This document shows positions 1 through 64,000 of a stretch of 64,000 bases of DNA, in pieces; within the stretch, counting starts at the first letter, position 1, and each line of letters opens with the position of its first letter. Below the pieces are notes generated by a model. That model made no database searches, was not told where the DNA came from, and worked only from the letters and a program-made list of their open reading frames with translations. The position numbers and the translations under genes are program-made. Source of the DNA: Pseudomonadales bacterium (GTDB lineage Bacteria > Pseudomonadota > Gammaproteobacteria > Pseudomonadales > Azotimanducaceae); the NCBI GenBank assembly GCA_965208525.1, contig OZ242340.1, positions 2,711,737 through 2,775,736 of the forward strand. The letters run 5' to 3'.

Positions 1-239
1 GCGCGTCCGACAGCTTCGATGCTGCCTTCCCGCACCTCGGCGCGATCTGGCTGGACTTGCCCCACGCCGAGCAACAGGCAGACGGCACCTACGGCGTCTT
101 CGTCGCAAACCTCGATGACTCGCTAGGAGGCTGCGCCGTACAGTCAGTTGCAGACTCCCAGCAAGGCGTCAGGGCGATCCGCAAGGTGGCGCGCAGTAGG
201 GTTATTCCGTTGATAAACAATGCATTGAGTCCACACTGA
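1..239 (+). CDS. 3' end of an unidentified gene running in from the window edge (C-terminal fragment)
   Basis: Frame is open from position 3 to a stop at 237-239 (ORF track 57..239 is its tail). No recognisable family from the ~79 aa visible. Confidence 0.3.
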   Translation, partial: ASDSFDAAFPHLGAIWLDLPHAEQQADGTYGVFVANLDDSLGGCAVQSVADSQQGVRAIRKVARSRVIPLINNALSPH

Positions 240-363
240 GCGTGTCGCTGACGCTCCCGGCGTCTCGCCGGAATGCGGCAGGCAGCACAAGGTTTTGTGG
301 GGCATGTTGGATTCCCGTTCGACGTGGGCGTAGACTTCGGCAACCGTTCGCCGGAGTCCGACC

Positions 364-1515
364 ATGCCCCGACTGTGCCGCAACGCCCTCTCCGCCGCAA
401 GGGTCCGAACCGCGCCCCCCGGCAGCCACACCGACGGCAACGGGCTCATGCTGCGCGTCCGCAAGAGCGGATCGAGGCAGTGGATCCAGCGCATCACCAT
501 CCACGGAAGGCGCGTCGACCTCGGACTCGGCGGCGCGGAGCTCGTGAGCCTCGCCGACGCCCGGCGGACGGCGGCGGAGAACCGGGCCATCGCCCGCACC
601 GGCGGGGACCCTCGGCGCAGCCGGGTGCCGACCTTCGCGGCGGCGGAGGCGGCCTGCTTCGAGCAGAGGCGGGAGTGCTGGCGCACCGAGAGTCCGGCGA
701 AGACCTGGCGCATCGCGATGGACCGGCACGTGCTGCCGCGGCTCGGCGGGGTTCCGGTGGACCGGGTGGGCAGCGCGGCGGTGCACGAGGTGCTGCGGCC
801 ACTGGCGGTGTCCGGGAGGCACGCGACGGTGAAGGCGGCGGGGTCGGCGATCACGGCGGTGCTGGAGTGGGCGCGGATCGAGGAGTTCCGGGCGGAGGGC
901 TCGCCGGTGGAGACGGTGCGGCGTGCGCTGCCGCGGCGGGAGTCGGGGCCCAGGCACCACGCGGCGCTGCACTGGTCGGAGGTGGGCGCGGCGCTGGACC
1001 GGATCGACGCGACGCGGTGCGCGGCGTCGACGAAGCGGGCGGTCCGGTTCACGGCGCTGACGGCGGCGCGGCAGGTGGAGGTTCGGCGGGCGACGTGGGA
1101 CCAGCTGGACCTGGACGCGGCGGTGTGGGTGCGGCCGGCGGAGTCGATGAAGGCGGGGCGCGCGCACCGGGTTCCGCTGTCGCGGCAGGCGCTGGCGGTG
1201 CTGGCGGAGGCGCGCGAGGGCGCCCGGGGCGGGGGGCTGGTGTTCCCCGGCTCGCGTCCGGGTTCGATGCTGGGGGACCGGGTGATGACGCAGGCGCTGC
1301 GGAACGCGGGGATCGCGGCGACGGGTCACGGGTTCCGCTCGAGCTTCAAGGACTGGGCGCGGGGTCACGAGGTGGACGAGCTGCTGTCGGAGTTCGCGCT
1401 GGCGCACGTGGAGGGCTCGGCGACGGTGGCGGCGTACGCGCGCGACGACCTGCTGGAGCGGCGGCGGCCCATGATGCAGCGCTGGGCGGACGCGGTCGCT
1501 GTCAATGGCAACTGA
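364..1515 (+). CDS. int: P4-type tyrosine recombinase / phage integrase (Arm DNA-binding N-domain plus catalytic domain)
   Basis: N-terminus '...DGNGLMLRVRKSGSRQWIQRITIHGRRVDLGLG' is the P4-integrase arm-binding signature. C-terminal catalytic residues are present: R (TALTAAR), 'HGFRSSF' (H-x-x-R), 'LAH', and Y in 'AAYARDD'. ATG at 364. Confidence 0.85.
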   Translation: MPRLCRNALSAARVRTAPPGSHTDGNGLMLRVRKSGSRQWIQRITIHGRRVDLGLGGAELVSLADARRTAAENRAIARTGGDPRRSRVPTFAAAEAACFEQRRECWRTESPAKTWRIAMDRHVLPRLGGVPVDRVGSAAVHEVLRPLAVSGRHATVKAAGSAITAVLEWARIEEFRAEGSPVETVRRALPRRESGPRHHAALHWSEVGAALDRIDATRCAASTKRAVRFTALTAARQVEVRRATWDQLDLDAAVWVRPAESMKAGRAHRVPLSRQALAVLAEAREGARGGGLVFPGSRPGSMLGDRVMTQALRNAGIAATGHGFRSSFKDWARGHEVDELLSEFALAHVEGSATVAAYARDDLLERRRPMMQRWADAVAVNGN

Positions 1516-4045
1516 AAACTGCGCGCTTTCGGGGACGTCGTCCGAGCGGTCTTGACCTTCGGACGGTCGGCACGGCGCTGGCGCGCCCTGCCCGAACGTG
1601 TCCCGGCGAACGTTGGCGAACGGGGCGCCGGTCCGTCGAGGACGGCGGCATGGCCAGCGGCGCGACCCGGCGAGTCGGGTCCCAATGGGGCACCGTGCTA
1701 CGCTTCCGAGCGGCCCCCGCCCGATGTCTCAGGCCTCCCGGCTTCCGTGTTTTGAGGCCCGGACAGCCGAAGGGGCCGAGGGCGGGGGCACCGCCCCTGG
1801 TCGGGGCTTCCGCCGGCGCACCCGCAGCCGCAGGAAGGTCGCAATCCCCGGCTGGGGGCACCTCTGCATCCGCTACCATGCGCGCGCCGGCCCGGTCGGG
1901 GAAGGCGGCCTTTCATTTCAGTCGATGGTGTGGCCGGCCGCCCGTCGCGTCCCTTTGGGGGCTTGCGGCGCCCCGCGCCGGGCCTGCTTCCCCTGGTTGC
2001 GGCAAGGAGTGCATCGTGGGCCGGCGAACGTTGCCGAACGGGCGTCGGCGGGGCGGGGTTCGTCGATCCCCTGCGGCGTTGCGGCTTCCCGAGCGGAGCG
2101 GGACGGCGTGGCCGGGAGGGGCCACGGCGGGCCGCGGGACCGGGCAGGATGCGGCGCGGCGTGTGTGCCGCGCCGCGACCGTACCCGGCGCGGGGCGGTG
2201 GCATCCACCGGCCTGCGCCATGCGGCGATGCGGCGCTGGCGCGTGGGGCGCGATCTCGGCGAGACGCCGTGCGACGCCGGAGGCTCGACGCCCTTCCCTC
2301 CGTCACTACCGGACGGCAGCCGGGGCGGATGCCTGCCGCGCGCGGCGGCCGGTAGTGACGGAGGGAAAACGCGGCATTCGGGCCAGTGGCGGCCAGCGAT
2401 TCGGTAAGAAAAAAGCTGATGATGGCGTGGTGAAGCGCCGCTATGATGCGTCCCATCACCCTGTCGCCCTTTGGCGACGTGGCTGGGCAGAGGCCCGGCG
2501 TGATGGCGTCACCGGAATTGAGGTGACGACCCAGTGCCTAGCTGCAACTGCTGCAGCGCAGGCGGTCGACGCATCGCAAGGCACGGCTCGCCACATCCGC
2601 AGTAGCGCGCGGATGGGGGCGATGCCACCGAGACCTGGGGACTGCCGTGGAAGCGCGGAGTCGATCGCGCTGCCGGAGAGTTTGTCCGGCGTTTGGCGGG
2701 AACCCAGGTCACGGCGCGAGGCTTCGCGCGGACGGGGAGCGATCCCTGTCGTTGCAGCCGAAAGGGCGCAGCGTGCGGAGTCTCGGGTGCCGAAAAGGCT
2801 GGCGGGCCTGATGTCGCAAGACACGCCGCGGCTGCCGCAGGAGACGGCAAGGGAAGACGCGTCGACGGACAGTTCCGCACTTCGGTGCGGGGTCTGCATG
2901 CCCTGGCGGGCAGCGGGCCGTCCATCAGAACTAAGCGAAACGACCCGCTCCCGGCCGCGCCCTGCGGCCGCGGGGTGCGGCCAGAGGCGGCAATGCCGCA
3001 CCCATCCCGATCCCCGACGACGAACGGCGCGGCGCCTCGGCGGCCACTGGCGTGTGCCGGCTGCGGCGCACCTCGCCCGGAGCGCCTGTCGCGTGCACGA
3101 GCGCGGCCTGCTTCGGCTCGTTGCCCGCAAGCGCGCGAAGAACGCCACGCTCGTGCGCGTTCTGCGTGGCGGGATGGCCGAAGGACGCGCTCCTGGCGCG
3201 GTTTTCCGGCAGTGGGCGGACTGCCGCCCCTGCGCCACGGCCCCGAAGAGTCGGATCCGCTCGCCGCGGGGGCAGGGAAGGTGGCCGGGGGAGCGGTCGG
3301 CGGGGTGGCGGAGTTCCCGGCGGAAGCACTGCAGAGCGGAGGCGGCCACCTTCCCTGCGGACAGCGTTGGGTCGCGCCGGATCGCGTCAAGGGAGGCTTC
3401 GCCGGCGAGGACGCCGCCCTTGACACGCTGCGGCGCTCCGAACGTGACCCAGCGTCGCCCTGGCCCGCGACCTGCCCGGTCCGGACGCGCACGGGCGTTG
3501 TCTGGTTCGACTCCTCGCCCGCGCGATCCGAAAGGAGGCGTCCCTCGTTGCCTGCGTCGCGGCGGAATCGGCGACGAACGGGCGCGAATCCTCGAAGGCG
3601 GCGCTCCGGACCGCCACGGCGGCCTCGATCGATGCGATGATGTTCGGCGACGAACGGGCGGACCGGGGTCGTCGAACCGTGGGCCGATGCCCGGGGTGCT
3701 GGGTGCTGGGGCCCGAATCGAGAGGTCAGGTCGTGTCGCGCGACGGCGTGGGGAAGCCTGGGGTCGCGCCCGGGAAGGTGTCGTTTGGTGGGGCAGGCTT
3801 TCTGCGAGGACGTGAAAAATGTCGATATTGCGGTGGGTTGCGTGCACTTTGAATGGCTCCGCCGTAGAAAACGGCGCTGGCTCCTAGCCGTAGCTGCGAG
3901 CGTATGCGAACCCGTAGGCCAGCAGTTGCGAAGCAACTGCCGACGCGCTCGTAGAGCACGCTAGCCGAAGAGTGAGCGCAGGCGAGCTGCCCACCCGCCG
4001 TCGGACAGTAGAAGTGCAGAGACGCAGGACCGGAACCGGTAAGCT
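1516..4045. other. 2.5-kb GC-rich segment without a convincing ORF (possible decayed island remnant or non-coding element)
   Basis: All six frames carry long overlapping R/G/A/P-rich ORFs typical of non-coding high-GC DNA. None has a recognisable motif. The segment is dense in CpG and hairpins. Confidence 0.45.
2296..2365. repeat. Perfect 17-bp inverted repeat (ccctccgtcactaccgg / ccggtagtgacggaggg) with a 36-nt spacer that itself contains a 5-bp stem
   Basis: Read directly from sequence. The two arms are exact reverse complements. Confidence 0.8.
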
Positions 4046-4051
4046 TTGCAG

Positions 4052-5128
4052 ATGGCTGGCAACACGTTCGGACAGGCGTTCTCCGTCACCACCTTTGGCG
4101 AGAGCCACGGGCCGGCGCTTGGTGCGGTGGTTGATGGCTGTCCGCCTGGGCTCGCGCTTTGCGAGGCCGATCTGCAACGCGACTTGGATCGCCGCCGTCC
4201 CGGACAGTCGCGCTATACCACGCAGCGGCGGGAACCGGATCAGGTGCGCATCCTCTCTGGCGTCTTCGAGGGCGTCACTACAGGCACCGCGATTGGTCTT
4301 GCCATCGACAACGTGGACCAGCGTTCGCGGGACTACGGCGCCATCGCCGAGCAATTCCGTCCCGGCCACGCCGACTACACCTATCGCACCAAGTTTGGCC
4401 GCCGCGACTATCGCGGCGGTGGCCGTGCATCCGCACGGGAAACGGCGATGCGTGTCGCCGCCGGCGCCATAGCCCGCAAGTACCTTGCGGAACGGGCCGG
4501 AGTCACGGTGCGGGGCCATCTGTCGCAGATCGGCCGACTGCGGCTTGAGCCGGTGGACATGGACGCCGTGGATTCCAACCCCTTCTTCTGCCCCGACCCC
4601 GATGCCATAGACGCCATCGCCGGCATGATTGAGGCGCTGCGCCGAGACGGCGACTCGGTGGGAGCTCAAGTGACCGTGCGGGCGACCAACGTGCCGGTGG
4701 GACTAGGCGAGCCGGTGTTCGGCAAGCTCGATGCAGCACTCGCCGGGGCGCTGATGGGCATCAACGCTGCCAAGGGGGTGGAGATCGGTGCCGGCTTCGC
4801 CGCCGTGGAACAGCGCGGCAGCGAGCACCGGGACGAACGCGACCGAACGGGCTTCCGCAGCAACCACGCGGGCGGCGTGCTCGGTGGCATCTCGTCGGGC
4901 CAGGACATCGTCGCCCGCGTCGCCTTCAAGCCCACGTCGAGCATCACCAAGCCGGGTCGAAGCCTCGACATTCACGGCAACGAGGTGGAGGTGGTGACCA
5001 CGGGTCGTCACGACCCCTGTGTCGGCATCCGCGCCACCCCCATCGTCGAGGCCATGACGGCACTCGTCCTGATGGACCACCTGCTCCGAGATCGCGGCCA
5101 AAACCAGGACGTTGCGCGCGACGGCTAA
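4052..5128 (+). CDS. aroC: Chorismate synthase
   Basis: '[33 protein letters not shown]...RPGHADYTY...' is the canonical AroC N-terminus and motifs. The ORF track starts at TTG 4046; the ATG at 4052 is more likely. Confidence 0.95.
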
Positions 5129-5146
5129 GCGGCAGCACCGCGGCCT

Positions 5147-6952
5147 TTGCCTCTTCCCGCCTTGCCGAGGGACCGTTTGAACATCCGCAACATCGCCATC
5201 GTCGCGCACGTCGATCATGGCAAGACGACGCTCGTGGATCGCTTGCTGCAGCAGACCGACGCCGATCGTCGCCTCGTGGGCCTAGAACGCGCGCTCGACC
5301 AAGGCGAACTCGAACGCGAGCGCGGCATCACCATCCTGGCCAAGACCACCGCCATCGAGTACCAGGGCTGCCGCATCAACATCGTCGACACGCCGGGGCA
5401 TGCCGACTTCGGCGGCGAGGTGGAGCGCATCCTGTCGATGGTGGATTCGGTGCTGCTGCTGGTCGATGCGGTGGAGGGGCCGATGCCCCAGACCCGGTTC
5501 GTCACCGCCAAGGCGTTTGCCGCTGGCCTCAAGCCCATCCTCGTCGTCAACAAGGTTGATCGCGACGGCGCCCAACCTCATGCCGCAGTGGACAAGGTCT
5601 TTGATCTGTTCGACGCCCTCGGCGCCAGCGAAGAGCAGCTCGACTTCCCGGTGATGTTCGCATCGGCGCTGCAGGGTGTCGCCGGCCCCGACCCCGAGCA
5701 GCTCGAACCGGGCATGGCACCGCTGCTTGATTTGATCGTCGGGCGAGTGCCGCCGCCGACCGTGGATGGTGACGGACCGTTTCGGATGCAGGTGAGCACC
5801 CTCGACTACTCGAGCTACGTCGGCGTCATCGCCATCGGCCGCGTGTCCCGTGGCCGCGTGAAGCCCCGCGATCCGGTGAATGTCGTGAATGCCGAGGGAA
5901 ACGTGCGACGGGCGCGGGTGCTTGAGGTGCAGGCAAGCCAGGGGCTCGCTCGGGTGGATCTTCCCACCGCTGTGGCCGGAGACATCGTCGCCTTGAGCGG
6001 CATCGATGACATCGAGGTCTCTGACACCATCTGCGCCGCAGACTCGGTGGACCCGCTGCCGCGCCTGGCCGTGGACGAGCCGACCCTGACGATGACCTTC
6101 GTCGTCAATTCCGGTCCCTTCGCCGGCAAGGAAGGGCGGTTTCTTACGGCCCGTCACCTGCGCGAGCGATTGTTTCGGGAAGCGACACACAACGTCGCGC
6201 TGCGTGTGGCCGATACAGACCAGCCGGATCGATTCCAGGTCTCGGGGCGCGGCGAACTGCATCTGTCGGTGCTGATCGAGACGATGCGACGGGAGGGCTA
6301 CGAGATGGCGGTGACGCAGCCGTCCGTCATCACTCGCGAGGAGGAAGGTCGCACGCTCGAACCCTGGGAGGTAGTGGCCTTCGACATCGACCTCAGCCAT
6401 CAGGGCGCACTCATGGAGACCTTGGGGGAGCGGCGCGGCGAGCTGCTCGACATGGAAGCTGCTGGCGCTGGACGCGTGCGCCTGCGCTACCGCGTCGCCA
6501 GCCGCGCCTTGCTCGGCCTGCGGTCGGAGTTCGCCTCCTTCACCTCCGGCAGCGGCGCGATGACCTTCGCTCCGGACGGCTACCGCCCCAAGGCCATTGG
6601 CGTGCGCGGCGGTCGCAACACAGGCGTCCTCGTCTCCAATGCCACCGGCAAGGCCGTCGCGTATGCCCTGTTCAATCTGCAACGCCGAGGCGAACTCTTC
6701 ATCGGCCCTGGCGACGCGGTCTATGCCGGCATGGTCGTCGGCGCCCACTCCCGCAGCAACGACCTCGTGGTCAATCCGCTGAAGGAAAAGAAGCTCACCA
6801 ACATCCGCGCCGCCGCCAACGACGAGAACATCCTCCTGACGCCGCCGGCGCGGATGTCCCTCGAACAGGCTCTCAACTACATCGCCCGTGACGAACTCGT
6901 GGAGGTAACCCCGGCAGCCATCCGCATCCGCAAGGCAGATGCGGCGCGCTGA
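5147..6952 (+). CDS. typA: Translational GTPase TypA/BipA
   Basis: '[20 protein letters not shown]...[17 protein letters not shown]...' is the G-domain of the EF-G/BipA family at ~600 aa. The true start may be the TTG at ~5177 (MNIRNIAI...). Confidence 0.9.
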
Positions 6953-6976
6953 CTTTCGGTTGAGGTGGCGGGGTTT

Positions 6977-8086
6977 CTATTCGACGTCGAGCACCGCTCG
7001 CTGCACCCGGCTGAGGCGTTCGAACACCGCCCGATCGAGGAGTGCAGGCACGTCCGTTTGGGTGGGTCGTTCTGCGCGTGTGAAAAACGCGTGCTGTGCC
7101 CGGCGCAGGTCCGGCGAGCAGTTCTGGGTGCCGCTGTGCCACAGGTGGGCGTTGTAGGCGATGCAGCTTCCGGCGACGCCCGTCAGGTGTACTTCGCCGG
7201 GTATCGGCGCCACCAGGTCTCTGGGGCTGCCGTTGACCGCAGAGCCCATCGGGTGTTCGCGCCACCGATGGGAACCTGGCACGACGCGGGTGGGGCCATT
7301 GTCTGCCGTGAAATCGTCGAGCAGCCAGATGGCGTTCACCACTTCGGGGTCGCGCACGCCCCAGCCCCAGTCGGCGTGGATGGCTTGGTGGCCATAGCCG
7401 GGCAGCGGGCAGTGGAAGTTCGTGCTCGAGTAGCGGAAGCGCGGGCCAAGGACGTGCCGCACGGCGGCCAGCAGCTTGGGATGGAAGGAAAACGGATCGA
7501 GCAGCCCATCGTTGTTCAGCGCCTTGATGACCGTGCCGGAGACTCTTGCGATGCCGCGGGTCTGCGACACTTCGTGGCCGGCGACAGCGCCTTCGCCTTC
7601 CACCGCGTTGCCTAGGCGCTGACGCATCGCATCGAGTTGTGCAGTGGTCAGGAGCGGGCCGAGGTTGACGTAGCCGTCCTCGTCGAGCGCCTTGCGTTCG
7701 GCGGCGCTTAAGAGCGGGTTGTTCGCATCGTCGATGCCGAGCTCGCGGCAGGCGGCCTCGATCCGGTCCGGAGGCAGGCGGTTCGCCGCGCCGCCCAGGT
7801 GACGGTTCAACATCTTGCGAGCGGTTTCGAGGGTGGGGGTCTCTGCATTGCAATTGGCCAGCAACTCCCGCCGTTCTGCGTCGGTTGCGCCCGCGCACCA
7901 GATGCGTGTCGCGAGGGCTACCCGCGCTTGGCCCGCGGCACGCAAGGCAGGATCGATCGCTGGCAGACGTGGCGTTCGGAGATCGTTGGGTATACCGGCG
8001 AGGTGTGCGGCCGTTAGGTAGCGGGCGATTTCGACACCGTTCTTTGCCGCCGCGCGCATACCGTTAGCCGATGCCTGCAAGTCCAT
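6977..8086 (-). CDS. Phytanoyl-CoA dioxygenase (PhyH) family Fe(II)/2-oxoglutarate oxygenase with ~120-aa N-terminal extension
   Basis: The PhyH-type core begins at '...ERKALDEDGYVNLGPLLT', with 'HADWGW' and a later 'HLWHSG' His. The N-terminal 120 aa have no recognisable domain. Confidence 0.65.
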   Translation of the reverse strand: MDLQASANGMRAAAKNGVEIARYLTAAHLAGIPNDLRTPRLPAIDPALRAAGQARVALATRIWCAGATDAERRELLANCNAETPTLETARKMLNRHLGGAANRLPPDRIEAACRELGIDDANNPLLSAAERKALDEDGYVNLGPLLTTAQLDAMRQRLGNAVEGEGAVAGHEVSQTRGIARVSGTVIKALNNDGLLDPFSFHPKLLAAVRHVLGPRFRYSSTNFHCPLPGYGHQAIHADWGWGVRDPEVVNAIWLLDDFTADNGPTRVVPGSHRWREHPMGSAVNGSPRDLVAPIPGEVHLTGVAGSCIAYNAHLWHSGTQNCSPDLRRAQHAFFTRAERPTQTDVPALLDRAVFERLSRVQRAVLDVE

Positions 8087-8186
8087 GCCGGGTGCTGTTC
8101 CTAGCCTTCAGTGTGTGGAGCATTGTGCCCCAAGGAGCTTGCGCGCGTGTCCGCGTCGAGTCGAGGGCGCGTGGCAGAATGCCGGG

Positions 8187-9020
8187 ATGGTAGTTGGACC
8201 TCTTCGCAGCCTCGACGCGGCCCACGCGTCGCCCATAAGCTACTCATTGCACGTCGGCGACGAAATCGTGCGGCTGAGCGAGCGCATCGGTGGAGGGCTC
8301 AGGGTGGCGTTCGCTGGCAAGCACGAATGCAGGCATTGCGGGGAGCAAACGGATCGAGGTTTCGGGCGTGGCTTTTGCTATCGGTGCTTCAAGCGCCTCG
8401 CTCGTTGCGACCTGTGCATCGTCTCGCCAGCGCGGTGCCATCACCATCTCGGCACTTGTCGGGAGCCGGATTGGGGCGAGGCGAACTGCATGGTGCCGCA
8501 CACCGTGTATCTCGCGGATTCTGGGGGCCTCAAGGTCGGGCTGACGCGCCATGCGGACGGAATCCCGCGCTGGATCGAGCAGGGCGCTCGCGCCGGCATT
8601 GTCATTGCCCGCGCGCCGACGCGTCGCGTTGCGGGAGAGTTGGAGGCAGCCATCGCCGAGGTCGTGCCGGACAAGAGCGATTGGCGGCGGCAGGTGCTCG
8701 GACACAGCGTCGTCGAATCGCTTGCCGACGAGGCGCATCGCATCGGTCGCCTCGTCGGCGAGGATGCGGCGGGCGGGCTTGGCGCGACTTGGGAGGTCGG
8801 TGAGGCGGTGACGCTGCACTACCCGATCCAGCGTCCGCTGCGTCGCCCCGTGCGCCTGAAGCTCCGCCAGGACTCGCCGCTCGAGGGGCGCCTGATTGGC
8901 ATCGTCGGCAGCTTCGTGCTGTTCGACTACGGCGCGTGGAACGTCGCCGAAGACATCGGCACTCACATCACCATTGACGACGTCGCCAACGTGGCCGACA
9001 AACAAGGAGAGCTGTTTTGA
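8187..9020 (+). CDS. DUF2797-family Cys-rich protein (conserved upstream partner of pepN)
   Basis: Cys cluster 'CRHCG...CYRCFKRLARCDLC...C' followed by 'TVYLADSGGLKVGLTRH'. The ORF track starts at 8085; the internal ATG at 8187 (MVVGPLRS) avoids overlap with the divergent neighbour. Stop overlaps the pepN start (ATGA-type coupling). Confidence 0.6.
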   Translation: MVVGPLRSLDAAHASPISYSLHVGDEIVRLSERIGGGLRVAFAGKHECRHCGEQTDRGFGRGFCYRCFKRLARCDLCIVSPARCHHHLGTCREPDWGEANCMVPHTVYLADSGGLKVGLTRHADGIPRWIEQGARAGIVIARAPTRRVAGELEAAIAEVVPDKSDWRRQVLGHSVVESLADEAHRIGRLVGEDAAGGLGATWEVGEAVTLHYPIQRPLRRPVRLKLRQDSPLEGRLIGIVGSFVLFDYGAWNVAEDIGTHITIDDVANVADKQGELF

Positions 9021-11695
9021 GTGACTCGCAAAAAGGCGAGACGGCGCCAAAGGCGCAGCATCGGCTGGATTACGAACCCTTTCCCTTCGACGTGCCCGAG
9101 ACGCACCTCAAGTTCGACATCCATCCCGGCCAGACTACGGTCACCAGCGAACTCGCCATCGAGCGACTGAGCGATGGTGACCTTGTCCTCAACGGCGCCG
9201 ATCTCGAACTCCTTTCCCTTGGAATCGACGGCCGGGAACTCGGCGGCAACGAGTACCGCATCGACGGCGAGACACTGACCCTATTCGACGTGCCTGAGCG
9301 CTGCACGCTGTCGGTAGTCACCCGCATCCACCCGGAAGCCAACACCGCGCTCGAAGGGCTCTACCGCTCCCGCTCCATGTACTGCACCCAATGCGAGGCA
9401 GAGGGCTTCCGCAAGATCACTTGGTTCCCCGACCGCCCGGACGTGCTCTCCCGCTACACCACCACCATCGTGGCGGATGCCGAGACCTGCCCCGTGCTGC
9501 TCGCCGGCGGCAACCTGCTCGAAGAACGCGAGGAAGGCGGTCGGCGCACCGTCGCCTGGCAAGACCCATTCCCCAAGCCGAGCTACCTGTTCGCCCTGGT
9601 GGCCGGAGACCTTGCGCTGCTCGAGGACGAGTTCGTCACCATGTCCGGTCGCCAGGTGGCGCTCGGCATCTACTCTGAGCCCCACAACATCGGCCAGTGC
9701 GGCTATGCCATGGGCGCGCTCAAGCGAGCCATGCGCTGGGACGAGGAGCGCTTCGGGCGCGAGTACGACCTCGACAACTTCATGATCGTCGCGGTCGAGG
9801 ACTTCAACATGGGGGCAATGGAGAACAAGGGCCTCAACATCTTCAACACTTCCTGCGTGCTCGCATCACCCAACACGGCCACGGATGCCGCCCATCAGCG
9901 CGTCGAGGCGGTGGTGGCGCACGAGTATTTCCACAACTGGTCCGGCAATCGTGTCACCTGCCGCGACTGGTTCCAGCTCAGCCTCAAGGAAGGCTTCACG
10001 GTGTTCCGGGATCAGGAGTTCTCCTCCGACATGAACTCCCGCAGCGTCAAGCGGGTGGAGGACGTGAAGTTTCTGCGCGATGTGCAGTTCGCCGAGGATG
10101 CTGGCCCGCTCGCTCATGCGGTGCGACCGGACAGCTACGTCGAAATCTCCAACTTCTACACCACCACCGTGTACGAGAAGGGCGCGGAGGTGGTACGGAT
10201 GTTGGCGACGCTGCTTGGCAGGGCGAAGTTCCGCGCCGCCTGTGATCTCTATTTCGAGCGCCACGACGGCGAGGCCGTGACCATCGAGGACTTCGTGGCG
10301 GCGATGGAGCGGATCTCGGGCCACGATCTCAGCCAGTTCCGGCGATGGTATGCCCAGGCCGGCACGCCGGTGCTAAACGTCGAGGAAAGCCGCAGCGGCG
10401 ACCGCATCGAGCTCGCCATCGAGCAAACCTGCCCGCCAACGCCGGAGCAGGCGACGAAGGAGCCGTTCCACATCCCCTTGGCGCTGGGTCTCGTGGCCGA
10501 CGGTGGCGACCGGCTCGGTGCATCGGAGAAACCAGCGTCGATTCGCGCGGATGCAGATGTCGAGAAGGAGGGGCTCGGTGCGGTCGTACACATGCGCGGC
10601 AAGCGTCTCGCCCTTGCCTTCGAGAATGCCGGGGAGAATGCCCAGGTGAGTTTCCTGCGCGGCTTCTCGGCGCCGGTCAGGGTGCGGTACCCGCGTTCTT
10701 GGGACGTGCTCGCGGAGCTTGCCGCCACGGACAGCGATGGCTTTGCGCGTTGGGATGCGGCGCAGGACCTGTTGGTGGAGTGCATACTCGCCAGCGACGG
10801 CGAGGATTCGCTGGCGGGCGTGGAAGTGGTGACGGGCCTCTTCGAGCGGCTCTGGCAGCAGGCGATGGAGGCACCAGACGACGGCGAAGCCAAGGCACTC
10901 TTGGCAGCGACGATGACCCTGCCACAGGTGGGCTACCTGCTCGAGACTTCGCCCGGGCGCGACATCTTGGCACTCGCCGACGTGCGCGATGCGTTCCTGG
11001 ACTCGATTGCCGGTCACCTCGATTGGGAGACGCTCGCAGCGGCGCAGGACAGCGCAGAGGCGTACAGTCCGGATTCGGTTTCCATCGCCCGGCGGCAGCT
11101 AAAGGCCACAGCACTGGGCTTTACCGTGCGGGAGCTAGACCGAACGGGCTCCGCAAGGGCACAAGAGCCCCTCGGCAGCCTGCTCGACGGTGCCGACAAC
11201 CTCACGGACCGGCTGCTCGGCTTGCAGGGGCTCCTTGGCCTTGTGTCCATGCCGGAAGCCCGGAAGCAGGAGCGCATCGACGAATTCCACGAAGCGTGGT
11301 CGAGCGAAGCGCTCGTGCTGGACGCTTGGTTCTCCTCGCAAGCCGGCAGCAGCGAGTGGGGGACGTTGCCCCGCATCCGCGCCTTGGCGGAGCACCCATC
11401 GTTCGACATCGCCAACCCCAACAAGGTGCGCGCATTGCACCTGCGCTTCGCCATCGGCAACGTGAGGGGATTTCACGCCGCCGACGGCGCCTCATACCGC
11501 TGGCTGGCGGAAACGGTGGTGGAGATGGACCCATCCAACCCCCAAGTCGCCGCAAGAATGGCCCGCGCCCTGGCGCCTTGGCGACGCCACAGCCCGGCCC
11601 GGGGCCGACTGATGCAAGAAGCCCTGTCGTCAATCCGCCGCCCGGGGTTGTCCAAGGATGTGACCGAGGTGATCGAAAAGGCACTGTCGGGCTAG
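9017..11695 (+). CDS. pepN: Aminopeptidase N (M1 family)
   Basis: 'HEYFHNWSGNRVTCRDWFQLSLKEGFTVFRDQEF' is the HEXXH-(18)-E zinc motif region of PepN, at 892 aa. Confidence 0.95.
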   Translation: MSDSQKGETAPKAQHRLDYEPFPFDVPETHLKFDIHPGQTTVTSELAIERLSDGDLVLNGADLELLSLGIDGRELGGNEYRIDGETLTLFDVPERCTLSVVTRIHPEANTALEGLYRSRSMYCTQCEAEGFRKITWFPDRPDVLSRYTTTIVADAETCPVLLAGGNLLEEREEGGRRTVAWQDPFPKPSYLFALVAGDLALLEDEFVTMSGRQVALGIYSEPHNIGQCGYAMGALKRAMRWDEERFGREYDLDNFMIVAVEDFNMGAMENKGLNIFNTSCVLASPNTATDAAHQRVEAVVAHEYFHNWSGNRVTCRDWFQLSLKEGFTVFRDQEFSSDMNSRSVKRVEDVKFLRDVQFAEDAGPLAHAVRPDSYVEISNFYTTTVYEKGAEVVRMLATLLGRAKFRAACDLYFERHDGEAVTIEDFVAAMERISGHDLSQFRRWYAQAGTPVLNVEESRSGDRIELAIEQTCPPTPEQATKEPFHIPLALGLVADGGDRLGASEKPASIRADADVEKEGLGAVVHMRGKRLALAFENAGENAQVSFLRGFSAPVRVRYPRSWDVLAELAATDSDGFARWDAAQDLLVECILASDGEDSLAGVEVVTGLFERLWQQAMEAPDDGEAKALLAATMTLPQVGYLLETSPGRDILALADVRDAFLDSIAGHLDWETLAAAQDSAEAYSPDSVSIARRQLKATALGFTVRELDRTGSARAQEPLGSLLDGADNLTDRLLGLQGLLGLVSMPEARKQERIDEFHEAWSSEALVLDAWFSSQAGSSEWGTLPRIRALAEHPSFDIANPNKVRALHLRFAIGNVRGFHAADGASYRWLAETVVEMDPSNPQVAARMARALAPWRRHSPARGRLMQEALSSIRRPGLSKDVTEVIEKALSG

Positions 11696-11716
11696 CAGTT
11701 CGCGCGCGCGAACTGC
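11695..11716. terminator. 22-bp perfect GC-rich palindrome (gcagttcgcgcgcgcgaactgc) starting at the pepN stop codon
   Basis: The sequence is self-complementary. It sits between convergent pepN (+) and batD (-). Confidence 0.55.
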
Positions 11717-11777
11717 CGACGAGCCCCTCAGGGCGCGTTTAGCAGCCTGTCGGACTTGTGGACGTGCGGGCCTCGGA

Positions 11778-11876
11778 GGGAAGGCATTCTGCCTTCCCTA
11801 GCGCCGACAGGCGCTTTCTTGCCGCAAGTCGGTCAGCGCGCCCAGAGGGCGCGCAGGGAAGGCAGGATGCCTTCCC
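11778..11876. terminator. Cluster of four hairpins in a convergent intergenic region
   Basis: Two copies of gggaaggcaNNNtgccttccc (9-bp stems), agcgcc-gaca-ggcgct, and gcgcgccc-aga-gggcgcgc. Outer arms cggaggg/ccctccg give a nested, REP-like structure. Confidence 0.5.
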
Positions 11877-11915
11877 TCCGAAGGCCCACCTCGTTCACGC
11901 ACTGGCCCGGATGAT

Positions 11916-13350
11916 TCATGAATGCACCGGTTTTGCGCGCGGCGCACTAGGAGCCGAAGGGTATAGCGAGGGCAGTGGATCATTGGCCGTTGCGGCGTCC
12001 TCGTCCTGGGCGACGATGGCTCTTAGTAGGGGTTCGAGGTCTCTCGGCTTGTCGGGCCGTTGCGCGTAGATGGGATCGTTCAAGGCGTTGAGGAGGTCTT
12101 GGCCCGTTGCCGTGGACTGCAAGCGTTGCAGTGCTTGGATACCGCCTTGGTGCCAATGTTCGCTGAGCCAATCGAGGATCATTGCCTTGGCTTCGGTGGG
12201 CGAGCGTTTGGGCAGGCGGCGCAGCAGTGCTTGCAGGCTTGGGGCGGTGCGGTTTGGCGGCTTGGCGTTTTGGGCGCGGCGCTGGTTGCCTCGATTCCGA
12301 ACGGCAAGGTAGAGGGCGAGGAACCAGCCGATGGCGGCAAGGGTGGCGAGGACGGGCGTTTGCCACGGCATGTTGGGTGAGGTTTCGGGCTCCGGAGTGG
12401 GGCTTGGTGCGACGAAATCTTCGCTGGGCGTCGACTTGGCAGGCCTTTCGGGATTGGCGGTCGGCGTCGACCCCATCACGGTCAAGCGTTTGACCGGCGC
12501 GATCGTGGTGGCAAGTGTGTCCGTGCGGGTGTTCCACCACACCACTTCGACGCTCGGCACCACGAATGCTCCGGCGCTGGTGGGGATCAGCGTGCGCCGC
12601 TCCACGCGTTCGCCGATGACCGCGCCGTCGGCGCGTTCGTTGAGCTCGGCCGGTGCCGGGTAGCTGCGGAACGCGTCCGGCGAACGGGCGACGAGCGGCG
12701 GGATGGCGGATGCTGGGGCACCGCGGGCGGTCACTTTCAGCACGCGGTCGATGGGCTTGCCGACGGCGAGATCGGTTGCCTCGGGCCATTCGTCGCGTAG
12801 CGTCACGTCTTCTGCCGGAAACCAAGCGCTGTTGGTTGGATAGGAGCCGGGCATTGGCGCGACGTCGATGGTCACCGGCGATGAGAGGATCCGCAACACA
12901 TGGCCGCGGTCACCGGGCGCATGGCCCCTGACGCTAACCCGCACGCTGGCTTCAGGAATCACCAGTGGGCCGCTGCGTTCCGGGAATACGGAAAAGCGCT
13001 GCCGGACGCCCTCAAGCGCAATGCCACCGCGTTCAAGCTCCACAGGCCCAGGCGGCCCATGCGCTACTACCATCGCGCCGTCCATGTCCTCGAGCACCGG
13101 CAGCGCCTCGAGCAACCGCACCGGCGTCGAATGCAGCAGCCGACGAGTGACCACGAGTTCCGCATGAACGTACGCCCGCTCGCGGCTGGTCGTCGTTTCC
13201 AGGATGGGCTGCGCCGTTGCCAGCGAGGCTGAGGCAGCGGCGGCCACCGCCGCGGCAGCGAAGAGGTGGCGGCCTCGCGACGGGTGGGCCCGGGCAAGAA
13301 TGCCCCCGAGGGCCCTTGCATGGCCGAAATCAAGCCCCGTAATGCGTTGA
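11916..13350 (-). CDS. batD: BatD (aerotolerance operon protein; secreted/membrane-anchored)
   Basis: The frame has signal-peptide-like 'RHLFAAAAVAAAASASLATAQP', a long beta-rich body, a C-terminal TM helix 'VLATLAAIGWFLALYLAV' and a 'DWLSEHW' tail, as in BatD. The ORF track extends to 13817 but that would overlap batB. The likely non-ATG start (TTG near 13350) is uncertain. Confidence 0.6.
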
Positions 13351-13661
13351 TAAACCGTCAATATGCCTCGAAGCGGAGTCAACACCAATGTGCCGGCCAA
13401 GAGGTTTGCGTCGTTCTGCGACGGAAACCTCTTGGCTAGGTGGGGGCTGGGGCCAGACCCCGAGCGCCAGCGAGGGGTTTGGCGGCGTCGATGGCGCGGT
13501 CCCACACGTCCTTCGGAGCGTGGACCCATCACGTTCCTCCCGCCGAAGGCCAAGAAACCAAGGGCCCGAAGCTGCAACCAGCCCTCCCCCCGCGAGACGG
13601 GCCCGTCGGTGGCGGGAAGGGCCCCTGTTCCCTGCCCTCTGCGGCCCGCCGCTCCCGCCGG
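13345..13661 (+). repeat. Non-coding repeat element, copy 1 (long form), starting 'cgttgataaacc'
   Basis: About 80% identical at nucleotide level to 43563-43791. The shared sequence sits in different reading frames in the two copies, so it is not protein-coding. It lies antisense between batB and batD. Confidence 0.7.
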
Positions 13662-13696
13662 AATGGAGACTTCCTCTTCCACGTAGAGCCCCGCAT

Positions 13697-15415
13697 TCAC
13701 CAAACTCGCTCGGTTTGTCGGTAGCGGTAGTCGCCGGAGCGCAGCCGCCGGCGGGTTTCGTGTTGGAACTTGCGGGCGAGCAGGCCCGTGGGGTCGTCCG
13801 GAATCCGGCGCAGCCATTGCTCGGTGGCGGCGCGGGCTTCCTGGCTGCGGCGGTGCTCGGGATTGCCGGAGTCGTCGGCGACCTGCTGCGCTGACGGATT
13901 GTCCTCGCCGGAGGCAGGCTGGTCACTGGCGGCATCGCCGGCGTTGCCGGTGCTGGAAGGGTCGGGGCGCGCCGCGGATGTCTCCGATGGCATGCCCTCG
14001 CCGGTGCGTCGGTCGCTCGCTGCATTGGGCTCGCCTTCGCTGGCCTCCTGCTGACTCAGCATCTCCTCCACCAGCGCCTTGTTGTGGGCGGCATCCTCGT
14101 GCCCGGGAGCCGCCCGCAGCACTGCGTCGAAGGCCATCACGGCTTCTTCCAGGCGGCCCGCCCGCGCCAGCGCATTGCCGAGATTGAAGCGCCCCGTGGG
14201 CGTGGAATCGACTGCGAAGTCCTGAATCGCGCCGGTGTAGTCGGCGCTGCGGTAGCGCGCCACGGCACGCCAACTGCGGTCCTCGAAGACTCCCGCGGCG
14301 CGTTCGGCGTCACCACCCCTAAGCAATCTGTGTGCGCGCTGGTCGGGCCTTTCCCAGAAATCTGCGCCGGCAGGTTGCGAAACCAGCAATCCACAGACGG
14401 TCACGAGAGCGGGAACCGCCGCCAGCGCGCCGCGTCGAAAGCCGCTCAAAACCAGCAAGCCGAGTGGCAGCAGCAGCCAATAGCCGGCGTCACGCCAGAT
14501 GTCGAACTGGCGCTCCGCCTGGCGCGACTCGGCACGAGTCGGCAGAGGAGTTTCGAGCAATTCTGCGAGATCGGCACCGTCGATGGCGAGGCTGCGGTAG
14601 CGGCCGTGACTGGCTTCGGCCACCTCCTTCAGGTGCTCGGCGTCGAGCCGCACTTGCACCACCGAACCGTCGTCGGCGCGCAGGAGCTGCGGTGGGCGTC
14701 CCGGCACGTGAACCGGAATCGGTGCTCCGGTCGCGGTGCCGACCCCCAGGATCGACACCGGGAAGGATGGCGTCGCGTGTTCGGCAATGTCGCGGGCCCG
14801 CTCCACGGCATCGGTGATAAGCAGAATCCGACCTTGCTCGATGCCGGCGTTGCGATAGAGCTGCCGGGCGAGTTCAAGAGCGGCGGCCGGCCGACTGCCC
14901 TGAACCGGCATCATGGTTGGATGCAGGGCACCGACGAGGTTGGCGATGGTGCGGGTGTCATCCGTTAGCGGCGTGACCACATGGGCATCGCCAGCGTAGG
15001 CGACGAGGGCGGTCAGTCCTTCCTGCCGCTCGCCGAGCAAGTCCGCGAGCTTGTGGCGTGCTCGCGCCATGCGGGAGGGTTCGACATCCTCTGCCAGCAT
15101 GGACATGGACACATCGAGCACCACCACTAGGCCATCCGTGCGTTGCCCCACGGGTTCAGGCAGTCGCTCCCAAGTGGGGCCGGCGAGGGCAAGAATCGTA
15201 AGCAAGGCCGCTGCGACAAGGAGCTTGGTGCGCAAACCGCGGTCTTGGTCGCGCTCCTCGAGGAGCACGCGCAAAAGCTCCGGCGCCACCGCTTCGCGCC
15301 AGCCGCCGGCACCGGCCAGGGCCAGCCGCCCGAGCCACCACAGGAGCGGCGCGACGGGCAGCGCGAACAGCCACAGCGGACGCAAGAAGTGGAAGTCCGC
15401 AAGCGCCTCCATCAT
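13697..15415 (-). CDS. batB: BatB-like vWA plus TPR protein with extended acidic/Pro-rich tail (possible BatB-BatC fusion)
   Basis: N-terminal TM segments, a vWA domain, a TPR-like stretch ('FNLGNALARAGRLEEAVMAFDAVL') and the tail '...EQWLRRIPDDPTGLLARKFQHE'. Start overlaps the batA stop. Confidence 0.75.
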   Translation of the reverse strand: MMEALADFHFLRPLWLFALPVAPLLWWLGRLALAGAGGWREAVAPELLRVLLEERDQDRGLRTKLLVAAALLTILALAGPTWERLPEPVGQRTDGLVVVLDVSMSMLAEDVEPSRMARARHKLADLLGERQEGLTALVAYAGDAHVVTPLTDDTRTIANLVGALHPTMMPVQGSRPAAALELARQLYRNAGIEQGRILLITDAVERARDIAEHATPSFPVSILGVGTATGAPIPVHVPGRPPQLLRADDGSVVQVRLDAEHLKEVAEASHGRYRSLAIDGADLAELLETPLPTRAESRQAERQFDIWRDAGYWLLLPLGLLVLSGFRRGALAAVPALVTVCGLLVSQPAGADFWERPDQRAHRLLRGGDAERAAGVFEDRSWRAVARYRSADYTGAIQDFAVDSTPTGRFNLGNALARAGRLEEAVMAFDAVLRAAPGHEDAAHNKALVEEMLSQQEASEGEPNAASDRRTGEGMPSETSAARPDPSSTGNAGDAASDQPASGEDNPSAQQVADDSGNPEHRRSQEARAATEQWLRRIPDDPTGLLARKFQHETRRRLRSGDYRYRQTERVW

Positions 15416-16473
15416 CGTGCAGCCGCCGCTGGGGGCGGCTGAGGCGTAGCGCCTGCCGCCTGCGCTTCCCCGCTCGGCCTCGGGCCTCGGAGACTTCCGA
15501 TGGGAAACATGGACATCGCCGCGGCCAGCAGCAGGAGCGCGGCGACGGTCAACGGAAGGTGATATAGCTCGCTGACCGGGCGGTACGGCTCGGCATCCTG
15601 CGCCACCGGTTCGAGCTCGTCGATGCGACGATAGACGGCGCGCAGGCTTTCGGTGTCGGCGGCGCGGAACGTGTCGCCGCCGGTGATGCGGGCCACATCG
15701 GCAAGCGTCGCCTCGTCGAGGCCGGAACCCGGGCTGATGGTGCGACCGCCGCCGGCGGCAAGTTGCCGCGCTGGTTCCCGGCCTACCCCGATGGTGTGGA
15801 TACGAATGCCGATGACCGCTGCCAATTGCGCGGCCCGCCTAGGCGATACCGCCCCGGCGTTGTTGGCGCCGTCGGTGAGCAGGACCAGCACGCGGCCTTC
15901 GCTCGGACGGTGGCGCAGGCGCTTGACGGCGAGGCCGATGGCGTCGCCGATCGCGGTCTTGCCGCCGGCGATGCCCACGGGCGCCTCCGTCAGCAATGTC
16001 TCCACGGTGTTGAGATCGAACGTCAGAGGCGATTGCAGGTACGCGCGGGAGCCGAACAGCACCAGCCCCACCCGGTCGCCACGGCGTCGCTGGACGAACT
16101 CCCGCACGACGGTCTTCACGACGGTCAGACGATCGGCCCTACTGCGGCCAAGGGTCAGGTCCTCCGTGCTCATGCTGCCGGATATGTCCACGGCCAGCAT
16201 CAGGTCTCGGCCCTTGGTGGGCAGCAGCACTGGTTCGCCGGTGACCTGGGGCCGAGCCAAGGCGACGATGAGCGCCGCCCATCCCAGCCATAGAAGGGCC
16301 TCACGCCACCGGGCGCGTGTCGCGGCCGCGGCGTGTACATCGGACACGGCGAAGGCGTTGGCGTCGGGCACCAGCAGGGCGCTTTCCGTCGTTTGTGCAG
16401 GACGCGACAGCCAGCGCACAAGCAGAGGCAGCGGCAGTGCCGCGAAGGCGAGGGGCCAGGCGAACTCGATCAT
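15412..16473 (-). CDS. batA: BatA (vWA domain membrane protein)
   Basis: 'MIEFAWPLAFAALPLPLLV...' followed by a vWA MIDAS region 'LMLAVDISGSMSTEDL', then 'LLTDGANNAG'. Confidence 0.8.
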   Translation of the reverse strand: MIEFAWPLAFAALPLPLLVRWLSRPAQTTESALLVPDANAFAVSDVHAAAATRARWREALLWLGWAALIVALARPQVTGEPVLLPTKGRDLMLAVDISGSMSTEDLTLGRSRADRLTVVKTVVREFVQRRRGDRVGLVLFGSRAYLQSPLTFDLNTVETLLTEAPVGIAGGKTAIGDAIGLAVKRLRHRPSEGRVLVLLTDGANNAGAVSPRRAAQLAAVIGIRIHTIGVGREPARQLAAGGGRTISPGSGLDEATLADVARITGGDTFRAADTESLRAVYRRIDELEPVAQDAEPYRPVSELYHLPLTVAALLLLAAAMSMFPIGSLRGPRPSGEAQAAGATPQPPPAAAAR

Positions 16474-17045
16474 GTGCGGCGAAGGCGTTGGAGCTTGGCG
16501 GACTGTGCAGCCAGCGTCGCGCTCGCCTCGCTCAGAAACCGGCGGAGCAGCGCCGTACGCTCGCGCGCCGCGTTTTGCAGCGCGTCGATTGCCGCGGTTG
16601 CAAGGCCCGTCGCGTCGGCGTCGAAGCGTGGCCGAAAGCGTGCCTCGCCGAGTGCCTTGCGCAGCGCAGCCAACTCCGGCTGCGGGAACCGTTCCGTCAG
16701 TGCTTGCGTCCAGGCGTCCCCAGCGGCTGTGGTCGCCCCTTGGCGCCGCTCCACGCGCACCAGCACGCGCTTCAGCACGTCGCTGATCCGGTCTGCCAAG
16801 GCACGGGCGTCGATCTCGCCAGCCGCATGTTGACGCGCAGCAAGGCGGACGTGGCGTTCAGCGGCGACATAGGGCTCGCGCAGTGCGGCCCGCTGCCGCA
16901 GCCAGTGCCTCGCAAGCAATGTCGCGAGCACGATCGCCAACACCCCCAACCCGAACACCAACCACCACCCCGGTGCCGGCGGCCAAAAACCGGGCGCAAC
17001 GGGCTCGTGAATGTCCCTTAGATCACTCAAGAGATCGGGCGGCAC
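16470..17045 (-). CDS. DUF4381-family membrane protein of the Bat/MoxR operon
   Basis: 'LRDIHEPVAPGFWPPAPGWWLVFGLGVLAIVLATLLA' matches the DUF4381 start signature. Probable GTG start at ~17045; the longer ORF-track N-terminus overlaps the DUF58 gene and is rejected. Confidence 0.55.
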   Translation of the reverse strand: MPPDLLSDLRDIHEPVAPGFWPPAPGWWLVFGLGVLAIVLATLLARHWLRQRAALREPYVAAERHVRLAARQHAAGEIDARALADRISDVLKRVLVRVERRQGATTAAGDAWTQALTERFPQPELAALRKALGEARFRPRFDADATGLATAAIDALQNAARERTALLRRFLSEASATLAAQSAKLQRLRRT

Positions 17046-17122
17046 TCGGCGCTCCCCTACACCCCTCAACAACGCCGTCAACTTCCCATACGCAACGCGC
17101 CCTCGCAAGCCGTAGCTGCGGG

Positions 17123-18046
17123 CTAGGAAGTCGGGTCGTTGGTCGCGACGGTTGTGAGGTCGATGCCGGCGTCGCGGCAGCGGGCGGCGAGGAGGTCCAG
17201 GCGGTGAACGAAGCGGCGTTCGTAGTCGTCGGCGCCGAGGCTCGCGTCGAAGCGAACGCGGCGCAGGCCGTCGCTGACGTTGAAGGCACGGCGTACCCTG
17301 GGCAGGCGGCGTTCGAGTGGATCGAAGATGGCGACGAAAGAGGTCGCATTGCGGCTGGCGAGGGCCGTGACCGCATCTAGCCAGTCTTCCCGAGCTGCGA
17401 AGTCGCTGATGACGACGATGCGTTGATTGGCTGGTGCAAGTCGGGCAAGGGTCTCGGGCAGTCGTCCAAGGGAGTTGGCCGTGGCCCGTGCGGGGGAGAG
17501 CGCTTGATTGGCTTTCGCGACCGCCGCGAGGAACCGTCCCACCGCGACGCTGGAGCGATGCGGTCGAAACGCCACAAGCTCGGACTCGCCCATCACCACG
17601 CCGCCTACCCGGTCCCCGGCCTGAAGCGCTCGCCATGCGGTTCGTGCAGCCACTTCCGCTGCCGCAACGGACTTCAACCGCGCCACGCTGCCGAAGAACA
17701 TCGAGCGGGTTTGGTCCACGACGATCAGCGTCGGCAGTTCGCGTTCCTCGCGGAAGACGCGAATGTGGGCGTGAGCCTTGCGCGCCGTGACCCGCCAGTC
17801 GATGTAGCGTGCGTCATCGCCGGGTTGGTATTCCCGCACCTCGTCGAGGTCGATACCGCGTCCCTTGCGGCGGGACTCGTGCATGCCGACGCGCCGGCCC
17901 TTCGCGCGACGGGGAAGGGCTTGAGCGCGTAGGTGGCGCAGCGCAAGGAGTTCCTCAAGGCTCGCATATGCGCCTTTCAGAGCCAGCCCGTCGGCAAACG
18001 CCGGCCCCGACTTGGTCGCCTCAGCGTCAGGCGATGCGCCCCTCAC
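17123..18046 (-). CDS. DUF58 protein (MoxR-associated, vWA-like)
   Basis: '...VGMHESRRKGRGIDLDEVREYQPGDDARYIDW' is the DUF58 core. GTG start at 18046 overlaps the moxR stop by 4 bp (GTGA). Confidence 0.7.
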   Translation of the reverse strand: MRGASPDAEATKSGPAFADGLALKGAYASLEELLALRHLRAQALPRRAKGRRVGMHESRRKGRGIDLDEVREYQPGDDARYIDWRVTARKAHAHIRVFREERELPTLIVVDQTRSMFFGSVARLKSVAAAEVAARTAWRALQAGDRVGGVVMGESELVAFRPHRSSVAVGRFLAAVAKANQALSPARATANSLGRLPETLARLAPANQRIVVISDFAAREDWLDAVTALASRNATSFVAIFDPLERRLPRVRRAFNVSDGLRRVRFDASLGADDYERRFVHRLDLLAARCRDAGIDLTTVATNDPTS

Positions 18047-19035
18047 GGCACCGGCACGTCGCCGAGCAGATCGTCGATCAGGACATCCATCTCGACGCCG
18101 TGCGCTTGCGCCTCGAAGGTGGGAATGAGTCGGTGGCGCATAACGTCGTGCGCCACCGACTGCACATCCTCGGGTGAGGTGTAGTCGCGTCCTTCGAGCC
18201 ATGCCGTGATGCGGGCGCATTGGTCGAGCGCAATGGTGGCGCGGGGGCTGGCGCCGTAGTCGAGGTCCTCCCGCGACCGCGTTGCGGCCACCAGCTCGAC
18301 GATGTAGCGCTCCACCGCCGGCGCCATGAACACCTCGCTCGCTTCCCGCCGCGCCCGAAACACGTCCTCCTGCGACAGTCGGCCTTCCGGCTCCTCGCTA
18401 ACAAGGCCAGCATGCTCTTCCCGGGCCAGCCGCAGAATCTCGTGTTCTACGGCCGGCGGCGGATAGTCCACGCGCACCAGCATGAGAAAGCGGTCGAGCT
18501 GCGCTTCGGGCAGCGGGTAGGCGCCTTCGTGCTCGATGGGGTTTTGCGTCGCCATCACGAGAAACAGGGGCGGCAGGGCAAGGGTGCGCCGTCCCACCGT
18601 CACCTGATGCTCGGCCATGGCTTCGAGCAACGCCGACTGCACCTTGGCAGGGGCCCGGTTGACTTCGTCCGCGAGCACCATGTTGTGAAACACGGGCCCG
18701 GGCTGGAACTCGAAGCTCGCGGTTTCGTTGCGGTAGATCTCGGAGCCCGTGATGTCGCCGGGCAGCAGGTCGGGGGTGAACTGGATGCGGTGGAAGTCCC
18801 CTTCCACGACGCGCGCGAGTTCCTTGATGGCCCGCGTCTTGGCGAGGCCGGGGGCGCCTTCGACCAGCAGGTGCCCGCCGCAAACCAACGCCACCACCAG
18901 GCGTTGCATCAGGCGGTCTTGGCCCACCACCCGCTGTTCGAGCCAACGCCGGGCGGCGCGAACGCGGGGAAGCACCGTGCTGTCGGTCACGGCAGGTCTG
19001 GCTGAATGGCTGGTAGATGGCCGAGCACTTTGCAT
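18043..19035 (-). CDS. moxR: MoxR-family AAA+ ATPase
   Basis: 'VVGQDRLMQRLVVALVCGGHLLVEGAPGLAKTRAIKELARVV...' carries Walker A and the MoxR signature. ATG at 19035 (MQSARPS); the longer upstream ORF is low-complexity. Confidence 0.85.
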   Translation of the reverse strand: MQSARPSTSHSARPAVTDSTVLPRVRAARRWLEQRVVGQDRLMQRLVVALVCGGHLLVEGAPGLAKTRAIKELARVVEGDFHRIQFTPDLLPGDITGSEIYRNETASFEFQPGPVFHNMVLADEVNRAPAKVQSALLEAMAEHQVTVGRRTLALPPLFLVMATQNPIEHEGAYPLPEAQLDRFLMLVRVDYPPPAVEHEILRLAREEHAGLVSEEPEGRLSQEDVFRARREASEVFMAPAVERYIVELVAATRSREDLDYGASPRATIALDQCARITAWLEGRDYTSPEDVQSVAHDVMRHRLIPTFEAQAHGVEMDVLIDDLLGDVPVP

Positions 19036-19156
19036 CCCCTGTCGATGGAACCGCACGGTAGCCGGCACGTGGGCGATGTTCAAACGGGTGGGCCGGAGAC
19101 TTGGCGCGTGGGCTGTTGGCGGTGGGATATGGTGGCGCGTTGTTAGGGGGCAACGT

Positions 19157-20689
19157 ATGTGGCCCCCGTGTCGGTTCGAGGAGGAATGGCCGGTGGAAAT
19201 CGAGAGGCAAATGCGTGAGCGCTGGCTCGGGTTTCCGGGCGTGGTGGTGGCCGAGAAGGGGAATGCCGGAAGTCGGGTGATCGAAGGCCCCGAGGGCGAG
19301 TATGAAGCCGTGCTCGTGTTCGAGGATGGCTTGGACGGAGAGGTGGCGGCGCTGCTCACCGAGCATTTCGTTTCCGGCAAGGCGAGCTGGGTTCGCCGCG
19401 CCGGACCCGTAAGGCGAGAAGCGGTGGCTTCCGATGGCGGTCCTGCGTCCGTGTGCCTGATCGCCGGGGAGGCGCCGATGCGGATGCTGGTGCGCAACTT
19501 CGGCTATGCCTCTGCGCGGATGCATGCGCCCCAGGGTGGCGATACGGCGGACGCAGGACCAGCCGAGTTCAACGCATCGGGCACATTGCCAGCCTTGCTG
19601 AGCCACGCGCTGGTGGCGTTCACCCGGGAATATGGCGAAGCGCCGGCGATGGGGGTCCCCTCGCTCCCCGTGTGGGCGAACGTGCTGCGAGCGGTGGGGC
19701 AGGGTGGCACCGAGGCCGAGGTGCGGGAGCGGGCCATCGTCTCCCGGCGCGTGTTGCGGGTTGTGCTGAGGGAACTGACCGAGACGGGTTGGCTGGCCGT
19801 GGAGGACCCGACGCCAGGGAAACGAGGCAAGGCTCGCGTTCCGAAGCGGATTCATCTGACCGGGCAGGGCCTCGCCATGGAGCGGGCGGGGCGTGAGCGA
19901 GTGGCAGCGGTGGAGTCTCGTTGGCGGCAATGCTTCGGCGATGACGCGGTGGAGCGCCTGCGCGCCGCCCTTGACGAGATCGCGGCCGGCCAAGACTTGG
20001 AGTTGCCTCACTATCTCGTGGGCTATGGCATCGCGGACGCGTCGCTGACAGGCGGTAGCTATGTTCCAGCGGAACCGGGGCCGCCGCGCAAACCGGCGAG
20101 GGGGGAGGAGTGGCCCGTGGTGCCACGTGAAGCGAACGAAGCGCCCTCGTTGACGTTGCCAGCCCTGTTGTCCTGGGCATTGACGGCCTTCACCCTCGAC
20201 TACGAAGCCCACGAGCTCGGCTCCCTCGCGTGGGCATCGGTCTTCCTCAAGCATGTGCCGGACGAGGGAATGTCCCTCGGCGAAGCGCGCAAGCTCTGCG
20301 ACGTGGTGGGCAATGGCCGCTCTGGGCCGGAACGCCATCTATGCGTGGTGGTGACGCCGGGCAAGCCTTCGGACACCTCTCGCATGGTGTATCTGACGCC
20401 GAAGTCGAAGCGTGTGCGCGACGCTTGGCCTTGGCTGGTGCGCGAAGTGGAACGCGAGTGGCAGGAGCGCTTTGGCAGCGCCGTTGCCGACCTGCGACAG
20501 GCCCTGGAAGGGTTCGACGCCCAAGCATGGGCCGGCCTGCCCGACTATCCGGACAGCACCTCGTGGGCATCAACCCTGCACCTGCGCAGCCAAGGCCAAG
20601 CCGACGCCCTGCTCGACCAGCGCGACACCGGGAGCGGGATCAACTTGGCATGGCACGCCGGCCAACGGCCGGTCTCCACCCGGGATTAG
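19157..20689 (+). CDS. Hypothetical protein with an internally duplicated ~135-aa module (winged-helix-like)
   Basis: Two homologous halves: 'LPALLSHALVAFTREYGE...VESRWRQCFGDDAVERLRAAL' and 'LPALLSWALTAFTLDYEA...VEREWQERFGSAVADLRQAL'. Divergent from moxR. Confidence 0.5.
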   Translation: MWPPCRFEEEWPVEIERQMRERWLGFPGVVVAEKGNAGSRVIEGPEGEYEAVLVFEDGLDGEVAALLTEHFVSGKASWVRRAGPVRREAVASDGGPASVCLIAGEAPMRMLVRNFGYASARMHAPQGGDTADAGPAEFNASGTLPALLSHALVAFTREYGEAPAMGVPSLPVWANVLRAVGQGGTEAEVRERAIVSRRVLRVVLRELTETGWLAVEDPTPGKRGKARVPKRIHLTGQGLAMERAGRERVAAVESRWRQCFGDDAVERLRAALDEIAAGQDLELPHYLVGYGIADASLTGGSYVPAEPGPPRKPARGEEWPVVPREANEAPSLTLPALLSWALTAFTLDYEAHELGSLAWASVFLKHVPDEGMSLGEARKLCDVVGNGRSGPERHLCVVVTPGKPSDTSRMVYLTPKSKRVRDAWPWLVREVEREWQERFGSAVADLRQALEGFDAQAWAGLPDYPDSTSWASTLHLRSQGQADALLDQRDTGSGINLAWHAGQRPVSTRD

Positions 20690-20820
20690 CGTGCCTGAGA
20701 GGGACCTCGGGCAGGGATTGTCAAAAGGTCCGAAGCAAGCTGACAGTGGCTCAGAGGCATGTTCGGTCCGCGGCGGGGATTTCCAGCCAAGCTGGTGAAT
20801 GCCTGGTCGCTTGCCTCAGC

Positions 20821-21750
20821 TCACCGGGTGAGCGTCCGAGCCACTCGAAAACCGACGTGAATCAGACGCATGTGCGGTGCGAGCCGGAGGCGGTTGGCGG
20901 CACGCATGGTTCTCGTGTTGTTGAACCAGGAGCCTCCACGCACCATCCGCCTCATGCAGTCGCCCGTGACCCATGCAGACCCGTCAAACGGTGCCCCCGT
21001 GTAGCTACCGTTCAGACAGTCCTCTACCCACTCCCAAACGTTACCGTGCATGTCGTGGAGCCCGAAACCATTCGTCGGAAACGAACCTACAGGCACCGTT
21101 TGCCCAAGGTCCTGCGGACTCCCGCAGCCATCGCAATTCGCCCGGTTCATCCCCACCTCGTCACCCCAGTGATACTTCGTCACCGTTCCCGCCCGCGCCG
21201 CGTACTCCCACTCCGCCTCGGTCGGCAGCCGATAATGTGCCCCTGTCTGCATTGACAACCACTCGGCGTAATCTTGGGCGTCGTCCCACGACACGTTGAT
21301 CATCGGCAGGCGCCCCCGCCCCCAGGCCGCGTCGTCCACCTGCACTGGGAGCGAGAAGCGGTCGTAATCCTCGAACGTCACCTCGTACACGGACAGCGCG
21401 AACGGCGCCGCTATCACCACTTCGTGGACGGGCGCCTCGTCCGCCACGCACGCCGCGTCCGACAGGCAACCCATGTGAAAGCGTCCGGCGGGGACCACCA
21501 CCATCGCCGGTCCTTCCCCGCCCCCGCTCAGGCGGTCCTGGAACACGCAGCCAGGAACAACTGGTCCGGATCGCGACCCTCGACAGCGCGCTTCGCCAGT
21601 CTCGAGCGGCCCGGCCTGCACTCCCTTTCCAGCGCCGTCGCGCTGCTCCCACGTAGAATCTTCGTATTCTCCGCCCGCTCCGTCCGCACTTGCCACCAGC
21701 GGCAGAGCCGCTGCAAACGCAGCTACGCACCACGCCACCTGACCCCTCAT
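20821..21750 (-). CDS. Secreted formylglycine-generating-enzyme (SUMF1/FGE) domain protein
   Basis: Signal peptide 'MRGQVAWCVAAFAAALPLVASA'. The FGE-sulfatase domain motifs 'RGGSWF', 'GFRVAR' and 'HDMHGNVWEWV' are present. Confidence 0.8.
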   Translation of the reverse strand: MRGQVAWCVAAFAAALPLVASADGAGGEYEDSTWEQRDGAGKGVQAGPLETGEARCRGSRSGPVVPGCVFQDRLSGGGEGPAMVVVPAGRFHMGCLSDAACVADEAPVHEVVIAAPFALSVYEVTFEDYDRFSLPVQVDDAAWGRGRLPMINVSWDDAQDYAEWLSMQTGAHYRLPTEAEWEYAARAGTVTKYHWGDEVGMNRANCDGCGSPQDLGQTVPVGSFPTNGFGLHDMHGNVWEWVEDCLNGSYTGAPFDGSAWVTGDCMRRMVRGGSWFNNTRTMRAANRLRLAPHMRLIHVGFRVARTLTR

Positions 21751-22085
21751 GCCTTCGTGCCTCCCCACCTCCATGCAAGACGAGCCGCCCAACGCCTCGA
21801 GGTGCATGACTTCGTCCCTTCACCACGACTGCGACGGCCGGCCGCCGGAGTCAACACGCCGCTGACAGACACGCGTATCTCGGACATCAGGCAGCCTCCT
21901 GAAGCGTAGCGAAGTGGCCGCGGGGCCTGTGCGTACGTTCCACATCGTGCGAGGTTAGCGTAGCGCCTAGTTTTTCTGGGCGATGTGAGTATGTCGTCCA
22001 GGGCGGCGTCGCACTCGACAGCGCCCGGCACTACGTTCGTGGCGCGATATGCTCAAGGGGTCAGGTTGAGGACGTCGAGGGGAGC

Positions 22086-23285
22086 ATGGACATCGAGCGG
22101 CGGTTTCGTCATGCGTTCGGCACCCGCATCGAGGTCGAGGCGCTATTGGCCGAGAGTGGGGCCGGCGTGCGCGTGACGGGCATCGACTTGGGTGAGCCCC
22201 TGCTTCCCGTGCAGGTGGAGTGCCTGCTCGACGCGCTCGCGCATCGGCGCATCCTCTGCCTTGCCGGACAGAATCTCGCCACCTTTTCGCTCCAGCACTT
22301 CGAGCGCTTCGCCAACCATTGGGGGGCGCCGGTGCCGCATCCGAGCAACTTCCTGCGTGGAGGCAAGCCGGCGCAGATGGATGGCGACAGCCTTGGTGCC
22401 ATCGAGTGGCGGCCGCTGGAGCAACGCATGGTATCGGCGGTGAACGGAGCGTTCCCTGATCAGTTGCAGTGCCTGCCGCACGAGTCGCCGGCGGTCTTGG
22501 TGGTTTCCAACTTCCGCAAACCGCGCGCAGGGGGAGGTAGCGAAGGCAACTCGCTGCGCATCGGTGGCGGTGGCTCGTGGCACACCGACATCGAATACGA
22601 GCCGCTGCCCATCTATGTCTCCATGTTCCTGGTGCATCGGATGCCGACAGCCTGCACCCGCCAAGACGATTGGATCGACGCGGATGCGGTCGGTCACGGA
22701 CCGTACTTCGAGGGTGCCGATGCGACGCTGACTCGACGGCGCGAGGCCCTGCCCCGCAACGCCGAAACCTGCTATGCAGACACCGCAGCCGCCTTCGCCG
22801 CGTTGCCCAAGCCGCAGCAAGAACAGTTGCTTGGCGTGCGCGTGCGCCGTCGCCTCAACGAAGGCGACCCCGGCTGGCTCGCGCCCCTCGTGCGCACCAA
22901 TCCGCGCTCCGGCCTGCGCTCCCTGCACAGCCCCGTGTGGGCATCGCGGCCCAGGGTGCGTCCGCCCATCGAGGTTGAGGGCATGTTGGCGGAGGAGTCC
23001 TGCGCATTCCTGGACGAGCTCGAAGCGCACGTGTTGAAGCCGGAGTTCCGCTACGACCACCCGCATGTTTCGGGCGACGTGACCATCTGGGACAACTACA
23101 TGACGCTGCACAACTCGCCGCCCATGAAGGTTGGCATCGACGATGTGGCAGACGCGCGGCTGCTCTATCGGCTGAGTTGCAAGGGCTCGCCGGCGCTGCG
23201 GCTGCCTCGCCGCGACCTGCCTGAGTGGCTGGCGACGCACATTCCCGGCGGCTATGCGACGCCGGACCGGTTGCTGGCGAGCTGA
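22086..23285 (+). CDS. TauD/TfdA-family Fe(II)/2-oxoglutarate dioxygenase
   Basis: 'WHTDIEYEPLP' (H-x-D) and 'IWDNYMTLH' are the 2-His-1-carboxylate facial triad pattern of TauD-like enzymes. Confidence 0.75.
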   Translation: MDIERRFRHAFGTRIEVEALLAESGAGVRVTGIDLGEPLLPVQVECLLDALAHRRILCLAGQNLATFSLQHFERFANHWGAPVPHPSNFLRGGKPAQMDGDSLGAIEWRPLEQRMVSAVNGAFPDQLQCLPHESPAVLVVSNFRKPRAGGGSEGNSLRIGGGGSWHTDIEYEPLPIYVSMFLVHRMPTACTRQDDWIDADAVGHGPYFEGADATLTRRREALPRNAETCYADTAAAFAALPKPQQEQLLGVRVRRRLNEGDPGWLAPLVRTNPRSGLRSLHSPVWASRPRVRPPIEVEGMLAEESCAFLDELEAHVLKPEFRYDHPHVSGDVTIWDNYMTLHNSPPMKVGIDDVADARLLYRLSCKGSPALRLPRRDLPEWLATHIPGGYATPDRLLAS

Positions 23286-23307
23286 TCGCAGACCAAGCGG
23301 GAAACCC

Positions 23308-24210
23308 ATGGACGACGAAGAGAAGTACCTGTTCGACCTGCGCGGCTACATCGTCGTGCGCAACGTCTTGTCGGCCGAACAAGTGGACGATCTGTCTAGC
23401 CGCCTCGAGGCTCATCGGGAAACGCATGGCCGGCGTCGGCTGGGGTCGGACCGCACGATCTTTGCCGACGAAAACGATCCCGCATGGGCTGCCCCATCCC
23501 TGCTCGAATGGGGCGGAACCTACATCGATCTCATCGATCTGCCGGTGATCGTGCCCTACCTTGAGGCGTTGCTTGGCACCGGCTATCGACTCGACCACGA
23601 CTACATCAACGTGGTCAACGCCGAGCATCCGAGCCAGCTTTACCTGCACGGTGGCGGCCAAGGCGCGGGAGGGCCCCAGGATGTCGTCGGGCCGACGGAC
23701 GGCGGCCAGTGCTACTACCACTACAACAACGGCCGCTTCTTCAATGGCTTGGTCACGGTTGCCTTCGAGCTCAACGATGTGCCGCCGGGGGCCGGCGGCT
23801 TCGCCTGCGTCGCCGGCAGCCACAAGGGCAACTTCCCGCTGCCGCCCGTCTGGCGCGTGAGCAAGAAACAGGCTGAGATTCCCGACTGCGTGGACCGGGT
23901 GGCTGCCGACGCCGGCGACGCCATTGTCTTCACCGAAGCCTGCGCCCACGGCACGGTGCCGTGGGAAGGCCACGGCGAACGCCGCACGATTTTCTACAAG
24001 TACTGCCCCCACGCGGTGGCATGGGGCCCGTGCTACTACAACGCCGACCACTACGACGACCTCACCGAACGCCAACGGGCGATCCTGATGCCTCCAAGCG
24101 CCTTCGGCCCCCACAGCCGAACGGCGGTGATCTGGAGGAAGGCACAGGAGGAACAGGTAGAACTGGCGCGCTTGCGGGAGGAAGTGGCAACGCTGCGCGC
24201 AAGGACTTGA
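23308..24210 (+). CDS. PhyH-family Fe(II)/2-oxoglutarate dioxygenase
   Basis: 'KYLFDLRGYIVVRNVLSAEQVD' is a PhyH N-terminus, with 'HLDHDYINV' and a later 'FTEACAHGTVPW'. Confidence 0.7.
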   Translation: MDDEEKYLFDLRGYIVVRNVLSAEQVDDLSSRLEAHRETHGRRRLGSDRTIFADENDPAWAAPSLLEWGGTYIDLIDLPVIVPYLEALLGTGYRLDHDYINVVNAEHPSQLYLHGGGQGAGGPQDVVGPTDGGQCYYHYNNGRFFNGLVTVAFELNDVPPGAGGFACVAGSHKGNFPLPPVWRVSKKQAEIPDCVDRVAADAGDAIVFTEACAHGTVPWEGHGERRTIFYKYCPHAVAWGPCYYNADHYDDLTERQRAILMPPSAFGPHSRTAVIWRKAQEEQVELARLREEVATLRART

Positions 24211-24255
24211 GCGTCGCTGGGCGCCTAGGTTGAAGGTGCTCGCTCTCCGCCGGGA

Positions 24256-27200
24256 TTACGGCGTGCCGCAGCTTGCGCCCTCGTAAACACCCACGTCGTC
24301 GATGTCCACGTCGGCGGAGCTTTGCGCGAAGTCGAAGGCGACGCGGCCGGTTAGGTCGGTTTCCTCCACCGTGAAGGTGTGGCGGAAGCGTGCGTAGGAG
24401 GTGGTGAGTTCGGCGCGGAACTGGCCGCCGGAAATGTTGCTCCAGTTGTCGAGGTTGGTGTCCATGTAGGCGGTGATGTGGCGGCTCGAGGTGGCCTTGG
24501 CGCGGTAGCAGAGGGTGTACTCCTGGCCGCCGATGACCATCACCGAATGGCTGATCTGGGCGTGCCAGGGCTGCTCGGAAGACTCGCGCAGATTCACTCG
24601 CACCGCGCCATTTCGCACTTCGATGGAGTCTGTCGCGATCTCCACCGTGTTCCAGTTGTCGCGAAACTGGCCCTGGTTGTTGAACGTGCCGCCGCTGGTG
24701 ATGAGGTTGCCGCGCCGTGGTCTGAGCGCCGTCTGTTCCGAGAAGAACAGCATGTCGTTGCTGAAGAGCCCTTGCCGGTTCTGCAACTGCAGGAAGTGCA
24801 GGCCGCCATGCGTCGGCGCCCGGGCGAGGGTGACGAGGAACACTTCGTCGTCACAGGCCGGCAGGTCGCCGGATTCGCAAGCGAGGGTGGCGCTCGCCTT
24901 GCGTCCGTCCACGAAAACGGTTGCGCCGGACTCGATGTGGCGGGCATTGAAGCGCAGTGTGAGTTCGCCCGCAAGGAAGGGGATGTCCACGCCTCGGGTC
25001 TGCGCCTCGATCTCGCCAACGGGCCACAGCGCCGGCTGGGCGTGGTCGGAGGTGGTGTTGACGCCGGCACGGGCCGTGATGGTGAGGAGCAGACTGCCGG
25101 CGGCGGCGTCGCGGACGATGCGCGCGCGGCTTAGGGCCAGGCGAGGATCGCCCGGCCGGTTGCGGTAGCGCGACTTGCGGTATTCGAGCGCAACCGGTGT
25201 CGCCGCGCCGTCCTCGTCGAACCGCAGTCCTTCCGCCTGGAGCATCACCGCGCCCTGATTGGCGGAGCGTTCGAGCGCCCCGAGCATGTGCGCCGTCTGC
25301 GCAAGTTCTGCGGTGTCTTCGTTCAGCGTCACCTGGCGGGCGAAGCTGCCGGAGAAGCCGGTGCTGCCTTCGAGCACCATGTCCCAGATTTCGTCGGACG
25401 CGCCGGCCAGGATCCACATGTCCCGCTCCGGGAAGCTCGTGTCCATGTTCACGAGCTGCAACAGGTCAATGATGTTGAGCCGGGCTTGGGGCGTGATCAT
25501 CCAGCGTTCGTAGGCGCCGCGCCAAGTCGGTGCCTCCATGCCGGTTCCGGGCGTGTTGGTGCTGACCAGGAACGGCATGCGATGGCAGGCGCCGCAGGTC
25601 TGCGTGCCGGTGTTGGGCTCGGACGTGTCGTTGATGAAGTTGAACTCGAAGAAGCCGTCCTGGGCGCTTTGGCTGAGCACGTTGTGGTAGGCGCGACTCG
25701 GTGCCGGTGCGAACGGCACGCTCAAGAGGTACTCGGCGAGGGCGTCTCGGGCCGCGGCATCGAGCAGCCCCAGCTTGCCCTCGTCGTTTGCGGGGCAGTT
25801 GCCCACATCGCACATGGTGGTCGCCATGCTTCCGTCCACGAGCACGCGGGTGCAGCTTGCCGGGTCTTCGATGGAGCAGTTGGGCTCTACCGGCGCGTTG
25901 ATGGACTGGGTGTTGTTGCCGCCGTAAGGGTCGCCGGGAATGCCGTCCCAATGGTAGGGCTGGGTATCCCGCAAGCCTTTGGCCGGCATGGTCAGGCGGG
26001 GCGGAATCTGGGTGCAGCCGTCCACGTCGCAAACCGGCGTTTCCAACACCCAGATGAGTTGGTCGGTGTGGTTGTCCGGGTGGCAGCTCTCGCAGGAAAA
26101 GGTGCCGGTGGAGGAAGCGTCGGCATCGTTGAAGGCCATGCGGCCTTGCTTGACGATTTCCGGCGTCGGGTCGGCGAGCGTGACGGTGCGCAGCAGTGCC
26201 GGGTTGGCAGTGTCGGCAAGGTTGACCTGCGAGACGGTGTTGGCGACGGCGTTCAACACCCATGCGTGTCTCAGGGCCCCCGTTCGGTCGGACACCAGCG
26301 CGACGCCGCGCGGCGTGGACTCGACCGAGACTCGACCGAGCACTTCGCCGGTGTCGGCGTCCATCGTGAAAAGCTTGTCGGAGCCGGCTGCGGTGACCAC
26401 GAGGGTCGAGTCGTCGGGACTGACCTGGATACCGAAGGGGGTTGCCAGTGCCTGTCCCGTCTCAGGGTGCGAAGGCGGCAGCGGTTCGAGATCGAAAAAG
26501 GTGGGTACGCCGCAGCGCACCGAGCAGTCCACCCGAGTGATCTGGTTCAGGAAGGCGCGGTTCTCCATCTCCGCGAGGCCATGGCCTTCGGTGCCGGCAC
26601 GTCCATTCTCGACGTTGCGGGCGTCGGTCTGGGCGATGAAAACGCGCCCTTGGCTGTCGATGGCGAGGCCGTAGAGCAGGGTGCCCAAGGATTCGACGAT
26701 CTGCTGCGGACGATCCGTGCGGGTGTTGAAGACAAACATGTCCCGATCCGGCAGTTCCGGGTTCTTCACGATGTCGGCGTCGTAGTGGGTAGAGAGCACG
26801 TTGTTGTTGGTGAATACGTGCTCGACGGCATCGAACGTGCACGTGTCGCCGTCGATGTCGTCCTCCAGGCAGCCGGAAAGCTGGCTCTGGTTGTTGGACT
26901 CGAATGGAAGCACGAACAGCCGGTCGCCGTGAACGGCCAGCGCCCGCGGCTCCTGGGCGCGAATGGGTAGGTGTCCGGCAACCGAACGCGTCGCCACATC
27001 GATGATGGCGACGCGGTTGGCGGGCGATAGCGCGACGTAGGCTTTCCTGCTGTTGCTGGCGAAGGCGATGCCCACCGGCTCGTCGAAGTTGGTGGCGTAG
27101 GTGCCGGCGTCGAGGTCCTGAACCGTATGCACCACCTGATGGAACGTGCTGCTCGTTGGACGGGCGTCGATCACGCTCACAGAATCCGAGACGTGGTTGA

Positions 27201-27582
27201 CGACCCACACTTCCCGCCGATCGGGGCGCACAGCAACGCTCACCGGATCGACTCCGACATTGATGCGAATCACGACCGCGCCAGTTCTGGCGCGGATTAC
27301 ATCGAGCGTGTCCGCCGGCGTGTTGACCACATAGACATAGCCACGGCTGTAGGCGATGGGGTTCGCGTGGGGACTCGCGAAGGTGGGGTGCCCCACATTG
27401 TCGCTGATGGCAAGCTGGACGCCGGCATTGGCGTACGCCGGGCCGGCCGACATAAGCGCCGTGATGAGCCACAGCAAACCGCCACGGACGGGCGCAAGAA
27501 GCCGTCCGCCTATGGGCTCGTCGCTGGCGATCCGCACCACGAAGCCAAGGCCTTGGAGAAGACGACGTCCGAAACGTAGCAC
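24256..27582 (-). CDS. Large secreted multidomain protein: YVTN-type beta-propeller, then a di-haem cytochrome-c-peroxidase-like region (two CxxCH), then a C-terminal CBM4/9-like carbohydrate-binding module
   Basis: Signal-like 'LLWLITALMSAGPAYA'. Repeats of the 'YVYVVN...VSVIDA' beta-propeller type. 'FSCESCH' and 'TCGACH' are ~130 aa apart. The C-terminal ~150 aa resemble a beta-sandwich CBM. Confidence 0.65.
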   Translation of the reverse strand: MLRFGRRLLQGLGFVVRIASDEPIGGRLLAPVRGGLLWLITALMSAGPAYANAGVQLAISDNVGHPTFASPHANPIAYSRGYVYVVNTPADTLDVIRARTGAVVIRINVGVDPVSVAVRPDRREVWVVNHVSDSVSVIDARPTSSTFHQVVHTVQDLDAGTYATNFDEPVGIAFASNSRKAYVALSPANRVAIIDVATRSVAGHLPIRAQEPRALAVHGDRLFVLPFESNNQSQLSGCLEDDIDGDTCTFDAVEHVFTNNNVLSTHYDADIVKNPELPDRDMFVFNTRTDRPQQIVESLGTLLYGLAIDSQGRVFIAQTDARNVENGRAGTEGHGLAEMENRAFLNQITRVDCSVRCGVPTFFDLEPLPPSHPETGQALATPFGIQVSPDDSTLVVTAAGSDKLFTMDADTGEVLGRVSVESTPRGVALVSDRTGALRHAWVLNAVANTVSQVNLADTANPALLRTVTLADPTPEIVKQGRMAFNDADASSTGTFSCESCHPDNHTDQLIWVLETPVCDVDGCTQIPPRLTMPAKGLRDTQPYHWDGIPGDPYGGNNTQSINAPVEPNCSIEDPASCTRVLVDGSMATTMCDVGNCPANDEGKLGLLDAAARDALAEYLLSVPFAPAPSRAYHNVLSQSAQDGFFEFNFINDTSEPNTGTQTCGACHRMPFLVSTNTPGTGMEAPTWRGAYERWMITPQARLNIIDLLQLVNMDTSFPERDMWILAGASDEIWDMVLEGSTGFSGSFARQVTLNEDTAELAQTAHMLGALERSANQGAVMLQAEGLRFDEDGAATPVALEYRKSRYRNRPGDPRLALSRARIVRDAAAGSLLLTITARAGVNTTSDHAQPALWPVGEIEAQTRGVDIPFLAGELTLRFNARHIESGATVFVDGRKASATLACESGDLPACDDEVFLVTLARAPTHGGLHFLQLQNRQGLFSNDMLFFSEQTALRPRRGNLITSGGTFNNQGQFRDNWNTVEIATDSIEVRNGAVRVNLRESSEQPWHAQISHSVMVIGGQEYTLCYRAKATSSRHITAYMDTNLDNWSNISGGQFRAELTTSYARFRHTFTVEETDLTGRVAFDFAQSSADVDIDDVGVYEGASCGTP

Positions 27583-27722
27583 AGTTGGTTTCGAGCGGGC
27601 AAACGGTTGACTGCGATGCGCCTCTGCACCTCGCGCCCAGAAACGGCCACCATGAAACTCGTTCGCATTGCCTCCGTGGGCGCAAGGTATAGTCTGGCCA
27701 CGCTCCCGGATGAGGTGCGGCG

Positions 27723-28751
27723 TTGCGAATCGGCTTGATGGGGCTTGGACATGTGGGGCGCCAGATCTACGGCTTGGCCCTGGGCCAGCCCGACTGCGAG
27801 GTGGTGGCGGTTTCGGACATCGGCCAGCCGGGAATCCTCCACCACCTGCTGGCGAAGACGCTGCCGAAGGGCACGTCGGTACGTCTTGTCGGGAACTACC
27901 TCGAAGGCAAGGTCGATGGCAATGCGGACCCGGTTGCCCAGACCCGCCTGATGGCGGCAGAACGGCCGGAGGAGATCCCCTGGGACCTGCTTGGTGTCGA
28001 CCTCGTGATCGACGCCACGGGCCGCTTCCGCTCCGCCGAGGAACTCGCGCCCCATCTAGACAACGGCGCTCGCCGGGTTTTGGTCTCCAGCCTCCCGGAG
28101 GGCGACGTGGATCGGGTGGTGCTGAGTGGCGTGAACGATGGCGACGCGAAGAGTGCGGATCGCATCGTCTCTGCCGGCTCCGCGTCCACCACTGCGCTCG
28201 CGCTTGCTCTCAAGGTACTGGTGGACGAGCGCCCCATCGTCCATGCCACGATGACATCGGTGCATGCCTACACCGGCGACATGAGCCTGCAGGACCATGC
28301 GGCGAGCGACTACCGACGCAGTCGCTCCGGAGCGCGCAACATCATCCCCAACGACACGCTTGCCCCGGCTTGGGTGGAGCGCGCCCTACCCGCCGTGCGC
28401 GGCAGGTTAAGCGGATTCGCGCTGAACGTGCCGGTGGGCGAGGGCTCCCTGATGGATCTCACGGTGGCCTATCGGGAGCCCGCGCCGGAGCGGGATGTCG
28501 TCAACGGCCTCTTTGCCGCCGCGGCCCAGAGAGACCCGCGCCGCCTCGCCGTCACGGACGATCCCGTCGTCTCGTCGGATGTTCTCGGCAGCGCTGAGTC
28601 GATCTTGGTGGACCTGCAAGGCACGCTCCGTTCGGGCGGCCGGCTGGTGAAGGTGCTCGGCTGGCACGAGAGCCTGGGCCATGCCCGCAGCATCCTGGAC
28701 TTGGCTCGCCTTTACGCCGGGCTCGACTCGGCTGCGGCGGCTTCGGGGTAG
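27723..28751 (+). CDS. GAPDH-like paralogue lacking the catalytic cysteine (SNASCTTN is replaced by SAGSASTT)
   Basis: Rossmann motif 'MRIGLMGLGHVGRQIY' and 'TSVHAYTGDMSLQD' are conserved. The active-site segment reads 'IVSAGSASTTALAL'. TTG start. Confidence 0.75.
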   Translation: MRIGLMGLGHVGRQIYGLALGQPDCEVVAVSDIGQPGILHHLLAKTLPKGTSVRLVGNYLEGKVDGNADPVAQTRLMAAERPEEIPWDLLGVDLVIDATGRFRSAEELAPHLDNGARRVLVSSLPEGDVDRVVLSGVNDGDAKSADRIVSAGSASTTALALALKVLVDERPIVHATMTSVHAYTGDMSLQDHAASDYRRSRSGARNIIPNDTLAPAWVERALPAVRGRLSGFALNVPVGEGSLMDLTVAYREPAPERDVVNGLFAAAAQRDPRRLAVTDDPVVSSDVLGSAESILVDLQGTLRSGGRLVKVLGWHESLGHARSILDLARLYAGLDSAAAASG

Positions 28752-28763
28752 GGGAGGGCAGTC

Positions 28764-29765
28764 GTGCGAGTGGCCATCAACGGTTTTGGGCGCATCGGTC
28801 GGGCCGTGTTCCGCATCGCCGAGCGGCAAAGCGATGTCGAGGTGGTAGCGATCAACGATCTCTTCGACCACGACATGCTGGCTTACTTGCTGACCTACGA
28901 CACCGTGATGGGGCGCTTCGACGGCGGCGTGGAAATCACGGACGGCGAACTGGTGACGCCGCACGGCCGCGCCCGCATGGTGAGCGAAGCCGATCCGTTG
29001 CGCCTGCCTTGGGGCGAGTTGGAGGTGGATGCGGTGGTGGAATCCACCGGCGTCTTCCGCAAGCGCGAGCAGATCGCAAGGCATCTCGATGCGGGTGCCC
29101 GCCGCGTCCTGCTTACCGTGCCGGCAGGCGACCCCATCGACTACACGGTGGTGCTTGGCGTCAACGACGAAGGCTTGCTGCCCGAACATCGTCTGGTCTC
29201 CAACGCGAGCTGCACCACGAACTGTCTCGCCCCCGTGGCGCGGGTGCTCCACGACGCCTTCGGCATTCGCGAAGGCGTCATCAACACGGTGCACGCCTAC
29301 ACCAACGACCAGAGCCTCGCCGACGTGCCGCATTCGGACTGGCGACGCAGCCGAGCGGCGGCGGAGAACATCATCCCCACCTCCACGGGCGCGGCGCGTG
29401 CCGTGGGCGAAGTGCTGCCGGAACTCAAGGGCAAGCTCGACGGCATCGCCTCCCGCGTGCCGGTGCCGGACGGCTCGGTGGTGGACCTGTTCGCCGAACT
29501 CGAAACGGAAACCAGCATGGACGAGATCCACGACGCCGTGCGAGCCGCAGCCGATTCACCCCGAATGCAAGGCGTGCTGTCGTTCACGGACGAACCCGTG
29601 GTGTCCTCCGACGTCATCGGCAATCCCCACTCCTCCATCTACGACGCCTCCTTCACCCAGGTGAGCGAAGGCCGCTTCCTCAAGGCGCTTGCCTGGTACG
29701 ACAACGAATGGGGCTACTCCAACCGCGTCTGCGACGTGCTGCGCCTGATGGCGAATTTCGACTAA
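28764..29765 (+). CDS. gapA: Glyceraldehyde-3-phosphate dehydrogenase (type I)
   Basis: 'MRVAINGFGRIGRAVF', 'SNASCTTNCLAP', 'TVHAYTNDQ' and 'WYDNEWGYS' are all canonical. Confidence 0.93.
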   Translation: MRVAINGFGRIGRAVFRIAERQSDVEVVAINDLFDHDMLAYLLTYDTVMGRFDGGVEITDGELVTPHGRARMVSEADPLRLPWGELEVDAVVESTGVFRKREQIARHLDAGARRVLLTVPAGDPIDYTVVLGVNDEGLLPEHRLVSNASCTTNCLAPVARVLHDAFGIREGVINTVHAYTNDQSLADVPHSDWRRSRAAAENIIPTSTGAARAVGEVLPELKGKLDGIASRVPVPDGSVVDLFAELETETSMDEIHDAVRAAADSPRMQGVLSFTDEPVVSSDVIGNPHSSIYDASFTQVSEGRFLKALAWYDNEWGYSNRVCDVLRLMANFD

Positions 29766-29928
29766 AGCCGGCCCTGCGCCGCTCGGGGAAGGCAAAATGC
29801 CGCCCGTGGAGGGCATTCGCAGGTCGATTGCGTACGTCGAAGGGGCCCCTTCTTGGAAGAGCATCTCGCGCTCGATGCGAGCGGCGGTGCCGGCCAATGG
29901 TGGGTTGGGTGTTAAGGGCAACGTAGCT

Positions 29929-30537
29929 GTGCCAGGAAACGTGATCGTGCTCGACGCGATGGGGGTGATATATCGCGCCCGGGATGATGTGGCGGAGCTC
30001 CTCGTCCCGTTCGTGCAGCGGCATCGCCCGTCCGTTCCCGCCAGTGAAGTGACGGCGCGTTATACGGAGGCGAGCCTCGGCCGGATCGACGCAGACGCGT
30101 TCTGGAGGTCGCTCGGCTTGCCCCCTGGCGTCGAGGACGACTACCTGTCTGCCCACCGTCTCACCGACGGCGTGCTCGACTTCCTTGCGCTGACACGAGA
30201 CTCGGACATCGACGTGTGGTGCCTGTCGAACGACGTGTCGCGGTGGTCGATCAAGCTCCGCGAGCGCTTCGGACTAGACGGTATCTTCTCGGGCTTTGTC
30301 ATCAGCGGCGACATCGGCCACCGCAAGCCATCCACCGCAGCATACCGCTTCCTCCTGGACCGCCTCGGTACGACACCGCAGCTATTCGTCGACGACCGGC
30401 CCCGCAACGTCGCCGCCGCCCGCAACTTGGACATTCCCTCGGTGTGCTTTGGCCCGGGCTGCGGCGAAACCGACTGCGTGGCAGACTTCGCGGAACTGGC
30501 ACGGTCACGGAGGAGCATGTGGCGTCGTCGCGCTTGA
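29929..30537 (+). CDS. HAD-superfamily hydrolase
   Basis: 'VIVLDAMGVIY' (motif I) and 'FVISGDIGHRKP ... LFVDD' (motifs III/IV). The ORF track starts at 29797, but that gives 50 aa before motif I; the GTG at ~29929 is more typical. Confidence 0.6.
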   Translation: MPGNVIVLDAMGVIYRARDDVAELLVPFVQRHRPSVPASEVTARYTEASLGRIDADAFWRSLGLPPGVEDDYLSAHRLTDGVLDFLALTRDSDIDVWCLSNDVSRWSIKLRERFGLDGIFSGFVISGDIGHRKPSTAAYRFLLDRLGTTPQLFVDDRPRNVAAARNLDIPSVCFGPGCGETDCVADFAELARSRRSMWRRRA

Positions 30538-30660
30538 CCGGCATTCCGCAGTTGCCCTTCTGCGGCCCATCGGCGCAGGTGGGCGACGGACGCTTCCTCA
30601 AGGCTCCCTTGGCAGAATGCATGTCAAAGCTTGGTTTGCAGCCTGCGGAGGCGTCAAGGC

Positions 30661-31296
30661 ATGGGTGAGTGGCTTGAAGGATTGAGCGCCTTGCAGCAGA
30701 CGCTTCTGGGCGTTGCTGGCTTCTCGACGGGGGTCTATGCGATCCAGACCCTCCTGACGCTTACGGGCGTGCTTGGCGATGCCGATGGCGGCGATGCAGG
30801 AGCAGATGGTGACGGCATCTCCTTCGGCGACCTGTTCACGGTCCGCAATGGCGTCTCCTTTCTCATGGGCTTCTCCTGGGGCGCGCTCATGGCCACCGGC
30901 TGGGGCGTTGCCAATGCGTTTCTGCTGGTCGTGGTGGGGCTGTTCGGCGGCTCGGCCTTCGTCGGGCTCAACCTCGGGTTGCTCGCATTGATGGCGATGC
31001 TCGAGAGTCGCGGCAACGTGGACACGGCGTCAGCGTCCGGTGCTGACGCCACCGTGACCCTGACTGTGCCGGCGTCGCGTCGCGGGGTCGGCAAGGTGAC
31101 CGTAGCGGTGTCGGGTAGGTTGATGGAGTACCACGCCGTCACGGACGACGGCGCGCCGCTTGATCGGGGCTCATCGGTTGTTGTGCGCGAGGTTTCCGGC
31201 AACCAGTTGGTGGTGGGGAGCCGCGTCCCCGGGCAGGAACTCCCGGCAGGGGAAAGCGGCCAGAAGCCGGCAATCGAAACTGGAACGGAGCGTTAG
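30661..31296 (+). CDS. nfeD: NfeD-family membrane protein (short form, OB-fold C-terminus)
   Basis: N-terminal TM helices plus C-terminal 'GKVTVAVSGRLMEYHAVTDDGAPLDRGSSVVVREVSGNQLVV'. Immediately upstream of the flotillin gene. Confidence 0.7.
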   Translation: MGEWLEGLSALQQTLLGVAGFSTGVYAIQTLLTLTGVLGDADGGDAGADGDGISFGDLFTVRNGVSFLMGFSWGALMATGWGVANAFLLVVVGLFGGSAFVGLNLGLLALMAMLESRGNVDTASASGADATVTLTVPASRRGVGKVTVAVSGRLMEYHAVTDDGAPLDRGSSVVVREVSGNQLVVGSRVPGQELPAGESGQKPAIETGTER

Positions 31297-31300
31297 CGTC

Positions 31301-32701
31301 ATGGACTTCACCGTCATATTCGTCGCCGTGCTGGCGATCGTCCTGGTCGTTGCGATCATCGCTGCGGCATCGCGCATCAAGACCTGTCCGTCCGACCAGG
31401 TCCTCGTCAAGTACGGGCAAGTAGGCGGGGACCGCATGGCCAAGGCCATCCACGGCGGCACGACCTTCGTCTGGCCGGTGGTACAAGGCTTCCGCTTCCT
31501 GGACCTCACGCCCATGACCGTGGACATTGACCTGCGCGGTGCCCTCTCGAAGCAGAACATCCGCGTCAACGTCCCGTCGCGCTTCACCTTCGGCATCGGC
31601 ACCGTCGAAGAGCTCATGAACAACGCCGCCGAACGGCTGCTCTCCCTCGACAATCCGCAGATCGAGGACACCGCGAAGGACATCATCTACGGCCAGTTGC
31701 GCGCCACCATTGCCATGATGGACATCGAGGAGATTAACGGCGATCGCGAGAAGTTCGAGTCTCGGGTGCTCGAGAACATCGAGTCGGAGCTGATGAAGAT
31801 TGGCCTCCGGCTCATCAACGTCAACATCTCGGACATCACCGACGAGTCGGGCTACATCGAGGCGCTCGGTCAGCGAGCCGCGGCCGAGGCCATCAACAAG
31901 GCCAAGGTGGACGTGGCGCAGCAGGAGCGCGACGGTGCCGTGGGGTCTGCGGAAGCGGAGCAAGAGCAACGCGTGCGGGTTGCGGAAGCGAACGCCCGAG
32001 CGGTGGCCGGCGAGAATGATGCCAAGGCGGTGGAGGCGTCGTCGCAAGCCGATCTGCGGGAAGCCGAGGCGGAAGCGCGCCGGCGAGGCGATGCCGCCGA
32101 GGCAGTCAAGCACGCCGCCGCCGAGCAGGAGGGCTACAGCGCCGAGCGCGAGGCGGAAGTCGCCCGCGCCGAACGCGATCGAGCGCGGGAGTTTGCCAAC
32201 ATCGTCGTACCGGCGGAGATCGAGCGGGACCGGATCCGCACGGAGGCGGAAGGCGAGAAGCAGCGCGAAGTGCTCGCCGGCGAAGCGGAAGGCGAGGCCG
32301 TCCGTGCCAAGCTTGCCGGCGAGGCCGAGGGCCGCATGGAAGTCCTGACCAAGATGGCCGAGGGCTTCCGCGAGATCGTCGAAGCAGCCGGTGCCGACCC
32401 GGACAAGGCCGCGCGACTCATGATTGTCGACAAGATCGAGGACATCGCAGCCGCTCAAGCGAGCGCCATCAGCAACATCGCGTTCGACAAGGTGGTGGTG
32501 TACGACAGCGGCAAAGGCAACGCGGTCGGCAACTTCCTCGGCGGCCTGACCCAGGCCCTGCCGCCGTTCCACGAGGTTGCCAAGATGGCCGGTGTGGAAC
32601 TGCCGGAGTACTTGGGGCGGATGGCGCAGGTGGCGAACGTGGGCCAGGATGCGGCAGCGTCGCCGCCTGCGGATGCGGACGCGGAGACAGAGAACGAGTA
32701 G
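31301..32701 (+). CDS. floT: Flotillin-like SPFH/band-7 protein
   Basis: N-terminal TM helix, SPFH domain and a long coiled-coil E/A/R-rich region. Confidence 0.8.
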   Translation: MDFTVIFVAVLAIVLVVAIIAAASRIKTCPSDQVLVKYGQVGGDRMAKAIHGGTTFVWPVVQGFRFLDLTPMTVDIDLRGALSKQNIRVNVPSRFTFGIGTVEELMNNAAERLLSLDNPQIEDTAKDIIYGQLRATIAMMDIEEINGDREKFESRVLENIESELMKIGLRLINVNISDITDESGYIEALGQRAAAEAINKAKVDVAQQERDGAVGSAEAEQEQRVRVAEANARAVAGENDAKAVEASSQADLREAEAEARRRGDAAEAVKHAAAEQEGYSAEREAEVARAERDRAREFANIVVPAEIERDRIRTEAEGEKQREVLAGEAEGEAVRAKLAGEAEGRMEVLTKMAEGFREIVEAAGADPDKAARLMIVDKIEDIAAAQASAISNIAFDKVVVYDSGKGNAVGNFLGGLTQALPPFHEVAKMAGVELPEYLGRMAQVANVGQDAAASPPADADAETENE

Positions 32702-32806
32702 GCGACCGCTCCCGCGATCAGCCGCATGTTCGAAGCCGTAGCGCGGGAAAGGACCTCCGTCCCACGGCGTTACCATGCCGCCATTCGAGGTGGAAAGGCA
32801 GCGCGG

Positions 32807-33598
32807 ATGTCGGACTCGTTCTACGAGGAGCTCTTTGGCGTGCGGGGAAAGGTGGCGTTGGTCACTGGGGGCACGCGGGGCATTGGACTCATGATTGCGG
32901 AGGGGCTGGTGCGGGCCGGGGCGCGGGTCTATGTCGCGTCGCGGAAGGTGGATGCCTGCGTCGAGACCGAGCGTGCCTTGGGACAGTTTGGCCACTGCAC
33001 GGCGATTCCGAGCGACATCGGCAATGTGGCCGGTTGCGAGTTGCTGGCAGGTGAAATCGGTTCGCGAGAGGAGCGATTGCACATCCTGGTCAACAACGCC
33101 GGGTTGACTTGGAGCCTGCCGATTGACGACTTCACCGAGAAGGCTTGGGATCGGGTTGTGGACCTGGATGTCAAAAGCCCGTTCTTCCTCACGCAGAAGC
33201 TCTTGCCGCTGCTTCGGGCTGCGGCAACGCCGGACGAGCGGGCTTCCGTCGTCAACATCACGTCCGTGAACGGCATCAAGCCGAGTGGGCTCATGAACTA
33301 CTCGTACGTCGCCGCCAAGGCGGGGCTAGGGCAGCTTTCGGCGCAGATGGCGCGGGACTTGATGGACGATCACATCAACGTCAACGTCATTGCGCCCGGT
33401 CCGTTCAAGTCGAAGATGACTGCGCCACTTTTCGCCACCGACGAGATGGATCGGCAGATGATCGAGAGTTTTGCGATGAAGCGCTGGGGACGGATGGAGG
33501 ACGCTGCGGGGTTGACGATCTTCCTTTCGTCGCGGGCTGGCTCCTATCTCACAGGCGTCACGCTGCCTTGTGACGGGGGCGCCACGACCATTGGCTGA
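32807..33598 (+). CDS. Short-chain dehydrogenase/reductase (SDR)
   Basis: 'ALVTGGTRGIG' (TGxxxGxG), 'NNAG' and the 'YVAAK' catalytic Y-x-x-x-K. Confidence 0.85.
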   Translation: MSDSFYEELFGVRGKVALVTGGTRGIGLMIAEGLVRAGARVYVASRKVDACVETERALGQFGHCTAIPSDIGNVAGCELLAGEIGSREERLHILVNNAGLTWSLPIDDFTEKAWDRVVDLDVKSPFFLTQKLLPLLRAAATPDERASVVNITSVNGIKPSGLMNYSYVAAKAGLGQLSAQMARDLMDDHINVNVIAPGPFKSKMTAPLFATDEMDRQMIESFAMKRWGRMEDAAGLTIFLSSRAGSYLTGVTLPCDGGATTIG

Positions 33599-34763
33599 CG
33601 ATATCCGTCCTGAAGTTCCGCGTAAGCGGAACCTCCAACCTGCCCGAGGGGCACGCCACGACAGCGCCATTCCGCTGTGGTCGGATGGCGCACCGGGGGC
33701 GCTCGGTGATGGCGACTTGGATCGTCCGCAGATCACGGTGCACCTGCCGGATCGGCATGCCACAGGGGTTGGCGTCATCGTCAACCCTGGCGGCGGCTAT
33801 CGCATCCTTGCCTCGGATTGGGAGGGCTTGCAGGTCGCACGCTGGTTGAACCGGGCCGGCATTGCGGCGTTTGTGCTGCGCTATCGCGTCGGCGAGCGCT
33901 ATCACTCGGACGTTTCCCTGCTCGACGGGCTGCGCGCCGTTCGGCTGGTGCGGGCGCAGGCGGAGGATTTTGGCATCGCCCCCAACCGCATCGGGATGCT
34001 CGGTTTCTCCGCCGGCGGGCACCTGACGGTGGCCGTCGGAACGGCGTGGGACGATGGCGATCCAAGTGCCGAGGATGCGGTGGAGCGTGAATCGAGCAGG
34101 CCGGACTTCCTCGCGCCGGTCTATGCGGTGACCGACGGCATCCAGCGCGGCCGCAAGGCGAACGAGTACACGCCGACGCCCGACCGGGTAAACGCCCACA
34201 CGCCTCCGACCTTCCTCGTGCACACCCACGAAGACGCGATCGTGCCAGGCACGCAGTCCACGCTGTTCTACGACGCCTTGCTGCGGGCCGGTGTGGCGGC
34301 CGAGATGCACATCTACGGCTTTGGCGAGCACGGCACCGGGCTTGGCGTTGGCGATCCGGATTTCCGCGCCTGGCCGCGCCTGTTCACAAACTGGCTCCGA
34401 CGAGGCGGTTTCCTTACCGCTGCAGAGCGGGTCGGCGTGCGCGGCCGAGTCACTTTGGACGGCAAGGCGATGGGCATGGCGTGGATCACCCTCACGCCGG
34501 AAGACCCGCACTCGCCTCCGGCACGAGTGCGAACGTCCCGAGGCGAGGACGGCGCGTTCGAGATTCCGGCGAGCCACGGCATCGTGCCGGGGCCGCATCG
34601 CGTAGAGGTGTTCCACGTCAGCGAGCAGCACCCCCACGTGGCCACAGGCATCTACACGCTGGCCGACGCCAGCCGCTTCGATCTTGGCGTGCGGCGGATT
34701 GGTGCCGATCCGGTGCAAATCGACGTTGCGGGGGCGGACGCGCTGCCCGTCCTCGACGCCTGA
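33570..34763 (+). CDS. Alpha/beta-hydrolase (esterase) with C-terminal carboxypeptidase-regulatory-like beta-sandwich domain
   Basis: 'GFSAGGH' nucleophile elbow and 'HTHEDAIVP'. The tail is 'GRVTLDGKAMGMAWITL...'. Start uncertain because it overlaps the SDR gene's end. Confidence 0.6.
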   Translation: MTGAPRPLADDIRPEVPRKRNLQPARGARHDSAIPLWSDGAPGALGDGDLDRPQITVHLPDRHATGVGVIVNPGGGYRILASDWEGLQVARWLNRAGIAAFVLRYRVGERYHSDVSLLDGLRAVRLVRAQAEDFGIAPNRIGMLGFSAGGHLTVAVGTAWDDGDPSAEDAVERESSRPDFLAPVYAVTDGIQRGRKANEYTPTPDRVNAHTPPTFLVHTHEDAIVPGTQSTLFYDALLRAGVAAEMHIYGFGEHGTGLGVGDPDFRAWPRLFTNWLRRGGFLTAAERVGVRGRVTLDGKAMGMAWITLTPEDPHSPPARVRTSRGEDGAFEIPASHGIVPGPHRVEVFHVSEQHPHVATGIYTLADASRFDLGVRRIGADPVQIDVAGADALPVLDA

Positions 34764-34768
34764 CCAAC

Positions 34769-35821
34769 GTGGATCCGATCAGTCAAGGTGCAGTTGGCGC
34801 GGCGACGGCAAAGGGGCTTTTGCCACGCTCGCTGCTGCAGCCGGCGAACCTGCGCGTAGCGGCGTTGCTCGGCTGTCTCGCCGGCATGGCGCCGGACCTC
34901 GATGTCTTCATCTCATCGCCTACGGATTCGCTGCTGTTCCTGGAGTATCACCGGCAGTTCACCCATGCGCTGGTGTTTGTCCCCGTTGGGGCGGCGATCG
35001 TGGCTGCCGCCGCCTATCCGTTCGTGCGGCGGCGGCTGTCGTTTGGGGTGGCCTGGCTTGTTTGCTTGGTGGGCTATGGTTCCCACGGGCTGCTTGACGC
35101 CTGCACTTCCTATGGAACGCAGCTCTTCTGGCCCTTCTCCAACCACCGGGTGGCGTGGAACAACGTGGCCGTGGTGGATCCGTTCTTCACCGTGCCGCTG
35201 CTGGTAATGCTGGGCATCGGGGTGGTGCGGCGCAACCGGCGCTTTACGGTGGCTGGCTTGGTATGGGGGCTCGCGTATCTCGGCGCCGGCGTGGTGCAGA
35301 ACCAGCGCGCGGAAGCGACCGGTCGCGAACTGGCCGCCATGCGTGGCCACGAACCGCAGCGTCTTGGCGCGAAGCCTGGTTTCGCCAACCTTCTGGTGTG
35401 GAAGGTGGTGTACGAGCACGATGGACGCTACTACATCGACGCGGTGCGGACGGGATGGAAGAGCACCGTCTGTCCCGGTTCGAGCGTGCCGGTGCTGGAC
35501 ATCGCGGAACACCTGCCGTGGGTCGATCGAGCCAGCCAGCAGGCGCGGGACATCGAGCGCTTTCGGTGGTTCTCGTCGGATTATCTGACGCCAGACCCCA
35601 TGCATCCCAACCGCGTGATTGACGCCCGCTACTCCCTCGTGCCGAACCGCATCGATCCGCTGTGGGGGATTGAGCTCTCGCCCGATGCGCCGGCGAATCG
35701 GCATGTCCTCTTCGTGGCGGACCGTGCCGCAGATGCAGAGGAGTTCGCAGCTCTCGGCGCGCTCTTCTCCGGCGAGGGATGCCACGGCGTAGAATCCGCC
35801 GCTTTCGCCCAGGGCCGGTGA
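34769..35821 (+). CDS. Membrane-bound metal-dependent hydrolase (YdjM/DUF457-like)
   Basis: Multiple TM segments plus 'YHRQFTHALVF' and 'GYGSHGLLDACTSYGTQLFWPFS'. GTG start just after the upstream stop. Confidence 0.55.
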   Translation: MDPISQGAVGAATAKGLLPRSLLQPANLRVAALLGCLAGMAPDLDVFISSPTDSLLFLEYHRQFTHALVFVPVGAAIVAAAAYPFVRRRLSFGVAWLVCLVGYGSHGLLDACTSYGTQLFWPFSNHRVAWNNVAVVDPFFTVPLLVMLGIGVVRRNRRFTVAGLVWGLAYLGAGVVQNQRAEATGRELAAMRGHEPQRLGAKPGFANLLVWKVVYEHDGRYYIDAVRTGWKSTVCPGSSVPVLDIAEHLPWVDRASQQARDIERFRWFSSDYLTPDPMHPNRVIDARYSLVPNRIDPLWGIELSPDAPANRHVLFVADRAADAEEFAALGALFSGEGCHGVESAAFAQGR

Positions 35822-35848
35822 GGACACTGTGGGCGCAGGAGGACAGGC

Positions 35849-36676
35849 ATGAAGATAGGCGTCTCGCTCCCCATTCGAGAACTCAAGGACGACATCGGCG
35901 CGTTGGTGGCATTCGCGCAAGCGGCTGACGAGCTTGGCTATTCCCACCTACGGGTGCCGGATCAGGTGCTGCGCCCGAACAGCGGGCATCTGCACGAGCC
36001 GCTGATCGCCTTGGCCTATATCGCTGCGGCAACGAAGAACATTGAGCTCTGCCCTTCGGTGATCGTGGCGCCGGCGCGGCAGACGGTGCTGCTAGCCAAA
36101 CAGCTCGCAACGCTGGATGCCATGAGCGGCGGGCGGGTGCGGCTTGGCATTGGCGTCGGCGGAAGCGCGCCGGAGTACGAGGCTCTCGGCGAGGATTTCC
36201 ACACGCGCGGCCGGCGCTGTGAAGAGCAGATCGACCTCCTGCGCCGTCTGTGGACGGAAGAGACGGTGGATTTCGAGGGACGCTGGGACGCGGTGCATGG
36301 CGCGGGCCTCGATCCGCTCCCCGTCCAGAGGCCCATTCCCATCTGGATCGGTGCCGCCGGCGTGCCTGTGCCACGCATCCTGCGCCGCATGGGCCGGCAA
36401 GCGGACGGTTGGTTCGTGCTTTGTTCGCCGGAACAGTTTGATGACGTGAAGGCGGGGATCGACGCCGCTGCGGTGGATGCGGGCCGAGACCCAAGCGAAG
36501 TCGGCACGGAAGCTGGCGTCGCGGTGGTGGGTGCGCGCGAGGCGGAGTGGAAGGACCGCGTTCAGGGTTGGCAAGCGAAAGGCGTGGGCCGCATCTGCCT
36601 AAGGACGCTAGGCGGTGGCCTGGACGCCGACGGCCACATCGCCAAGCTGAAAGAGGCCTGGCAAGAAAAGCCATAG
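35849..36676 (+). CDS. LLM-class (luciferase-like) flavin/F420-dependent oxidoreductase
   Basis: 'MKIGVSLPIRELKDDIGALVAFAQAADELGYSHLRVPDQ' is the typical LLM N-terminus; also 'RVRLGIGVGGSAPEYEALG'. Confidence 0.75.
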   Translation: MKIGVSLPIRELKDDIGALVAFAQAADELGYSHLRVPDQVLRPNSGHLHEPLIALAYIAAATKNIELCPSVIVAPARQTVLLAKQLATLDAMSGGRVRLGIGVGGSAPEYEALGEDFHTRGRRCEEQIDLLRRLWTEETVDFEGRWDAVHGAGLDPLPVQRPIPIWIGAAGVPVPRILRRMGRQADGWFVLCSPEQFDDVKAGIDAAAVDAGRDPSEVGTEAGVAVVGAREAEWKDRVQGWQAKGVGRICLRTLGGGLDADGHIAKLKEAWQEKP

Positions 36677-36805
36677 CCCCGGCGACCATGGCTGGCGCCT
36701 AGACGCTGCCTGCCGAGGATGTTGAGGACGCCTGTTCGGTGCGGGTGATGGCGTGAAGGGCCGGCGCGCTGAAGCGGTGCGGATTGAGGGAAGGGAAGGG
36801 GCAAG

Positions 36806-38236
36806 ATGAAGCTGTTGGTTGCGAACCGTGGGGAGATAGCGATCCGCGTGATGCGTGCGGCGGCGGAGCTGGGGATTTCTACGGTTGCGATTGCGCCGAG
36901 GGACGACGCCGGGTCGCTGCACACGGGCAAGGCGGACGAGTTCGTGACGCTTGAGGGGGCGGGCGCGTCGGCCTACCTCGACATCGGGCAGGTGGTGGGG
37001 GCGGCGCGGGAGACGGGCTGCGACGCGGTGCATCCGGGCTACGGCTTCCTGTCGGAGAACGCGGAGCTGGCGCGGGCGTGCTCCGAGGCGGGGCTGACGT
37101 TCGTGGGGCCGCGGGAGGAGACGCTGCGGCTGTTCGGCGACAAGGCGCGCGCCCGGTCGGCGGCGTCGGCGGCGGGGGTGCCGGTGATCCGTGGCATCGA
37201 CCACGCGGTGTCGCTGGACGAGGCGGAGGCGTTCTTCGCGAGCCTGGGCGCTGGCAGCGCGATGATGCTGAAGGCGGTGGGCGGCGGCGGCGGTCGGGGC
37301 TCGCGCATGGTGGAGCGTGCGGAGGAGGTTGCGGAGGCGTTCGAGCGCTGCCGCGCGGAGGCGGAGGCGAGCTTCGGCAACGGCGAGCTGTACGTGGAGG
37401 AGTTCATGCGCCGGGCGCGGCACGTGGAGGTGCAGGTGCTGGGCGACGGCAGCGGCGCGGCCCAGCATCTCGGCGAGCGGGAGTGCAGCGTGCAGCGGCG
37501 TTTCCAGAAGATCGTCGAGGTGGCGCCGGCGCCGGGTCTTGCCGAGGGGGTGCGGGAGGCGGTGATCGAGGCGGCGGTTCGGTTCGCCTCGGGCGTGGAC
37601 TACCTGAGCGCCGGCACGTTCGAGTTTCTGGTGGACGTTTCGGCGGACGCCTCGGGGGGCGGGTTCGCGTTCATCGAGACGAACGCGCGGCTGCAGGTGG
37701 AGCACACGGTGACGGAGGAGGTCACCGGGGTCGACGTCGTGGCCTCGCAGCTCCGGCTGGCGCAGGGCGCGACGATTTCCGACCTGGGGCTGGACGCGCC
37801 GCCTGCCCTGCGGGGCTACGCGATCCAGTCGCGGGTGTGCATGGAGTCGGTTCGCGAAGACGGTTCCATCGTTCCGACCGGCGGGGTGCTGACGGCGTAC
37901 GAGGCGCCGAGCGGCCCGGGTGTGCGCACGGACGGCTTCGGCTACGGCGGCTACGAGACGAGCCTGAACTACGACCCGCTGCTGGCGAAGGTGATCGCGC
38001 ACTCGCCGTCGCCGGACTTCGGCGACGCCGTCGCCCGCTCGCTGCGGGCGCTGGCGGAGTTCCGGGTCGAGGGGGTGGAGACGAACATCGCCTTCCTCGA
38101 GAGCATCCTGCGCCACCCGGACTTCGCCGCCGCCGAGGTGCACACCCGCTTCGTCGACGAGAACATGGCCAGCCTCGCCGCCGCCGAGCAAGGCGCACGC
38201 TTCGTCACCCCGCCCGGATTCGAGCCGCAGGCGGCA
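36806..38236 (+). repeat. Direct repeat unit A (1.43 kb; identical bar 1 mismatch seen to 40296-41726)
   Basis: Compared by eye across the region. Overlapping spurious ORFs 37078..38340 vs 40568..41830 and 37722..38198 vs 41212..41688 are identical or differ by 1 aa. One substitution was seen (NYDP/NYDS). Confidence 0.9.
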
Positions 38237-40273
38237 GACGGATTCGCCGGTGCCAGAGTCGAGGATGCCCGCGACCCCCTTGCACTTTTCCTGCACGACA
38301 CCCGCGTCAAGTCCGAACAGGACGACGAGGACGAAGCTGAAAGCGGCCCGGTCGTCGTGCCGGCCCCGGTTCCCGGCGAGGTGCGCGCCGTGCATGTCCT
38401 CGCCGGAGACGAGGTGCTGACGGGCCAACCGCTCGCAACCATTCACTCGCTGGAGATCGACCACATCGTTCGCGCTGACGAGGGCGGTGCCGTGGAAACC
38501 GTCGCCGTGGACGCCGGCAATGTCGTCCGCGCCGGCGACTCCTTGCTGCAAATCGTCAAGTCCGACATGGCCGGCCGTTGGGCCGAACCTGCTGCGGAGG
38601 CAGACTTCGACACCCGCCGCTCCGACCTGGCCCTCGTGGACCAGCGCCGCACCTACATCGAAGACGACTTCCGCGCCGAACGCATCGGTCGACGCCACGC
38701 CAAGGAGCAGCGCAGCCCGCGCGAGAACATCGAACACCTCATGGACGGCACCTTCCGCGAGTACGGTCCCCTCGTCACCGCGGCAAGCTGGCAGAAGCAG
38801 GAATGGCTGCGGGAGACGACCCAGGCGGATGGCCTCGTCATGGGCATCGGCAGCATCAACGGCGATCTCTTCGATGCCGACGCCTCCCGCGCGGTGGTGG
38901 TTCACTACGACTACATGGTGGTGGCGGGCACCCAGGGCGGGCGCGGCCACTACAAGCAGGATCGCATCTACGAACTGGCCGGACGCTTCCGGTTGCCCCT
39001 GATCCTCTTTGCCGAGGGCGGCGGCGGTCGACCCGGCATCAGCGGCGGCGAACGGGCAGAAGCCGTGGACATCGCCATCGAGGCGGGGCTGCGCAAGCTT
39101 GGCGAGAAGGCGCCGCCCGGTTCCCGCGCCAGCGCCGTGGACGTGGCCGGTCGCGGCGGCGGGGGCGTGCCGGTGGACTCCTACACCTTCACCAAGCTCT
39201 GCGAGCTGAGCGGCCTGGTGCCCTTGGTGGGCGTCAACTCCGGGCGCTGCTTCGCCGGCAACACGGTGATGCTGGCGTCCTGCGATGTCATCATCGCGGC
39301 GGAGAACTCCACCATTGGCCTTGGTGGCCCTGCCATGATCGAAGGCGGGGGCCTCGGCATCTACACGCCGGAAGAAGTGGGTCCCATGTCCTTCCAGGTG
39401 CCAAACGGTGTCGTGGACATCCTCGTCAAGGACGACGAGGCGGCCATCGAGACGGCGAAAAAATACCTTTCCTACTTCCAGGGCGCGGTGGATAGCTGGG
39501 AGACGCCGGACCAGCGCCGCCTCCGCGCGATCATTCCGGAAGACCGCAGCGCGCTCTACGACATGCGCGAGCTCATCGCCACTTTGGCGGACGAAGACTC
39601 CATCCTCGAAATCCGCGAAGCCTTCGGCGTCGGGATCATCACCGCCTTCATCCGCATCGAAGGCGAGCCGATGGGCCTCATCGCCAATAACCCCGCGCAC
39701 CTATCTGGCGCCATCGACAGCGATGCCGCCGACAAGGCGGCGCGCTTCCTGCAACTCTGCGACACCTTCGACATCCCGGTGCTGTCGCTGATGGACTGTC
39801 CCGGCCTCATGCCGGGGCCGGAGTACGAGCAGGCAGCACTGCTTCGCCACTCAGGCCGCATGTTCGTCACCGGCGCCAACATGACCACGCCCATGTTCGG
39901 CGTCGTGGTGCGCAAGGCCTATGGAATGGGCGTGCGAGCGATGTGCGGCGGCAGCTCGCTGGAACCGTTCTTCACCGTCGCCTGGCCCACGGCAGAGTTC
40001 GCCGACATGACCATCGACGGCAGAGTCAATCTCATGTACGGCGAGGAACTGGCCGCGATTGAGGATGCAGCGGAACGAGAAGCGGTGCACCAACGCCTGA
40101 TGGATGCCCACGTCGATCGAGTGCGCGCGGTGAACGCGGGCGGCACCAACTACGGCATCGACGACGTCATCGACCCGGCCGACACCCGAGCGTGGATCGC
40201 GCAGGGGCTTAGGAGCGTGCCGAAACCCCCGCCGCGGGAGGAAAAGAAGCGACCCAATGTGGACACGTGGTAG
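36806..40273 (+). CDS. Single-chain biotin-dependent acyl-CoA carboxylase paralogue 1 (BC - degenerate BCCP - carboxyltransferase); BCCP lacks the biotin-acceptor lysine
   Basis: ATP-grasp biotin carboxylase (aa 1-450), a biotinyl-like domain with 'ATIHSLEIDHIV' instead of AMKM, and a PccB/AccD-like CT domain ('VVVHYDYMVVAGTQGG', '...RKAYGMGVRAM'). 1155 aa. Confidence 0.85.
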   Translation: MKLLVANRGEIAIRVMRAAAELGISTVAIAPRDDAGSLHTGKADEFVTLEGAGASAYLDIGQVVGAARETGCDAVHPGYGFLSENAELARACSEAGLTFVGPREETLRLFGDKARARSAASAAGVPVIRGIDHAVSLDEAEAFFASLGAGSAMMLKAVGGGGGRGSRMVERAEEVAEAFERCRAEAEASFGNGELYVEEFMRRARHVEVQVLGDGSGAAQHLGERECSVQRRFQKIVEVAPAPGLAEGVREAVIEAAVRFASGVDYLSAGTFEFLVDVSADASGGGFAFIETNARLQVEHTVTEEVTGVDVVASQLRLAQGATISDLGLDAPPALRGYAIQSRVCMESVREDGSIVPTGGVLTAYEAPSGPGVRTDGFGYGGYETSLNYDPLLAKVIAHSPSPDFGDAVARSLRALAEFRVEGVETNIAFLESILRHPDFAAAEVHTRFVDENMASLAAAEQGARFVTPPGFEPQAADGFAGARVEDARDPLALFLHDTRVKSEQDDEDEAESGPVVVPAPVPGEVRAVHVLAGDEVLTGQPLATIHSLEIDHIVRADEGGAVETVAVDAGNVVRAGDSLLQIVKSDMAGRWAEPAAEADFDTRRSDLALVDQRRTYIEDDFRAERIGRRHAKEQRSPRENIEHLMDGTFREYGPLVTAASWQKQEWLRETTQADGLVMGIGSINGDLFDADASRAVVVHYDYMVVAGTQGGRGHYKQDRIYELAGRFRLPLILFAEGGGGRPGISGGERAEAVDIAIEAGLRKLGEKAPPGSRASAVDVAGRGGGGVPVDSYTFTKLCELSGLVPLVGVNSGRCFAGNTVMLASCDVIIAAENSTIGLGGPAMIEGGGLGIYTPEEVGPMSFQVPNGVVDILVKDDEAAIETAKKYLSYFQGAVDSWETPDQRRLRAIIPEDRSALYDMRELIATLADEDSILEIREAFGVGIITAFIRIEGEPMGLIANNPAHLSGAIDSDAADKAARFLQLCDTFDIPVLSLMDCPGLMPGPEYEQAALLRHSGRMFVTGANMTTPMFGVVVRKAYGMGVRAMCGGSSLEPFFTVAWPTAEFADMTIDGRVNLMYGEELAAIEDAAEREAVHQRLMDAHVDRVRAVNAGGTNYGIDDVIDPADTRAWIAQGLRSVPKPPPREEKKRPNVDTW

Positions 40274-40295
40274 GGAAGCAGGGGGAGAGGCAAAG

Positions 40296-41726
40296 ATGAA
40301 GCTGTTGGTTGCGAACCGTGGGGAGATAGCGATCCGCGTGATGCGTGCGGCGGCGGAGCTGGGGATTTCTACGGTTGCGATTGCGCCGAGGGACGACGCC
40401 GGGTCGCTGCACACGGGCAAGGCGGACGAGTTCGTGACGCTTGAGGGGGCGGGCGCGTCGGCCTACCTCGACATCGGGCAGGTGGTGGGGGCGGCGCGGG
40501 AGACGGGCTGCGACGCGGTGCATCCGGGCTACGGCTTCCTGTCGGAGAACGCGGAGCTGGCGCGGGCGTGCTCCGAGGCGGGGCTGACGTTCGTGGGGCC
40601 GCGGGAGGAGACGCTGCGGCTGTTCGGCGACAAGGCGCGCGCCCGGTCGGCGGCGTCGGCGGCGGGGGTGCCGGTGATCCGTGGCATCGACCACGCGGTG
40701 TCGCTGGACGAGGCGGAGGCGTTCTTCGCGAGCCTGGGCGCTGGCAGCGCGATGATGCTGAAGGCGGTGGGCGGCGGCGGCGGTCGGGGCTCGCGCATGG
40801 TGGAGCGTGCGGAGGAGGTTGCGGAGGCGTTCGAGCGCTGCCGCGCGGAGGCGGAGGCGAGCTTCGGCAACGGCGAGCTGTACGTGGAGGAGTTCATGCG
40901 CCGGGCGCGGCACGTGGAGGTGCAGGTGCTGGGCGACGGCAGCGGCGCGGCCCAGCATCTCGGCGAGCGGGAGTGCAGCGTGCAGCGGCGTTTCCAGAAG
41001 ATCGTCGAGGTGGCGCCGGCGCCGGGTCTTGCCGAGGGGGTGCGGGAGGCGGTGATCGAGGCGGCGGTTCGGTTCGCCTCGGGCGTGGACTACCTGAGCG
41101 CCGGCACGTTCGAGTTTCTGGTGGACGTTTCGGCGGACGCCTCGGGGGGCGGGTTCGCGTTCATCGAGACGAACGCGCGGCTGCAGGTGGAGCACACGGT
41201 GACGGAGGAGGTCACCGGGGTCGACGTCGTGGCCTCGCAGCTCCGGCTGGCGCAGGGCGCGACGATTTCCGACCTGGGGCTGGACGCGCCGCCTGCCCTG
41301 CGGGGCTACGCGATCCAGTCGCGGGTGTGCATGGAGTCGGTTCGCGAAGACGGTTCCATCGTTCCGACCGGCGGGGTGCTGACGGCGTACGAGGCGCCGA
41401 GCGGCCCGGGTGTGCGCACGGACGGCTTCGGCTACGGCGGCTACGAGACGAGCCTGAACTACGACTCGCTGCTGGCGAAGGTGATCGCGCACTCGCCGTC
41501 GCCGGACTTCGGCGACGCCGTCGCCCGCTCGCTGCGGGCGCTGGCGGAGTTCCGGGTCGAGGGGGTGGAGACGAACATCGCCTTCCTCGAGAGCATCCTG
41601 CGCCACCCGGACTTCGCCGCCGCCGAGGTGCACACCCGCTTCGTCGACGAGAACATGGCCAGCCTCGCCGCCGCCGAGCAAGGCGCACGCTTCGTCACCC
41701 CGCCCGGATTCGAGCCGCAGGCGGCG
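40296..41726 (+). repeat. Direct repeat unit B of the 1.43-kb BC-domain repeat
   Basis: See unit A. Confidence 0.9.
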
Positions 41727-43517
41727 GCAGCGCAGCAGGCCGAGCAGGCGGTGGGGCCAGAGGGGTCCGTGGGCCTGGTTGCCCCCATGCAAGGAACCAT
41801 CGTCGAGATTGGCGTTGCCATTGGCGATGAGGTGCGCGTTGGTCAAGCCGTGGCCGTCGTTGAGGCAATGAAGCTGCAGCACGACATCCGGGCGGACCGC
41901 AACGGTGTTGTCTGCGCCGTCTCCATGGCGGAAGGCGACGTGGTGCGCGAGGGCTTTCCCATCGTCTTCCTGCACGAGTCCGATGTGGAAGGCGGCGCCC
42001 TCGAGGGCGATGCAGGAATGGACCTCGATCTCCTCCGGGGCGACATGCAGGAGGTCAACGAACTCATCGACCAAACCCTCGATGCCGCCAAGGCAGAAGC
42101 GGTGGCTGGGCTGCGCGAGAGCAACCGGCGCACTCCTAGGGAGAATCTCGACGATTTCCTGGACGAAGGCTCCTTCCGCGAGTTCGGTCCCCCAGCGGCC
42201 GGCTCCGCCGCCGGCGGCACCATCATGGGCTTCGGCAGCGTCAATGCCGACCTCGTCGGAGACGAGCGCAGCCGCGTGGCGGTGGTACACAGCAACTACC
42301 CAACCGCCGCCTACACCCACGGTCACTATCGTCAGGAGCAGATTCACGAGATGGCCAGGGACTGGCGCGTCCCTGTGGTGCTCTTCTCCGAAGGGGAGGG
42401 TGGCCCGCACGGCAACGTCGGCGGCGTCGGCATGGACGCCAGCGTCTTCACCGATTTCGCGAGGCTGTCGGGGCTGGTGCCGCTCATCGGCGTCAACACC
42501 GGCGACTGCTTCGCCGGCAATGCCGCCCTCCTCGCCTGCTGCGACGTCATCATCGCCACGGAGGACTCCACCATCGGCATGAACGGCCCGGCCGTCGTCG
42601 AGTCGAGCGGATTGGGCACGCACAGTGCCGCGGAACTCGGCGGCATGTCGTTCCAGGCAGCCAACGGCAGCGTCGACATCGTGGTTGAGGACGACGCGGC
42701 CGCGGTGGCCACCGCCAAGCAATATCTCTCTTACTTTCAGGGGCCTGTGTCGGACTGGGAAGCGCCAGACCAGCGCCGGATGCGGCATGTCATCCCGGAA
42801 GACCGCGTGCGCGCCTACGACATGCGCGAAATCATCGAGACCTTGGCCGACGAGGGCTCGGTGCTGGAGATCCGCAAAGACTTCGGCATCGGCGTCATCA
42901 CCTCCTTCATCCGCGTGGAAGGTCAGCCGATGGGCGTCGTGGCCAACAACCCGGCGCACCTCGCCGGCGCCGTGGACAGCCCAGGGGCAGACAACGGCGC
43001 CCGCTTCTTCCAGCTCTGCGACGCCTTCGACATCCCGGTGGTGGTGTTCATGGACTGTCCGGGGATCATGGTGGGCCCAGACCACGAGCGCACGGCCCTG
43101 GTCCGCCACGCCGTGCGCCTGTTCAACATTGGCGCCAACTGCACGGCGCCCATGTTCGGCATCATGGTGCGCAAGGCATACGGGCTCGGCGTGCAAGCCA
43201 TGATCGGCGGCGCCTCCTCGGTACCGTTCCTGACGGTGGCATGGCCCACGGCAGAATTCGCTGGCATGAACATCGACGGTGCCGTCAAGCTCTCCGCCCG
43301 CCGCGAACTGGCCGCCATCGAAGATGCCGAAGAGCGCAAGGACGCCTACGAACGACGCGTCGCCCAAGGCTATGAGTCGGCAAGAGCCGTCAACTCCGGC
43401 GCAAGATACGTGATCGACCCAGCCGACACCCGCGCCTTCATCGCTCGAGGCATGAAGAGCCTCCCACCAACCCCACCCCGCACGAAGAAGAAGCGCCCCT
43501 ATGTTGACACGTGGTAA
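40296..43517 (+). CDS. Single-chain biotin-dependent acyl-CoA carboxylase paralogue 2 (BC-BCCP-CT) with intact biotinylation motif
   Basis: Same BC domain as paralogue 1. BCCP has 'VVEAMKLQHDI'. The CT domain is ~55-60% identical to paralogue 1 and lacks its ~40-aa insertion. Start taken at the MKLLVAN ATG with a purine-rich RBS, not the upstream 40257 ATG that overlaps paralogue 1. Confidence 0.85.
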   Translation: MKLLVANRGEIAIRVMRAAAELGISTVAIAPRDDAGSLHTGKADEFVTLEGAGASAYLDIGQVVGAARETGCDAVHPGYGFLSENAELARACSEAGLTFVGPREETLRLFGDKARARSAASAAGVPVIRGIDHAVSLDEAEAFFASLGAGSAMMLKAVGGGGGRGSRMVERAEEVAEAFERCRAEAEASFGNGELYVEEFMRRARHVEVQVLGDGSGAAQHLGERECSVQRRFQKIVEVAPAPGLAEGVREAVIEAAVRFASGVDYLSAGTFEFLVDVSADASGGGFAFIETNARLQVEHTVTEEVTGVDVVASQLRLAQGATISDLGLDAPPALRGYAIQSRVCMESVREDGSIVPTGGVLTAYEAPSGPGVRTDGFGYGGYETSLNYDSLLAKVIAHSPSPDFGDAVARSLRALAEFRVEGVETNIAFLESILRHPDFAAAEVHTRFVDENMASLAAAEQGARFVTPPGFEPQAAAAQQAEQAVGPEGSVGLVAPMQGTIVEIGVAIGDEVRVGQAVAVVEAMKLQHDIRADRNGVVCAVSMAEGDVVREGFPIVFLHESDVEGGALEGDAGMDLDLLRGDMQEVNELIDQTLDAAKAEAVAGLRESNRRTPRENLDDFLDEGSFREFGPPAAGSAAGGTIMGFGSVNADLVGDERSRVAVVHSNYPTAAYTHGHYRQEQIHEMARDWRVPVVLFSEGEGGPHGNVGGVGMDASVFTDFARLSGLVPLIGVNTGDCFAGNAALLACCDVIIATEDSTIGMNGPAVVESSGLGTHSAAELGGMSFQAANGSVDIVVEDDAAAVATAKQYLSYFQGPVSDWEAPDQRRMRHVIPEDRVRAYDMREIIETLADEGSVLEIRKDFGIGVITSFIRVEGQPMGVVANNPAHLAGAVDSPGADNGARFFQLCDAFDIPVVVFMDCPGIMVGPDHERTALVRHAVRLFNIGANCTAPMFGIMVRKAYGLGVQAMIGGASSVPFLTVAWPTAEFAGMNIDGAVKLSARRELAAIEDAEERKDAYERRVAQGYESARAVNSGARYVIDPADTRAFIARGMKSLPPTPPRTKKKRPYVDTW

Positions 43518-43562
43518 GCCTCGGAACGCTTCAAGGCCACCCTGACGCCTTCCAACGCAACA

Positions 43563-43791
43563 CGTTGATAAACCAACAATGTGGCTCGAAGCCGAGCCAA
43601 CACCAACGTGCGGGCCGGATGGCGCGGTCCCACACGCCTTTCGGAGCGAGGGCCTTTTCACGCTCCTCCCGCCGAAGGCGAAGCAACCAAGGGCCGGAAG
43701 CTACAACCAGCCGTCTCCCCGCGAGACAGGCCTGGCAGACGGCGTGGATGGCTGTCTGTTTCCTGCCGTCCCTAGCCCTGCGTCCCTCCTG
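43563..43791 (+). repeat. Non-coding repeat element, copy 2 (short form), starting 'cgttgataaacc'
   Basis: Aligns with 13345-13661 except for a ~90-bp deletion. Lies in the 340-bp gap between carboxylase-2 and the first CoA-transferase gene. Confidence 0.7.
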
Positions 43792-43856
43792 GAGTAAGAA
43801 CTCGCTCCCGCTCGCAGTCCGCTATTCTTGCCTGCCGTGCAGGGAAGGGTTAGGGG

Positions 43857-44996
43857 ATGAGTGAGGAAGCCGCGCTGGCGGGCATTCGGGTGGTGGATGC
43901 CGCCGGGAGCATCGCCACGGCCTATTGCGGCAAGCTGTTTGCGGATCATGGCGCGGCTGTGGTCAATGCCGAGCCCCCCGAAGGCTTCGCCACGCGGCGG
44001 GAAGAACCGTTTCTGCCCGGCGCCCTGGCTCCGGAAAACAGCGCCCTCCACGCTTGGCTCTCCACCAACAAGGCGAGCGCAGTGGTCGAGTCGGTCGGCG
44101 ACATCCGCGACTTGGCGCGGGGGGCGCAGGTGGTGCTTGACGACGGGCGTTTCGATTGCGAGCACTTCTCGGCGCTCGCGCCCAACGTCGTGGTTTCTAC
44201 GGTGACCTGGTTCGGACGCACCGGGCCATATGCGGATTATCAAGGCACGGATGGCGTGGTGCAGTCGCTCATCGGCATGGTGCGCGGCATCGGTCTCGAG
44301 GAGGGCCCGCCCATTCTTCCCGCTGGCTGTCAGGCGCAGATCGTCGGCGGTCTCGCCGCCTACATCGGCACCCTCGGCCAGGTGATCGCCCGCGAGATCG
44401 GCAATGCCCGAGGCCCAGTCCGGCTCGACACGAGCATCTTCGAGGCCAATCTCTGCTTCACGGAGGTCGGTGGCGTGGGCGGCCACCGCAGCGGTCGCCG
44501 CGTCCGACGCATGGGCGTGAACCGCTACCCGCCCACCTATCCGCTCGGCATCTATCCCTGCCGTGATGGCTGGCTCGGCGTCACCGCGCTGACGCCATCG
44601 CAGTGGAAGAGCTTCTGTGCCTTGCTCGACATGCAGGAGTTTGCCGACGTGCCGCAATACCAGAGCGCGATCGGCCGCTTGCAGGATGCGGAGATGCTCG
44701 ACCCGCTCATCCACGAGCGGGTGCGGGAGCAGAGCGCGACGGAGCTCTTCAACCGCGGGCAGGGCGCGCGCATCCCGCTGGCGTTGGTGCCGACGATGGA
44801 GCAACTGTTCACGGTGGACCAGTATGTCGCCCGACGGGCGTTCGATGAGGTGCGGCCGCCGGGGCAGGAGGGCTTCGTGGCTCCGGTAACGCCGTTCCGC
44901 CTGTTCCGTACCCCTGCCACTCGCGGCGGCGACGTGGCCCCCCTCGGGTCGATGCCTCCGACGCCTGTCGAACCACCTCGGAGCGTGCGCGCATGA
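43857..44996 (+). CDS. Family III CoA-transferase (CaiB/BaiF family)
   Basis: 'GIRVVDAAGSIATAYCGKLFADHGAAVV' is a family-III N-terminus, at ~380 aa. Confidence 0.8.
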   Translation: MSEEAALAGIRVVDAAGSIATAYCGKLFADHGAAVVNAEPPEGFATRREEPFLPGALAPENSALHAWLSTNKASAVVESVGDIRDLARGAQVVLDDGRFDCEHFSALAPNVVVSTVTWFGRTGPYADYQGTDGVVQSLIGMVRGIGLEEGPPILPAGCQAQIVGGLAAYIGTLGQVIAREIGNARGPVRLDTSIFEANLCFTEVGGVGGHRSGRRVRRMGVNRYPPTYPLGIYPCRDGWLGVTALTPSQWKSFCALLDMQEFADVPQYQSAIGRLQDAEMLDPLIHERVREQSATELFNRGQGARIPLALVPTMEQLFTVDQYVARRAFDEVRPPGQEGFVAPVTPFRLFRTPATRGGDVAPLGSMPPTPVEPPRSVRA

Positions 44997-46216
44997 GCCG
45001 CCCCGGCCTGCTCGAAGGCGTGCGCGTCGTGGATCTCTCGATGGGCTGGGCCGGCCCCTTGGCGGCGCGGCATCTCGCCGACATGGGCGCTGATGTCATC
45101 AAGGTGGAAGGTTGCGTCCGCTTCGACTGGTGGCGTGGCTGGGAGGCCACCCAGGAGTGGATCGATGAGGGTGGCGCCGAGATGTCGCCGGCGTTCAACA
45201 TGGTGAACCGCAACAAGCGCGACCTGACGCTGGACCTCTCAACTTCGGAAGGGGCGGACCTGCTGTTGCGCTTGGTGGCCATCTCCGACGTCGTGGTGGA
45301 GAACTACTCCGCCGGCGTGCTGCCGAAGCTTGGCCTCGACTACCCCGTGCTGGCGAAGGCCAACCCCGAAGTCGTGATGATCTCGATGCCCGCTTTCGGC
45401 AGCAACGGCCCATGGCAAGGCTATCGAGCCTACGGTTCAACGGTCGAGCAGGCATCCGGCTTGCCGCATCAGTCCGGCGAGGAGTCCATGCCGCCCACCA
45501 TGACTCACGTCGCGCTTGGCGATTCGGTGGGTGGCCTCAACGGCGCGGCGGCGCTGCTCACGGCACTCCGGGCCCGGCGCAGAACCGGCAAGGGCCAGCA
45601 CCTCGACCTGTCGCAGTCGGAATGCCTGTTTCCGCTCGGCATCAAAGGCATCCTGACGCAGTCTGTCACCGGCTCGCCGCCGCAGCGACTCGGAAATCGC
45701 TCCCTCGAACACGCGCCGCACGGGGTCTATCCCTGCGCCGGCGACGACGAGTGGATCGTCATCCAGGTTCGCTCGGAAGCGGAGTGGAAGGCGTTCGAGG
45801 CGGCGAGTGGCATTGGCGGATTTGGCGATGCTGCGGATCGGCTGGCACGGCGGGAGGAACTCGACGACGCCGTGCGAGCTTTCACCTCGACGCAGGTTGT
45901 CGAGCTCTTGATGCCAGAGTTGCAGGAAGCGGGCGTCCCGGCGGCACGCTTGGCCGGGGGGCTGGAACTCACCACGGACCCGCACCTGGCGGCGCGGGGC
46001 TTTTGGAAGATGATGCAGCGCGACTATGTCGGCGAGCTGCCGCACCCGGCGCCGCCCTATCGCGTTGGCGAAGCGCCGTTCGACATCGACCGTCCGGCGC
46101 CGACCCTCGGCCAACACAACGTTGAGGTGCTGTCGGAAGTGCTGGGCCTCGCGCCCGACGAGATCGCGGCGTTGGCGGAGAAGGGCGTCATCGGCACCAA
46201 GCCGCGACTGCCATGA
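44993..46216 (+). CDS. Family III CoA-transferase (CaiB/BaiF family)
   Basis: 'GVRVVDLSMGWAGPLAARHLADMGADVIKVE'. 4-bp overlap with the upstream gene (translational coupling). Confidence 0.85.
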   Translation: MSRPGLLEGVRVVDLSMGWAGPLAARHLADMGADVIKVEGCVRFDWWRGWEATQEWIDEGGAEMSPAFNMVNRNKRDLTLDLSTSEGADLLLRLVAISDVVVENYSAGVLPKLGLDYPVLAKANPEVVMISMPAFGSNGPWQGYRAYGSTVEQASGLPHQSGEESMPPTMTHVALGDSVGGLNGAAALLTALRARRRTGKGQHLDLSQSECLFPLGIKGILTQSVTGSPPQRLGNRSLEHAPHGVYPCAGDDEWIVIQVRSEAEWKAFEAASGIGGFGDAADRLARREELDDAVRAFTSTQVVELLMPELQEAGVPAARLAGGLELTTDPHLAARGFWKMMQRDYVGELPHPAPPYRVGEAPFDIDRPAPTLGQHNVEVLSEVLGLAPDEIAALAEKGVIGTKPRLP

Positions 46217-48597
46217 CGGCGCCGCCGCTCACCGGCACACGCGTCGTCGATGCCACCACACGCTGGGGCGAAATGGCGGGACGCATCCTCGCGGAGCTTG
46301 GTGCCGACGTCATCAAGATCGAGCCGGCCGCTGGGTGTGATTCCCGCCGCGTGGGGCCATTCCACGAGGGAGAGTCGCTGTACTGGGCGGCGATGGGCGC
46401 CGGCAAGCACAGCGTGGTTGCGGACGACCCGGAGCCGTATCTCTCGGACGCGGATGTATTCATCGAGTCGGGCTTCCGCGGGGCGCTGAATGAGCGCTTT
46501 CCGCGCTTGATCCATGCCTGCGTGACGCCGTTTGGCCTCGGTGGCCCGTTGGCGGATGCGCCAGCCGCCGAGGTCACCGTCGAAGCCGCGGGGGGCCTCG
46601 TCAACCTGCAAGGCAACGGCGACCGACCGCCGCTGCCCATGGGCGCAATGCCGCAGGCTGCGTTCCATGCCGGCGCGCAGGCGGCGGCGGACATCGTGGT
46701 GGCGCTCAACGCGCGGGAAGGCTCGGGGCTGGGGCAACGGCTGGATGTTTCCGCGCAGGCATGCATCGTCTGGACTCTGATGAATGCCACCGGCTTTCCG
46801 CCGAACACCGGGCGCAACCCACCGGGCACCAGCGAGTTTCGTGGCCAGTTGCCGCCCTTGGTCGCACCGGGTCTCAAGCTGCCGAACATCGTGCGCTGCC
46901 GCGACGGCCATGCCCAGCTTCGCTTGCAGATGCCGGTGATCGGCGAGCGCACCTTCCATGCGCTACTGCGTTGGGCGGAGGAAAGCGGGCTCGACGTGCC
47001 CGACGCGTTGCGCGGACGAGACATGACCGGCTGGCTGGCGGCGCTGGCAGCCGGCGAGGTGAAAGCGGAAGACGTGGGCATCGCGGCGGAACGTGTCGTG
47101 GATGTCTTGGCGCTGCACACGAAGCGCGAGATCCAGTCGTTCTCGGCGAAGCACGGTCTCACCCTTGCCGCCATCTACACGGTCGCCGATCTCGCCACCG
47201 ATCCGCAGCTCGAAGACCGTGACTACTGGGTGCATTGTGACGGGCGGCGCTACGCAGGTCCGTTCGCCCGGCTGTCCCGAACGCCGCTGTCGCGTGCCCG
47301 CCACGCCCCGGCGATCGGCGAGTCCATGGCGAGCACGCGAACTGCGACCGATGTGCAGGACAAGACGCCCGCCGATCAGGCCAACCTGGACGCGCGCCGG
47401 CAGGCACCTTCTTCGTCGCGGCGTGTTTCGTCGGCTTTCGAGGGGCTGCGCGTGGCCGACTTCAGTTGGGTGGGTGTCGGTCCCATGATCGGCAAGGCGC
47501 TGGCGGATCATGGCGCGACGGTGGTGCGCATCGAGTCCTCGAGCCGGCTCGACCTCCTGCGCACGTCGGCACCCTTCAAGGACGGCAAGCGCCACCCCGA
47601 CCGGGCGCAGTTCATGGCCAACTTCAACACCTCCAAGCGCGGCATCACGCTGGACCTCAAGAATCCGGAGGGCCAACGGGTCGCCCGGCGCATGGCGGAT
47701 TGGGCAGACGTGGTGCTCGAGAGCTTCTCGCCGGGCACGATGGCTCGCTTTGGCCTCGACTGGGACGCGCTCTCGAGCGAGCGCGACGACCTCATCATGC
47801 TGTCCACCTGCATGCGAGGCCAGACGGGGAGGGAGCGAACCTACTCCGGTTTCGGCGGCCAGGGCGCAGCCATTGCGGGGCTCTTTGGGCTGGTCGGCTG
47901 GCAAGACCGTCCGCCTTCCGGGCCGTGGGGCGCCTACACGGACTTCATCACCCCTCGCTTCGCCACCGCTACCCTCGGCGCCGCGCTCCTGCACAGGCAG
48001 CGCACGGGCAAGGGGCAGTACATCGATGTCTCGCAGATCGAGTGCGGCATTCGCTTCCTCGAACCGTTGGTGCTCGAACACGCGGCCAACGGCAACGTCG
48101 CCACCCGATTGGGACAGGGCTCGCCACAGCTCGATCCACACGGCGTCTTCGCCTGTCGTGGCACCCATCGCTATGTCGCCGTGGGCGTGGAGACAGACGC
48201 CGAGCGCGAGGCGCTGGCGAGTGCCATCGGGCATGCTTGCGCAGATGCCAGCGCCGGTCTCGATGGGGCGTTAACGTCGTGGTGCGCGTCGCGCGATGCC
48301 TTCGCCGCCGCAGCCTGCTTGCGCGATCACGGCGTGCCGGCGCATGTCGTCGCTCGCCCTGCGGACCTCTACCACGACGAGCAGCTGGCGCACCGTCACT
48401 TCTTCGTGACGCTGAACCATCCTGTCATGGGTCCCACGCCCTACGACGGCCCGGCCACCATCTACTCCCGTACGCCGCCGCGCCTGCGGACGCCAGCGCC
48501 ATGTCTCGGCCAGCACAATCGCGAGGTGATGGGTGGGATGCTGGGCATCGACGGCGCCGAATACGAACGCCTGCGCGCGGCCGGCGCCTTCGGCTAG
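46213..48597 (+). CDS. Double-domain family III CoA-transferase (two CaiB-like modules fused)
   Basis: First module 'GTRVVDATTRWGEMAGRILAELGADVIKIE'. Second module begins 'FEGLRVADFSWVGVGPMIGKALADHGATVVRIE'. 794 aa. 4-bp overlap with the upstream gene. Confidence 0.8.
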   Translation: MTAPPLTGTRVVDATTRWGEMAGRILAELGADVIKIEPAAGCDSRRVGPFHEGESLYWAAMGAGKHSVVADDPEPYLSDADVFIESGFRGALNERFPRLIHACVTPFGLGGPLADAPAAEVTVEAAGGLVNLQGNGDRPPLPMGAMPQAAFHAGAQAAADIVVALNAREGSGLGQRLDVSAQACIVWTLMNATGFPPNTGRNPPGTSEFRGQLPPLVAPGLKLPNIVRCRDGHAQLRLQMPVIGERTFHALLRWAEESGLDVPDALRGRDMTGWLAALAAGEVKAEDVGIAAERVVDVLALHTKREIQSFSAKHGLTLAAIYTVADLATDPQLEDRDYWVHCDGRRYAGPFARLSRTPLSRARHAPAIGESMASTRTATDVQDKTPADQANLDARRQAPSSSRRVSSAFEGLRVADFSWVGVGPMIGKALADHGATVVRIESSSRLDLLRTSAPFKDGKRHPDRAQFMANFNTSKRGITLDLKNPEGQRVARRMADWADVVLESFSPGTMARFGLDWDALSSERDDLIMLSTCMRGQTGRERTYSGFGGQGAAIAGLFGLVGWQDRPPSGPWGAYTDFITPRFATATLGAALLHRQRTGKGQYIDVSQIECGIRFLEPLVLEHAANGNVATRLGQGSPQLDPHGVFACRGTHRYVAVGVETDAEREALASAIGHACADASAGLDGALTSWCASRDAFAAAACLRDHGVPAHVVARPADLYHDEQLAHRHFFVTLNHPVMGPTPYDGPATIYSRTPPRLRTPAPCLGQHNREVMGGMLGIDGAEYERLRAAGAFG

Positions 48598-48718
48598 GGG
48601 GCCTGCGAAGTTTCCGCGACGCAGTCCCCACAAAGCGACGTTTTCTGTCGCACCGCTTTTTCGCCGTGCGCCTGGTGTCGTACAATCGCGCAGATCGCAG
48701 TTATGTGACAGGTGGCCC

Positions 48719-49735
48719 ATGCGCAAGGCAGGCGACACGATCATGCGCTCGCTGACGATGCTGCAGGTGATTCCGGTGCAGCCCCGTTCCAAGACCACGC
48801 GGGAAATCGGCGAGGAACTGCTCGCGGTGGACCCCGACTACGAGGTGGACATCCGCTCGATCCAGCGCAGCCTCGAGAAACTCTCTGCCATCTTCCCAAT
48901 CAGCAGCGAGCGGGACGGTCGTGCCAACCGCTGGTTCTGGACTCAAAAGGACGCCATCACCCAAATCCCGGCGATGAGCCGGGAGACGGCCTTCGCGCTG
49001 AAGCTCGCGGGCGAGTACCTCAAGCCCATCATGCCGCCCTCCACCCTGCGTCTGATCGCCGGTCACCTGCGCGCCGCCGACGAGATGCTCAAGGGCGAGT
49101 CGAAGCTCGGCGCATGGGCGCGCAAGGCGCGCATCGTCGAACGGGGCATTGCCATGACACCGCCGAGCGTGCGTCAGGACGTGATCGAGGAGGTGTATCG
49201 GGCACTGCTCGACGACCAGCGCATCGAGGTCACATGCAGCGCCCCCGGGGAGCGGGCCACGCGACGGGTGTTGAATCCCCTTGGGGTCGTCTTCCGGGGC
49301 GGCATCATCCATCTGGTGGCCACAGAGGAAGGCGAGGAGGGCGAGGGCGAAGTGCAGCATTTCGTGCTGCATCGGCTGTCGAATCCCACCGTGCTGGCGG
49401 AGGCAGTGCAACGTCCGCGCGGGTTCAGCCTGTCGCGCCACCTCGACGAGACGGAGGAGTTCTCGTCTGAGGTGGGCGCCGGCAAGCTCAAGCTGCGAGC
49501 GGCGTTTCAGCCCGAGGCGTTCGGTCAGCTAGGCGACGCCAAGCTCGCGTCCGATCACCGCACAACCATGCGACGCGACGGCCGCATCCTCGTCGAGGCC
49601 ACGGTTGCCGACTCGGATGAGCTCCGCACTTGGCTCATGGGCTTCGGCGCAATGGTGGAAGTGCTGTCGCCAAAGCGCCTGCGCAACGAATTCACGGCGC
49701 ACGCCGAAGCCCTGCACGCGGCCTACGTCGGATAG
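48719..49735 (+). CDS. WYL-domain transcriptional regulator (HTH-WYL-WCX; YafY/PafBC/BrxR-type architecture)
   Basis: N-terminal wHTH '...TREIGEELLAVDPDYEVDIRSIQRSLEKLSAIFPI', a central WYL-like beta-region 'RRVLNPLGVVFRGGIIHLVA' and a C-terminal WCX-like '...ELRTWLMGFGAMVEVLSPKRLRNEF'. Alternative start at 48743. Confidence 0.7.
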   Translation: MRKAGDTIMRSLTMLQVIPVQPRSKTTREIGEELLAVDPDYEVDIRSIQRSLEKLSAIFPISSERDGRANRWFWTQKDAITQIPAMSRETAFALKLAGEYLKPIMPPSTLRLIAGHLRAADEMLKGESKLGAWARKARIVERGIAMTPPSVRQDVIEEVYRALLDDQRIEVTCSAPGERATRRVLNPLGVVFRGGIIHLVATEEGEEGEGEVQHFVLHRLSNPTVLAEAVQRPRGFSLSRHLDETEEFSSEVGAGKLKLRAAFQPEAFGQLGDAKLASDHRTTMRRDGRILVEATVADSDELRTWLMGFGAMVEVLSPKRLRNEFTAHAEALHAAYVG

Positions 49736-49811
49736 TTCCTGTAGCGCTTGCCTGGGGAAGCCGACTCGCTTGGTTGGGTGCTGCACCGTGTCCGGTGCCT
49801 TGACCGGAGCC

Positions 49812-50786
49812 CTAAACGTAAGGAACCCCCTGCGTCTCCACATACAGCGAGTACAGCGACTGCGAGCCGGTCATGAACAGCCGGTTGCGCTTCACGCCGC
49901 CGAAGCAGACGTTGGACACGCCCTCCGGCAGGTGGATTTCACCGATCTTGTCCCCGTCGGGCGCGAACACGTGGACGCCGTCGTAGCCATCGCCGCCCCA
50001 GCCGGCGGCTGACCAGACGTTGCCGTCCACATCCACGCGAATGCCGTCCGAACTGCCGGCACCCATGTCGCAGAATACGCGGGGGCTCGCAAGCGTTGCA
50101 TTGTCCACGACGTCGAACGCCGTGATGTGGTGCGGATGCCCGGGCACGTGCGAGGCGCCGGTGTCCACAAGGTAGAGCGTCTTGTAGTCGGGCGAGAAGG
50201 CGAGCCCGTTCGGCTTTTCCAGGCTCTCGTCCACCACCGCGGCTTCGAGCGTTTCCGGCGCCAGCCGATAGACGCGCGTTGGCAGCTCGAACGGCGCCTT
50301 GTGGCCTTCGTAGTTGACGTGAATGCCATAGCCGGGGTCCGTGAACCAGATGCCGCCGTCCGCGTGCACCACGACGTCGTTTGGCGCGTTCAGGCGCTTG
50401 CCCTCGAAGCGATCCATGAGCACGGTGACGGTGCCGTCGTGCTCGGTGCGCGTGACCCGACGGGACCCGTGCTCGCAGGTGACGAGTCGGCCTTGCCGGT
50501 CTCTGGTGTTGCCGTTGGCGTTGTCGGCCGGAGAACGCCAGACGGTTACCTCGCCGGTGATCTCGTCGAAGCGCAGGATGCGGTCGTTCGGGATGTCGCT
50601 CCACAAGAGGTAGCGCCCGTCGCCGAACCACACCGGCCCTTCCGCCCAGCGACAGCCGACATAAAGCCGCTCCACGGCGGCGCTGCCCAGCACATAGCGG
50701 CGAAAGCGCCGATCCAGAACCTGCACGGCGGGGTCTGGGTAGCGCACCGGCTCGTTCCAGTCGCGCGATGGGGTGGCACCGTCCAT
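49812..50786 (-). CDS. SMP-30/gluconolactonase/LRE-family lactonase
   Basis: 'GPVWFGDGRYLLWSDIPNDRILRFD', 'NAPNDVVVHADGGIWFTDPGYG' and 'SSDGIRVDVDGNVWSA' are typical six-bladed propeller lactonase motifs. ATG at 50786 (MDGATPS). Confidence 0.75.
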   Translation of the reverse strand: MDGATPSRDWNEPVRYPDPAVQVLDRRFRRYVLGSAAVERLYVGCRWAEGPVWFGDGRYLLWSDIPNDRILRFDEITGEVTVWRSPADNANGNTRDRQGRLVTCEHGSRRVTRTEHDGTVTVLMDRFEGKRLNAPNDVVVHADGGIWFTDPGYGIHVNYEGHKAPFELPTRVYRLAPETLEAAVVDESLEKPNGLAFSPDYKTLYLVDTGASHVPGHPHHITAFDVVDNATLASPRVFCDMGAGSSDGIRVDVDGNVWSAAGWGGDGYDGVHVFAPDGDKIGEIHLPEGVSNVCFGGVKRNRLFMTGSQSLYSLYVETQGVPYV

Positions 50787-51124
50787 TTTTTTGCCTCTTG
50801 CATTGAAATCCCTTGCAACCTGAGCCCTCCGCCCCTCGGAATGGCTCGTCGCCTTGGCTCCGTGGCCGCCGACGATAGGCCCTCGATTGTATGTGCCGGA
50901 GACCGAAACGGGCGGTCCTCGAGGGACGTGTGCTCGTTCGAGCGACCGCACCGCCCCGTCGCGGCGTCACGAGTCGGACTGATATCTTACTGATACCAAA
51001 AATGGGCGTTTGCGCTATTTCGCCTCTGCACCCCTCGCTTGGTGGCGCCAGTGGCGCTGCTGGGGCTTCTGATATCTGTTGCCCGAAGAGGCAACCGTGA
51101 GAAGGAAAAGAGAGGAGAAACGAA

Positions 51125-51865
51125 ATGATCAGAGTTGTAATCGCGGATCACCACCGGCTGTTTCGGTCGGGACTGAGGAGATTGTTGAACGACACGCGCA
51201 CGATCGACATCGTTGCGGAAGCCGGTTCCGGCGATGCGCTGGTGGACATCGCAAGAGACCTTCGGCCGCATGTAGTGCTGGTGGAGATCGCCATGCCGGG
51301 CATTGGCGGGCTGGAGGCGGCTCGGCGTGTCATCAGGCTCGGCAAGGACATCCGGGTGGTCGTCGTCACCGGCGCATACGACGAACCGTATGCGGCGCAG
51401 GCACTGCGGGTGGGTGTGAGCGGCTTCGTCACGAAGAGTTCGTCAAGTGAAGACGTGGTGACGGCCATCAAGTGCGCGCACGCGGGTCAGCGGTTCGTCA
51501 GCAGCGACGTGGCGCAGCGGCTGGCCTTTCGCTCGTTTGAGGAGGACGTGGGATCGCCGTTCGACCAGCTCTCGTCGAGAGAGATGCAGATCACGCTCAT
51601 GGTGATCAACTGCCACCGCGTGCAGGACATTTCCGACAACCTGCACCTGTCGCCAAAGACGGTGAACAGCTGCCGCTACCGCATCTTCAACAAGCTGAGT
51701 GTGTCGAGCGATGTGGAACTGGCTCTCCTCGCAGTCAAGCACGGAATGATCAACCCGAAGTTCGGCAACGTCGGCGCGACCCGCATCGGCGAATCGTGGG
51801 GCGAACGGTTGCTGCCAGCGCACAGTGAGGGGCTGCCGTCCCGACGCACCGCGTCGCTGCCCTGA
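51125..51865 (+). CDS. gacA: Two-component response regulator, GacA/UvrY (NarL/FixJ family), with ~25-aa C-terminal extension
   Basis: Near-colinear with E. coli UvrY: 'VVLVEIAMPGIGGLEA', 'DVAQRLAF', 'SPFDQLSSREMQITLMVI' and 'LSPKTVNSCRYRIFNKL'. Sits immediately upstream of uvrC. Confidence 0.9.
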   Translation: MIRVVIADHHRLFRSGLRRLLNDTRTIDIVAEAGSGDALVDIARDLRPHVVLVEIAMPGIGGLEAARRVIRLGKDIRVVVVTGAYDEPYAAQALRVGVSGFVTKSSSSEDVVTAIKCAHAGQRFVSSDVAQRLAFRSFEEDVGSPFDQLSSREMQITLMVINCHRVQDISDNLHLSPKTVNSCRYRIFNKLSVSSDVELALLAVKHGMINPKFGNVGATRIGESWGERLLPAHSEGLPSRRTASLP

Positions 51866-51985
51866 GGGCGGCCTCGCGACTCTCGGGGGGCCCCGCGGGC
51901 GGACGCTGGCATTTGCCGAAACCGCCGAGCGTGTTGACAATGCACGGGCATGGCAGATTACCGTTCGGACACGGGTGCCCCTCGG

Positions 51986-53875
51986 ATGGGCAAGCACCGC
52001 CGGGGGCGTGAGCAACCGGCGGAGGGGGCCTCCCTTGAACTGCCGGCGGCAACCGAGGCCGTTTCAGTGGATTTCGAGGCCTTGCTCAAGAACCTGACCA
52101 CGAAGCCTGGCGTGTATCGCATGGTGGGGGCAGGTGGTGAGGTGCTCTATGTCGGCAAGGCGCGCAACCTCAAGGCGCGGGTGACCAGCTACTTCCGGGC
52201 ATCCGGCCTCACCACCAAGACGATGGCCATGGTGGCCCGGCTCGAAGGCGTGGAAGTGACGGTCACGTCCAGCGAGACCGAGGCGCTGCTGCTCGAACAG
52301 AGCCTCATCAAGGAACATCGACCGACGTACAACGTCGTGTTGCGGGACGACAAGTCCTACCCCTACATCCACCTCACCGACCACGCCTTTCCGCGGCTGA
52401 CGCTGTATCGCGGCTCGCGCAAGGCGCCGGGGCGCTACTTCGGCCCGTATCCGAGCGCCGGCGCGGTGCGCGACAGCATCAACGTGCTGCAGAAGCTGTT
52501 CGGCATTCGCCCGTGCGAGGACGGCTTCTACAAGAATCGCTCGCGTCCGTGCCTGCAACACCAGATCGGCCGTTGCAGCGCACCGTGCGTGGGGCTCGTC
52601 ACCCGCGAGCGCTACGCCGAAGACCTGCGCCTCGCGCAGATGTTCCTCGAAGGGCGCAGCCAAGCCATCCTGGAAGAGTTCAAGGGGCGCATGGAGGAAG
52701 CGTCGTCGAAGCTGGAGTTCGAGCGGGCGGCGCGATTTCGCGACCAGATCCAGCACTTGCGGCGGGTGCAGGAGAACCAGTATGTGCATGGCGATGGCGG
52801 CGACGTGGACGTATTTGGCGTGGCCCTCGCCTCGGGGCAAGCCTGCGTGCAGGGGCTCTTCGTGCGTGGCGGTCGTCTCCTTGGCAACCGCAACTGGTAT
52901 CCGCGGAACGAGTTGGGCCTCGGCGAGCAGGACCTCTTGTTCGCGTTTCTGTCGCAGTATTACCTCGGCGGTGCGGAGCGCGAACTGCCGAAGTCGGTGG
53001 TGGCGCCCCTTGCCGCCGCGGACGCGGAGCTGCTTGCGCGAGCGTTGGCGGAGAAGGCCGGGCGGGCGGTGGCCGTGGCGAGCGTGGTGCGGTCGCAGCG
53101 GGCGCGCTGGGCGAGCATGGCGCGGGACAATGCGGAGCTTTCGCTGCAAACGCTGCTGGCGGACCGCAAGAACGTGCTTGGCCGCTTCGTGGCGTTGCAG
53201 GAGGCGCTCGAATGGGAAGACACGCCGCAGCGGCTCGAATGCTTCGACATCAGCCACTCGGCTGGCGAGGCGACGGTGGCATCCTGTGTCGTGTTCGACA
53301 CCGAGGGGCCGTTGAAGTCCGACTATCGTCGCTTCAACATTGAGGGCGTGCCTCGGGGCGACGACTACGGTGCCATGGAGCAAGCGCTTCGGCGACGTTA
53401 CACGCGCCTCAAGCAAGGCGAGGGCGCGCTGCCGGACGCCCTCGTGATCGATGGCGGCAAGGGCCAGGTGGGACGGGCCGTGGAAGTGCTGGAAAACCTG
53501 CAAATCGACGACGTGGCGGTGCTGGGCGTCGCCAAGGGGCCTTCACGCAAGGCCGGTCTCGAATCGGTGCTGCTTGCCGGGCGGGGGGAGCTTGCGCTGC
53601 CACCGAACGGTCCCGCCATGCATCTGTTGCAGCACATCCGCGACGAGGCGCATCGCTTCGCCATCACTGGGCATCGCGGCCGCCGGCAGAAGAAGCGGCG
53701 CCAGTCGGTGCTGGACGGCATACCCGGCGTGGGCGCGAAGCGAAAGCGACAACTGCTGACGCATTTCGGTTCGGTGGCGTCGGTGCAGGGGGCCAGCATC
53801 GAGGAGATCGCCAAGGTGCCGGGCATCAGCACCAAGCTCGCGGACGAGATTCATGGAACGCTCCATGCGACTTGA
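51986..53875 (+). CDS. uvrC: Excinuclease ABC subunit C
   Basis: 'KPGVYRMVGAGGEVLYVGKARNLKARVTSYF' (GIY-YIG), a UvrBC-interaction region and C-terminal RNaseH-like/HhH domains. Start uncertain (alternative GTG at ~52067). Confidence 0.9.
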   Translation: MGKHRRGREQPAEGASLELPAATEAVSVDFEALLKNLTTKPGVYRMVGAGGEVLYVGKARNLKARVTSYFRASGLTTKTMAMVARLEGVEVTVTSSETEALLLEQSLIKEHRPTYNVVLRDDKSYPYIHLTDHAFPRLTLYRGSRKAPGRYFGPYPSAGAVRDSINVLQKLFGIRPCEDGFYKNRSRPCLQHQIGRCSAPCVGLVTRERYAEDLRLAQMFLEGRSQAILEEFKGRMEEASSKLEFERAARFRDQIQHLRRVQENQYVHGDGGDVDVFGVALASGQACVQGLFVRGGRLLGNRNWYPRNELGLGEQDLLFAFLSQYYLGGAERELPKSVVAPLAAADAELLARALAEKAGRAVAVASVVRSQRARWASMARDNAELSLQTLLADRKNVLGRFVALQEALEWEDTPQRLECFDISHSAGEATVASCVVFDTEGPLKSDYRRFNIEGVPRGDDYGAMEQALRRRYTRLKQGEGALPDALVIDGGKGQVGRAVEVLENLQIDDVAVLGVAKGPSRKAGLESVLLAGRGELALPPNGPAMHLLQHIRDEAHRFAITGHRGRRQKKRRQSVLDGIPGVGAKRKRQLLTHFGSVASVQGASIEEIAKVPGISTKLADEIHGTLHAT

Positions 53876-54455
53876 ACTGACATCGCTCAACCTGCCGAAC
53901 GTCCTCACCATCGCGCGCATCGCGCTGATCCCGGTGTTCGCGCTCATCTATTTCTTCGCCGACGAACACTACTGGGTGGCGTCGCTGTTCTTCGGTGCCG
54001 CCGCCTTCACCGACTGGCTGGACGGCTATCTGGCGCGGCGCCTGAACCAGACCACGCGCTTTGGCGCCTTCCTGGATCCGGTCGCGGACAAGCTGATCGT
54101 GGTCACGGCGCTGGTGCTCTTGATCGGCAACCACGCCAACCTGCTGCTGACGATTCCGGGCGTGGTCATCATCGGACGCGAAATCGTCATCTCGGCCTTG
54201 AGAGAGTGGATGGCGGAGATGGACCGGCGCGGCGTGGTGGCCGTGTCCTGGATCGGGCGGGCCAAAACGACGATGCAAATGGTCGCGATCTTCATGCTGC
54301 TGGCGAATCCACCCGTGCTCGGACGCCCGTGGGTGATCGTTGGCCTCGTGCTGCTCTACGCCGCCGCGCTGCTGACGCTGTGGTCCATGGCAACGTACCT
54401 TCGCGCGGCCTGGCCCTCGCTGGTCGAGGGATTGAACTCAGACGACGAGGCGTAG
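53865..54455 (+). CDS. pgsA: CDP-diacylglycerol--glycerol-3-phosphate 3-phosphatidyltransferase
   Basis: 'NLPNVLTIARIALIPVF' and 'DWLDGYLARRLNQTTRFGAFLDPVADKL' (CDP-alcohol phosphatidyltransferase motif). Overlaps the uvrC stop. Confidence 0.9.
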   Translation: MRLELTSLNLPNVLTIARIALIPVFALIYFFADEHYWVASLFFGAAAFTDWLDGYLARRLNQTTRFGAFLDPVADKLIVVTALVLLIGNHANLLLTIPGVVIIGREIVISALREWMAEMDRRGVVAVSWIGRAKTTMQMVAIFMLLANPPVLGRPWVIVGLVLLYAAALLTLWSMATYLRAAWPSLVEGLNSDDEA

Positions 54456-54590
54456 GAGTTCGGACCCGTTGTTCACGTCGGCGCATGAACAGCGTCACCC
54501 GCAGAAGGGCCACGCATGCGTCGCCCTTGCGGTGCTAAGCACGGGGGACAAGCCTTGCCCCTACGCAGGTGATATGCTCGCGCGCCGTTC

Positions 54591-54664
54591 GGCTGGATGG
54601 CAGAGTGGTTATGCAGCGGACTGCAACTCCGTGTACGCCGGTTCGATTCCGACTCCAGCCTCCA
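54591..54664 (+). tRNA. tRNA-Cys (anticodon GCA), 74 nt including encoded CCA, discriminator U
   Basis: Position-by-position similar to E. coli tRNA-Cys. Perfect 7-bp acceptor (GGCTGGA/TCCAGCC), anticodon arm CGGA-CTGCAAC-TCCG and T-loop TTCGATT. One C48.A62 mismatch in the T-stem. Confidence 0.8.
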
Positions 54665-54722
54665 ACAACCTAAGGTTAGGTTGCTCGACGACCTGCCCCA
54701 CCCAAAATGGAATGGCCGTGAC

Positions 54723-55799
54723 TCAGGCGGGCAACGCCACCGTGATGGTGCTTTCCGCCGTCGCGAGCCCTGCCTGATTCTCGTTCCACACCGAAAGATC
54801 GACCAGGTTCTCGCCGTTTTCCACGTACTTGCGCGCCACCTTGCCGAATACGGTGTTGGTGTCGCCGACGACGTTGGGGTGGCGCACGCGAGTCTGCATT
54901 CGCTTCAAGGTGCCGTCGTCGCCCATCCAGTCGGTGGCCATTTGCGCTAGCCAGCAGACGCGCTGCGGGCCCCAGTCGAACTGGCCCGGCATGTTGCGGC
55001 GGTCGCGGGCGTGCTTTTCGTCGTAGCGGCCGCCGCCACCAAGGTCTTTCGAGTCCTCCGCTTCCAAGGCTCTGCGCGGGCTGCGTCCGGTGCCCACCAC
55101 GCCGTGGGTGAACAGGAACAGTTCCGTCACCGTGTAGGTGCCCTTGTAGAGCGTCGGCATGTCATCGCCTTCCTTCACCGCCGCCCAGCTTTGCGGCGTG
55201 GCGCCCTGCCGTTCGCGCTCGTAGACCAAGGGATCGGGCGACTCCTCGATCACCTGCGTCTTCTTCTCGCGGTCGTAGCGGATGGTCTTGCCGCCGCCCA
55301 AGTTGCGGTAGCGAGCCATGAGGGTGGTTTTCTCCGCCACCAGCTCCTGGCGCTGGTTGTGGTAGGTGATGCGCGCTTCGCAGATGCAGAAGTCGCCGAT
55401 GCGCTCGCTGTGCTTGCGCGTGATGCCGGTGACTTCCTCGCGGGCGCTGATGCGGTCGCCGGGCCAGATGGTGCGGTGGAAGTCGATGGTGCCGCCGGCG
55501 TAGTTCATCGGGAAGTAGCTCGACGACAGGCGGCGGCCGTCGATGCCGCCGTTGATGGCAAGCGCAATGCCCAGGCTCGCGCCATAGACGAAGATGGGCG
55601 GTGCGGTGACCATGCCGAAGCGGCTCTTGGCGGCGTGCTCCTCGTCGCGGTAGAGCGGGTTGTAGTCGCCGACGCCATCGCCAAAGCGGCGAATGTTGTC
55701 GAGGCTCGCTTCCCGCGCGCCCCGTGGCGCCAGCGCGTGGCCGATGGTCTTGCGGTATTCGTCCTCGAACTCGTCGAGGGTGGTGATGAGATCCGCCAC
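54723..55799 (-). CDS. MaoC-like (R)-specific enoyl-CoA hydratase/dehydratase, double hot-dog
   Basis: Two hot-dog halves with a long linker. GTG start at ~55799 is preceded by 'gggaggag' (MADLITTLDEFE...). Confidence 0.65.
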   Translation of the reverse strand: MADLITTLDEFEDEYRKTIGHALAPRGAREASLDNIRRFGDGVGDYNPLYRDEEHAAKSRFGMVTAPPIFVYGASLGIALAINGGIDGRRLSSSYFPMNYAGGTIDFHRTIWPGDRISAREEVTGITRKHSERIGDFCICEARITYHNQRQELVAEKTTLMARYRNLGGGKTIRYDREKKTQVIEESPDPLVYERERQGATPQSWAAVKEGDDMPTLYKGTYTVTELFLFTHGVVGTGRSPRRALEAEDSKDLGGGGRYDEKHARDRRNMPGQFDWGPQRVCWLAQMATDWMGDDGTLKRMQTRVRHPNVVGDTNTVFGKVARKYVENGENLVDLSVWNENQAGLATAESTITVALPA

Positions 55800-55929
55800 G
55801 TTCGCTCCTCCCGAAAAACTGGCCGCAACCGGCCAAAGGCGACTTCGCAACCTACCTTGCCGCCGCGCACGCTGTCAAAACGTCGCCGATTGGTGAACAA
55901 TGCAGAGGTGATGCAAGGGGAGGAGATCC

Positions 55930-56439
55930 ATGCTGAGTCTCAAGATCAACGGCGAGGAGCGGAAGGTGGACGACGCCGATCCGTCCACGCCCCTGTTGTG
56001 GGTGCTGCGGGACGAACTCGGCCTTGTGGGGGCCAAGTTTGGCTGCGGCATCGCGCGCTGCGGTGCGTGCACGGTGCTGCTCGACGGCGCTCCGGTGCGG
56101 TCCTGTTCGGTGCCGGTGGCCGCCGCCGCGGAAGGCGAAGTAACCACCATCGAGGGCCTTGCCGACGAAAGCGACGAACTGACGCCCGTGCAGCAGGCGT
56201 GGGTCGATCTCGATGTCGCCCAGTGCGGCTATTGCCAGGCGGGGCAGATCATGGCCGCCACCGCGCTCCTGGCGCGCGATCCAGACCCTGACGATGCCGC
56301 CATCGATCAAGCCATGGCCGGCAACCTGTGCCGCTGTGGCACCTACACGCGCATTCGCGAGGCGGTCAAGGTCGCCGCTGGACGCGCTTGGGAGGCGCGC
56401 AAGGTCTCGCCGGCGGGTGACGGAGGAGACGCCGCATGA
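55930..56439 (+). CDS. iorA: [2Fe-2S]-binding small subunit of a molybdenum hydroxylase (IorA-like)
   Basis: '[16 protein letters not shown]' and '[11 protein letters not shown] ... CRCGTY' are the two [2Fe-2S] motifs. Confidence 0.9.
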
Positions 56440-58667
56440 ACGCATACGACGATCTGCAGAGCCTCGCCGAGCGCATGGACGCCCTACCCATAGACATCGC
56501 CCCGCGCAAGCTCTCGCGGCGGCGCTTCATGCAGCTCACCGGCGTCGTTGGCGGTGGTTTGATGCTGGGCTTCACGCTTAAGGGACGGGAGGCGGAGGCT
56601 GCCTCCACCTTCGAACCCAACGCCTTCATCCGCATCGATGCCGACGGCATCCTGATCCACGCCAAGAACCCGGAGGTGGGGCAGGGCGTGAAGACCTCGC
56701 TGCCGATGATCGTTGCCGAGGAACTCGATGCCGCCTGGGACGATGTGACGGTGGCGCAGTCGTCGGTGGACGAGGAAGCGTTCGGCTTCCAGATGGCCGG
56801 TGGTTCGATGTCCGTGCCGATGAACTGGGACGTGCTGCGGCAAAGTGGTGCTGCGGCGCGGGCCATGTTGGTTGGTGCGGCGGCGGACAAGCTCGGTGTT
56901 GCCGCATCGGAACTCAGCACCCGCGACAGCAAGGTCATCCACGAGGCCAGTGGCCGCAGCCTGCGCTACACGGAACTGGCGGATGCTGCCGCAGCCTTGC
57001 CGGTGCCAGAGGTGGACTCGCTGCGACTCAAGAGCACCGACGAATACCGCCTCCTGGGGCGCCGCATCACAGGCGTCGACAACGAGGCGCTGGTGCGGGG
57101 CGAGGCCCTCTTCGGCATCGACCAGACGCTGCCGGGCATGAAGTTCGCCACGTACAGCAAATGTCCGGCAGTGGGCGGGACGGTGGTTTCGGCCAATCTC
57201 GATGCGGTGAAGGCGCTGCCCGGCGTGGTGGATGCCTTCGCCATTGACGGCAACGAGGCGGTCGGCTTGCTGTCCGGGGTGGCGATCGTTGCCGACTCCA
57301 CTTGGGCCGCCATCCGTGCGCGGCGAGAGCTCAAGGTGGAGTGGGATGAATCGAATGCCGCCTCTGACAGCTGGAGTGCTGCCAGCGCCAAGGCGGAGGA
57401 ACTGCGCAGCAAGCCCGGCGCGACCCGTCCGGTGGACGATGGCGACGCCGATGCGGCGCTCGAAGCCGCCGACAAGCGCCTGAGTGCCTACTACACCTAT
57501 CACTTCGCCTCCCACGCCCAGCTCGAACCGCAGAACTGCACCGCGTGGAGCCACGACGGCATCATGGAGCTTTGGGCGCCGACGCAGCTTCCCGGTCGCG
57601 GCCGGCAGGCGGTGGCGGATTTGCTTGGCCTCGAGAAGGCGCAAGTGACGGTGAACCAATTGCGCGGCGGTGGCGGCTTCGGCCGGCGTCTGCACAACGA
57701 CTTCATGGTGGAAGTGGCGGCCATTGCCAATCGCCTGGACGTGCCCGTGAAGTTGCAGTGGACCCGTGAAGACGACATGTCGCACGACACGTTCCGCGCC
57801 GGCGGCTTCCACCAAGTGGATGCCGGCCTCGATGCCGAAGGCCGCATCACGGCGTGGCGCGACCGCTTCATCACTTTCAGCCGCGACGGGCAGCGCCCGG
57901 TGAGCGGTGGTTCGCTGCGCCCCGGCGTGTTCCCGGCTGGTGTGCTGGAGAACTGCCGCTACGAACAGACGGCGCTGGAGTGGAAGACGCCCTGTGGCCC
58001 TTGGCGCGCGCCGGGTTCGAACGTGTTCGGCTTCGTCGAGCAGAGCTTCATCCATGAACTCGCCGTTGCTGCCGGCCGGGATCACTTGGAAGTGCTCTTG
58101 GAGATGTTCGGCGAGCCGCGCTGGCTGGCGGAAGGCAACCCGCGTGCGCTGCACACCGGTCGTGCCGCCGGAGTCGTGAAGCTGGCGGCACAGAAGGCGG
58201 GCTGGGGCCGCGAGATGCCGGAAGGCAGGGCACTCGGCCTCGCGTTCTACTTCAGCCACGCCGGCCACATCGCCGAAGTGGCGGACGTGAGCGTCGACGC
58301 GGGCCGCAAGATCACGGTGCACGGAGTGACGGCGGCAGCGGACGTGGGCCCGATCATCAACCTGAGCGGCGCCGAGAACCAAGTGCAGGGCTCCATCGTC
58401 GATGGCCTTTCGACCATGCTCGGGCAGTCGGTGACGTTCGAGAAGGGCCGGGTGGAACAGTCGAACTTCGACGCCTACCCGATGCTGCGCATGGCCAACA
58501 CCCCGGCGATAGACGTGCATTTCATCGAAAGCGACTACCCGCCCACCGGCCTCGGCGAACCGGCCTTGCCGCCGCTGGCGCCAGCGGTGTGCAACGCGAT
58601 CTTCACCGCCACCGGGCACCGCATCCGCATCATGCCCATTGCGAACGAGGGGTACTCAATCGCGTAG
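56436..58667 (+). CDS. iorB: Molybdopterin-dependent aldehyde oxidoreductase large subunit (IorB-like), Tat-exported
   Basis: Tat signal '[19 protein letters not shown]'. About 740 aa of the xanthine dehydrogenase/aldehyde oxidase Mo-binding family. 4-bp overlap with iorA. Confidence 0.85.
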
Positions 58668-58719
58668 CGGGAACCTCTGAGCCAGCAGGTCCTTCTGACG
58701 AAGGGCGACGGCCCGTCCC

Positions 58720-59136
58720 TTACGGAACGCGGGCCGACGCCTCCCTGGCCCGGAGGAACAGCATCCGCGCCAACATGGCCAAGAGGGCAATGCAACCGGT
58801 GGCGGCGGTGGCGATCACCCACGGCAGCGGCTTCATGCCGAGGCGGCGCGCTTCCGGGACCAGGAATGCGAGGGCGATGCCGGCGGCGATCAAGAGGTCG
58901 ATGAAGATCTGATTCGACCAGAGACTGCGGCTGATCTCCTGCCAGATGGCGACCAGTCCATCGCTGGCGAGGGCATACAGGGTCCATGCGAGAAACGCGA
59001 CGCAAATCGTCGCGGGGAGCATCCATGCGCTGGCGCGAGGTGCGGATTCCGAGCGCAGAGGGACGACTGCCACCGTAAGTACGAAGGCGACGAAGCCCAG
59101 GGCGGCGAGGATTGGTGCGGCTGTGGTGAGGGTCAT
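58720..59136 (-). CDS. Small integral membrane protein (4 predicted TM helices), function unknown
   Basis: Hydrophobic segments 'AAPILAALGFVAFVLTVAVV', 'MLPATICVAFLAWTLYAL', 'IFIDLLIAAGIALAFLV' and 'WVIATAATGCIALLAML'. Confidence 0.5.
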   Translation of the reverse strand: MTLTTAAPILAALGFVAFVLTVAVVPLRSESAPRASAWMLPATICVAFLAWTLYALASDGLVAIWQEISRSLWSNQIFIDLLIAAGIALAFLVPEARRLGMKPLPWVIATAATGCIALLAMLARMLFLRAREASARVP

Positions 59137-59307
59137 GGCAACCTCCCATGGATTGTGGATGGCGTCTCACTTCGACTTGCGCCTGATGCCGCTGTCCTCT
59201 GGACGGAGGGGCGTTCGGCCCTTCAAAGCGCCCGCAAGGGCGCGCATCCTTCATATGCAGCGAGTGTTCTGCGCGCCTTGCAGCGCGATGGAGGGCAAGA
59301 GCGTGCA

Positions 59308-60252
59308 CTAGACAAACAGCCGTGAGACGCTCTCGCCCGAGTGGATGGCGTAGATGGCGTCGGCGAAGAGCTTAGCGACGGAGACTGTCGCGACCTTCTC
59401 CATACTCTGGCCGCTTGGCGTGGGGATCGTGTTGGTGACCACGAGTCGTTCGATGGGGGAGTCGGCGAGGCGTTCGTAGGCGTGGCCGCTCAGCACCGGG
59501 TGGACGGCGGCGGCCGCGATGCGCTGGGCGCCGTTTTCGAGCAGGAACTGGGCGGCGGCGATCATGGTGCCGCCACTGGTGATCTCGTCGTCGATGAGCA
59601 GGGCATTGCGACCGGCAACGTCGCCGATCAGCCCCACCGCCTTGGCGTTTTCCGAGTCATCGGGGCGGCGCTTGTCGATGATCGCGATCGGGGCGCCCAG
59701 GCGATTGGCGTAGTCCTCGAGGTCCTTCGCCTCACCCACGTCACTTGCCACCAGCACGCTGTCGCCGAGTTCGCTGGTGCTGCGCAGTTCGTTGCAGACG
59801 ATGGGCGTTGCGTTCAGTTGGTCCACAGGGATGCGGAAGAACCCCGCGACCTGCGGCGAGTGCAGGTTCATGGTCAGCACCCGGTCGGCGCCGGCGGTTT
59901 CGAGGAGGTCAGCCATCAGCCGCGCCGTGATGGAAATGCGCGGGCGATCCTTCTTGTCGGAGCGCGCATAGGGGAAGTACGGCAGCACGGCGGTGATGCG
60001 TCGCGCCGATGCGTGCTTGAGCGCGTCGATAGCGATCAGGAGTTCCATGATGTGGTCGGAAAGCGGCGGGCAGGAGGTCTGGATGACGAAGACATCCGAC
60101 TCGCGCACGTTTTCCTGACACTGGAACAGGATGTTCTCGTTGCCGAAGCGGATGATCTCGGTGGCGGTGGGGCGCACGCCGAGATGCGCGCAGATCTCCT
60201 CGGCGAGCTCAGGATGCGAGGAGAGGGCGATCACACTAATATCGTTGGCCAT
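59308..60252 (-). CDS. prs: Ribose-phosphate pyrophosphokinase
   Basis: 'MANDISVIALSSHPELAEEIC...' with the PRPP-binding loop 'LIDDEITSGGT'. ATG at 60252. Confidence 0.92.
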   Translation of the reverse strand: MANDISVIALSSHPELAEEICAHLGVRPTATEIIRFGNENILFQCQENVRESDVFVIQTSCPPLSDHIMELLIAIDALKHASARRITAVLPYFPYARSDKKDRPRISITARLMADLLETAGADRVLTMNLHSPQVAGFFRIPVDQLNATPIVCNELRSTSELGDSVLVASDVGEAKDLEDYANRLGAPIAIIDKRRPDDSENAKAVGLIGDVAGRNALLIDDEITSGGTMIAAAQFLLENGAQRIAAAAVHPVLSGHAYERLADSPIERLVVTNTIPTPSGQSMEKVATVSVAKLFADAIYAIHSGESVSRLFV

Positions 60253-60427
60253 GGCGTGCGAGGTGGTTCCCGTTCGGCGGTTTCGGCAATTTTGGTGGCG
60301 ATGCTTGGCCGTTCGCAACCAGCACGTGTGTGTCCGCGTAGGGGCGGGGCTTGTCCGCGCCCGTGTCCAGGGCACCAGACGGCGTTGGTTCGGTCTAGCG
60401 GTGGGCGAGGCGGCGACAATCAGGCGC

Positions 60428-60757
60428 ATGGTCCACGGCACCGAAGTGGTCGGCGTCGATGTGGACGAATGCACCCGCTGCGGCCACTACCACGGCCCCC
60501 TCGACATCATCGCCTTGCGCTTTCGCTGCTGCGACGAATGGTATCCCTGTATCGACTGCCACCGCGAACTCGCCGGACACGCGGCTGAGGTGTGGCCCAT
60601 GAGTGAGCACGACGAATACGCCGTGCTGTGCGGCGCGTGCGGACATCGAATGACTGTGCGCGAATACCTTGGCTGCGATTCGACCTGCCCGTCATGCTCC
60701 GCCGCCTTCAATCCTGGCTGCGCGCTGCACTACCACCTCTACTTCGAACTGGAGTAG
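60428..60757 (+). CDS. CHY-type zinc-finger protein
   Basis: 'CTRCGHYHGPLDIIALRFRCCDEWYPCIDCH...CGACGHRMTVREYLGCDSTCPSCSAAFNPGC' is the Cys/His-rich CHY pattern. Confidence 0.6.
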   Translation: MVHGTEVVGVDVDECTRCGHYHGPLDIIALRFRCCDEWYPCIDCHRELAGHAAEVWPMSEHDEYAVLCGACGHRMTVREYLGCDSTCPSCSAAFNPGCALHYHLYFELE

Positions 60758-60763
60758 GCCGCC

Positions 60764-62851
60764 GTGGCCGAAGGAGTGAACGCAGTAGGGCGCTTGGCCG
60801 TGGACATCGGCGGAACCTTCACGGATGTCGTGTTCGACTTTCGCGGCCGGCGCACCTCTACCAAGGTGCTCACCACGCCCAACGCGCCAGCTGACGGCGT
60901 GCTGACGGGCCTCGAGCGCGTGCTGGGCCTGGCCGGCGCTACGTCGGCCGACGTCGGGGTGGTGCTCCATGGCACGACCCTGGCGACCAATGCCCTGATT
61001 GAGCGGCGCGGTGCGAAGACCGCGCTAGTCACCACCGAAGGCCACCGCGACGTGTTGGAGATGGCGTTCGAGAACCGCTTCGAGCAATACGACATCAACA
61101 TCGGCCGGCCGGCGCCGCTGGTGCCGCGTGGGCTGCGTCTGACGGTGCCCGAGCGCATGAATGCGGCGGGAGAGGCATTGATGCCGCTCGACCTGGCCGC
61201 GGTGCGGGAAGTTGCGCGGACGCTAGAGCAAGAACAGGTGGAAAGCGTCGCGGTGGGGTACCTGCACGGCTACGCCAATCCGGAGCACGAACTACGGACC
61301 CGGGACGAACTCGCACGAACTCTGCCGGGCCTCTCGATCACGCTCGCGTCCGGCGTATGCCCGGAAATCCGCGAGTTCGAGCGCTTCTCCACGGCCTGCG
61401 CCAATGCCTACGTGCGGCCGCTGATGTCCCGCTACCTCGAAGACATGGCGAGTCGGCTTGCCGCGCTGGGCGTGAACAGCCCGTTTCTGATGATGACCTC
61501 CGGCGGTGGCCTGACTTCGGTGGCATCCGCGCGCGAGTACCCCATTCGCCTGGTGGAATCCGGCCCCGCTGGCGGTGCCATTCTCGCGGCGCACATGGCG
61601 AGGGAACTCTGCATCGACCGCGCCGTGTCCTTCGATATGGGCGGCACCACGGCCAAGATTTGCCTGATCGACGACGGCGAACCTTTGCTCTCGCGCTCGT
61701 TCGAGGTGGATCGCAGCTATCGCTTCAAGCGTGGCAGTGGCTTGCCGGTGCGCATTCCGGTGATTGAGATGGTGGAGATCGGCGCCGGTGGCGGCTCCAT
61801 CGCCTCGGTGGACGGACTTGGGCGCATTCATGTGGGGCCGGAGAGCGCGGGCTCCATGCCGGGGCCCGCGAGCTATGGCCGGGGTGGCGAGCACCCCACG
61901 GTGACCGATGCCGACCTTCTTCTCGGTCGCCTCGACGCCAAGGGATTCGCGGGCGGGCGCTTGCCGCTCGACGAAGGCGCCGCCCGCAAGGCTTTGGCAG
62001 ACGAGATCGGCAGCAACATCCCCGAGCTCGCCGATCCGCGCCAAGGTGCCCACGCCGTGTCGGAAGTGGTGGACGAAAACATGGCGGCGGCGGCTCGTGC
62101 CCACGCCAGCGAATGGGGCAAGGACCTTGCGGGGCGCACGCTAATCGTCATGGGCGGGGCGGCGCCGCTCCACGCCGCCCGCCTGATGCAGAAGCTCGAC
62201 GTCGACGCGGTGGTCGTGCCCCGTGACGCTGGTGTGGGATCGGCGGTGGGCTTCCTCGTCGCGCCCATCTCCTACGAAGTCGTTCGCAGTCGCTACATGC
62301 GCCTGTCCGAGTTCCGTGCCGGCCTCGTGGACGAGGTCATGGCGGATATGCGGGCGGAGGCGCTCGGCGTTGTCGGCGAGGTAGCTACCGGCGAGTTGCG
62401 GGAACGGCGCCGTGCGTACATGCGCTATGTGGGGCAAGGTTACGAGATTGCCGTGGCATTGACCCAGGGCATGGACCAGGAGTCGTTGCGAGAGGCCTTC
62501 GAGGCGGCCTACAGAGAGCTGTATGGGCGCATCATCCCGGGCCTCGATGCCGAGGTACTGAGTTGGACCCTGACGGTCGAAACGCCTCCGAATCAGGTTG
62601 CATTGGCGCCGCCGGAGCTCGGAGGCGGCCGCAAGGCGCTCGCCGATGCACCATTGTTCGACGGTGAGCGCGAGATTCGGGCCGCGCGGCGTGAGCGTGA
62701 CTCGCTTGGCGTGGGAGCATCGCTCGCCGGGCCGGCGGCCATCGTCGAGGAGCAGACGACGCTGGTCGTGCCGGAAGGGTTCGTTGCACATGTTTCCGAT
62801 CGCGGTGACTTGGTGATGCGGCGCAACGCTCGCGCCAACGCAGGGCCTTAA
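60764..62851 (+). CDS. hyuA: Hydantoinase/oxoprolinase family subunit A (HyuA-like; family includes acetone/acetophenone carboxylases)
   Basis: 'LAVDIGGTFTDVVF' (ASKHA fold N-terminus), at 695 aa. Confidence 0.85.
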   Translation: MAEGVNAVGRLAVDIGGTFTDVVFDFRGRRTSTKVLTTPNAPADGVLTGLERVLGLAGATSADVGVVLHGTTLATNALIERRGAKTALVTTEGHRDVLEMAFENRFEQYDINIGRPAPLVPRGLRLTVPERMNAAGEALMPLDLAAVREVARTLEQEQVESVAVGYLHGYANPEHELRTRDELARTLPGLSITLASGVCPEIREFERFSTACANAYVRPLMSRYLEDMASRLAALGVNSPFLMMTSGGGLTSVASAREYPIRLVESGPAGGAILAAHMARELCIDRAVSFDMGGTTAKICLIDDGEPLLSRSFEVDRSYRFKRGSGLPVRIPVIEMVEIGAGGGSIASVDGLGRIHVGPESAGSMPGPASYGRGGEHPTVTDADLLLGRLDAKGFAGGRLPLDEGAARKALADEIGSNIPELADPRQGAHAVSEVVDENMAAAARAHASEWGKDLAGRTLIVMGGAAPLHAARLMQKLDVDAVVVPRDAGVGSAVGFLVAPISYEVVRSRYMRLSEFRAGLVDEVMADMRAEALGVVGEVATGELRERRRAYMRYVGQGYEIAVALTQGMDQESLREAFEAAYRELYGRIIPGLDAEVLSWTLTVETPPNQVALAPPELGGGRKALADAPLFDGEREIRAARRERDSLGVGASLAGPAAIVEEQTTLVVPEGFVAHVSDRGDLVMRRNARANAGP

Positions 62852-62863
62852 GGAGGCTCGTCC

Positions 62864-64000
62864 ATGAACCCCATCCGCGACCAACTGGTGTGGAACCGCC
62901 TGCTCGCCATCGTCGAGGAGCAAGCGCAAACGCTCATGCGAACAGCGTTCTCCACCGTGGTGCGGGAGGCCGGCGACCTTTCGGCGGGCGTCTTCAACAC
63001 CCAAGGCGCGATGCTCGCGCAGGCGGTGACCGGCACGCCGGGGCACGTCAACGCGATGGCTCGGAGCGTCGGCAAATTCCTCGCGCATCACCCGGTGGCA
63101 ACGCTGCACCCGGGCGATGTGTTGGTGACAAACAACCCGTGGGACGGGACCGGTCACCTCAACGACTTCACGGTGGTGACGCCGATCTTCGCGCCGGAGC
63201 ACGAAGCTCGGCCTGTGGCACTCTTTGCCGCCACCAGCCACATCGCCGATGTCGGCGGTCTTGGTTTTGGCCCGGACGGTCGCGAGATCTACGAGGAGGG
63301 GCTGCACGTTCCCATCATGCCGCTGTTCGAGCGCGGCGAGATCAACGCGACGCTGATGCGGCTGATTGCCGCCAACGTGCGCGATCCGATGGTGGCAGAG
63401 GGTGATCTGTATTCCCTTGCCACCTGCAACCGCACCGGGGGCCAACAGCTCCTGAAGGCGCTGGCCGAGTTCGAGCTCGAGGAACTCGACACCGTGGGGC
63501 AGCGAATCATCGACACCTCGCGCCGTGCCATGGCGGCCGAAATCTCGCGGGTGCCGGACGGCCGCTACCGGCACACCATGACGGTGGACGGGTACGACTC
63601 CCCCATCACGGTCGCCTGCTGCCTGACGGTCGACGGCGATGCCATCGACATCGACTTCGACGGCACCTCGCCAACATCGCCCCGCGGCATCAACGTGCCA
63701 CTTAACTACACCGAGGCCTATGCCTCCTTCGGCGTACGCTGTGTGGTTGGCAACGATATTCCCAACAATGCCGGCTCGCTCGAAGCCATCACGGTGCGTG
63801 CGCCCGCCGGCTGCATCCTGAACGCGGAGTTTCCGGCGGCGGTCTCCGCCCGGCACGCCCTGGGACAAATGCTCCCGGACGTGATCCTGGGCTGCCTAGA
63901 GCAAGCGTTGCCCGGCAGCGCCCCGGCCGAGGGCGCATCGTGCATCTGGAATCCGGTGCTGCGCTCGGCCTCCGGAGCGCAAGGCAACTTCGCAAGCCGT
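62864..64000 (+). CDS. hyuB: Hydantoinase B/oxoprolinase family subunit (HyuB-like), 5' part; continues beyond window
   Basis: 'MNPIRDQLVWNRLLAIVEEQAQTLMRTAFSTVVREAGDLSAGVF' is the typical HyuB start, preceded by 'aaggagg'. No stop before the window end. Confidence 0.8.
   Translation, partial: MNPIRDQLVWNRLLAIVEEQAQTLMRTAFSTVVREAGDLSAGVFNTQGAMLAQAVTGTPGHVNAMARSVGKFLAHHPVATLHPGDVLVTNNPWDGTGHLNDFTVVTPIFAPEHEARPVALFAATSHIADVGGLGFGPDGREIYEEGLHVPIMPLFERGEINATLMRLIAANVRDPMVAEGDLYSLATCNRTGGQQLLKALAEFELEELDTVGQRIIDTSRRAMAAEISRVPDGRYRHTMTVDGYDSPITVACCLTVDGDAIDIDFDGTSPTSPRGINVPLNYTEAYASFGVRCVVGNDIPNNAGSLEAITVRAPAGCILNAEFPAAVSARHALGQMLPDVILGCLEQALPGSAPAEGASCIWNPVLRSASGAQGNFASR

What the first reader, a model, noticed from the sequence alone, without database searches (positions are those of the whole stretch)
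43857..48597. Three consecutive family-III CoA-transferase genes (four CaiB modules, one fused double) translationally coupled downstream of the carboxylases
The three genes overlap by 4 bp each (stop/start sharing). The third encodes two complete CaiB/BaiF-like modules in one 794-aa chain. Family-III transferases typically move CoA between a dicarboxylic acid and its CoA ester (e.g. mesaconyl-, succinyl-, formyl-, itaconyl-CoA). Coupled to biotin carboxylases that generate carboxylated acyl-CoAs, this hints at a pathway handling C4-C6 dicarboxylyl-CoA intermediates. Four paralogous modules in a row suggests multiple distinct CoA-shuttling steps or a hetero-oligomer.
Basis: partly seen in the sequence, partly recalled or inferred. 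Interest (0 to 1): 0.6.

Follow-up and report, generated by a model that had tools for sequence, protein, structure and literature searches.

The report
Two active/inactive CoA-transferase pairs
Three back-to-back genes of a marine (probably sponge-associated) bacterium encode four CoA-transferase modules, but only two can be catalytic. They form two "dead partner plus live partner" enzymes, one made from two genes and one fused into a single chain, which is an uncharacterised example of an architecture already known.

Summary
The three genes are real: 43857-44996, 44993-46216 and 46213-48597, joined by ATGA overlaps, all family-III CoA-transferase, the third with two modules.

Only modules 2 and 4 carry the catalytic aspartate (g2 Asp177, g3 Asp577). 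These align with Asp178 of BbsF. Modules 1 and 3 have Gln161 and Ala150 at that position, and the pattern holds in about 230 related modules.

The layout is dead-live-dead-live. That means two heteromeric BbsEF/SptAB-type transferases, one split (g1+g2) and one fused (g3). In some relatives g1 and g2 are themselves fused.

Two-domain type-III transferases with the aspartate in the C-terminal domain are already a recognised class (DddD, PtmU4). This is therefore a new member of a known kind, and its substrate is unknown.

The genes are not translationally coupled to the carboxylases. A 339-bp gap holding a repeat insertion separates them. Even so, an LCC-type single-chain biotin carboxylase sits next to g1/g2-type genes in at least four different gene orders, so a functional link is plausible.

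Side finding: the first carboxylase lacks the biotin-carrying lysine, and its biotin-carboxylase (BC) domain is 99.7% identical in DNA to that of the second.

The parts
43857..44996 (+). g1: 379-aa family-III CoA-transferase-fold protein with Gln161 (codon 44337-44339) where the catalytic Asp should be. Predicted non-catalytic partner of g2.
   Evidence: Pfam PF02515 E = 4e-52. phmmer alignments to YfdE 4hl6, 4ed9 and 10uh put Gln at the Asp position. Orthologues have Gln (12) or Glu (19), never Asp. Codon checked.
44993..46216 (+). g2: 407-aa catalytic family-III CoA-transferase subunit with Asp177 (codon 45521-45523). Its start overlaps the g1 stop (ATGA).
   Evidence: Pfam E = 2e-99. Best solved relative is BbsEF chain B, E = 5e-60, and Asp177 aligns with its Asp178. 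Asp is present in 42 of 42 homologous modules. Junction shown.
46213..47334 (+). g3 N-terminal module (residues 1-374): BbsE/SptA-like, Ala150 (codon 46660-46662) in place of the catalytic Asp. Non-catalytic.
   Evidence: Alignments to 4hl6, 4ed9, 10uh and 9fn0_A. Among 79 homologues the position is A 52, S 20, Y 3, others 3, and Asp only once. Many invariant residues show purifying selection. Closest to the first EbN1 transferase gene (123 bits) and to BbsE (77 bits).
47335..47421 (+). g3 inter-module linker (residues 375-403), predicted disordered.
   Evidence: AlphaFold2 pLDDT below 50 for residues 375-403. Homologue lengths vary from 752 to 842 aa, leaving out one partial protein of 617 aa. 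The two-domain class is described as having a 'poorly conserved linker' (PMC6006322).
47422..48597 (+). g3 C-terminal module (residues 404-794): BbsF/SptB-like catalytic module with Asp577 (codon 47941-47943).
   Evidence: phmmer against 9fn0_B E = 1.5e-69. Foldseek top hit is BbsEF chain D, target TM-score 0.91, 36% identity. Asp in 79 of 79 homologues.
43518..43856 (.). Spacer between carboxylase 2 and g1. It holds a roughly 250-bp repeat insertion (about 43555-43800) that is absent from three close relatives (L001, L002, L005).
   Evidence: No Rfam match. No + strand terminator-like or promoter-like site. RNA fold z = -2.9 on the + strand.
36806..40273 (+). Carboxylase 1 (CBX1): LCC-type single-chain BC-BCCP-CT protein, 1155 aa. 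Its BCCP has Glu550 (38453-38455) where the biotinyl-lysine should be.
   Evidence: Pfam domains. 'HSLEIDH' against 'EAMKLQH' in CBX2; the same substitution is present in the L001 and L005 orthologues.
40296..43517 (+). Carboxylase 2 (CBX2): LCC-type single-chain carboxylase with the canonical biotinyl-Lys (41871-41873). The likely start is ATG 40296 behind GGGAGAGG, not the longest-ORF start at 40257.
   Evidence: Full-length match to the solved long-chain acyl-CoA carboxylase 4rcn, E = 8e-254. Start inferred from the repeat boundary and the Shine-Dalgarno sequence.
36793..38235 (+). First copy of a 1.44-kb direct repeat (second copy 40282-41725, 99.7% identical) that covers the biotin-carboxylase domains of both carboxylases.
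   Evidence: blastn within the window. The same repeat is 100% identical in L001 and 95.9% in L005, whereas identity between genomes is about 89-92%.
48533..49735 (+). WYL/WCX-domain transcription regulator directly downstream of g3. The start is uncertain (GTG 48533 inside g3, or ATG 48719).
   Evidence: Pfam WYL and WCX. Conserved downstream of the trio only in the closest relatives L001 and L003-L005. Start candidates.
49812..50951 (-). SMP-30/gluconolactonase-like (SGL) gene, convergent with the trio. It is a recurrent neighbour of g3-type genes.
   Evidence: Pfam SGL E = 1e-54. Present near the g3 homologue in 19 of 84 loci at 70-97% identity.
35849..36676 (+). Luciferase-like (TIGR03619, F420-dependent LLM class) oxidoreductase 130 bp upstream of carboxylase 1.
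   Evidence: Pfam. NCBIfam TIGR03619 219.5 bits against a cut-off of 166.9. LLM genes recur near g3 homologues in 13 of 84 loci.

Best explanation
The three genes encode two heteromeric-type family-III (class III) CoA-transferases, not four. Each enzyme is built from one module that keeps the fold but has lost the nucleophilic aspartate, plus one catalytic module.

In g1+g2 the two modules are separate, translationally coupled polypeptides (g1 Gln161, g2 Asp177). In g3 they are fused N-to-C through a disordered linker of about 30 residues (Ala150, then Asp577).

By analogy with benzylsuccinate CoA-transferase BbsEF and the phthalate enzyme SptAB, the dead module is the obligatory dimer partner. 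It completes the family's two-chain dimer and helps shape the single active site. In that site the Asp forms the acyl-anhydride and CoA-thioester intermediates that move CoA from a donor thioester to an acceptor acid. (Inferred: the donor is probably succinyl-CoA or another dicarboxylyl-CoA, and the acceptor a bulkier carboxylic acid.)

The g1/g2-type enzyme is recurrently encoded next to an LCC-type single-chain biotin carboxylase. It most likely makes, or recycles CoA from, the acyl-CoA that the carboxylase acts on.

What is shown and what is inferred:
- Shown: gene structure, fold, presence or absence of the Asp, its conservation, natural fusions, and recurrent carboxylase adjacency.
- Inferred: heterodimer formation, one active site per pair, and the metabolic coupling.
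- Unknown: the substrates.
For: 1. Asp column.
- g2 and the g3 C-module have Asp. g1 has Gln and the g3 N-module has Ala, in a MAFFT alignment and in independent phmmer alignments to four solved enzymes.
- g2 Asp177 and g3 Asp577 align with BbsF Asp178. That residue carries the CoA adduct, as the title of PDB entry 9fol states.

2. Conservation over 231 modules from 84 loci.
- Asp is present in 42 of 42 M2-type and 79 of 79 M4-type modules.
- M3-type modules have Asp in 1 of 79. M1-type modules have Gln or Glu only.
- The dead modules are still strongly conserved (invariant residues). They evolve faster than their live partners: M3 identity is below M4 identity in 74 of 79 fused proteins and never above it; M1 is below M2 in 19 of 21 loci.

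3. The characterised heteromeric enzymes show the same pattern and gene order.
- BbsE (9fn0_A) and the first gene of the EbN1 plasmid-2 transferase pair have Tyr at this column. BbsF and the second EbN1 gene have Asp.
- The EbN1 genes also overlap by 4 bp and align colinearly with g3 at 34% identity.

4. Fusion evidence for a g1-g2 interaction.
- g1 and g2 are fused in frame in L022, L025, L029, L035 and L037, and in a family of 1353 two-domain proteins.

5. Structure prediction.
- The AlphaFold2 model of g3 has pLDDT 86.4 and pTM 0.92 over all 794 residues, with only the linker disordered. This fits a single compact two-module body.
- The best structural matches are BbsEF chains: target TM-score 0.91 for chains B/D and 0.81 for chains A/C.

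6. Literature.
- Two-domain type-III transferases carry the conserved Asp in the C-terminal domain. Mutating it (PtmU4 D430A/E/N) lowers activity 125-400-fold (PMC6006322).

7. Carboxylase link, seen in four distinct arrangements.
- CBX1-CBX2-g1-g2-g3 in the window, L001 and L005; the shorter L002 contig shows the CBX2-g1-g2-g3 part of it.
- Methyltransferase-CBX-g1~g2 with 4- and 7-bp overlaps in L169.
- g1-g2-CBX in L086.
- g1~g2, one gene, then methyltransferase-CBX in L170.
- In addition, a remnant cut by an insertion sequence in L004.
Against: - No biochemical data exist for any close homologue. No module reaches any curated NCBIfam equivalog cut-off, so donor and acceptor are guesses.
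- g1 does not group by sequence with BbsE, SptA or the g3 N-module. Profile scores are 98 bits for the E-type model against 109 bits for the F-type model. It may be an independently derived dead subunit, and the analogy rests on position and loss of the Asp.
- Nineteen of 31 g1 orthologues have Glu at the Asp position. Glu could retain weak activity in those lineages.
- The carboxylase link is not universal. It is absent from the L006-L021/L081 clade, which has the same trio, from L085, L087 and L171, and from most g3-type loci.
- The interlocked-dimer geometry of the fused chain could not be inspected, because the tool returns no coordinates.
- In this window a 339-bp spacer with an inserted repeat may uncouple transcription of the transferases from the carboxylases.
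Confidence: 0.75

Rival explanations
1. One reading: four catalytically competent transferase modules carry out several distinct CoA-shuttling steps on carboxylated acyl-CoA intermediates.
For: All four modules match PF02515 over nearly their full length. All four are conserved across phyla.
Against: Two modules lack the nucleophilic Asp (Gln161, Ala150), and their homologues lack it almost universally. Replacing this Asp by Ala, Glu or Asn in a two-domain family member cuts activity 125-400-fold (PMC6006322).
Confidence: 0.05
2. The Asp-less modules are not mere scaffolds. They have a second catalytic or ligand-binding role (lyase, isomerase or racemase, intramolecular CoA transfer without an enzyme nucleophile, or substrate or CoA delivery), as the two-domain protein DddD combines transferase and lyase activities.
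For: The g3 N-module has a long list of invariant residues, including charged ones (E124, D137, D160, D178, E208), across gamma-proteobacteria and Myxococcales. This is more conservation than a passive scaffold might need. DddD is a bifunctional two-domain member. An Asp/Glu-independent internal-anhydride mechanism has been proposed for another CoA-transferase, ThnP, although that enzyme belongs to family I.
Against: Alpha-methylacyl-CoA racemases of this fold use an Asp at the equivalent position (my knowledge of M. tuberculosis MCR Asp156), and that Asp is missing here. The residue varies (A, S, Y, W, N, G; Q or E) in a way that fits loss of function rather than gain of a new one. In BbsEF the CoA adduct named in the entry title is on Asp178, which lies in the Asp-bearing chain.
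Confidence: 0.12
3. The adjacency to the carboxylases is incidental. The transferases belong to a separate catabolic function (for example activation of ring-opened or lactone-derived acids from dissolved organic matter), and the carboxylases are an unrelated neighbouring unit.
For: The commonest neighbours of g3-type genes are Amidohydro_2 (29 of 84 loci), SGL lactonase-like (19), 2-hydroxyacid dehydrogenase (14), luciferase-like oxidoreductase (13), amidase (11) and EthD (11). Carboxylases are not among them. A whole clade has the g1-g2-g3 trio with no carboxylase within 10 kb. The spacer in the window carries an inserted repeat. SAR202 genomes show parallel expansions of flavin monooxygenases and CaiB-type transferases (PMC5395668).
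Against: For the g1/g2 type, carboxylase adjacency survives four different gene orders and includes overlapping stop/start codons. That is hard to explain by chance.
Confidence: 0.25

Closest known systems
Succinyl-CoA:(R)-benzylsuccinate CoA-transferase BbsEF (PDB 9fn0, 9fol)
   Same: It has two paralogous family-III subunits encoded in E-then-F order. Only the F-type chain has the catalytic Asp (D178); the other chain has Tyr at that column. It is the best sequence and structure match of g2 and of the g3 C-module (E = 5e-60 and 1.5e-69; target TM-score 0.91; 34-37% identity). The g3 N-module matches the E-type chain better than the F-type chain.
   Different: Identity is only 34-37% for the live modules and 26-34% for the dead ones. 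No bbs beta-oxidation genes or benzylsuccinate synthase are nearby. The host is an aerobic-type marine gamma-proteobacterium. One of the two pairs here is fused. By sequence g1 is not BbsE-like.
Succinyl-CoA:o-phthalate CoA-transferase SptAB. Here this means the adjacent CoA-transferase genes EBN1_RS22145/RS22140 on Aromatoleum aromaticum EbN1 plasmid 2, next to UbiD/UbiX genes. The identification as SptAB rests on my knowledge and on the mention of SptAB in A. aromaticum in PMC11659651.
   Same: The pair has a 4-bp stop/start overlap. The first gene has Tyr and the second Asp at the catalytic column. It aligns colinearly with g3 over 94% of its length at 34% identity and is the best hit in the plasmid collection. 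The transferase is paired with a (de)carboxylating enzyme.
   Different: The partner enzyme there is a UbiD-type decarboxylase, not a biotin carboxylase. The genes are split, not fused. There is no evidence for phthalate use here.
[quoted passage not shown]
   Same: Tandem CoA-transferase domains are joined by a poorly conserved linker, and the conserved catalytic Asp lies in the C-terminal domain. The class had 2401 members in 2018 (PMC6006322). g3 and the fused g1~g2 relatives have exactly this architecture.
   Different: No DMSP-operon genes (transporter, alcohol and aldehyde dehydrogenases) and no thioacid-cassette genes (sulfur-carrier proteins, acyl-CoA synthetase) flank g3. No DddD or PtmU4 sequence was available for a direct comparison. 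The literature places DddD as an outgroup to the other two-domain proteins.
[quoted passage not shown]
   Same: CBX2 matches it end to end (residues 15-1064 against 4-1071, E = 8e-254) with the same BC-BCCP-CT order.
   Different: Here there are two tandem paralogues. One lacks the biotinyl-lysine and has an insertion of about 40 residues in its CT domain. Their BC domains are kept nearly identical. The substrate is unknown.

Membership tests
Family-III (class III, CaiB/BaiF/Frc) CoA-transferases | Sequence and fold of the CoA_transf_3 domain | tested here: met
   PF02515 E = 4e-52, 2e-99 and 9e-123, with two stretches in g3. The AlphaFold2 model of g3 (both modules) matches solved family members with target TM-scores of 0.8-0.9. 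g1 and g2 were not modelled.
Family-III (class III, CaiB/BaiF/Frc) CoA-transferases | Nucleophilic Asp that forms the anhydride and thioester intermediates | tested here: met
   Met for g2 (Asp177) and the g3 C-module (Asp577). NOT met for g1 (Gln161) or the g3 N-module (Ala150). Those two modules have the fold but should not be filed as transferases in their own right.
Family-III (class III, CaiB/BaiF/Frc) CoA-transferases | Interlocked dimer with active sites at the subunit interface | tested here: inconclusive
   pTM 0.92 for the whole two-module chain suggests a fixed intramolecular pairing. No coordinates or contacts could be inspected.
Heteromeric BbsEF/SptAB-type transferases | Two paralogous subunits from adjacent genes, with the non-Asp subunit first and the Asp subunit second | tested here: met
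   The g1-g2 pair and the g3 N-C module order both fit. BbsE and EbN1 gene 1 have Tyr; BbsF and EbN1 gene 2 have Asp.
Heteromeric BbsEF/SptAB-type transferases | Each subunit groups by sequence with its counterpart (E with E, F with F) | tested here: inconclusive
   Met for g2, the g3 C-module (F-type) and the g3 N-module (E-type). Not met for g1, which scores alike against E-type and F-type profiles (98 against 109 bits).
Heteromeric BbsEF/SptAB-type transferases | alpha2beta2 quaternary structure, with succinyl-CoA as CoA donor | not testable with these tools
   Needs purification and assays.
[quoted passage not shown] | Tandem domains, variable linker, conserved Asp in the C-terminal domain | tested here: met
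   the definition comes from PMC6006322.
DddD (DMSP CoA-transferase/lyase) | Orthology to DddD, and the dddD operon context (transporter, alcohol and aldehyde dehydrogenases) | tested here: not met
   The operon context is absent. The best plasmid-collection hits are the split EbN1 pair, and no two-domain hit exceeds about 30% identity. Direct comparison with a DddD sequence was not possible.
LCC-type single-chain biotin carboxylase | BC-BCCP-CT in one chain and a biotinyl-lysine in an (A/S)MK(M/L) motif | tested here: met
   Both carboxylases have the domain order, and CBX2 matches 4rcn end to end. CBX2 has the AMKL motif; CBX1 has SLEI, so the lysine criterion is NOT met for CBX1.

The most novel reading that the evidence does not exclude
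The whole block is one machine built from live/dead paralogue pairs. This reading comprises the biotin-less CBX1, the biotinylated CBX2 (their BC domains kept identical by gene conversion), the split pair g1/g2 and the fused pair g3. CBX2's biotin arm would serve two different carboxyltransferase sites in a mixed oligomer. The two single-site transferases would load a free acid with CoA and then take the CoA back off the carboxylated product. The net result would be ATP-driven carboxylation of free organic acids using only catalytic amounts of CoA.
Probability: 0.08. Interest if true: 0.65.

Novelty: new member of a known kind. Interest (0 to 1): 0.35.

Why it matters
CaiB/BaiF-type genes are among the most expanded families in sponge symbionts and in deep-ocean SAR202 genomes. 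They are routinely counted one by one as 'CoA-transferases'.

This locus shows that a large share of such modules are dead partners. Here that is half of them, and it is every N-terminal module of a two-domain family with thousands of members. Counts of catalytic capacity and pathway reconstructions are therefore overestimates.

The locus also ties the recognised two-domain class to the heteromeric BbsEF/SptAB enzymes as fused and split forms of one design. It further flags a recurrent, uncharacterised pairing with LCC-type carboxylases (often with a methyltransferase as well) that could be tested biochemically.

Tried and rejected
- An Rfam scan of 35000-51000 for a riboswitch or leader in the 339-bp spacer found nothing relevant.
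- The promoter/terminator scan of the spacer found no + strand signal.
- NCBIfam gave no equivalog-level assignment for any module.
- Literature searches for the BbsEF structure paper found nothing in the held library; a search for fused family-III enzymes with generic terms found nothing relevant. The two-domain class was found later through DddD searches.
- ThnP (an Asp/Glu-less intramolecular transferase) was considered as a model for the dead modules. It was set aside because it belongs to family I.
- DddD orthology was considered because of the marine setting and the identical architecture. It was rejected on context and on weak similarity to all two-domain plasmid hits, but no DddD sequence was available for a direct test.
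- The afdb50 fold library was unavailable.
- I first read g1 as 'BbsE-like'. A profile test showed it is not specifically E-type.
- I first took the carboxylase link to be absent outside the closest relatives. This was corrected after finding truncated carboxylase ends at locus edges and after fetching wider flanks.

Full report
OBSERVATION

The window is about 67% GC.
- g1, 43857-44996, 379 aa
- g2, 44993-46216, 407 aa
- g3, 46213-48597, 794 aa

All three have the GC3 of 0.82-0.83 typical of coding frames here. Both junctions are ATGA overlaps, gcATGAgc and ccATGAcg. All three match Pfam CoA_transf_3 (E = 4e-52, 2e-99, 9e-123), and g3 matches in two stretches.

Upstream on the same strand lie two proteins of about 1100 aa with biotin-carboxylase (BC), biotin-carrier (BCCP) and carboxyltransferase (CT) domains. 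The second matches the solved single-chain long-chain acyl-CoA carboxylase 4rcn from end to end (E = 8e-254).

One part of the title is wrong. Carboxylase 2 ends at 43517, and g1 starts 339 bp later behind its own purine-rich ribosome-binding stretch. About 250 bp of that spacer is a repeat with a second copy at window 13345-13639 (82-85% identity). One relative (L003) has it, but three others (L001, L002, L005) do not. In L001 and L005 the ORF coordinates leave only about 110-170 bp between the carboxylase stop and the g1 start. No Rfam family and no + strand terminator-like site was found in the spacer.

THE FOUR MODULES ARE TWO KINDS

Pairwise comparison shows that g2 and the C-terminal half of g3 (M2, M4) are clear relatives: 32% identity, 164-179 bits. 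g1 and the N-terminal half of g3 (M1, M3) are divergent from everything, at 42-66 bits.

At the column of the family's nucleophilic aspartate:
- M2 reads LGDSVGG and M4 reads YTDFITP.
- M1 reads QAQIVGG and M3 reads QAAFHAG.

Independent phmmer alignments to solved enzymes (YfdE 4hl6, 4ed9, 10uh) give the same answer: g1 has Gln161 and g3 has Ala150 where those enzymes have the Asp. The codons were checked. In the best solved relative, benzylsuccinate CoA-transferase BbsEF, g2 Asp177 aligns with chain B Asp178. That is the residue named as carrying the CoA adduct in the title of PDB entry 9fol. The other BbsEF chain (9fn0_A) has Tyr at that column.

This is a family property, not an accident of this genome. 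I extracted 231 modules from 84 related loci and aligned them:
- M2-type: Asp in 42 of 42.
- M4-type: Asp in 79 of 79.
- M3-type: Ala 52, Ser 20, Tyr 3, other residues 3, Asp only once.
- M1-type: Gln 12, Glu 19, never Asp (also the g1 alignment).

The dead modules are nevertheless under strong constraint. The g3 N-module has dozens of invariant residues across 47 proteins down to 54% identity. They do evolve faster than their live partners: M3 identity is below M4 identity in 74 of 79 fused proteins and never above it, and M1 is below M2 in 19 of 21 loci.

SPLIT AND FUSED FORMS OF ONE DESIGN

The order along the DNA is dead-live-dead-live. Three lines of evidence say each dead/live pair is one enzyme.

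1. The characterised heteromeric enzymes have the same layout.
- BbsE/BbsF is one such pair. The adjacent transferase genes on Aromatoleum aromaticum EbN1 plasmid 2 are another.
- The EbN1 genes overlap by 4 bp and sit beside UbiD and UbiX genes. This is the phthalate cluster, SptAB, as I know it; SptAB in A. aromaticum is also mentioned in PMC11659651.
- In both pairs the first gene has Tyr and the second Asp.
- The EbN1 pair is the best hit of g3 in the plasmid collection and aligns colinearly with it at 34% identity over 94% of its length.
- M3 is closest to the first-gene products (123 and 77 bits). M4 is closest to the second-gene products (234-236 bits, 37%).

2. g1 and g2 are fused in frame in a sister clade (L022, L025, L029, L035, L037). 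A search with that fusion finds 1353 proteins at E <= 1e-50, and nearly all of the 120 listed are two-domain length, about 780-910 aa. Metagenome contigs show the fused form to be the commoner state at greater distance.

3. AlphaFold2 models all 794 residues of g3 as one confident body (pLDDT 86.4, pTM 0.92), with only residues 375-403 disordered. The best Foldseek hits are the BbsEF chains: target TM-score 0.91 for chains B/D and 0.81 for chains A/C.

One caveat concerns g1. Its family does not group by sequence with BbsE, the first EbN1 gene or M3. Profile scores are 98 bits against the E-type model and 109 against the F-type model. It may be an independently derived dead partner.

WHAT IS ALREADY KNOWN

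Dong et al. [quoted passage not shown] The class has tandem domains, a poorly conserved linker and the conserved Asp in the C-terminal domain.
- DddD (DMSP CoA-transferase/lyase) and PtmU4 (thioacid formation) are the characterised members.
- Mutating the PtmU4 Asp to Ala, Glu or Asn cut activity 125-400-fold.
- Landry et al. 2017 (PMC5395668) noted 'DddD-like' CaiB paralogues in SAR202 Chloroflexi. The g3 family also occurs in Dehalococcoidia MAGs.

The fused double is therefore a known architecture. None of the modules reaches a curated NCBIfam equivalog cut-off. The flanks lack the DMSP-operon and thioacid-cassette genes, so the function stays open.

WHERE IT OCCURS AND WHAT IT SITS NEXT TO

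The closest relatives (83-93% identity) are Gammaproteobacteria/Pseudomonadales MAGs. Bin names such as IRC, SB, COS and RHO suggest sponge metagenomes; that reading is mine. More distant g3-type proteins (44-57% identity) occur in Myxococcota, Dehalococcoidia and other Chloroflexi, and Spirochaetales.

The g1-g2-g3 trio is conserved in about 25 Pseudomonadales genomes.

Neighbours of g3-type genes vary. Counts out of 84 loci:

| Neighbour family | Loci |
|---|---|
| Amidohydro_2 | 29 |
| SGL (SMP-30/gluconolactonase-like) | 19 |
| 2-hydroxyacid dehydrogenase | 14 |
| luciferase-like oxidoreductase | 13 |
| amidase | 11 |
| EthD | 11 |
| MFS transporter | 10 |
| enoyl-CoA hydratase | 9 |
| thiolase-like | 8 |
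| DUF35 (beside a thiolase-like gene) | 5 |

Carboxylases are not general neighbours of g3. For the g1/g2 type, however, an LCC-type carboxylase recurs in four arrangements:
- CBX1-CBX2-g1-g2-g3 in the window, L001 and L005. The shorter L002 contig shows the CBX2-g1-g2-g3 part. In L004 the carboxylase is truncated by an IS insertion.
- Methyltransferase-CBX-g1~g2 with 4- and 7-bp overlaps in L169, the genome of L022. Carboxylase 3' ends also lie directly upstream of the fusion in L025, L029 and L035.
- g1-g2-CBX in L086.
- g1~g2, one gene, then methyltransferase-CBX in L170.

The carboxylase is absent from the L006-L021/L081 clade and from L085, L087 and L171. I read this as a real but facultative functional link for g1/g2. 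For g3 there is no evidence of such a link.

MECHANISM (INFERRED)

Each pair should have one active site. In it the Asp attacks the donor thioester to give an acyl-aspartyl anhydride. CoA then forms the aspartyl thioester, and the acceptor acid reverses the sequence. This is the class III mechanism as summarised in PMC6006322.

The dead module supplies the second half of the obligatory dimer. By analogy with BbsEF and SptAB, the donor may be succinyl-CoA and the acceptor a bulkier (di)carboxylic acid. Near a carboxylase, the enzyme would make the acyl-CoA substrate or recover CoA from the carboxylated product. None of this was testable here.

SIDE FINDINGS IN THE CARBOXYLASES

- The two genes share a 1444-bp direct repeat at 99.7% identity (36793-38235 and 40282-41725). 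It covers the whole BC domain; the rest of the genes is at most 71% identical.
- The same repeat is 100% identical within L001 and 95.9% within L005. Orthologues in different genomes are only about 89-92% identical. This points to gene conversion.
- The repeat boundary and a GGGAGAGG motif put the true CBX2 start at 40296. The apparent overlap with CBX1 is therefore an artefact of taking the longest ORF.
- CBX1 has SLEI where CBX2 has AMKL. Glu550 replaces the biotinyl-lysine, and the same substitution is present in the L001 and L005 orthologues. The single carboxylases of L022, L051 and L086 have the canonical (S/A)MKM.
- CBX1 probably depends on the biotin arm of CBX2. That would explain why both BC domains are kept identical (inference).

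VERDICT

Interest is moderate to low (0.35). The most useful products are the dead/live reading of these abundant marine genes and the biotin-less carboxylase paralogue.

Noticed in passing
window 36793-38235 and 40282-41725: A 1444-bp direct repeat at 99.7% identity covers the biotin-carboxylase domains of the two tandem LCC-type carboxylases. The rest of the genes is at most 71% identical. Within-genome identity is 100% in L001 and 95.9% in L005, against about 89-92% between genomes. This suggests ongoing gene conversion; an assembly artefact is unlikely, since the repeat appears in three independent assemblies.
   Followed up: partly
window 38453-38455 (CBX1 residue 550): Carboxylase 1 has Glu in place of the biotinyl-lysine (SLEI instead of AMKL). 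The substitution is conserved in the L001 and L005 orthologues. Its CT domain also has an insertion of about 40 residues. It is probably a biotin-less paralogue that depends on carboxylase 2.
   Followed up: partly
window 43555-43800 and 13345-13639; L003 166-467: A roughly 250-nt intergenic repeat (82-85% identity between the two window copies; the second copy carries a 78-nt internal insertion in the alignment). It is inserted between carboxylase 2 and g1 in this genome and in L003, but not in L001, L002 or L005. RNA fold z = -2.9 on the + strand. No Rfam match and no terminal inverted repeats were found.
   Followed up: partly
L169 5998-12466; L170 8001-15694: In more distant relatives a UbiE-like SAM methyltransferase gene overlaps the start of the LCC-type carboxylase by 4 bp. 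It travels with the two-domain g1~g2 transferase, forming a recurrent methyltransferase-carboxylase-transferase triad of unknown function. No methyltransferase is present in the window.
   Followed up: no
L004 4973-8334: In an 83-93% identical relative the carboxylase upstream of g1 is truncated after the BC domain by an IS (DDE_Tnp_1) insertion. The transferase trio and downstream synteny are intact.
   Followed up: partly
window 48533-49735: A WYL/WCX-domain regulator lies directly after g3. Its start is ambiguous: GTG 48533 would overlap g3 by 65 nt, and ATG 48719 would leave a 121-nt gap. It is present only in the closest relatives.
   Followed up: no
window 27723-29765: Two tandem glyceraldehyde-3-phosphate dehydrogenase paralogues. 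The first matches the Pfam domains much more weakly than the second.
   Followed up: no
window 364-1515: A phage-type integrase gene (Arm-DNA-binding plus integrase domains) sits at the left end of the window, in a region of higher GC (0.72-0.73).
   Followed up: no
L062, L069, L076, L078, L080 (Dehalococcoidia); L085, L087: In L062, L069, L076, L078 and L080 a thiolase-like gene and a DUF35/ChsH2-type OB-fold gene lie just downstream of the g3-type two-domain transferase. In L085 and L087 the same two genes lie about 6-8 kb downstream of a split g1-g2 pair, beyond a regulator and ABC-transporter genes. This recalls the BbsAB thiolase of the benzylsuccinate pathway.
   Followed up: no

What the first reader, a model, noticed from the sequence alone, without database searches (positions are those of the whole stretch)
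48600..49735. WYL-domain regulator embedded at the end of the carboxylase/CoA-transferase block, with a candidate palindromic operator upstream
The protein has the HTH-WYL-WCX architecture of ligand-sensing regulators (PafBC, BrxR, CapW, DriD class). These are mostly known from defence and DNA-damage contexts; finding one flanked only by metabolic genes suggests ligand-responsive control of this catabolic module. The 120-bp region upstream contains 'agcgacgttttctgtcgca' (gcgac/gtcgc arms) and 'TGTCGTACAA-N15-TTATGTGACA' (imperfect inverted repeat), which are plausible operator candidates.
Basis: partly seen in the sequence, partly recalled or inferred. Interest (0 to 1): 0.5.

Follow-up and report, generated by a model that had tools for sequence, protein, structure and literature searches.

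The report
WYL regulator with DriD-type operator
This gene encodes a DNA-binding regulator related to those that switch on DNA-damage and phage-defence genes, and it sits behind its own conserved binding site; it is probably not a dedicated switch for the neighbouring metabolic genes, and it lacks the two tyrosines its relatives use to sense damaged DNA.

Summary
The gene is real: window 48719-49735 (+), 338 aa, with WYL and WCX domains above Pfam thresholds and a winged-helix N-terminus seen only by fold. Its closest characterised relatives are the DNA-damage activators DdaA (Acinetobacter, 28% identity, E 1e-35) and DriD (Caulobacter, best solved structure), not BrxR or CapW.

It is invariant in the close relatives compared, although the rest of the spacer is not alignable. 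It is the best match in the window to a matrix built from 39 sites in other loci, and it equals the DriD/DdaA box CGAC-N7-GTCG.

The second palindrome is at chance level and is explained by the -10 box (TACAAT) and the ribosome site.

Control of the carboxylase/CoA-transferase block is not supported, because no box lies in those promoters. Of 77 more distant family loci, 58 sit beside a double AAA+ ATPase, a DUF2779 nuclease or a RecB-like nuclease-helicase instead.

Two facts keep that idea alive. The CoA-transferase adjacency persists down to 56% identity, and this clade has replaced both ssDNA-sensing tyrosines (C173, H198).

Unexplained: GCGAC-N7-GTCGC occurs six times in the window, five of them inside genes, against about 0.5 expected.

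The parts
48719..49735 (+). Coding sequence of the wHTH-3HB-WYL-WCX regulator (338 aa plus TAG stop)
   Evidence: ORF and sequence. The start is fixed by the family-wide conserved N-terminus. Pfam WYL and WCX. dN/dS against four close relatives is 0.07-0.13.
48719..48958 (+). Winged helix-turn-helix (residues ~1-80), with recognition-helix arginines R46 and R50 (VDIRSIQRSLEKL)
   Evidence: The AF2 model shows H4-17, H27-37, H45-56, E61-66 and E69-74. It aligns over its full length with DriD. R46/R50 align with DdaA R47/R51 and are invariant in 169 of 169 family sequences. This domain has the lowest dN/dS, 0.01-0.05. There is no Pfam HTH hit.
48980..49117 (+). Three-helix bundle linker (residues ~88-133)
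   Evidence: AF2 helices 88-101, 107-125 and 128-133. This is the same domain order as DriD (PMC13004042).
49181..49390 (+). WYL domain (residues 155-224). It includes C173 (49235-49237), H198 (49310-49312) and the acidic loop TEEGEEGEGE (49322-49351)
   Evidence: Pfam PF13280, E 2.6e-9. C173 and H198 align with the DdaA ssDNA-sensing residues Y173 and Y200 (PMC13010146). The family keeps Y at 158 of 170 and 151 of 170 sequences, and all 12 His belong to this clade and its 56-58% sister clade.
49490..49714 (+). WCX dimerisation domain (residues 258-332)
   Evidence: Pfam PF25583, E 1.5e-14.
48633..48653 (.). DriD/DdaA-type operator box AAGCGAC-GTTTTCT-GTCGCAC (core CGAC 48636-48639, GTCG 48647-48650).
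   Evidence: GCGACGTTTTCTGTCG is invariant in L001-L003 and L083, while the rest of the spacer is unalignable and varies from 121 to more than 400 bp. It is the top hit in the 64-kb window (22.0 bits) to a matrix built from 39 sites of other loci; the null maximum was 18.2. It is the only true intergenic region with a positive score. It matches the published consensus sequences.
48681..48686 (+). Predicted -10 hexamer TACAAT of the regulator's promoter, with a weak -35 (TTTTCG, 48658-48663)
   Evidence: GTACAATC is invariant in the window and four relatives. No consensus sigma-70 promoter was called because the -35 is poor. The assignment is an inference.
48710..48715 (+). Ribosome-binding site AGGTGG
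   Evidence: GTGACAGGTGGCCCATG is invariant in the clade A relatives.
48676..48710 (.).
   Evidence: It matches at 7 of 10 positions, and 12.4 such repeats are expected per 121 bp. Its conserved parts coincide with the -10 and the ribosome site, and the left arm is altered in L002.
47416..47436 (.). Degenerate box (TCGCGGCGTGTTTCGTCGGCT) in the inter-domain linker of the fused CoA-transferase. It is a perfect GCGAC-N7-GTCGC in six of eight close relatives
   Evidence: The arms are kept and the spacer varies. The relatives use the Arg codon CGA where the window has CGG. The site is lost in L002 and absent from the 56% relative L085.
53744..53764 (.). Candidate box AAGCGACAACTGCTGACGCAT (one core mismatch) inside the 3' end of uvrC, about 90-110 nt upstream of the pgsA start
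   Evidence: 16.9 bits. It is present in all seven relatives examined, but the surrounding DNA is 96% conserved, so this conservation carries no weight.
58997..59624 (.). Cluster of three GCGAC-N7-GTCGC boxes (58997-59013, 59375-59391, 59608-59624) in the prs 3' half and a DUF2834 membrane-protein gene
   Evidence: The 58997 and 59375 boxes are kept in L002, and the 58997 core is kept in L001.
6182..6198 (.). Intragenic GCGAC-N7-GTCGC box in typA/bipA
17331..17347 (.). Intragenic GCGAC-N7-GTCGC box in the DUF58 gene of a Bat-type operon

Best explanation
Window 48719-49735 encodes a stand-alone ('orphan') paralogue of the DdaA/DriD branch of wHTH-WYL-WCX transcription factors.

By analogy with the solved DriD complexes, it is a WCX-mediated homodimer. 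Its winged helices, using the recognition arginines R46 and R50, bind the 21-bp box AAGCGAC-N7-GTCGCAC. The box lies 27 nt upstream of a conserved -10 (TACAAT) and next to a poor -35, so the protein regulates at least its own monocistronic gene.

Its position behind the CoA-transferase genes is lineage-specific synteny, not the family's normal wiring. Most relatives share such a box with a double AAA+ ATPase, a DUF2779 nuclease or a RecB-like nuclease-helicase. The same metagenome-assembled genome that carries a 94% orthologue also carries one of these canonical ATPase-linked copies.

Shown: the domains, the homology ranking, the box and its conservation, the absence of boxes in the metabolic promoters, and purifying selection.

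Inferred: dimerisation, actual binding, the promoter assignment, and the sign of autoregulation. Box position and weak -35 fit activation; DriD-like negative feedback is equally possible.

Uncertain: the signal. Both tyrosines needed for damage sensing in DdaA are replaced (C173, H198) and an acidic loop is inserted. ssDNA sensing may therefore be altered or lost, even though the WYL domain is still under constraint.
For: Domains: WYL and WCX are above Pfam thresholds.

Homology ranking:
- A family profile hits DriD at 2e-18 and PafBC at 2e-12; BrxR and CapW are not found at E<=0.01.
- Foldseek ranks DriD 2e-16, PafBC 1.6e-11, BrxR 1.7e-7 and CapW 4.5e-7.
- BLASTP against the A. baumannii DdaA orthologue gives 28% identity and E 1e-35. 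The family profile against it gives hhalign E 6.6e-51 over 318 columns.
- That A. baumannii ORF carries R47, R51, Y173 and Y200 at exactly the published positions (PMC13010146).

The box:
- It is a phylogenetic footprint at dS 0.19-0.52.
- An exact CGAC-N7-GTCG lies within 250 bp upstream of the regulator gene or of the ATPase-regulator operon in 43 of 77 other loci. The background is 0.11 per kb. The consensus is ATGCGAC-N7-GTCGCAT.
- The published boxes are DriD ATACGAC-N7-GTCGTAT (PMC10853764) and DdaA CGWCA-N5-TGWCG (PMC12392091).
- The window's box is its best matrix hit and the only positive-scoring true intergenic region.

Context:
- The metabolic neighbourhood is found only in relatives at 85% identity or more, and the CoA-transferase adjacency also in two at 56-58%.
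- 58 of 77 other loci have an ATPase, DUF2779 or nuclease-helicase neighbour. None of these occurs in the 64-kb window.
- L002 and L019 come from the same assembly, VXSY01.

Selection: dN/dS is 0.07-0.13 overall and 0.01-0.05 in the wHTH.
Against: - No experiment bears on this protein, and the organism is an uncultivated MAG.
- Both ssDNA-sensing tyrosines are replaced, so the DriD/DdaA signal logic may not apply.
- No DNA-damage gene in the window has a box in its promoter. The uvrC-associated site lies at the 3' end of uvrC.
- The CoA-transferase adjacency is retained down to 56% identity, and a box sits inside that gene in most close relatives. 'Incidental synteny' is therefore not proven.
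- The box also scores as a weak terminator-like hairpin.
- The -35 is poor and the transcription start is unknown.
Confidence: 0.65

Rival explanations
1. One reading: a ligand-sensing WYL regulator dedicated to the adjacent carboxylase/CoA-transferase module, responding to a pathway metabolite such as a CoA thioester.
For: - CoA-transferase -> regulator adjacency is kept in relatives at 87% (L083) and 56-58% (L084, L085). In all of them the CoA-transferase is 77-79% identical to the window's.
- A perfect GCGAC-N7-GTCGC lies in the linker of the fused CoA-transferase in six of eight close relatives.
- Both ssDNA-sensing tyrosines are replaced, only in this lineage.
- WYL domains can bind non-DNA nucleotide ligands, for example c-di-GMP (PMC11880434, abstract listed).
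Against: - No box lies upstream of either carboxylase or of the first CoA-transferase (-1.2 and -6.8 bits).
- The regulator is downstream of the block and co-directional with it, and it has its own promoter.
- The carboxylases are absent from L083.
- The linker box is degenerate in the window, lost in L002 and absent in L085. It sits in a low-complexity Ser/Arg linker.
- The recognition helix and the box are those of the DNA-damage branch.
- Most of the family sits next to DNA-processing genes.
Confidence: 0.15
2. A sensor-impaired paralogue that still binds the box but no longer responds to ssDNA. It would act as a constitutive repressor or competitor at the boxes of the canonical ATPase-linked paralogue and at other genomic boxes.
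For: - The recognition arginines and the box are retained, while Y173 and Y200 are replaced.
- DdaA Y173S and Y200S mutants keep promoter binding but lose damage induction (PMC13010146).
- A canonical paralogue with the same core box coexists in the assembly that holds L002.
Against: - The WYL domain is still under purifying selection (dN/dS 0.12-0.20), which argues for a working ligand site.
- His can still contact a phosphate.
- Position 173 is Tyr in two clade members (P0004, P0005).
Confidence: 0.12
3. The first palindrome is just the intrinsic terminator of the CoA-transferase operon and has no protein-binding role.
For: The scan calls 48635-48651 a terminator-like hairpin followed by ACCGCTTTTT, 38 nt after the CoA-transferase stop.
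Against: - In relatives the element stays 82-95 nt from the regulator start, while its distance from the CoA-transferase stop grows to 200-400 nt.
- The T-run and the outer stem pair are not conserved, but the CGAC/GTCG core is.
- The same core precedes regulator or ATPase genes in 43 other loci.
- The RNA fold of the spacer is not unusual (z -1.2).
Confidence: 0.04
4. A chromosome-wide DNA-binding factor whose main sites lie inside genes, rather than a promoter-specific regulator. This would resemble the proteins that bind dispersed palindromes such as matS or the SlmA and Noc sites (comparison from general knowledge).
For: - GCGAC-N7-GTCGC occurs six times in 64 kb, against 0-2 for every other spacing from N0 to N30.
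- Five of the six are intragenic.
- The excess survives codon-shuffle and synonymous-resampling nulls.
Against: - Only 64 kb was seen.
- Family relatives use the box in promoters.
- There is no information on genome-wide distribution or strand/replichore pattern.
- Some N7 palindromes in related genomes belong to REP-like hairpins.
Confidence: 0.04

Closest known systems
DdaA (Acinetobacter / Moraxellaceae WYL activator of the DNA-damage response; PMC12392091, PMC13010146)
   Same: - Closest characterised sequence relative: 28% identity, E 1e-35.
- Same wHTH-WYL-WCX order.
- Recognition arginines R47/R51 correspond to R46/R50.
- Same box, CGAC-N7-GTCG (CGWCA-N5-TGWCG).
- Gln at the position where most of the family has Arg (EVQxF).
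- Basal DdaA lineages are self-regulated, and non-Moraxellaceae homologues are described as local regulators of neighbouring genes of unknown function.
   Different: - Y173 and Y200, which DdaA needs for damage induction, are C173 and H198 here.
- An acidic loop is inserted in the WYL domain.
- No recA, ssb or aciT-type target is visible.
- The only promoter box seen is its own.
- It sits behind a CoA-transferase operon.
DriD (Caulobacter crescentus; PDB 8tp8, 7tzv, 9pfq; PMC9186387, PMC10853764, PMC13004042)
   Same: - Best solved-structure match by sequence profile (2e-18) and by fold (2e-16).
- Same four-domain layout, including the three-helix bundle.
- Palindromic box ATACGAC-N7-GTCGTAT. 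The didA site ATACGACCGTTTCTGTCGCAA, as printed in PMC13004042, shares 16 of 21 positions with the window's box.
- DriD binds its own promoter, and its target promoters have poor -35 elements.
   Different: - Only 18-20% identity.
- DriD Y168 and Y192 are replaced.
- The box here ends 27 nt before the -10 rather than covering the -35 position.
- Gammaproteobacterial, and not shown to respond to damage.
PafBC (mycobacterial DNA-damage activator; PDB 6sj9, 9fnd)
   Same: WYL-WCX core and activator branch (profile E 2e-12, fold E 1.6e-11).
   Different: PafBC is a heterodimer or fusion of two WYL proteins. It binds a non-palindromic motif, and only together with RNA polymerase (PMC10853764). Here there is a single gene and a palindromic box.
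BrxR / CapW (defence-island WYL repressors; PDB 7qfz, 7t8k, 7tb5, 9c5g)
   Same: Overall wHTH-WYL-WCX fold, and autoregulated local operators.
   Different: - Much weaker similarity: fold E 1.7e-7 to 4.7e-6, and not found by the sequence profile at E<=0.01.
- No BREX, CBASS or other defence genes are adjacent in the window. PADLOC matches only generic WYL models.

Membership tests
wHTH-WYL-WCX (class A) WYL transcription factors | WYL domain | tested here: met
   PF13280, E 2.6e-9, 37.4 bits against a cutoff of 21.8, residues 155-224.
wHTH-WYL-WCX (class A) WYL transcription factors | C-terminal WCX extension | tested here: met
   PF25583, E 1.5e-14, 54.5 bits against a cutoff of 23.9, residues 258-332.
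wHTH-WYL-WCX (class A) WYL transcription factors | [quoted passage not shown] | tested here: met
   No Pfam hit; A. baumannii DdaA also has none. The AF2 model shows helix-helix-helix plus a beta wing, and it aligns over its full length with DriD including the wHTH.
wHTH-WYL-WCX (class A) WYL transcription factors | Homodimer through WCX | not testable with these tools
   Inferred from the DriD and DdaA literature only.
DdaA/DriD-type DNA-damage activators | Sequence and fold closer to DdaA/DriD than to the other WYL branches | tested here: met
DdaA/DriD-type DNA-damage activators | Two recognition-helix arginines (DdaA R47, R51) | tested here: met
   R46 and R50; invariant in 169 of 169 family sequences.
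DdaA/DriD-type DNA-damage activators | CGAC-N7-GTCG box at its own or target promoters | tested here: met
   Box at 48636-48650, conserved in relatives, top matrix hit, and recurrent across the family.
DdaA/DriD-type DNA-damage activators | ssDNA-sensing tyrosines in the WYL domain (DdaA Y173/Y200; DriD Y168/Y192) | tested here: not met
   C173 and H198. The family keeps Tyr at 158 of 170 and 151 of 170 sequences.
DdaA/DriD-type DNA-damage activators | Boxes in promoters of DNA-repair or cell-division genes (recA, ssb, uvrA, didA/aciT) | tested here: inconclusive
   Only 64 kb is available. There is no box in the gacA or uvrC promoter regions. One imperfect box lies at the 3' end of uvrC. recA and the other genes are not in the window.
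DdaA/DriD-type DNA-damage activators | ssDNA binding and induction by DNA damage | not testable with these tools
   Needs biochemistry or expression data.
BrxR/CapW defence-system repressors | Located next to, and sharing a promoter region with, a phage-defence system | tested here: not met
   The neighbours are CoA-transferases, SMP-30 and gacA-uvrC-pgsA. Fold similarity is weaker than to DriD and PafBC.
PafBC | Two-subunit or fused double WYL protein with a non-palindromic, RNAP-dependent site | tested here: not met
   A single 338-aa gene with no second WYL gene in the window, and a palindromic box.

The most novel reading that the evidence does not exclude
A DdaA-family regulator that has been repurposed. 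It lost both ssDNA-sensing tyrosines and gained an acidic loop. It has been inherited behind a CoA-transferase operon since before a 56%-identity split. Its box is over-represented inside genes, including the CoA-transferase linker in relatives, the uvrC 3' end, and a three-box cluster at a small DUF2834 membrane-protein gene.

On this reading it would sense something other than ssDNA, for example a CoA- or nucleotide-like metabolite. Alternatively, it would act through dispersed intragenic sites rather than classical promoters.
Probability: 0.15. Interest if true: 0.65.

Novelty: new variant of a known kind. Interest (0 to 1): 0.4.

Why it matters
WYL regulators of the DriD/DdaA branch have been described as ssDNA-activated master switches of SOS-independent damage responses. 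Outside Caulobacter and the Moraxellaceae, their homologues are only noted as 'local regulators of unknown genes'.

This locus gives three things:
- An independent, family-wide confirmation that the CGAC-N7-GTCG box travels with this branch in uncultivated marine Gammaproteobacteria and in Nitrospira and Desulfuromonadales MAGs. (Several MAG names point to sponge microbiomes; that is inferred from the names only.)
- A recurrent partner module: a double AAA+ ATPase, a DUF2779 nuclease and a RecB-like nuclease-helicase.
- A natural variant that keeps the DNA-reading head and the operator but has changed the sensing residues. Such a variant is a useful probe of how WYL ligand specificity evolves.

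For annotation, the practical lesson is that adjacency to metabolic genes is weak evidence for a regulator's target.

Tried and rejected
- **Known RNA element in the spacer.** Rfam found nothing relevant, and the RNA fold z-score was -1.2.
- **Consensus sigma-70 promoter.** None was called, because the -35 is poor.
- **Terminator reading of the box.** Rejected as its main role on positional and conservation grounds.
- **Palindrome 2 as an operator.** At chance level, and explained by the -10 and the ribosome site.
- **Naming from curated libraries.** NCBIfam gave no hit for the regulator. PADLOC gave only generic WYL and Cas3c-WYL models.
- **Family partner genes in the window.** No tblastn hit for the ATPase, DUF2779 or nuclease-helicase.
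- **Boxes upstream of the metabolic genes.** None found.
- **Pfam HTH at relaxed E-value, and a PDB search with the N-terminal 127 aa alone.** Nothing.
- **Conservation test of the uvrC-end box.** Uninformative, because the flanks are 96% identical.
- **More relatives to test the prs/DUF2834 box cluster.** Insertions in those genomes put the region beyond the 10-kb flank.
- **Literature on DUF2779 and DUF2834.** Nothing relevant.
Full report
**What is at the coordinates**

The + strand ORF ending at 49735 is real. Its longest form starts at a GTG at 48533. However, 36 homologues from 98% down to 33% identity all begin with MRKAGDT/MRKATDT, which fixes the start at ATG 48719, giving 338 aa. Pfam gives WYL (residues 155-224, E 2.6e-9) and WCX (residues 258-332, E 1.5e-14), both above the curated cutoffs.

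No Pfam HTH model matches the N-terminus, even at E<=5. The same is true of Acinetobacter DdaA. An AlphaFold2 model built on the family alignment (mean pLDDT 80) shows a winged helix-turn-helix, a three-helix bundle, a beta-rich WYL domain and the WCX domain. The HTH part rests on fold, not on a profile hit.

**Neighbourhood**

Upstream and co-directional lie several genes:
- Two single-chain biotin carboxylases with BC-BCCP-CT order (36806-40273 and 40257-43517).
- Three family III CoA-transferase genes. The last (46213-48597) is a fused double enzyme.

Downstream lie a convergent SMP-30/gluconolactonase gene (49812-50951, minus strand), then a response regulator of the UvrY/GacA type, uvrC and pgsA. 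'Flanked only by metabolic genes' is therefore only partly true.

**Which WYL regulator**

A profile of the family hits solved DriD chains best (E 2e-18) and then PafBC (2e-12). BrxR and CapW are not reached at E<=0.01. Foldseek with the model gives the same order: DriD 2e-16, PafBC 1.6e-11, BrxR 1.7e-7, CapW 4.5e-7.

A tblastn against plasmid records happened to hit three A. baumannii chromosomes filed as plasmids. The ORF there (L081 3986-4993, 335 aa) carries R47, R51, Y173 and Y200 at exactly the positions published for DdaA. I therefore take it as the DdaA orthologue. The window protein is 28% identical to it (E 1e-35), and the family profile matches it at E 6.6e-51 over 318 columns. The protein thus belongs to the DdaA/DriD activator branch and is nearer to DdaA.

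**The first palindrome is a real operator candidate**

On its own it is not remarkable. Random 121-bp regions of this composition contain on average 3.4 perfect 5-bp inverted repeats. Three independent lines of evidence single it out.

1. *Footprint.* In the four relatives aligned here (87-97% protein identity), the spacer between the CoA-transferase stop and the regulator start ranges from 121 bp (window) to more than 400 bp and is mostly unalignable. Yet GCGACGTTTTCTGTCG is invariant and stays 82-95 nt from the start codon. Synonymous divergence in the adjacent gene is 0.19-0.52.

2. *Recurrence across the family.* Among 77 loci encoding relatives of 33-53% identity, 43 have an exact CGAC-N7-GTCG core in a promoter position. 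In 31 it lies within 250 bp upstream of the regulator gene, and in 12 upstream of an ATPase-regulator operon. The background is 0.11 per kb. The consensus is ATGCGAC-N7-GTCGCAT with an A/T-rich spacer.

3. *Matrix scan.* A matrix built from 39 of those sites, with none from the window's clade, scores 48633-48653 at 22.0 bits. That is the best hit in the 64-kb window; shuffled windows averaged a maximum of 11.1 and never exceeded 18.2 in 50 trials.

The motif is the published one. DriD binds ATACGAC-N7-GTCGTAT (PMC10853764). DdaA binds CGWCA-N5-TGWCG, or CGACAATATGTGTCG at aciT (PMC12392091 and PMC13010146). The recognition-helix arginines that DdaA needs (R47, R51) are R46 and R50 here, and they are invariant in all 169 aligned family sequences.

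**The second palindrome is not supported**

It matches at 7 of 10 positions, and 12.4 such repeats are expected in the region. Its conserved portions are GTACAATC, a good -10 (TACAAT, 48681-48686), and GTGACAGGTGGCCCATG, the ribosome site and start. Its left arm changes to TGGCG in L002. Its arms face outwards, opposite to the family box.

It does contain a right half-site (TGTCGTA) overlapping the -10. A weak second contact therefore cannot be excluded.

**Promoter geometry (inference)**

The box ends 27 nt upstream of the -10. The -35 position reads TTTTCG (3 of 6), and the consensus scan calls no sigma-70 promoter. DriD-dependent promoters also lack good -35 elements (PMC13004042).

In relatives at 56-58% identity, the box abuts a TAGAAT hexamer directly. 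The sign of autoregulation cannot be read from sequence.

The scan also calls the box a weak terminator-like hairpin. Its T-run and outer stem pair are not conserved, and it travels with the regulator rather than with the upstream gene. I therefore reject termination as its main role.

**Does it control the catabolic block?**

The best matrix scores in the spacers upstream of the first carboxylase and the first CoA-transferase are -1.2 and -6.8 bits. The regulator's own spacer is the only true intergenic region with a positive score.

Only relatives at 85% identity or more share the whole neighbourhood. Of the 77 other loci, 58 carry one or more of the following within a few kb:
- a ~700-aa protein with a winged-helix N-terminus and two AAA+ domains (42 loci, either divergent from the regulator or directly upstream of it);
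- a DUF2779 Cas4-like/RNase H-like nuclease (24 loci);
- a TM0106-type RecB-like nuclease fused to a superfamily 1 helicase (8 loci).

None of these occurs in the window. A 36% homologue on a Methylomonas plasmid sits among umuD, a Y-family polymerase, an SOS-response-associated peptidase and a PD-(D/E)XK nuclease. The assembly that holds the 94% orthologue (L002) also holds a canonical ATPase-linked paralogue (L019, 47%) with the same core box. The window's gene is therefore best seen as an orphan paralogue.

1. The two relatives at 56-58% identity (L084, L085) also lie directly downstream of a CoA-transferase. That enzyme is 77-79% identical to the C-terminal half of the window's enzyme, about as similar as the CoA-transferase of the 87% relative L083. 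One of them has a different downstream neighbour. The adjacency is therefore old within this lineage, and the regulator has evolved much faster than its neighbour.

2. Six of eight close relatives carry a perfect GCGAC-N7-GTCGC in the variable linker between the two halves of the fused CoA-transferase. The arms are conserved and the spacers differ. The window has CGGC...GTCGG there, L002 has lost the site, and L085 lacks it.

3. The two tyrosines whose mutation abolishes damage induction, but not promoter binding, in DdaA (Y173S, Y200S; PMC13010146) are C173 and H198 here.
   - Across 170 family sequences, Tyr is kept at 158 and 151 of them.
   - All 12 His belong to this clade and its 56-58% sister.
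   - Position 173 varies within the clade (C, S, I, V, L, and Y in two members).
   - A loop that reads SWxYED in the family is TEEGEEGEGE here.
   - The Gln at 213 is shared with DdaA and so is not diagnostic.

The WYL domain is nevertheless constrained (dN/dS 0.12-0.20), so it probably still binds something.

**An unexplained excess of boxes inside genes**

GCGAC-N7-GTCGC occurs six times in the window:
- 6182, in typA;
- 17331, in the DUF58 gene of a Bat-type operon;
- 48635, the regulator's own promoter;
- 58997, in a DUF2834 membrane-protein gene;
- 59375 and 59608, in the 3' half of prs.

Every other spacing from N0 to N30 gives 0-2 occurrences, and the 5-mer counts predict 0.53 per spacing.

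Two null models were run. Both leave the own-promoter site in place, so it counts as one of the expected sites.
- Shuffling codons within genes gives 1.34 sites in total. None of 500 shuffles reached six.
- Resampling synonymous codons while keeping every protein sequence gives 1.83 (P = 0.002). It gives 0.18 matrix hits of at least 16 bits outside the own box, against four observed.

Three of the boxes lie within 630 bp around the 5' end of the 138-aa DUF2834 gene. Other family loci also show an N7 peak away from the regulator promoter: 25 sites, against 1-13 for other spacings, in 1.08 Mb. There the sites are mostly intergenic and lie in front of DUF6557, an AAA_15/AAA_21/DUF3696 ATPase and unknown genes.

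I cannot say whether the window's intragenic boxes are functional. Where relatives could be compared, the flanking DNA was too conserved to be informative.

**Verdict**

The finding is a correctly recognised WYL regulator and one correctly guessed operator. The regulator belongs to the DdaA/DriD branch, and it most likely autoregulates through a DriD-type box.

The proposed role as the switch of the carboxylase/CoA-transferase module is not supported by the motif search or by the family's usual contexts, but it is not excluded.

What is new is modest. This is an orphan subclade with altered sensing residues, a stable position behind a CoA-transferase operon, and a spacing-specific surplus of its box in coding DNA.

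Noticed in passing
window 6182-6198, 17331-17347, 58997-59013, 59375-59391, 59608-59624 (plus 48635-48651): GCGAC-N7-GTCGC occurs six times in 64 kb, against 0-2 for every other spacing N0-N30. Five are inside genes, and three cluster around a DUF2834 membrane-protein gene. The excess survives codon-shuffle and synonymous-resampling nulls.
   Followed up: partly
window 47416-47436; L001 8533, L003 8386, L083 6667, L086 3264, L087 8340, L088 8348: A perfect box sits in the Ser/Arg-rich linker between the two halves of the fused CoA-transferase in six of eight close relatives. It uses the Arg codon CGA. It is degenerate in the window (CGG), lost in L002, and absent in the 56% relative L085.
   Followed up: partly
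window 53744-53764: A box-like site with one core mismatch (AAGCGACAACTGCTGACGCAT) lies in the last 130 nt of uvrC, about 90-110 nt before the pgsA start. It is present in all relatives, but the region is 96% identical throughout. The same TGACGCA variant arm recurs in the promoter sites of L015, L022, L023 and L025.
   Followed up: partly
L004-L077 (e.g. L004 7404-9455; L014 7792-9942; L007 11110-12594; L004 1-3238): Recurrent partner module of this regulator family: a ~700-aa winged-helix plus double AAA+ ATPase (42 of 77 loci), a DUF2779 nuclease (24) and a TM0106-type RecB-like nuclease-SF1 helicase (8). A DriD-type box lies in the shared promoter. No curated family names any of these proteins.
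   Followed up: partly
window 36806-48597: Two adjacent single-chain biotin carboxylases (BC-BCCP-CT, 1155 and 1086 aa, 64% identical to each other by the L001 cross-hit) are followed by three family III CoA-transferases, the last a head-to-tail fusion of two such enzymes. The carboxylases are missing from the 87% relative L083, and only one is present in L088.
   Followed up: partly
window 51125-54455: A gacA/uvrY-type response regulator, uvrC and pgsA are in the order known from enterobacteria and pseudomonads (recalled from general knowledge). This puts a repair gene 2.2 kb from the regulator.
   Followed up: no
window 48598-48629, and the L001-L003 spacers: The CoA-transferase-to-regulator spacer is 121 bp in the window but roughly 290-480 bp in relatives, with unrelated inserted sequence. 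A GC-rich hairpin (GGGGCCTGCG...CGCAGTCCCC) directly follows the CoA-transferase stop.
   Followed up: no
L083 554-632 and 9145-9223; L004 14546, 18964: Repeated REP-like hairpins GGGCGACC-N5-GGTCGCCC, occurring in pairs, also match GCGAC-N7-GTCGC. One pair lies just after the regulator's stop in L083. They could inflate box counts in some genomes.
   Followed up: no
L086 11854-12575; L088 18034-18725 and 16199-16758; L083 14088-14638: Relatives carry small insertions absent from the window at the same place: a PIN-domain toxin with a small partner gene, and pairs of ~90-aa ORFs between pgsA, the MaoC-like gene and the ferredoxin gene.
   Followed up: no
window 13697-18220 (minus strand): A Bat-type operon (two VWA proteins, DUF4381, DUF58). 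My GC3 filter wrongly treated part of it as intergenic and called a spurious + strand ORF at 17423-17932.
   Followed up: yes
L082 (Methylomonas koyamae plasmid pFW12EY, 97381-110364): A 36% homologue of the regulator sits among an SOS-response-associated peptidase, umuD, a Y-family polymerase, a PD-(D/E)XK nuclease and RtcB. This is a DNA-damage context on a mobilisable plasmid.
   Followed up: no
L081 (NZ_CP077849.1) and H10, H11: Three 3.6-4.1-Mb A. baumannii replicons are filed in the plasmid collection. They are almost unannotated there, and the DdaA orthologue has no listed feature.
   Followed up: no
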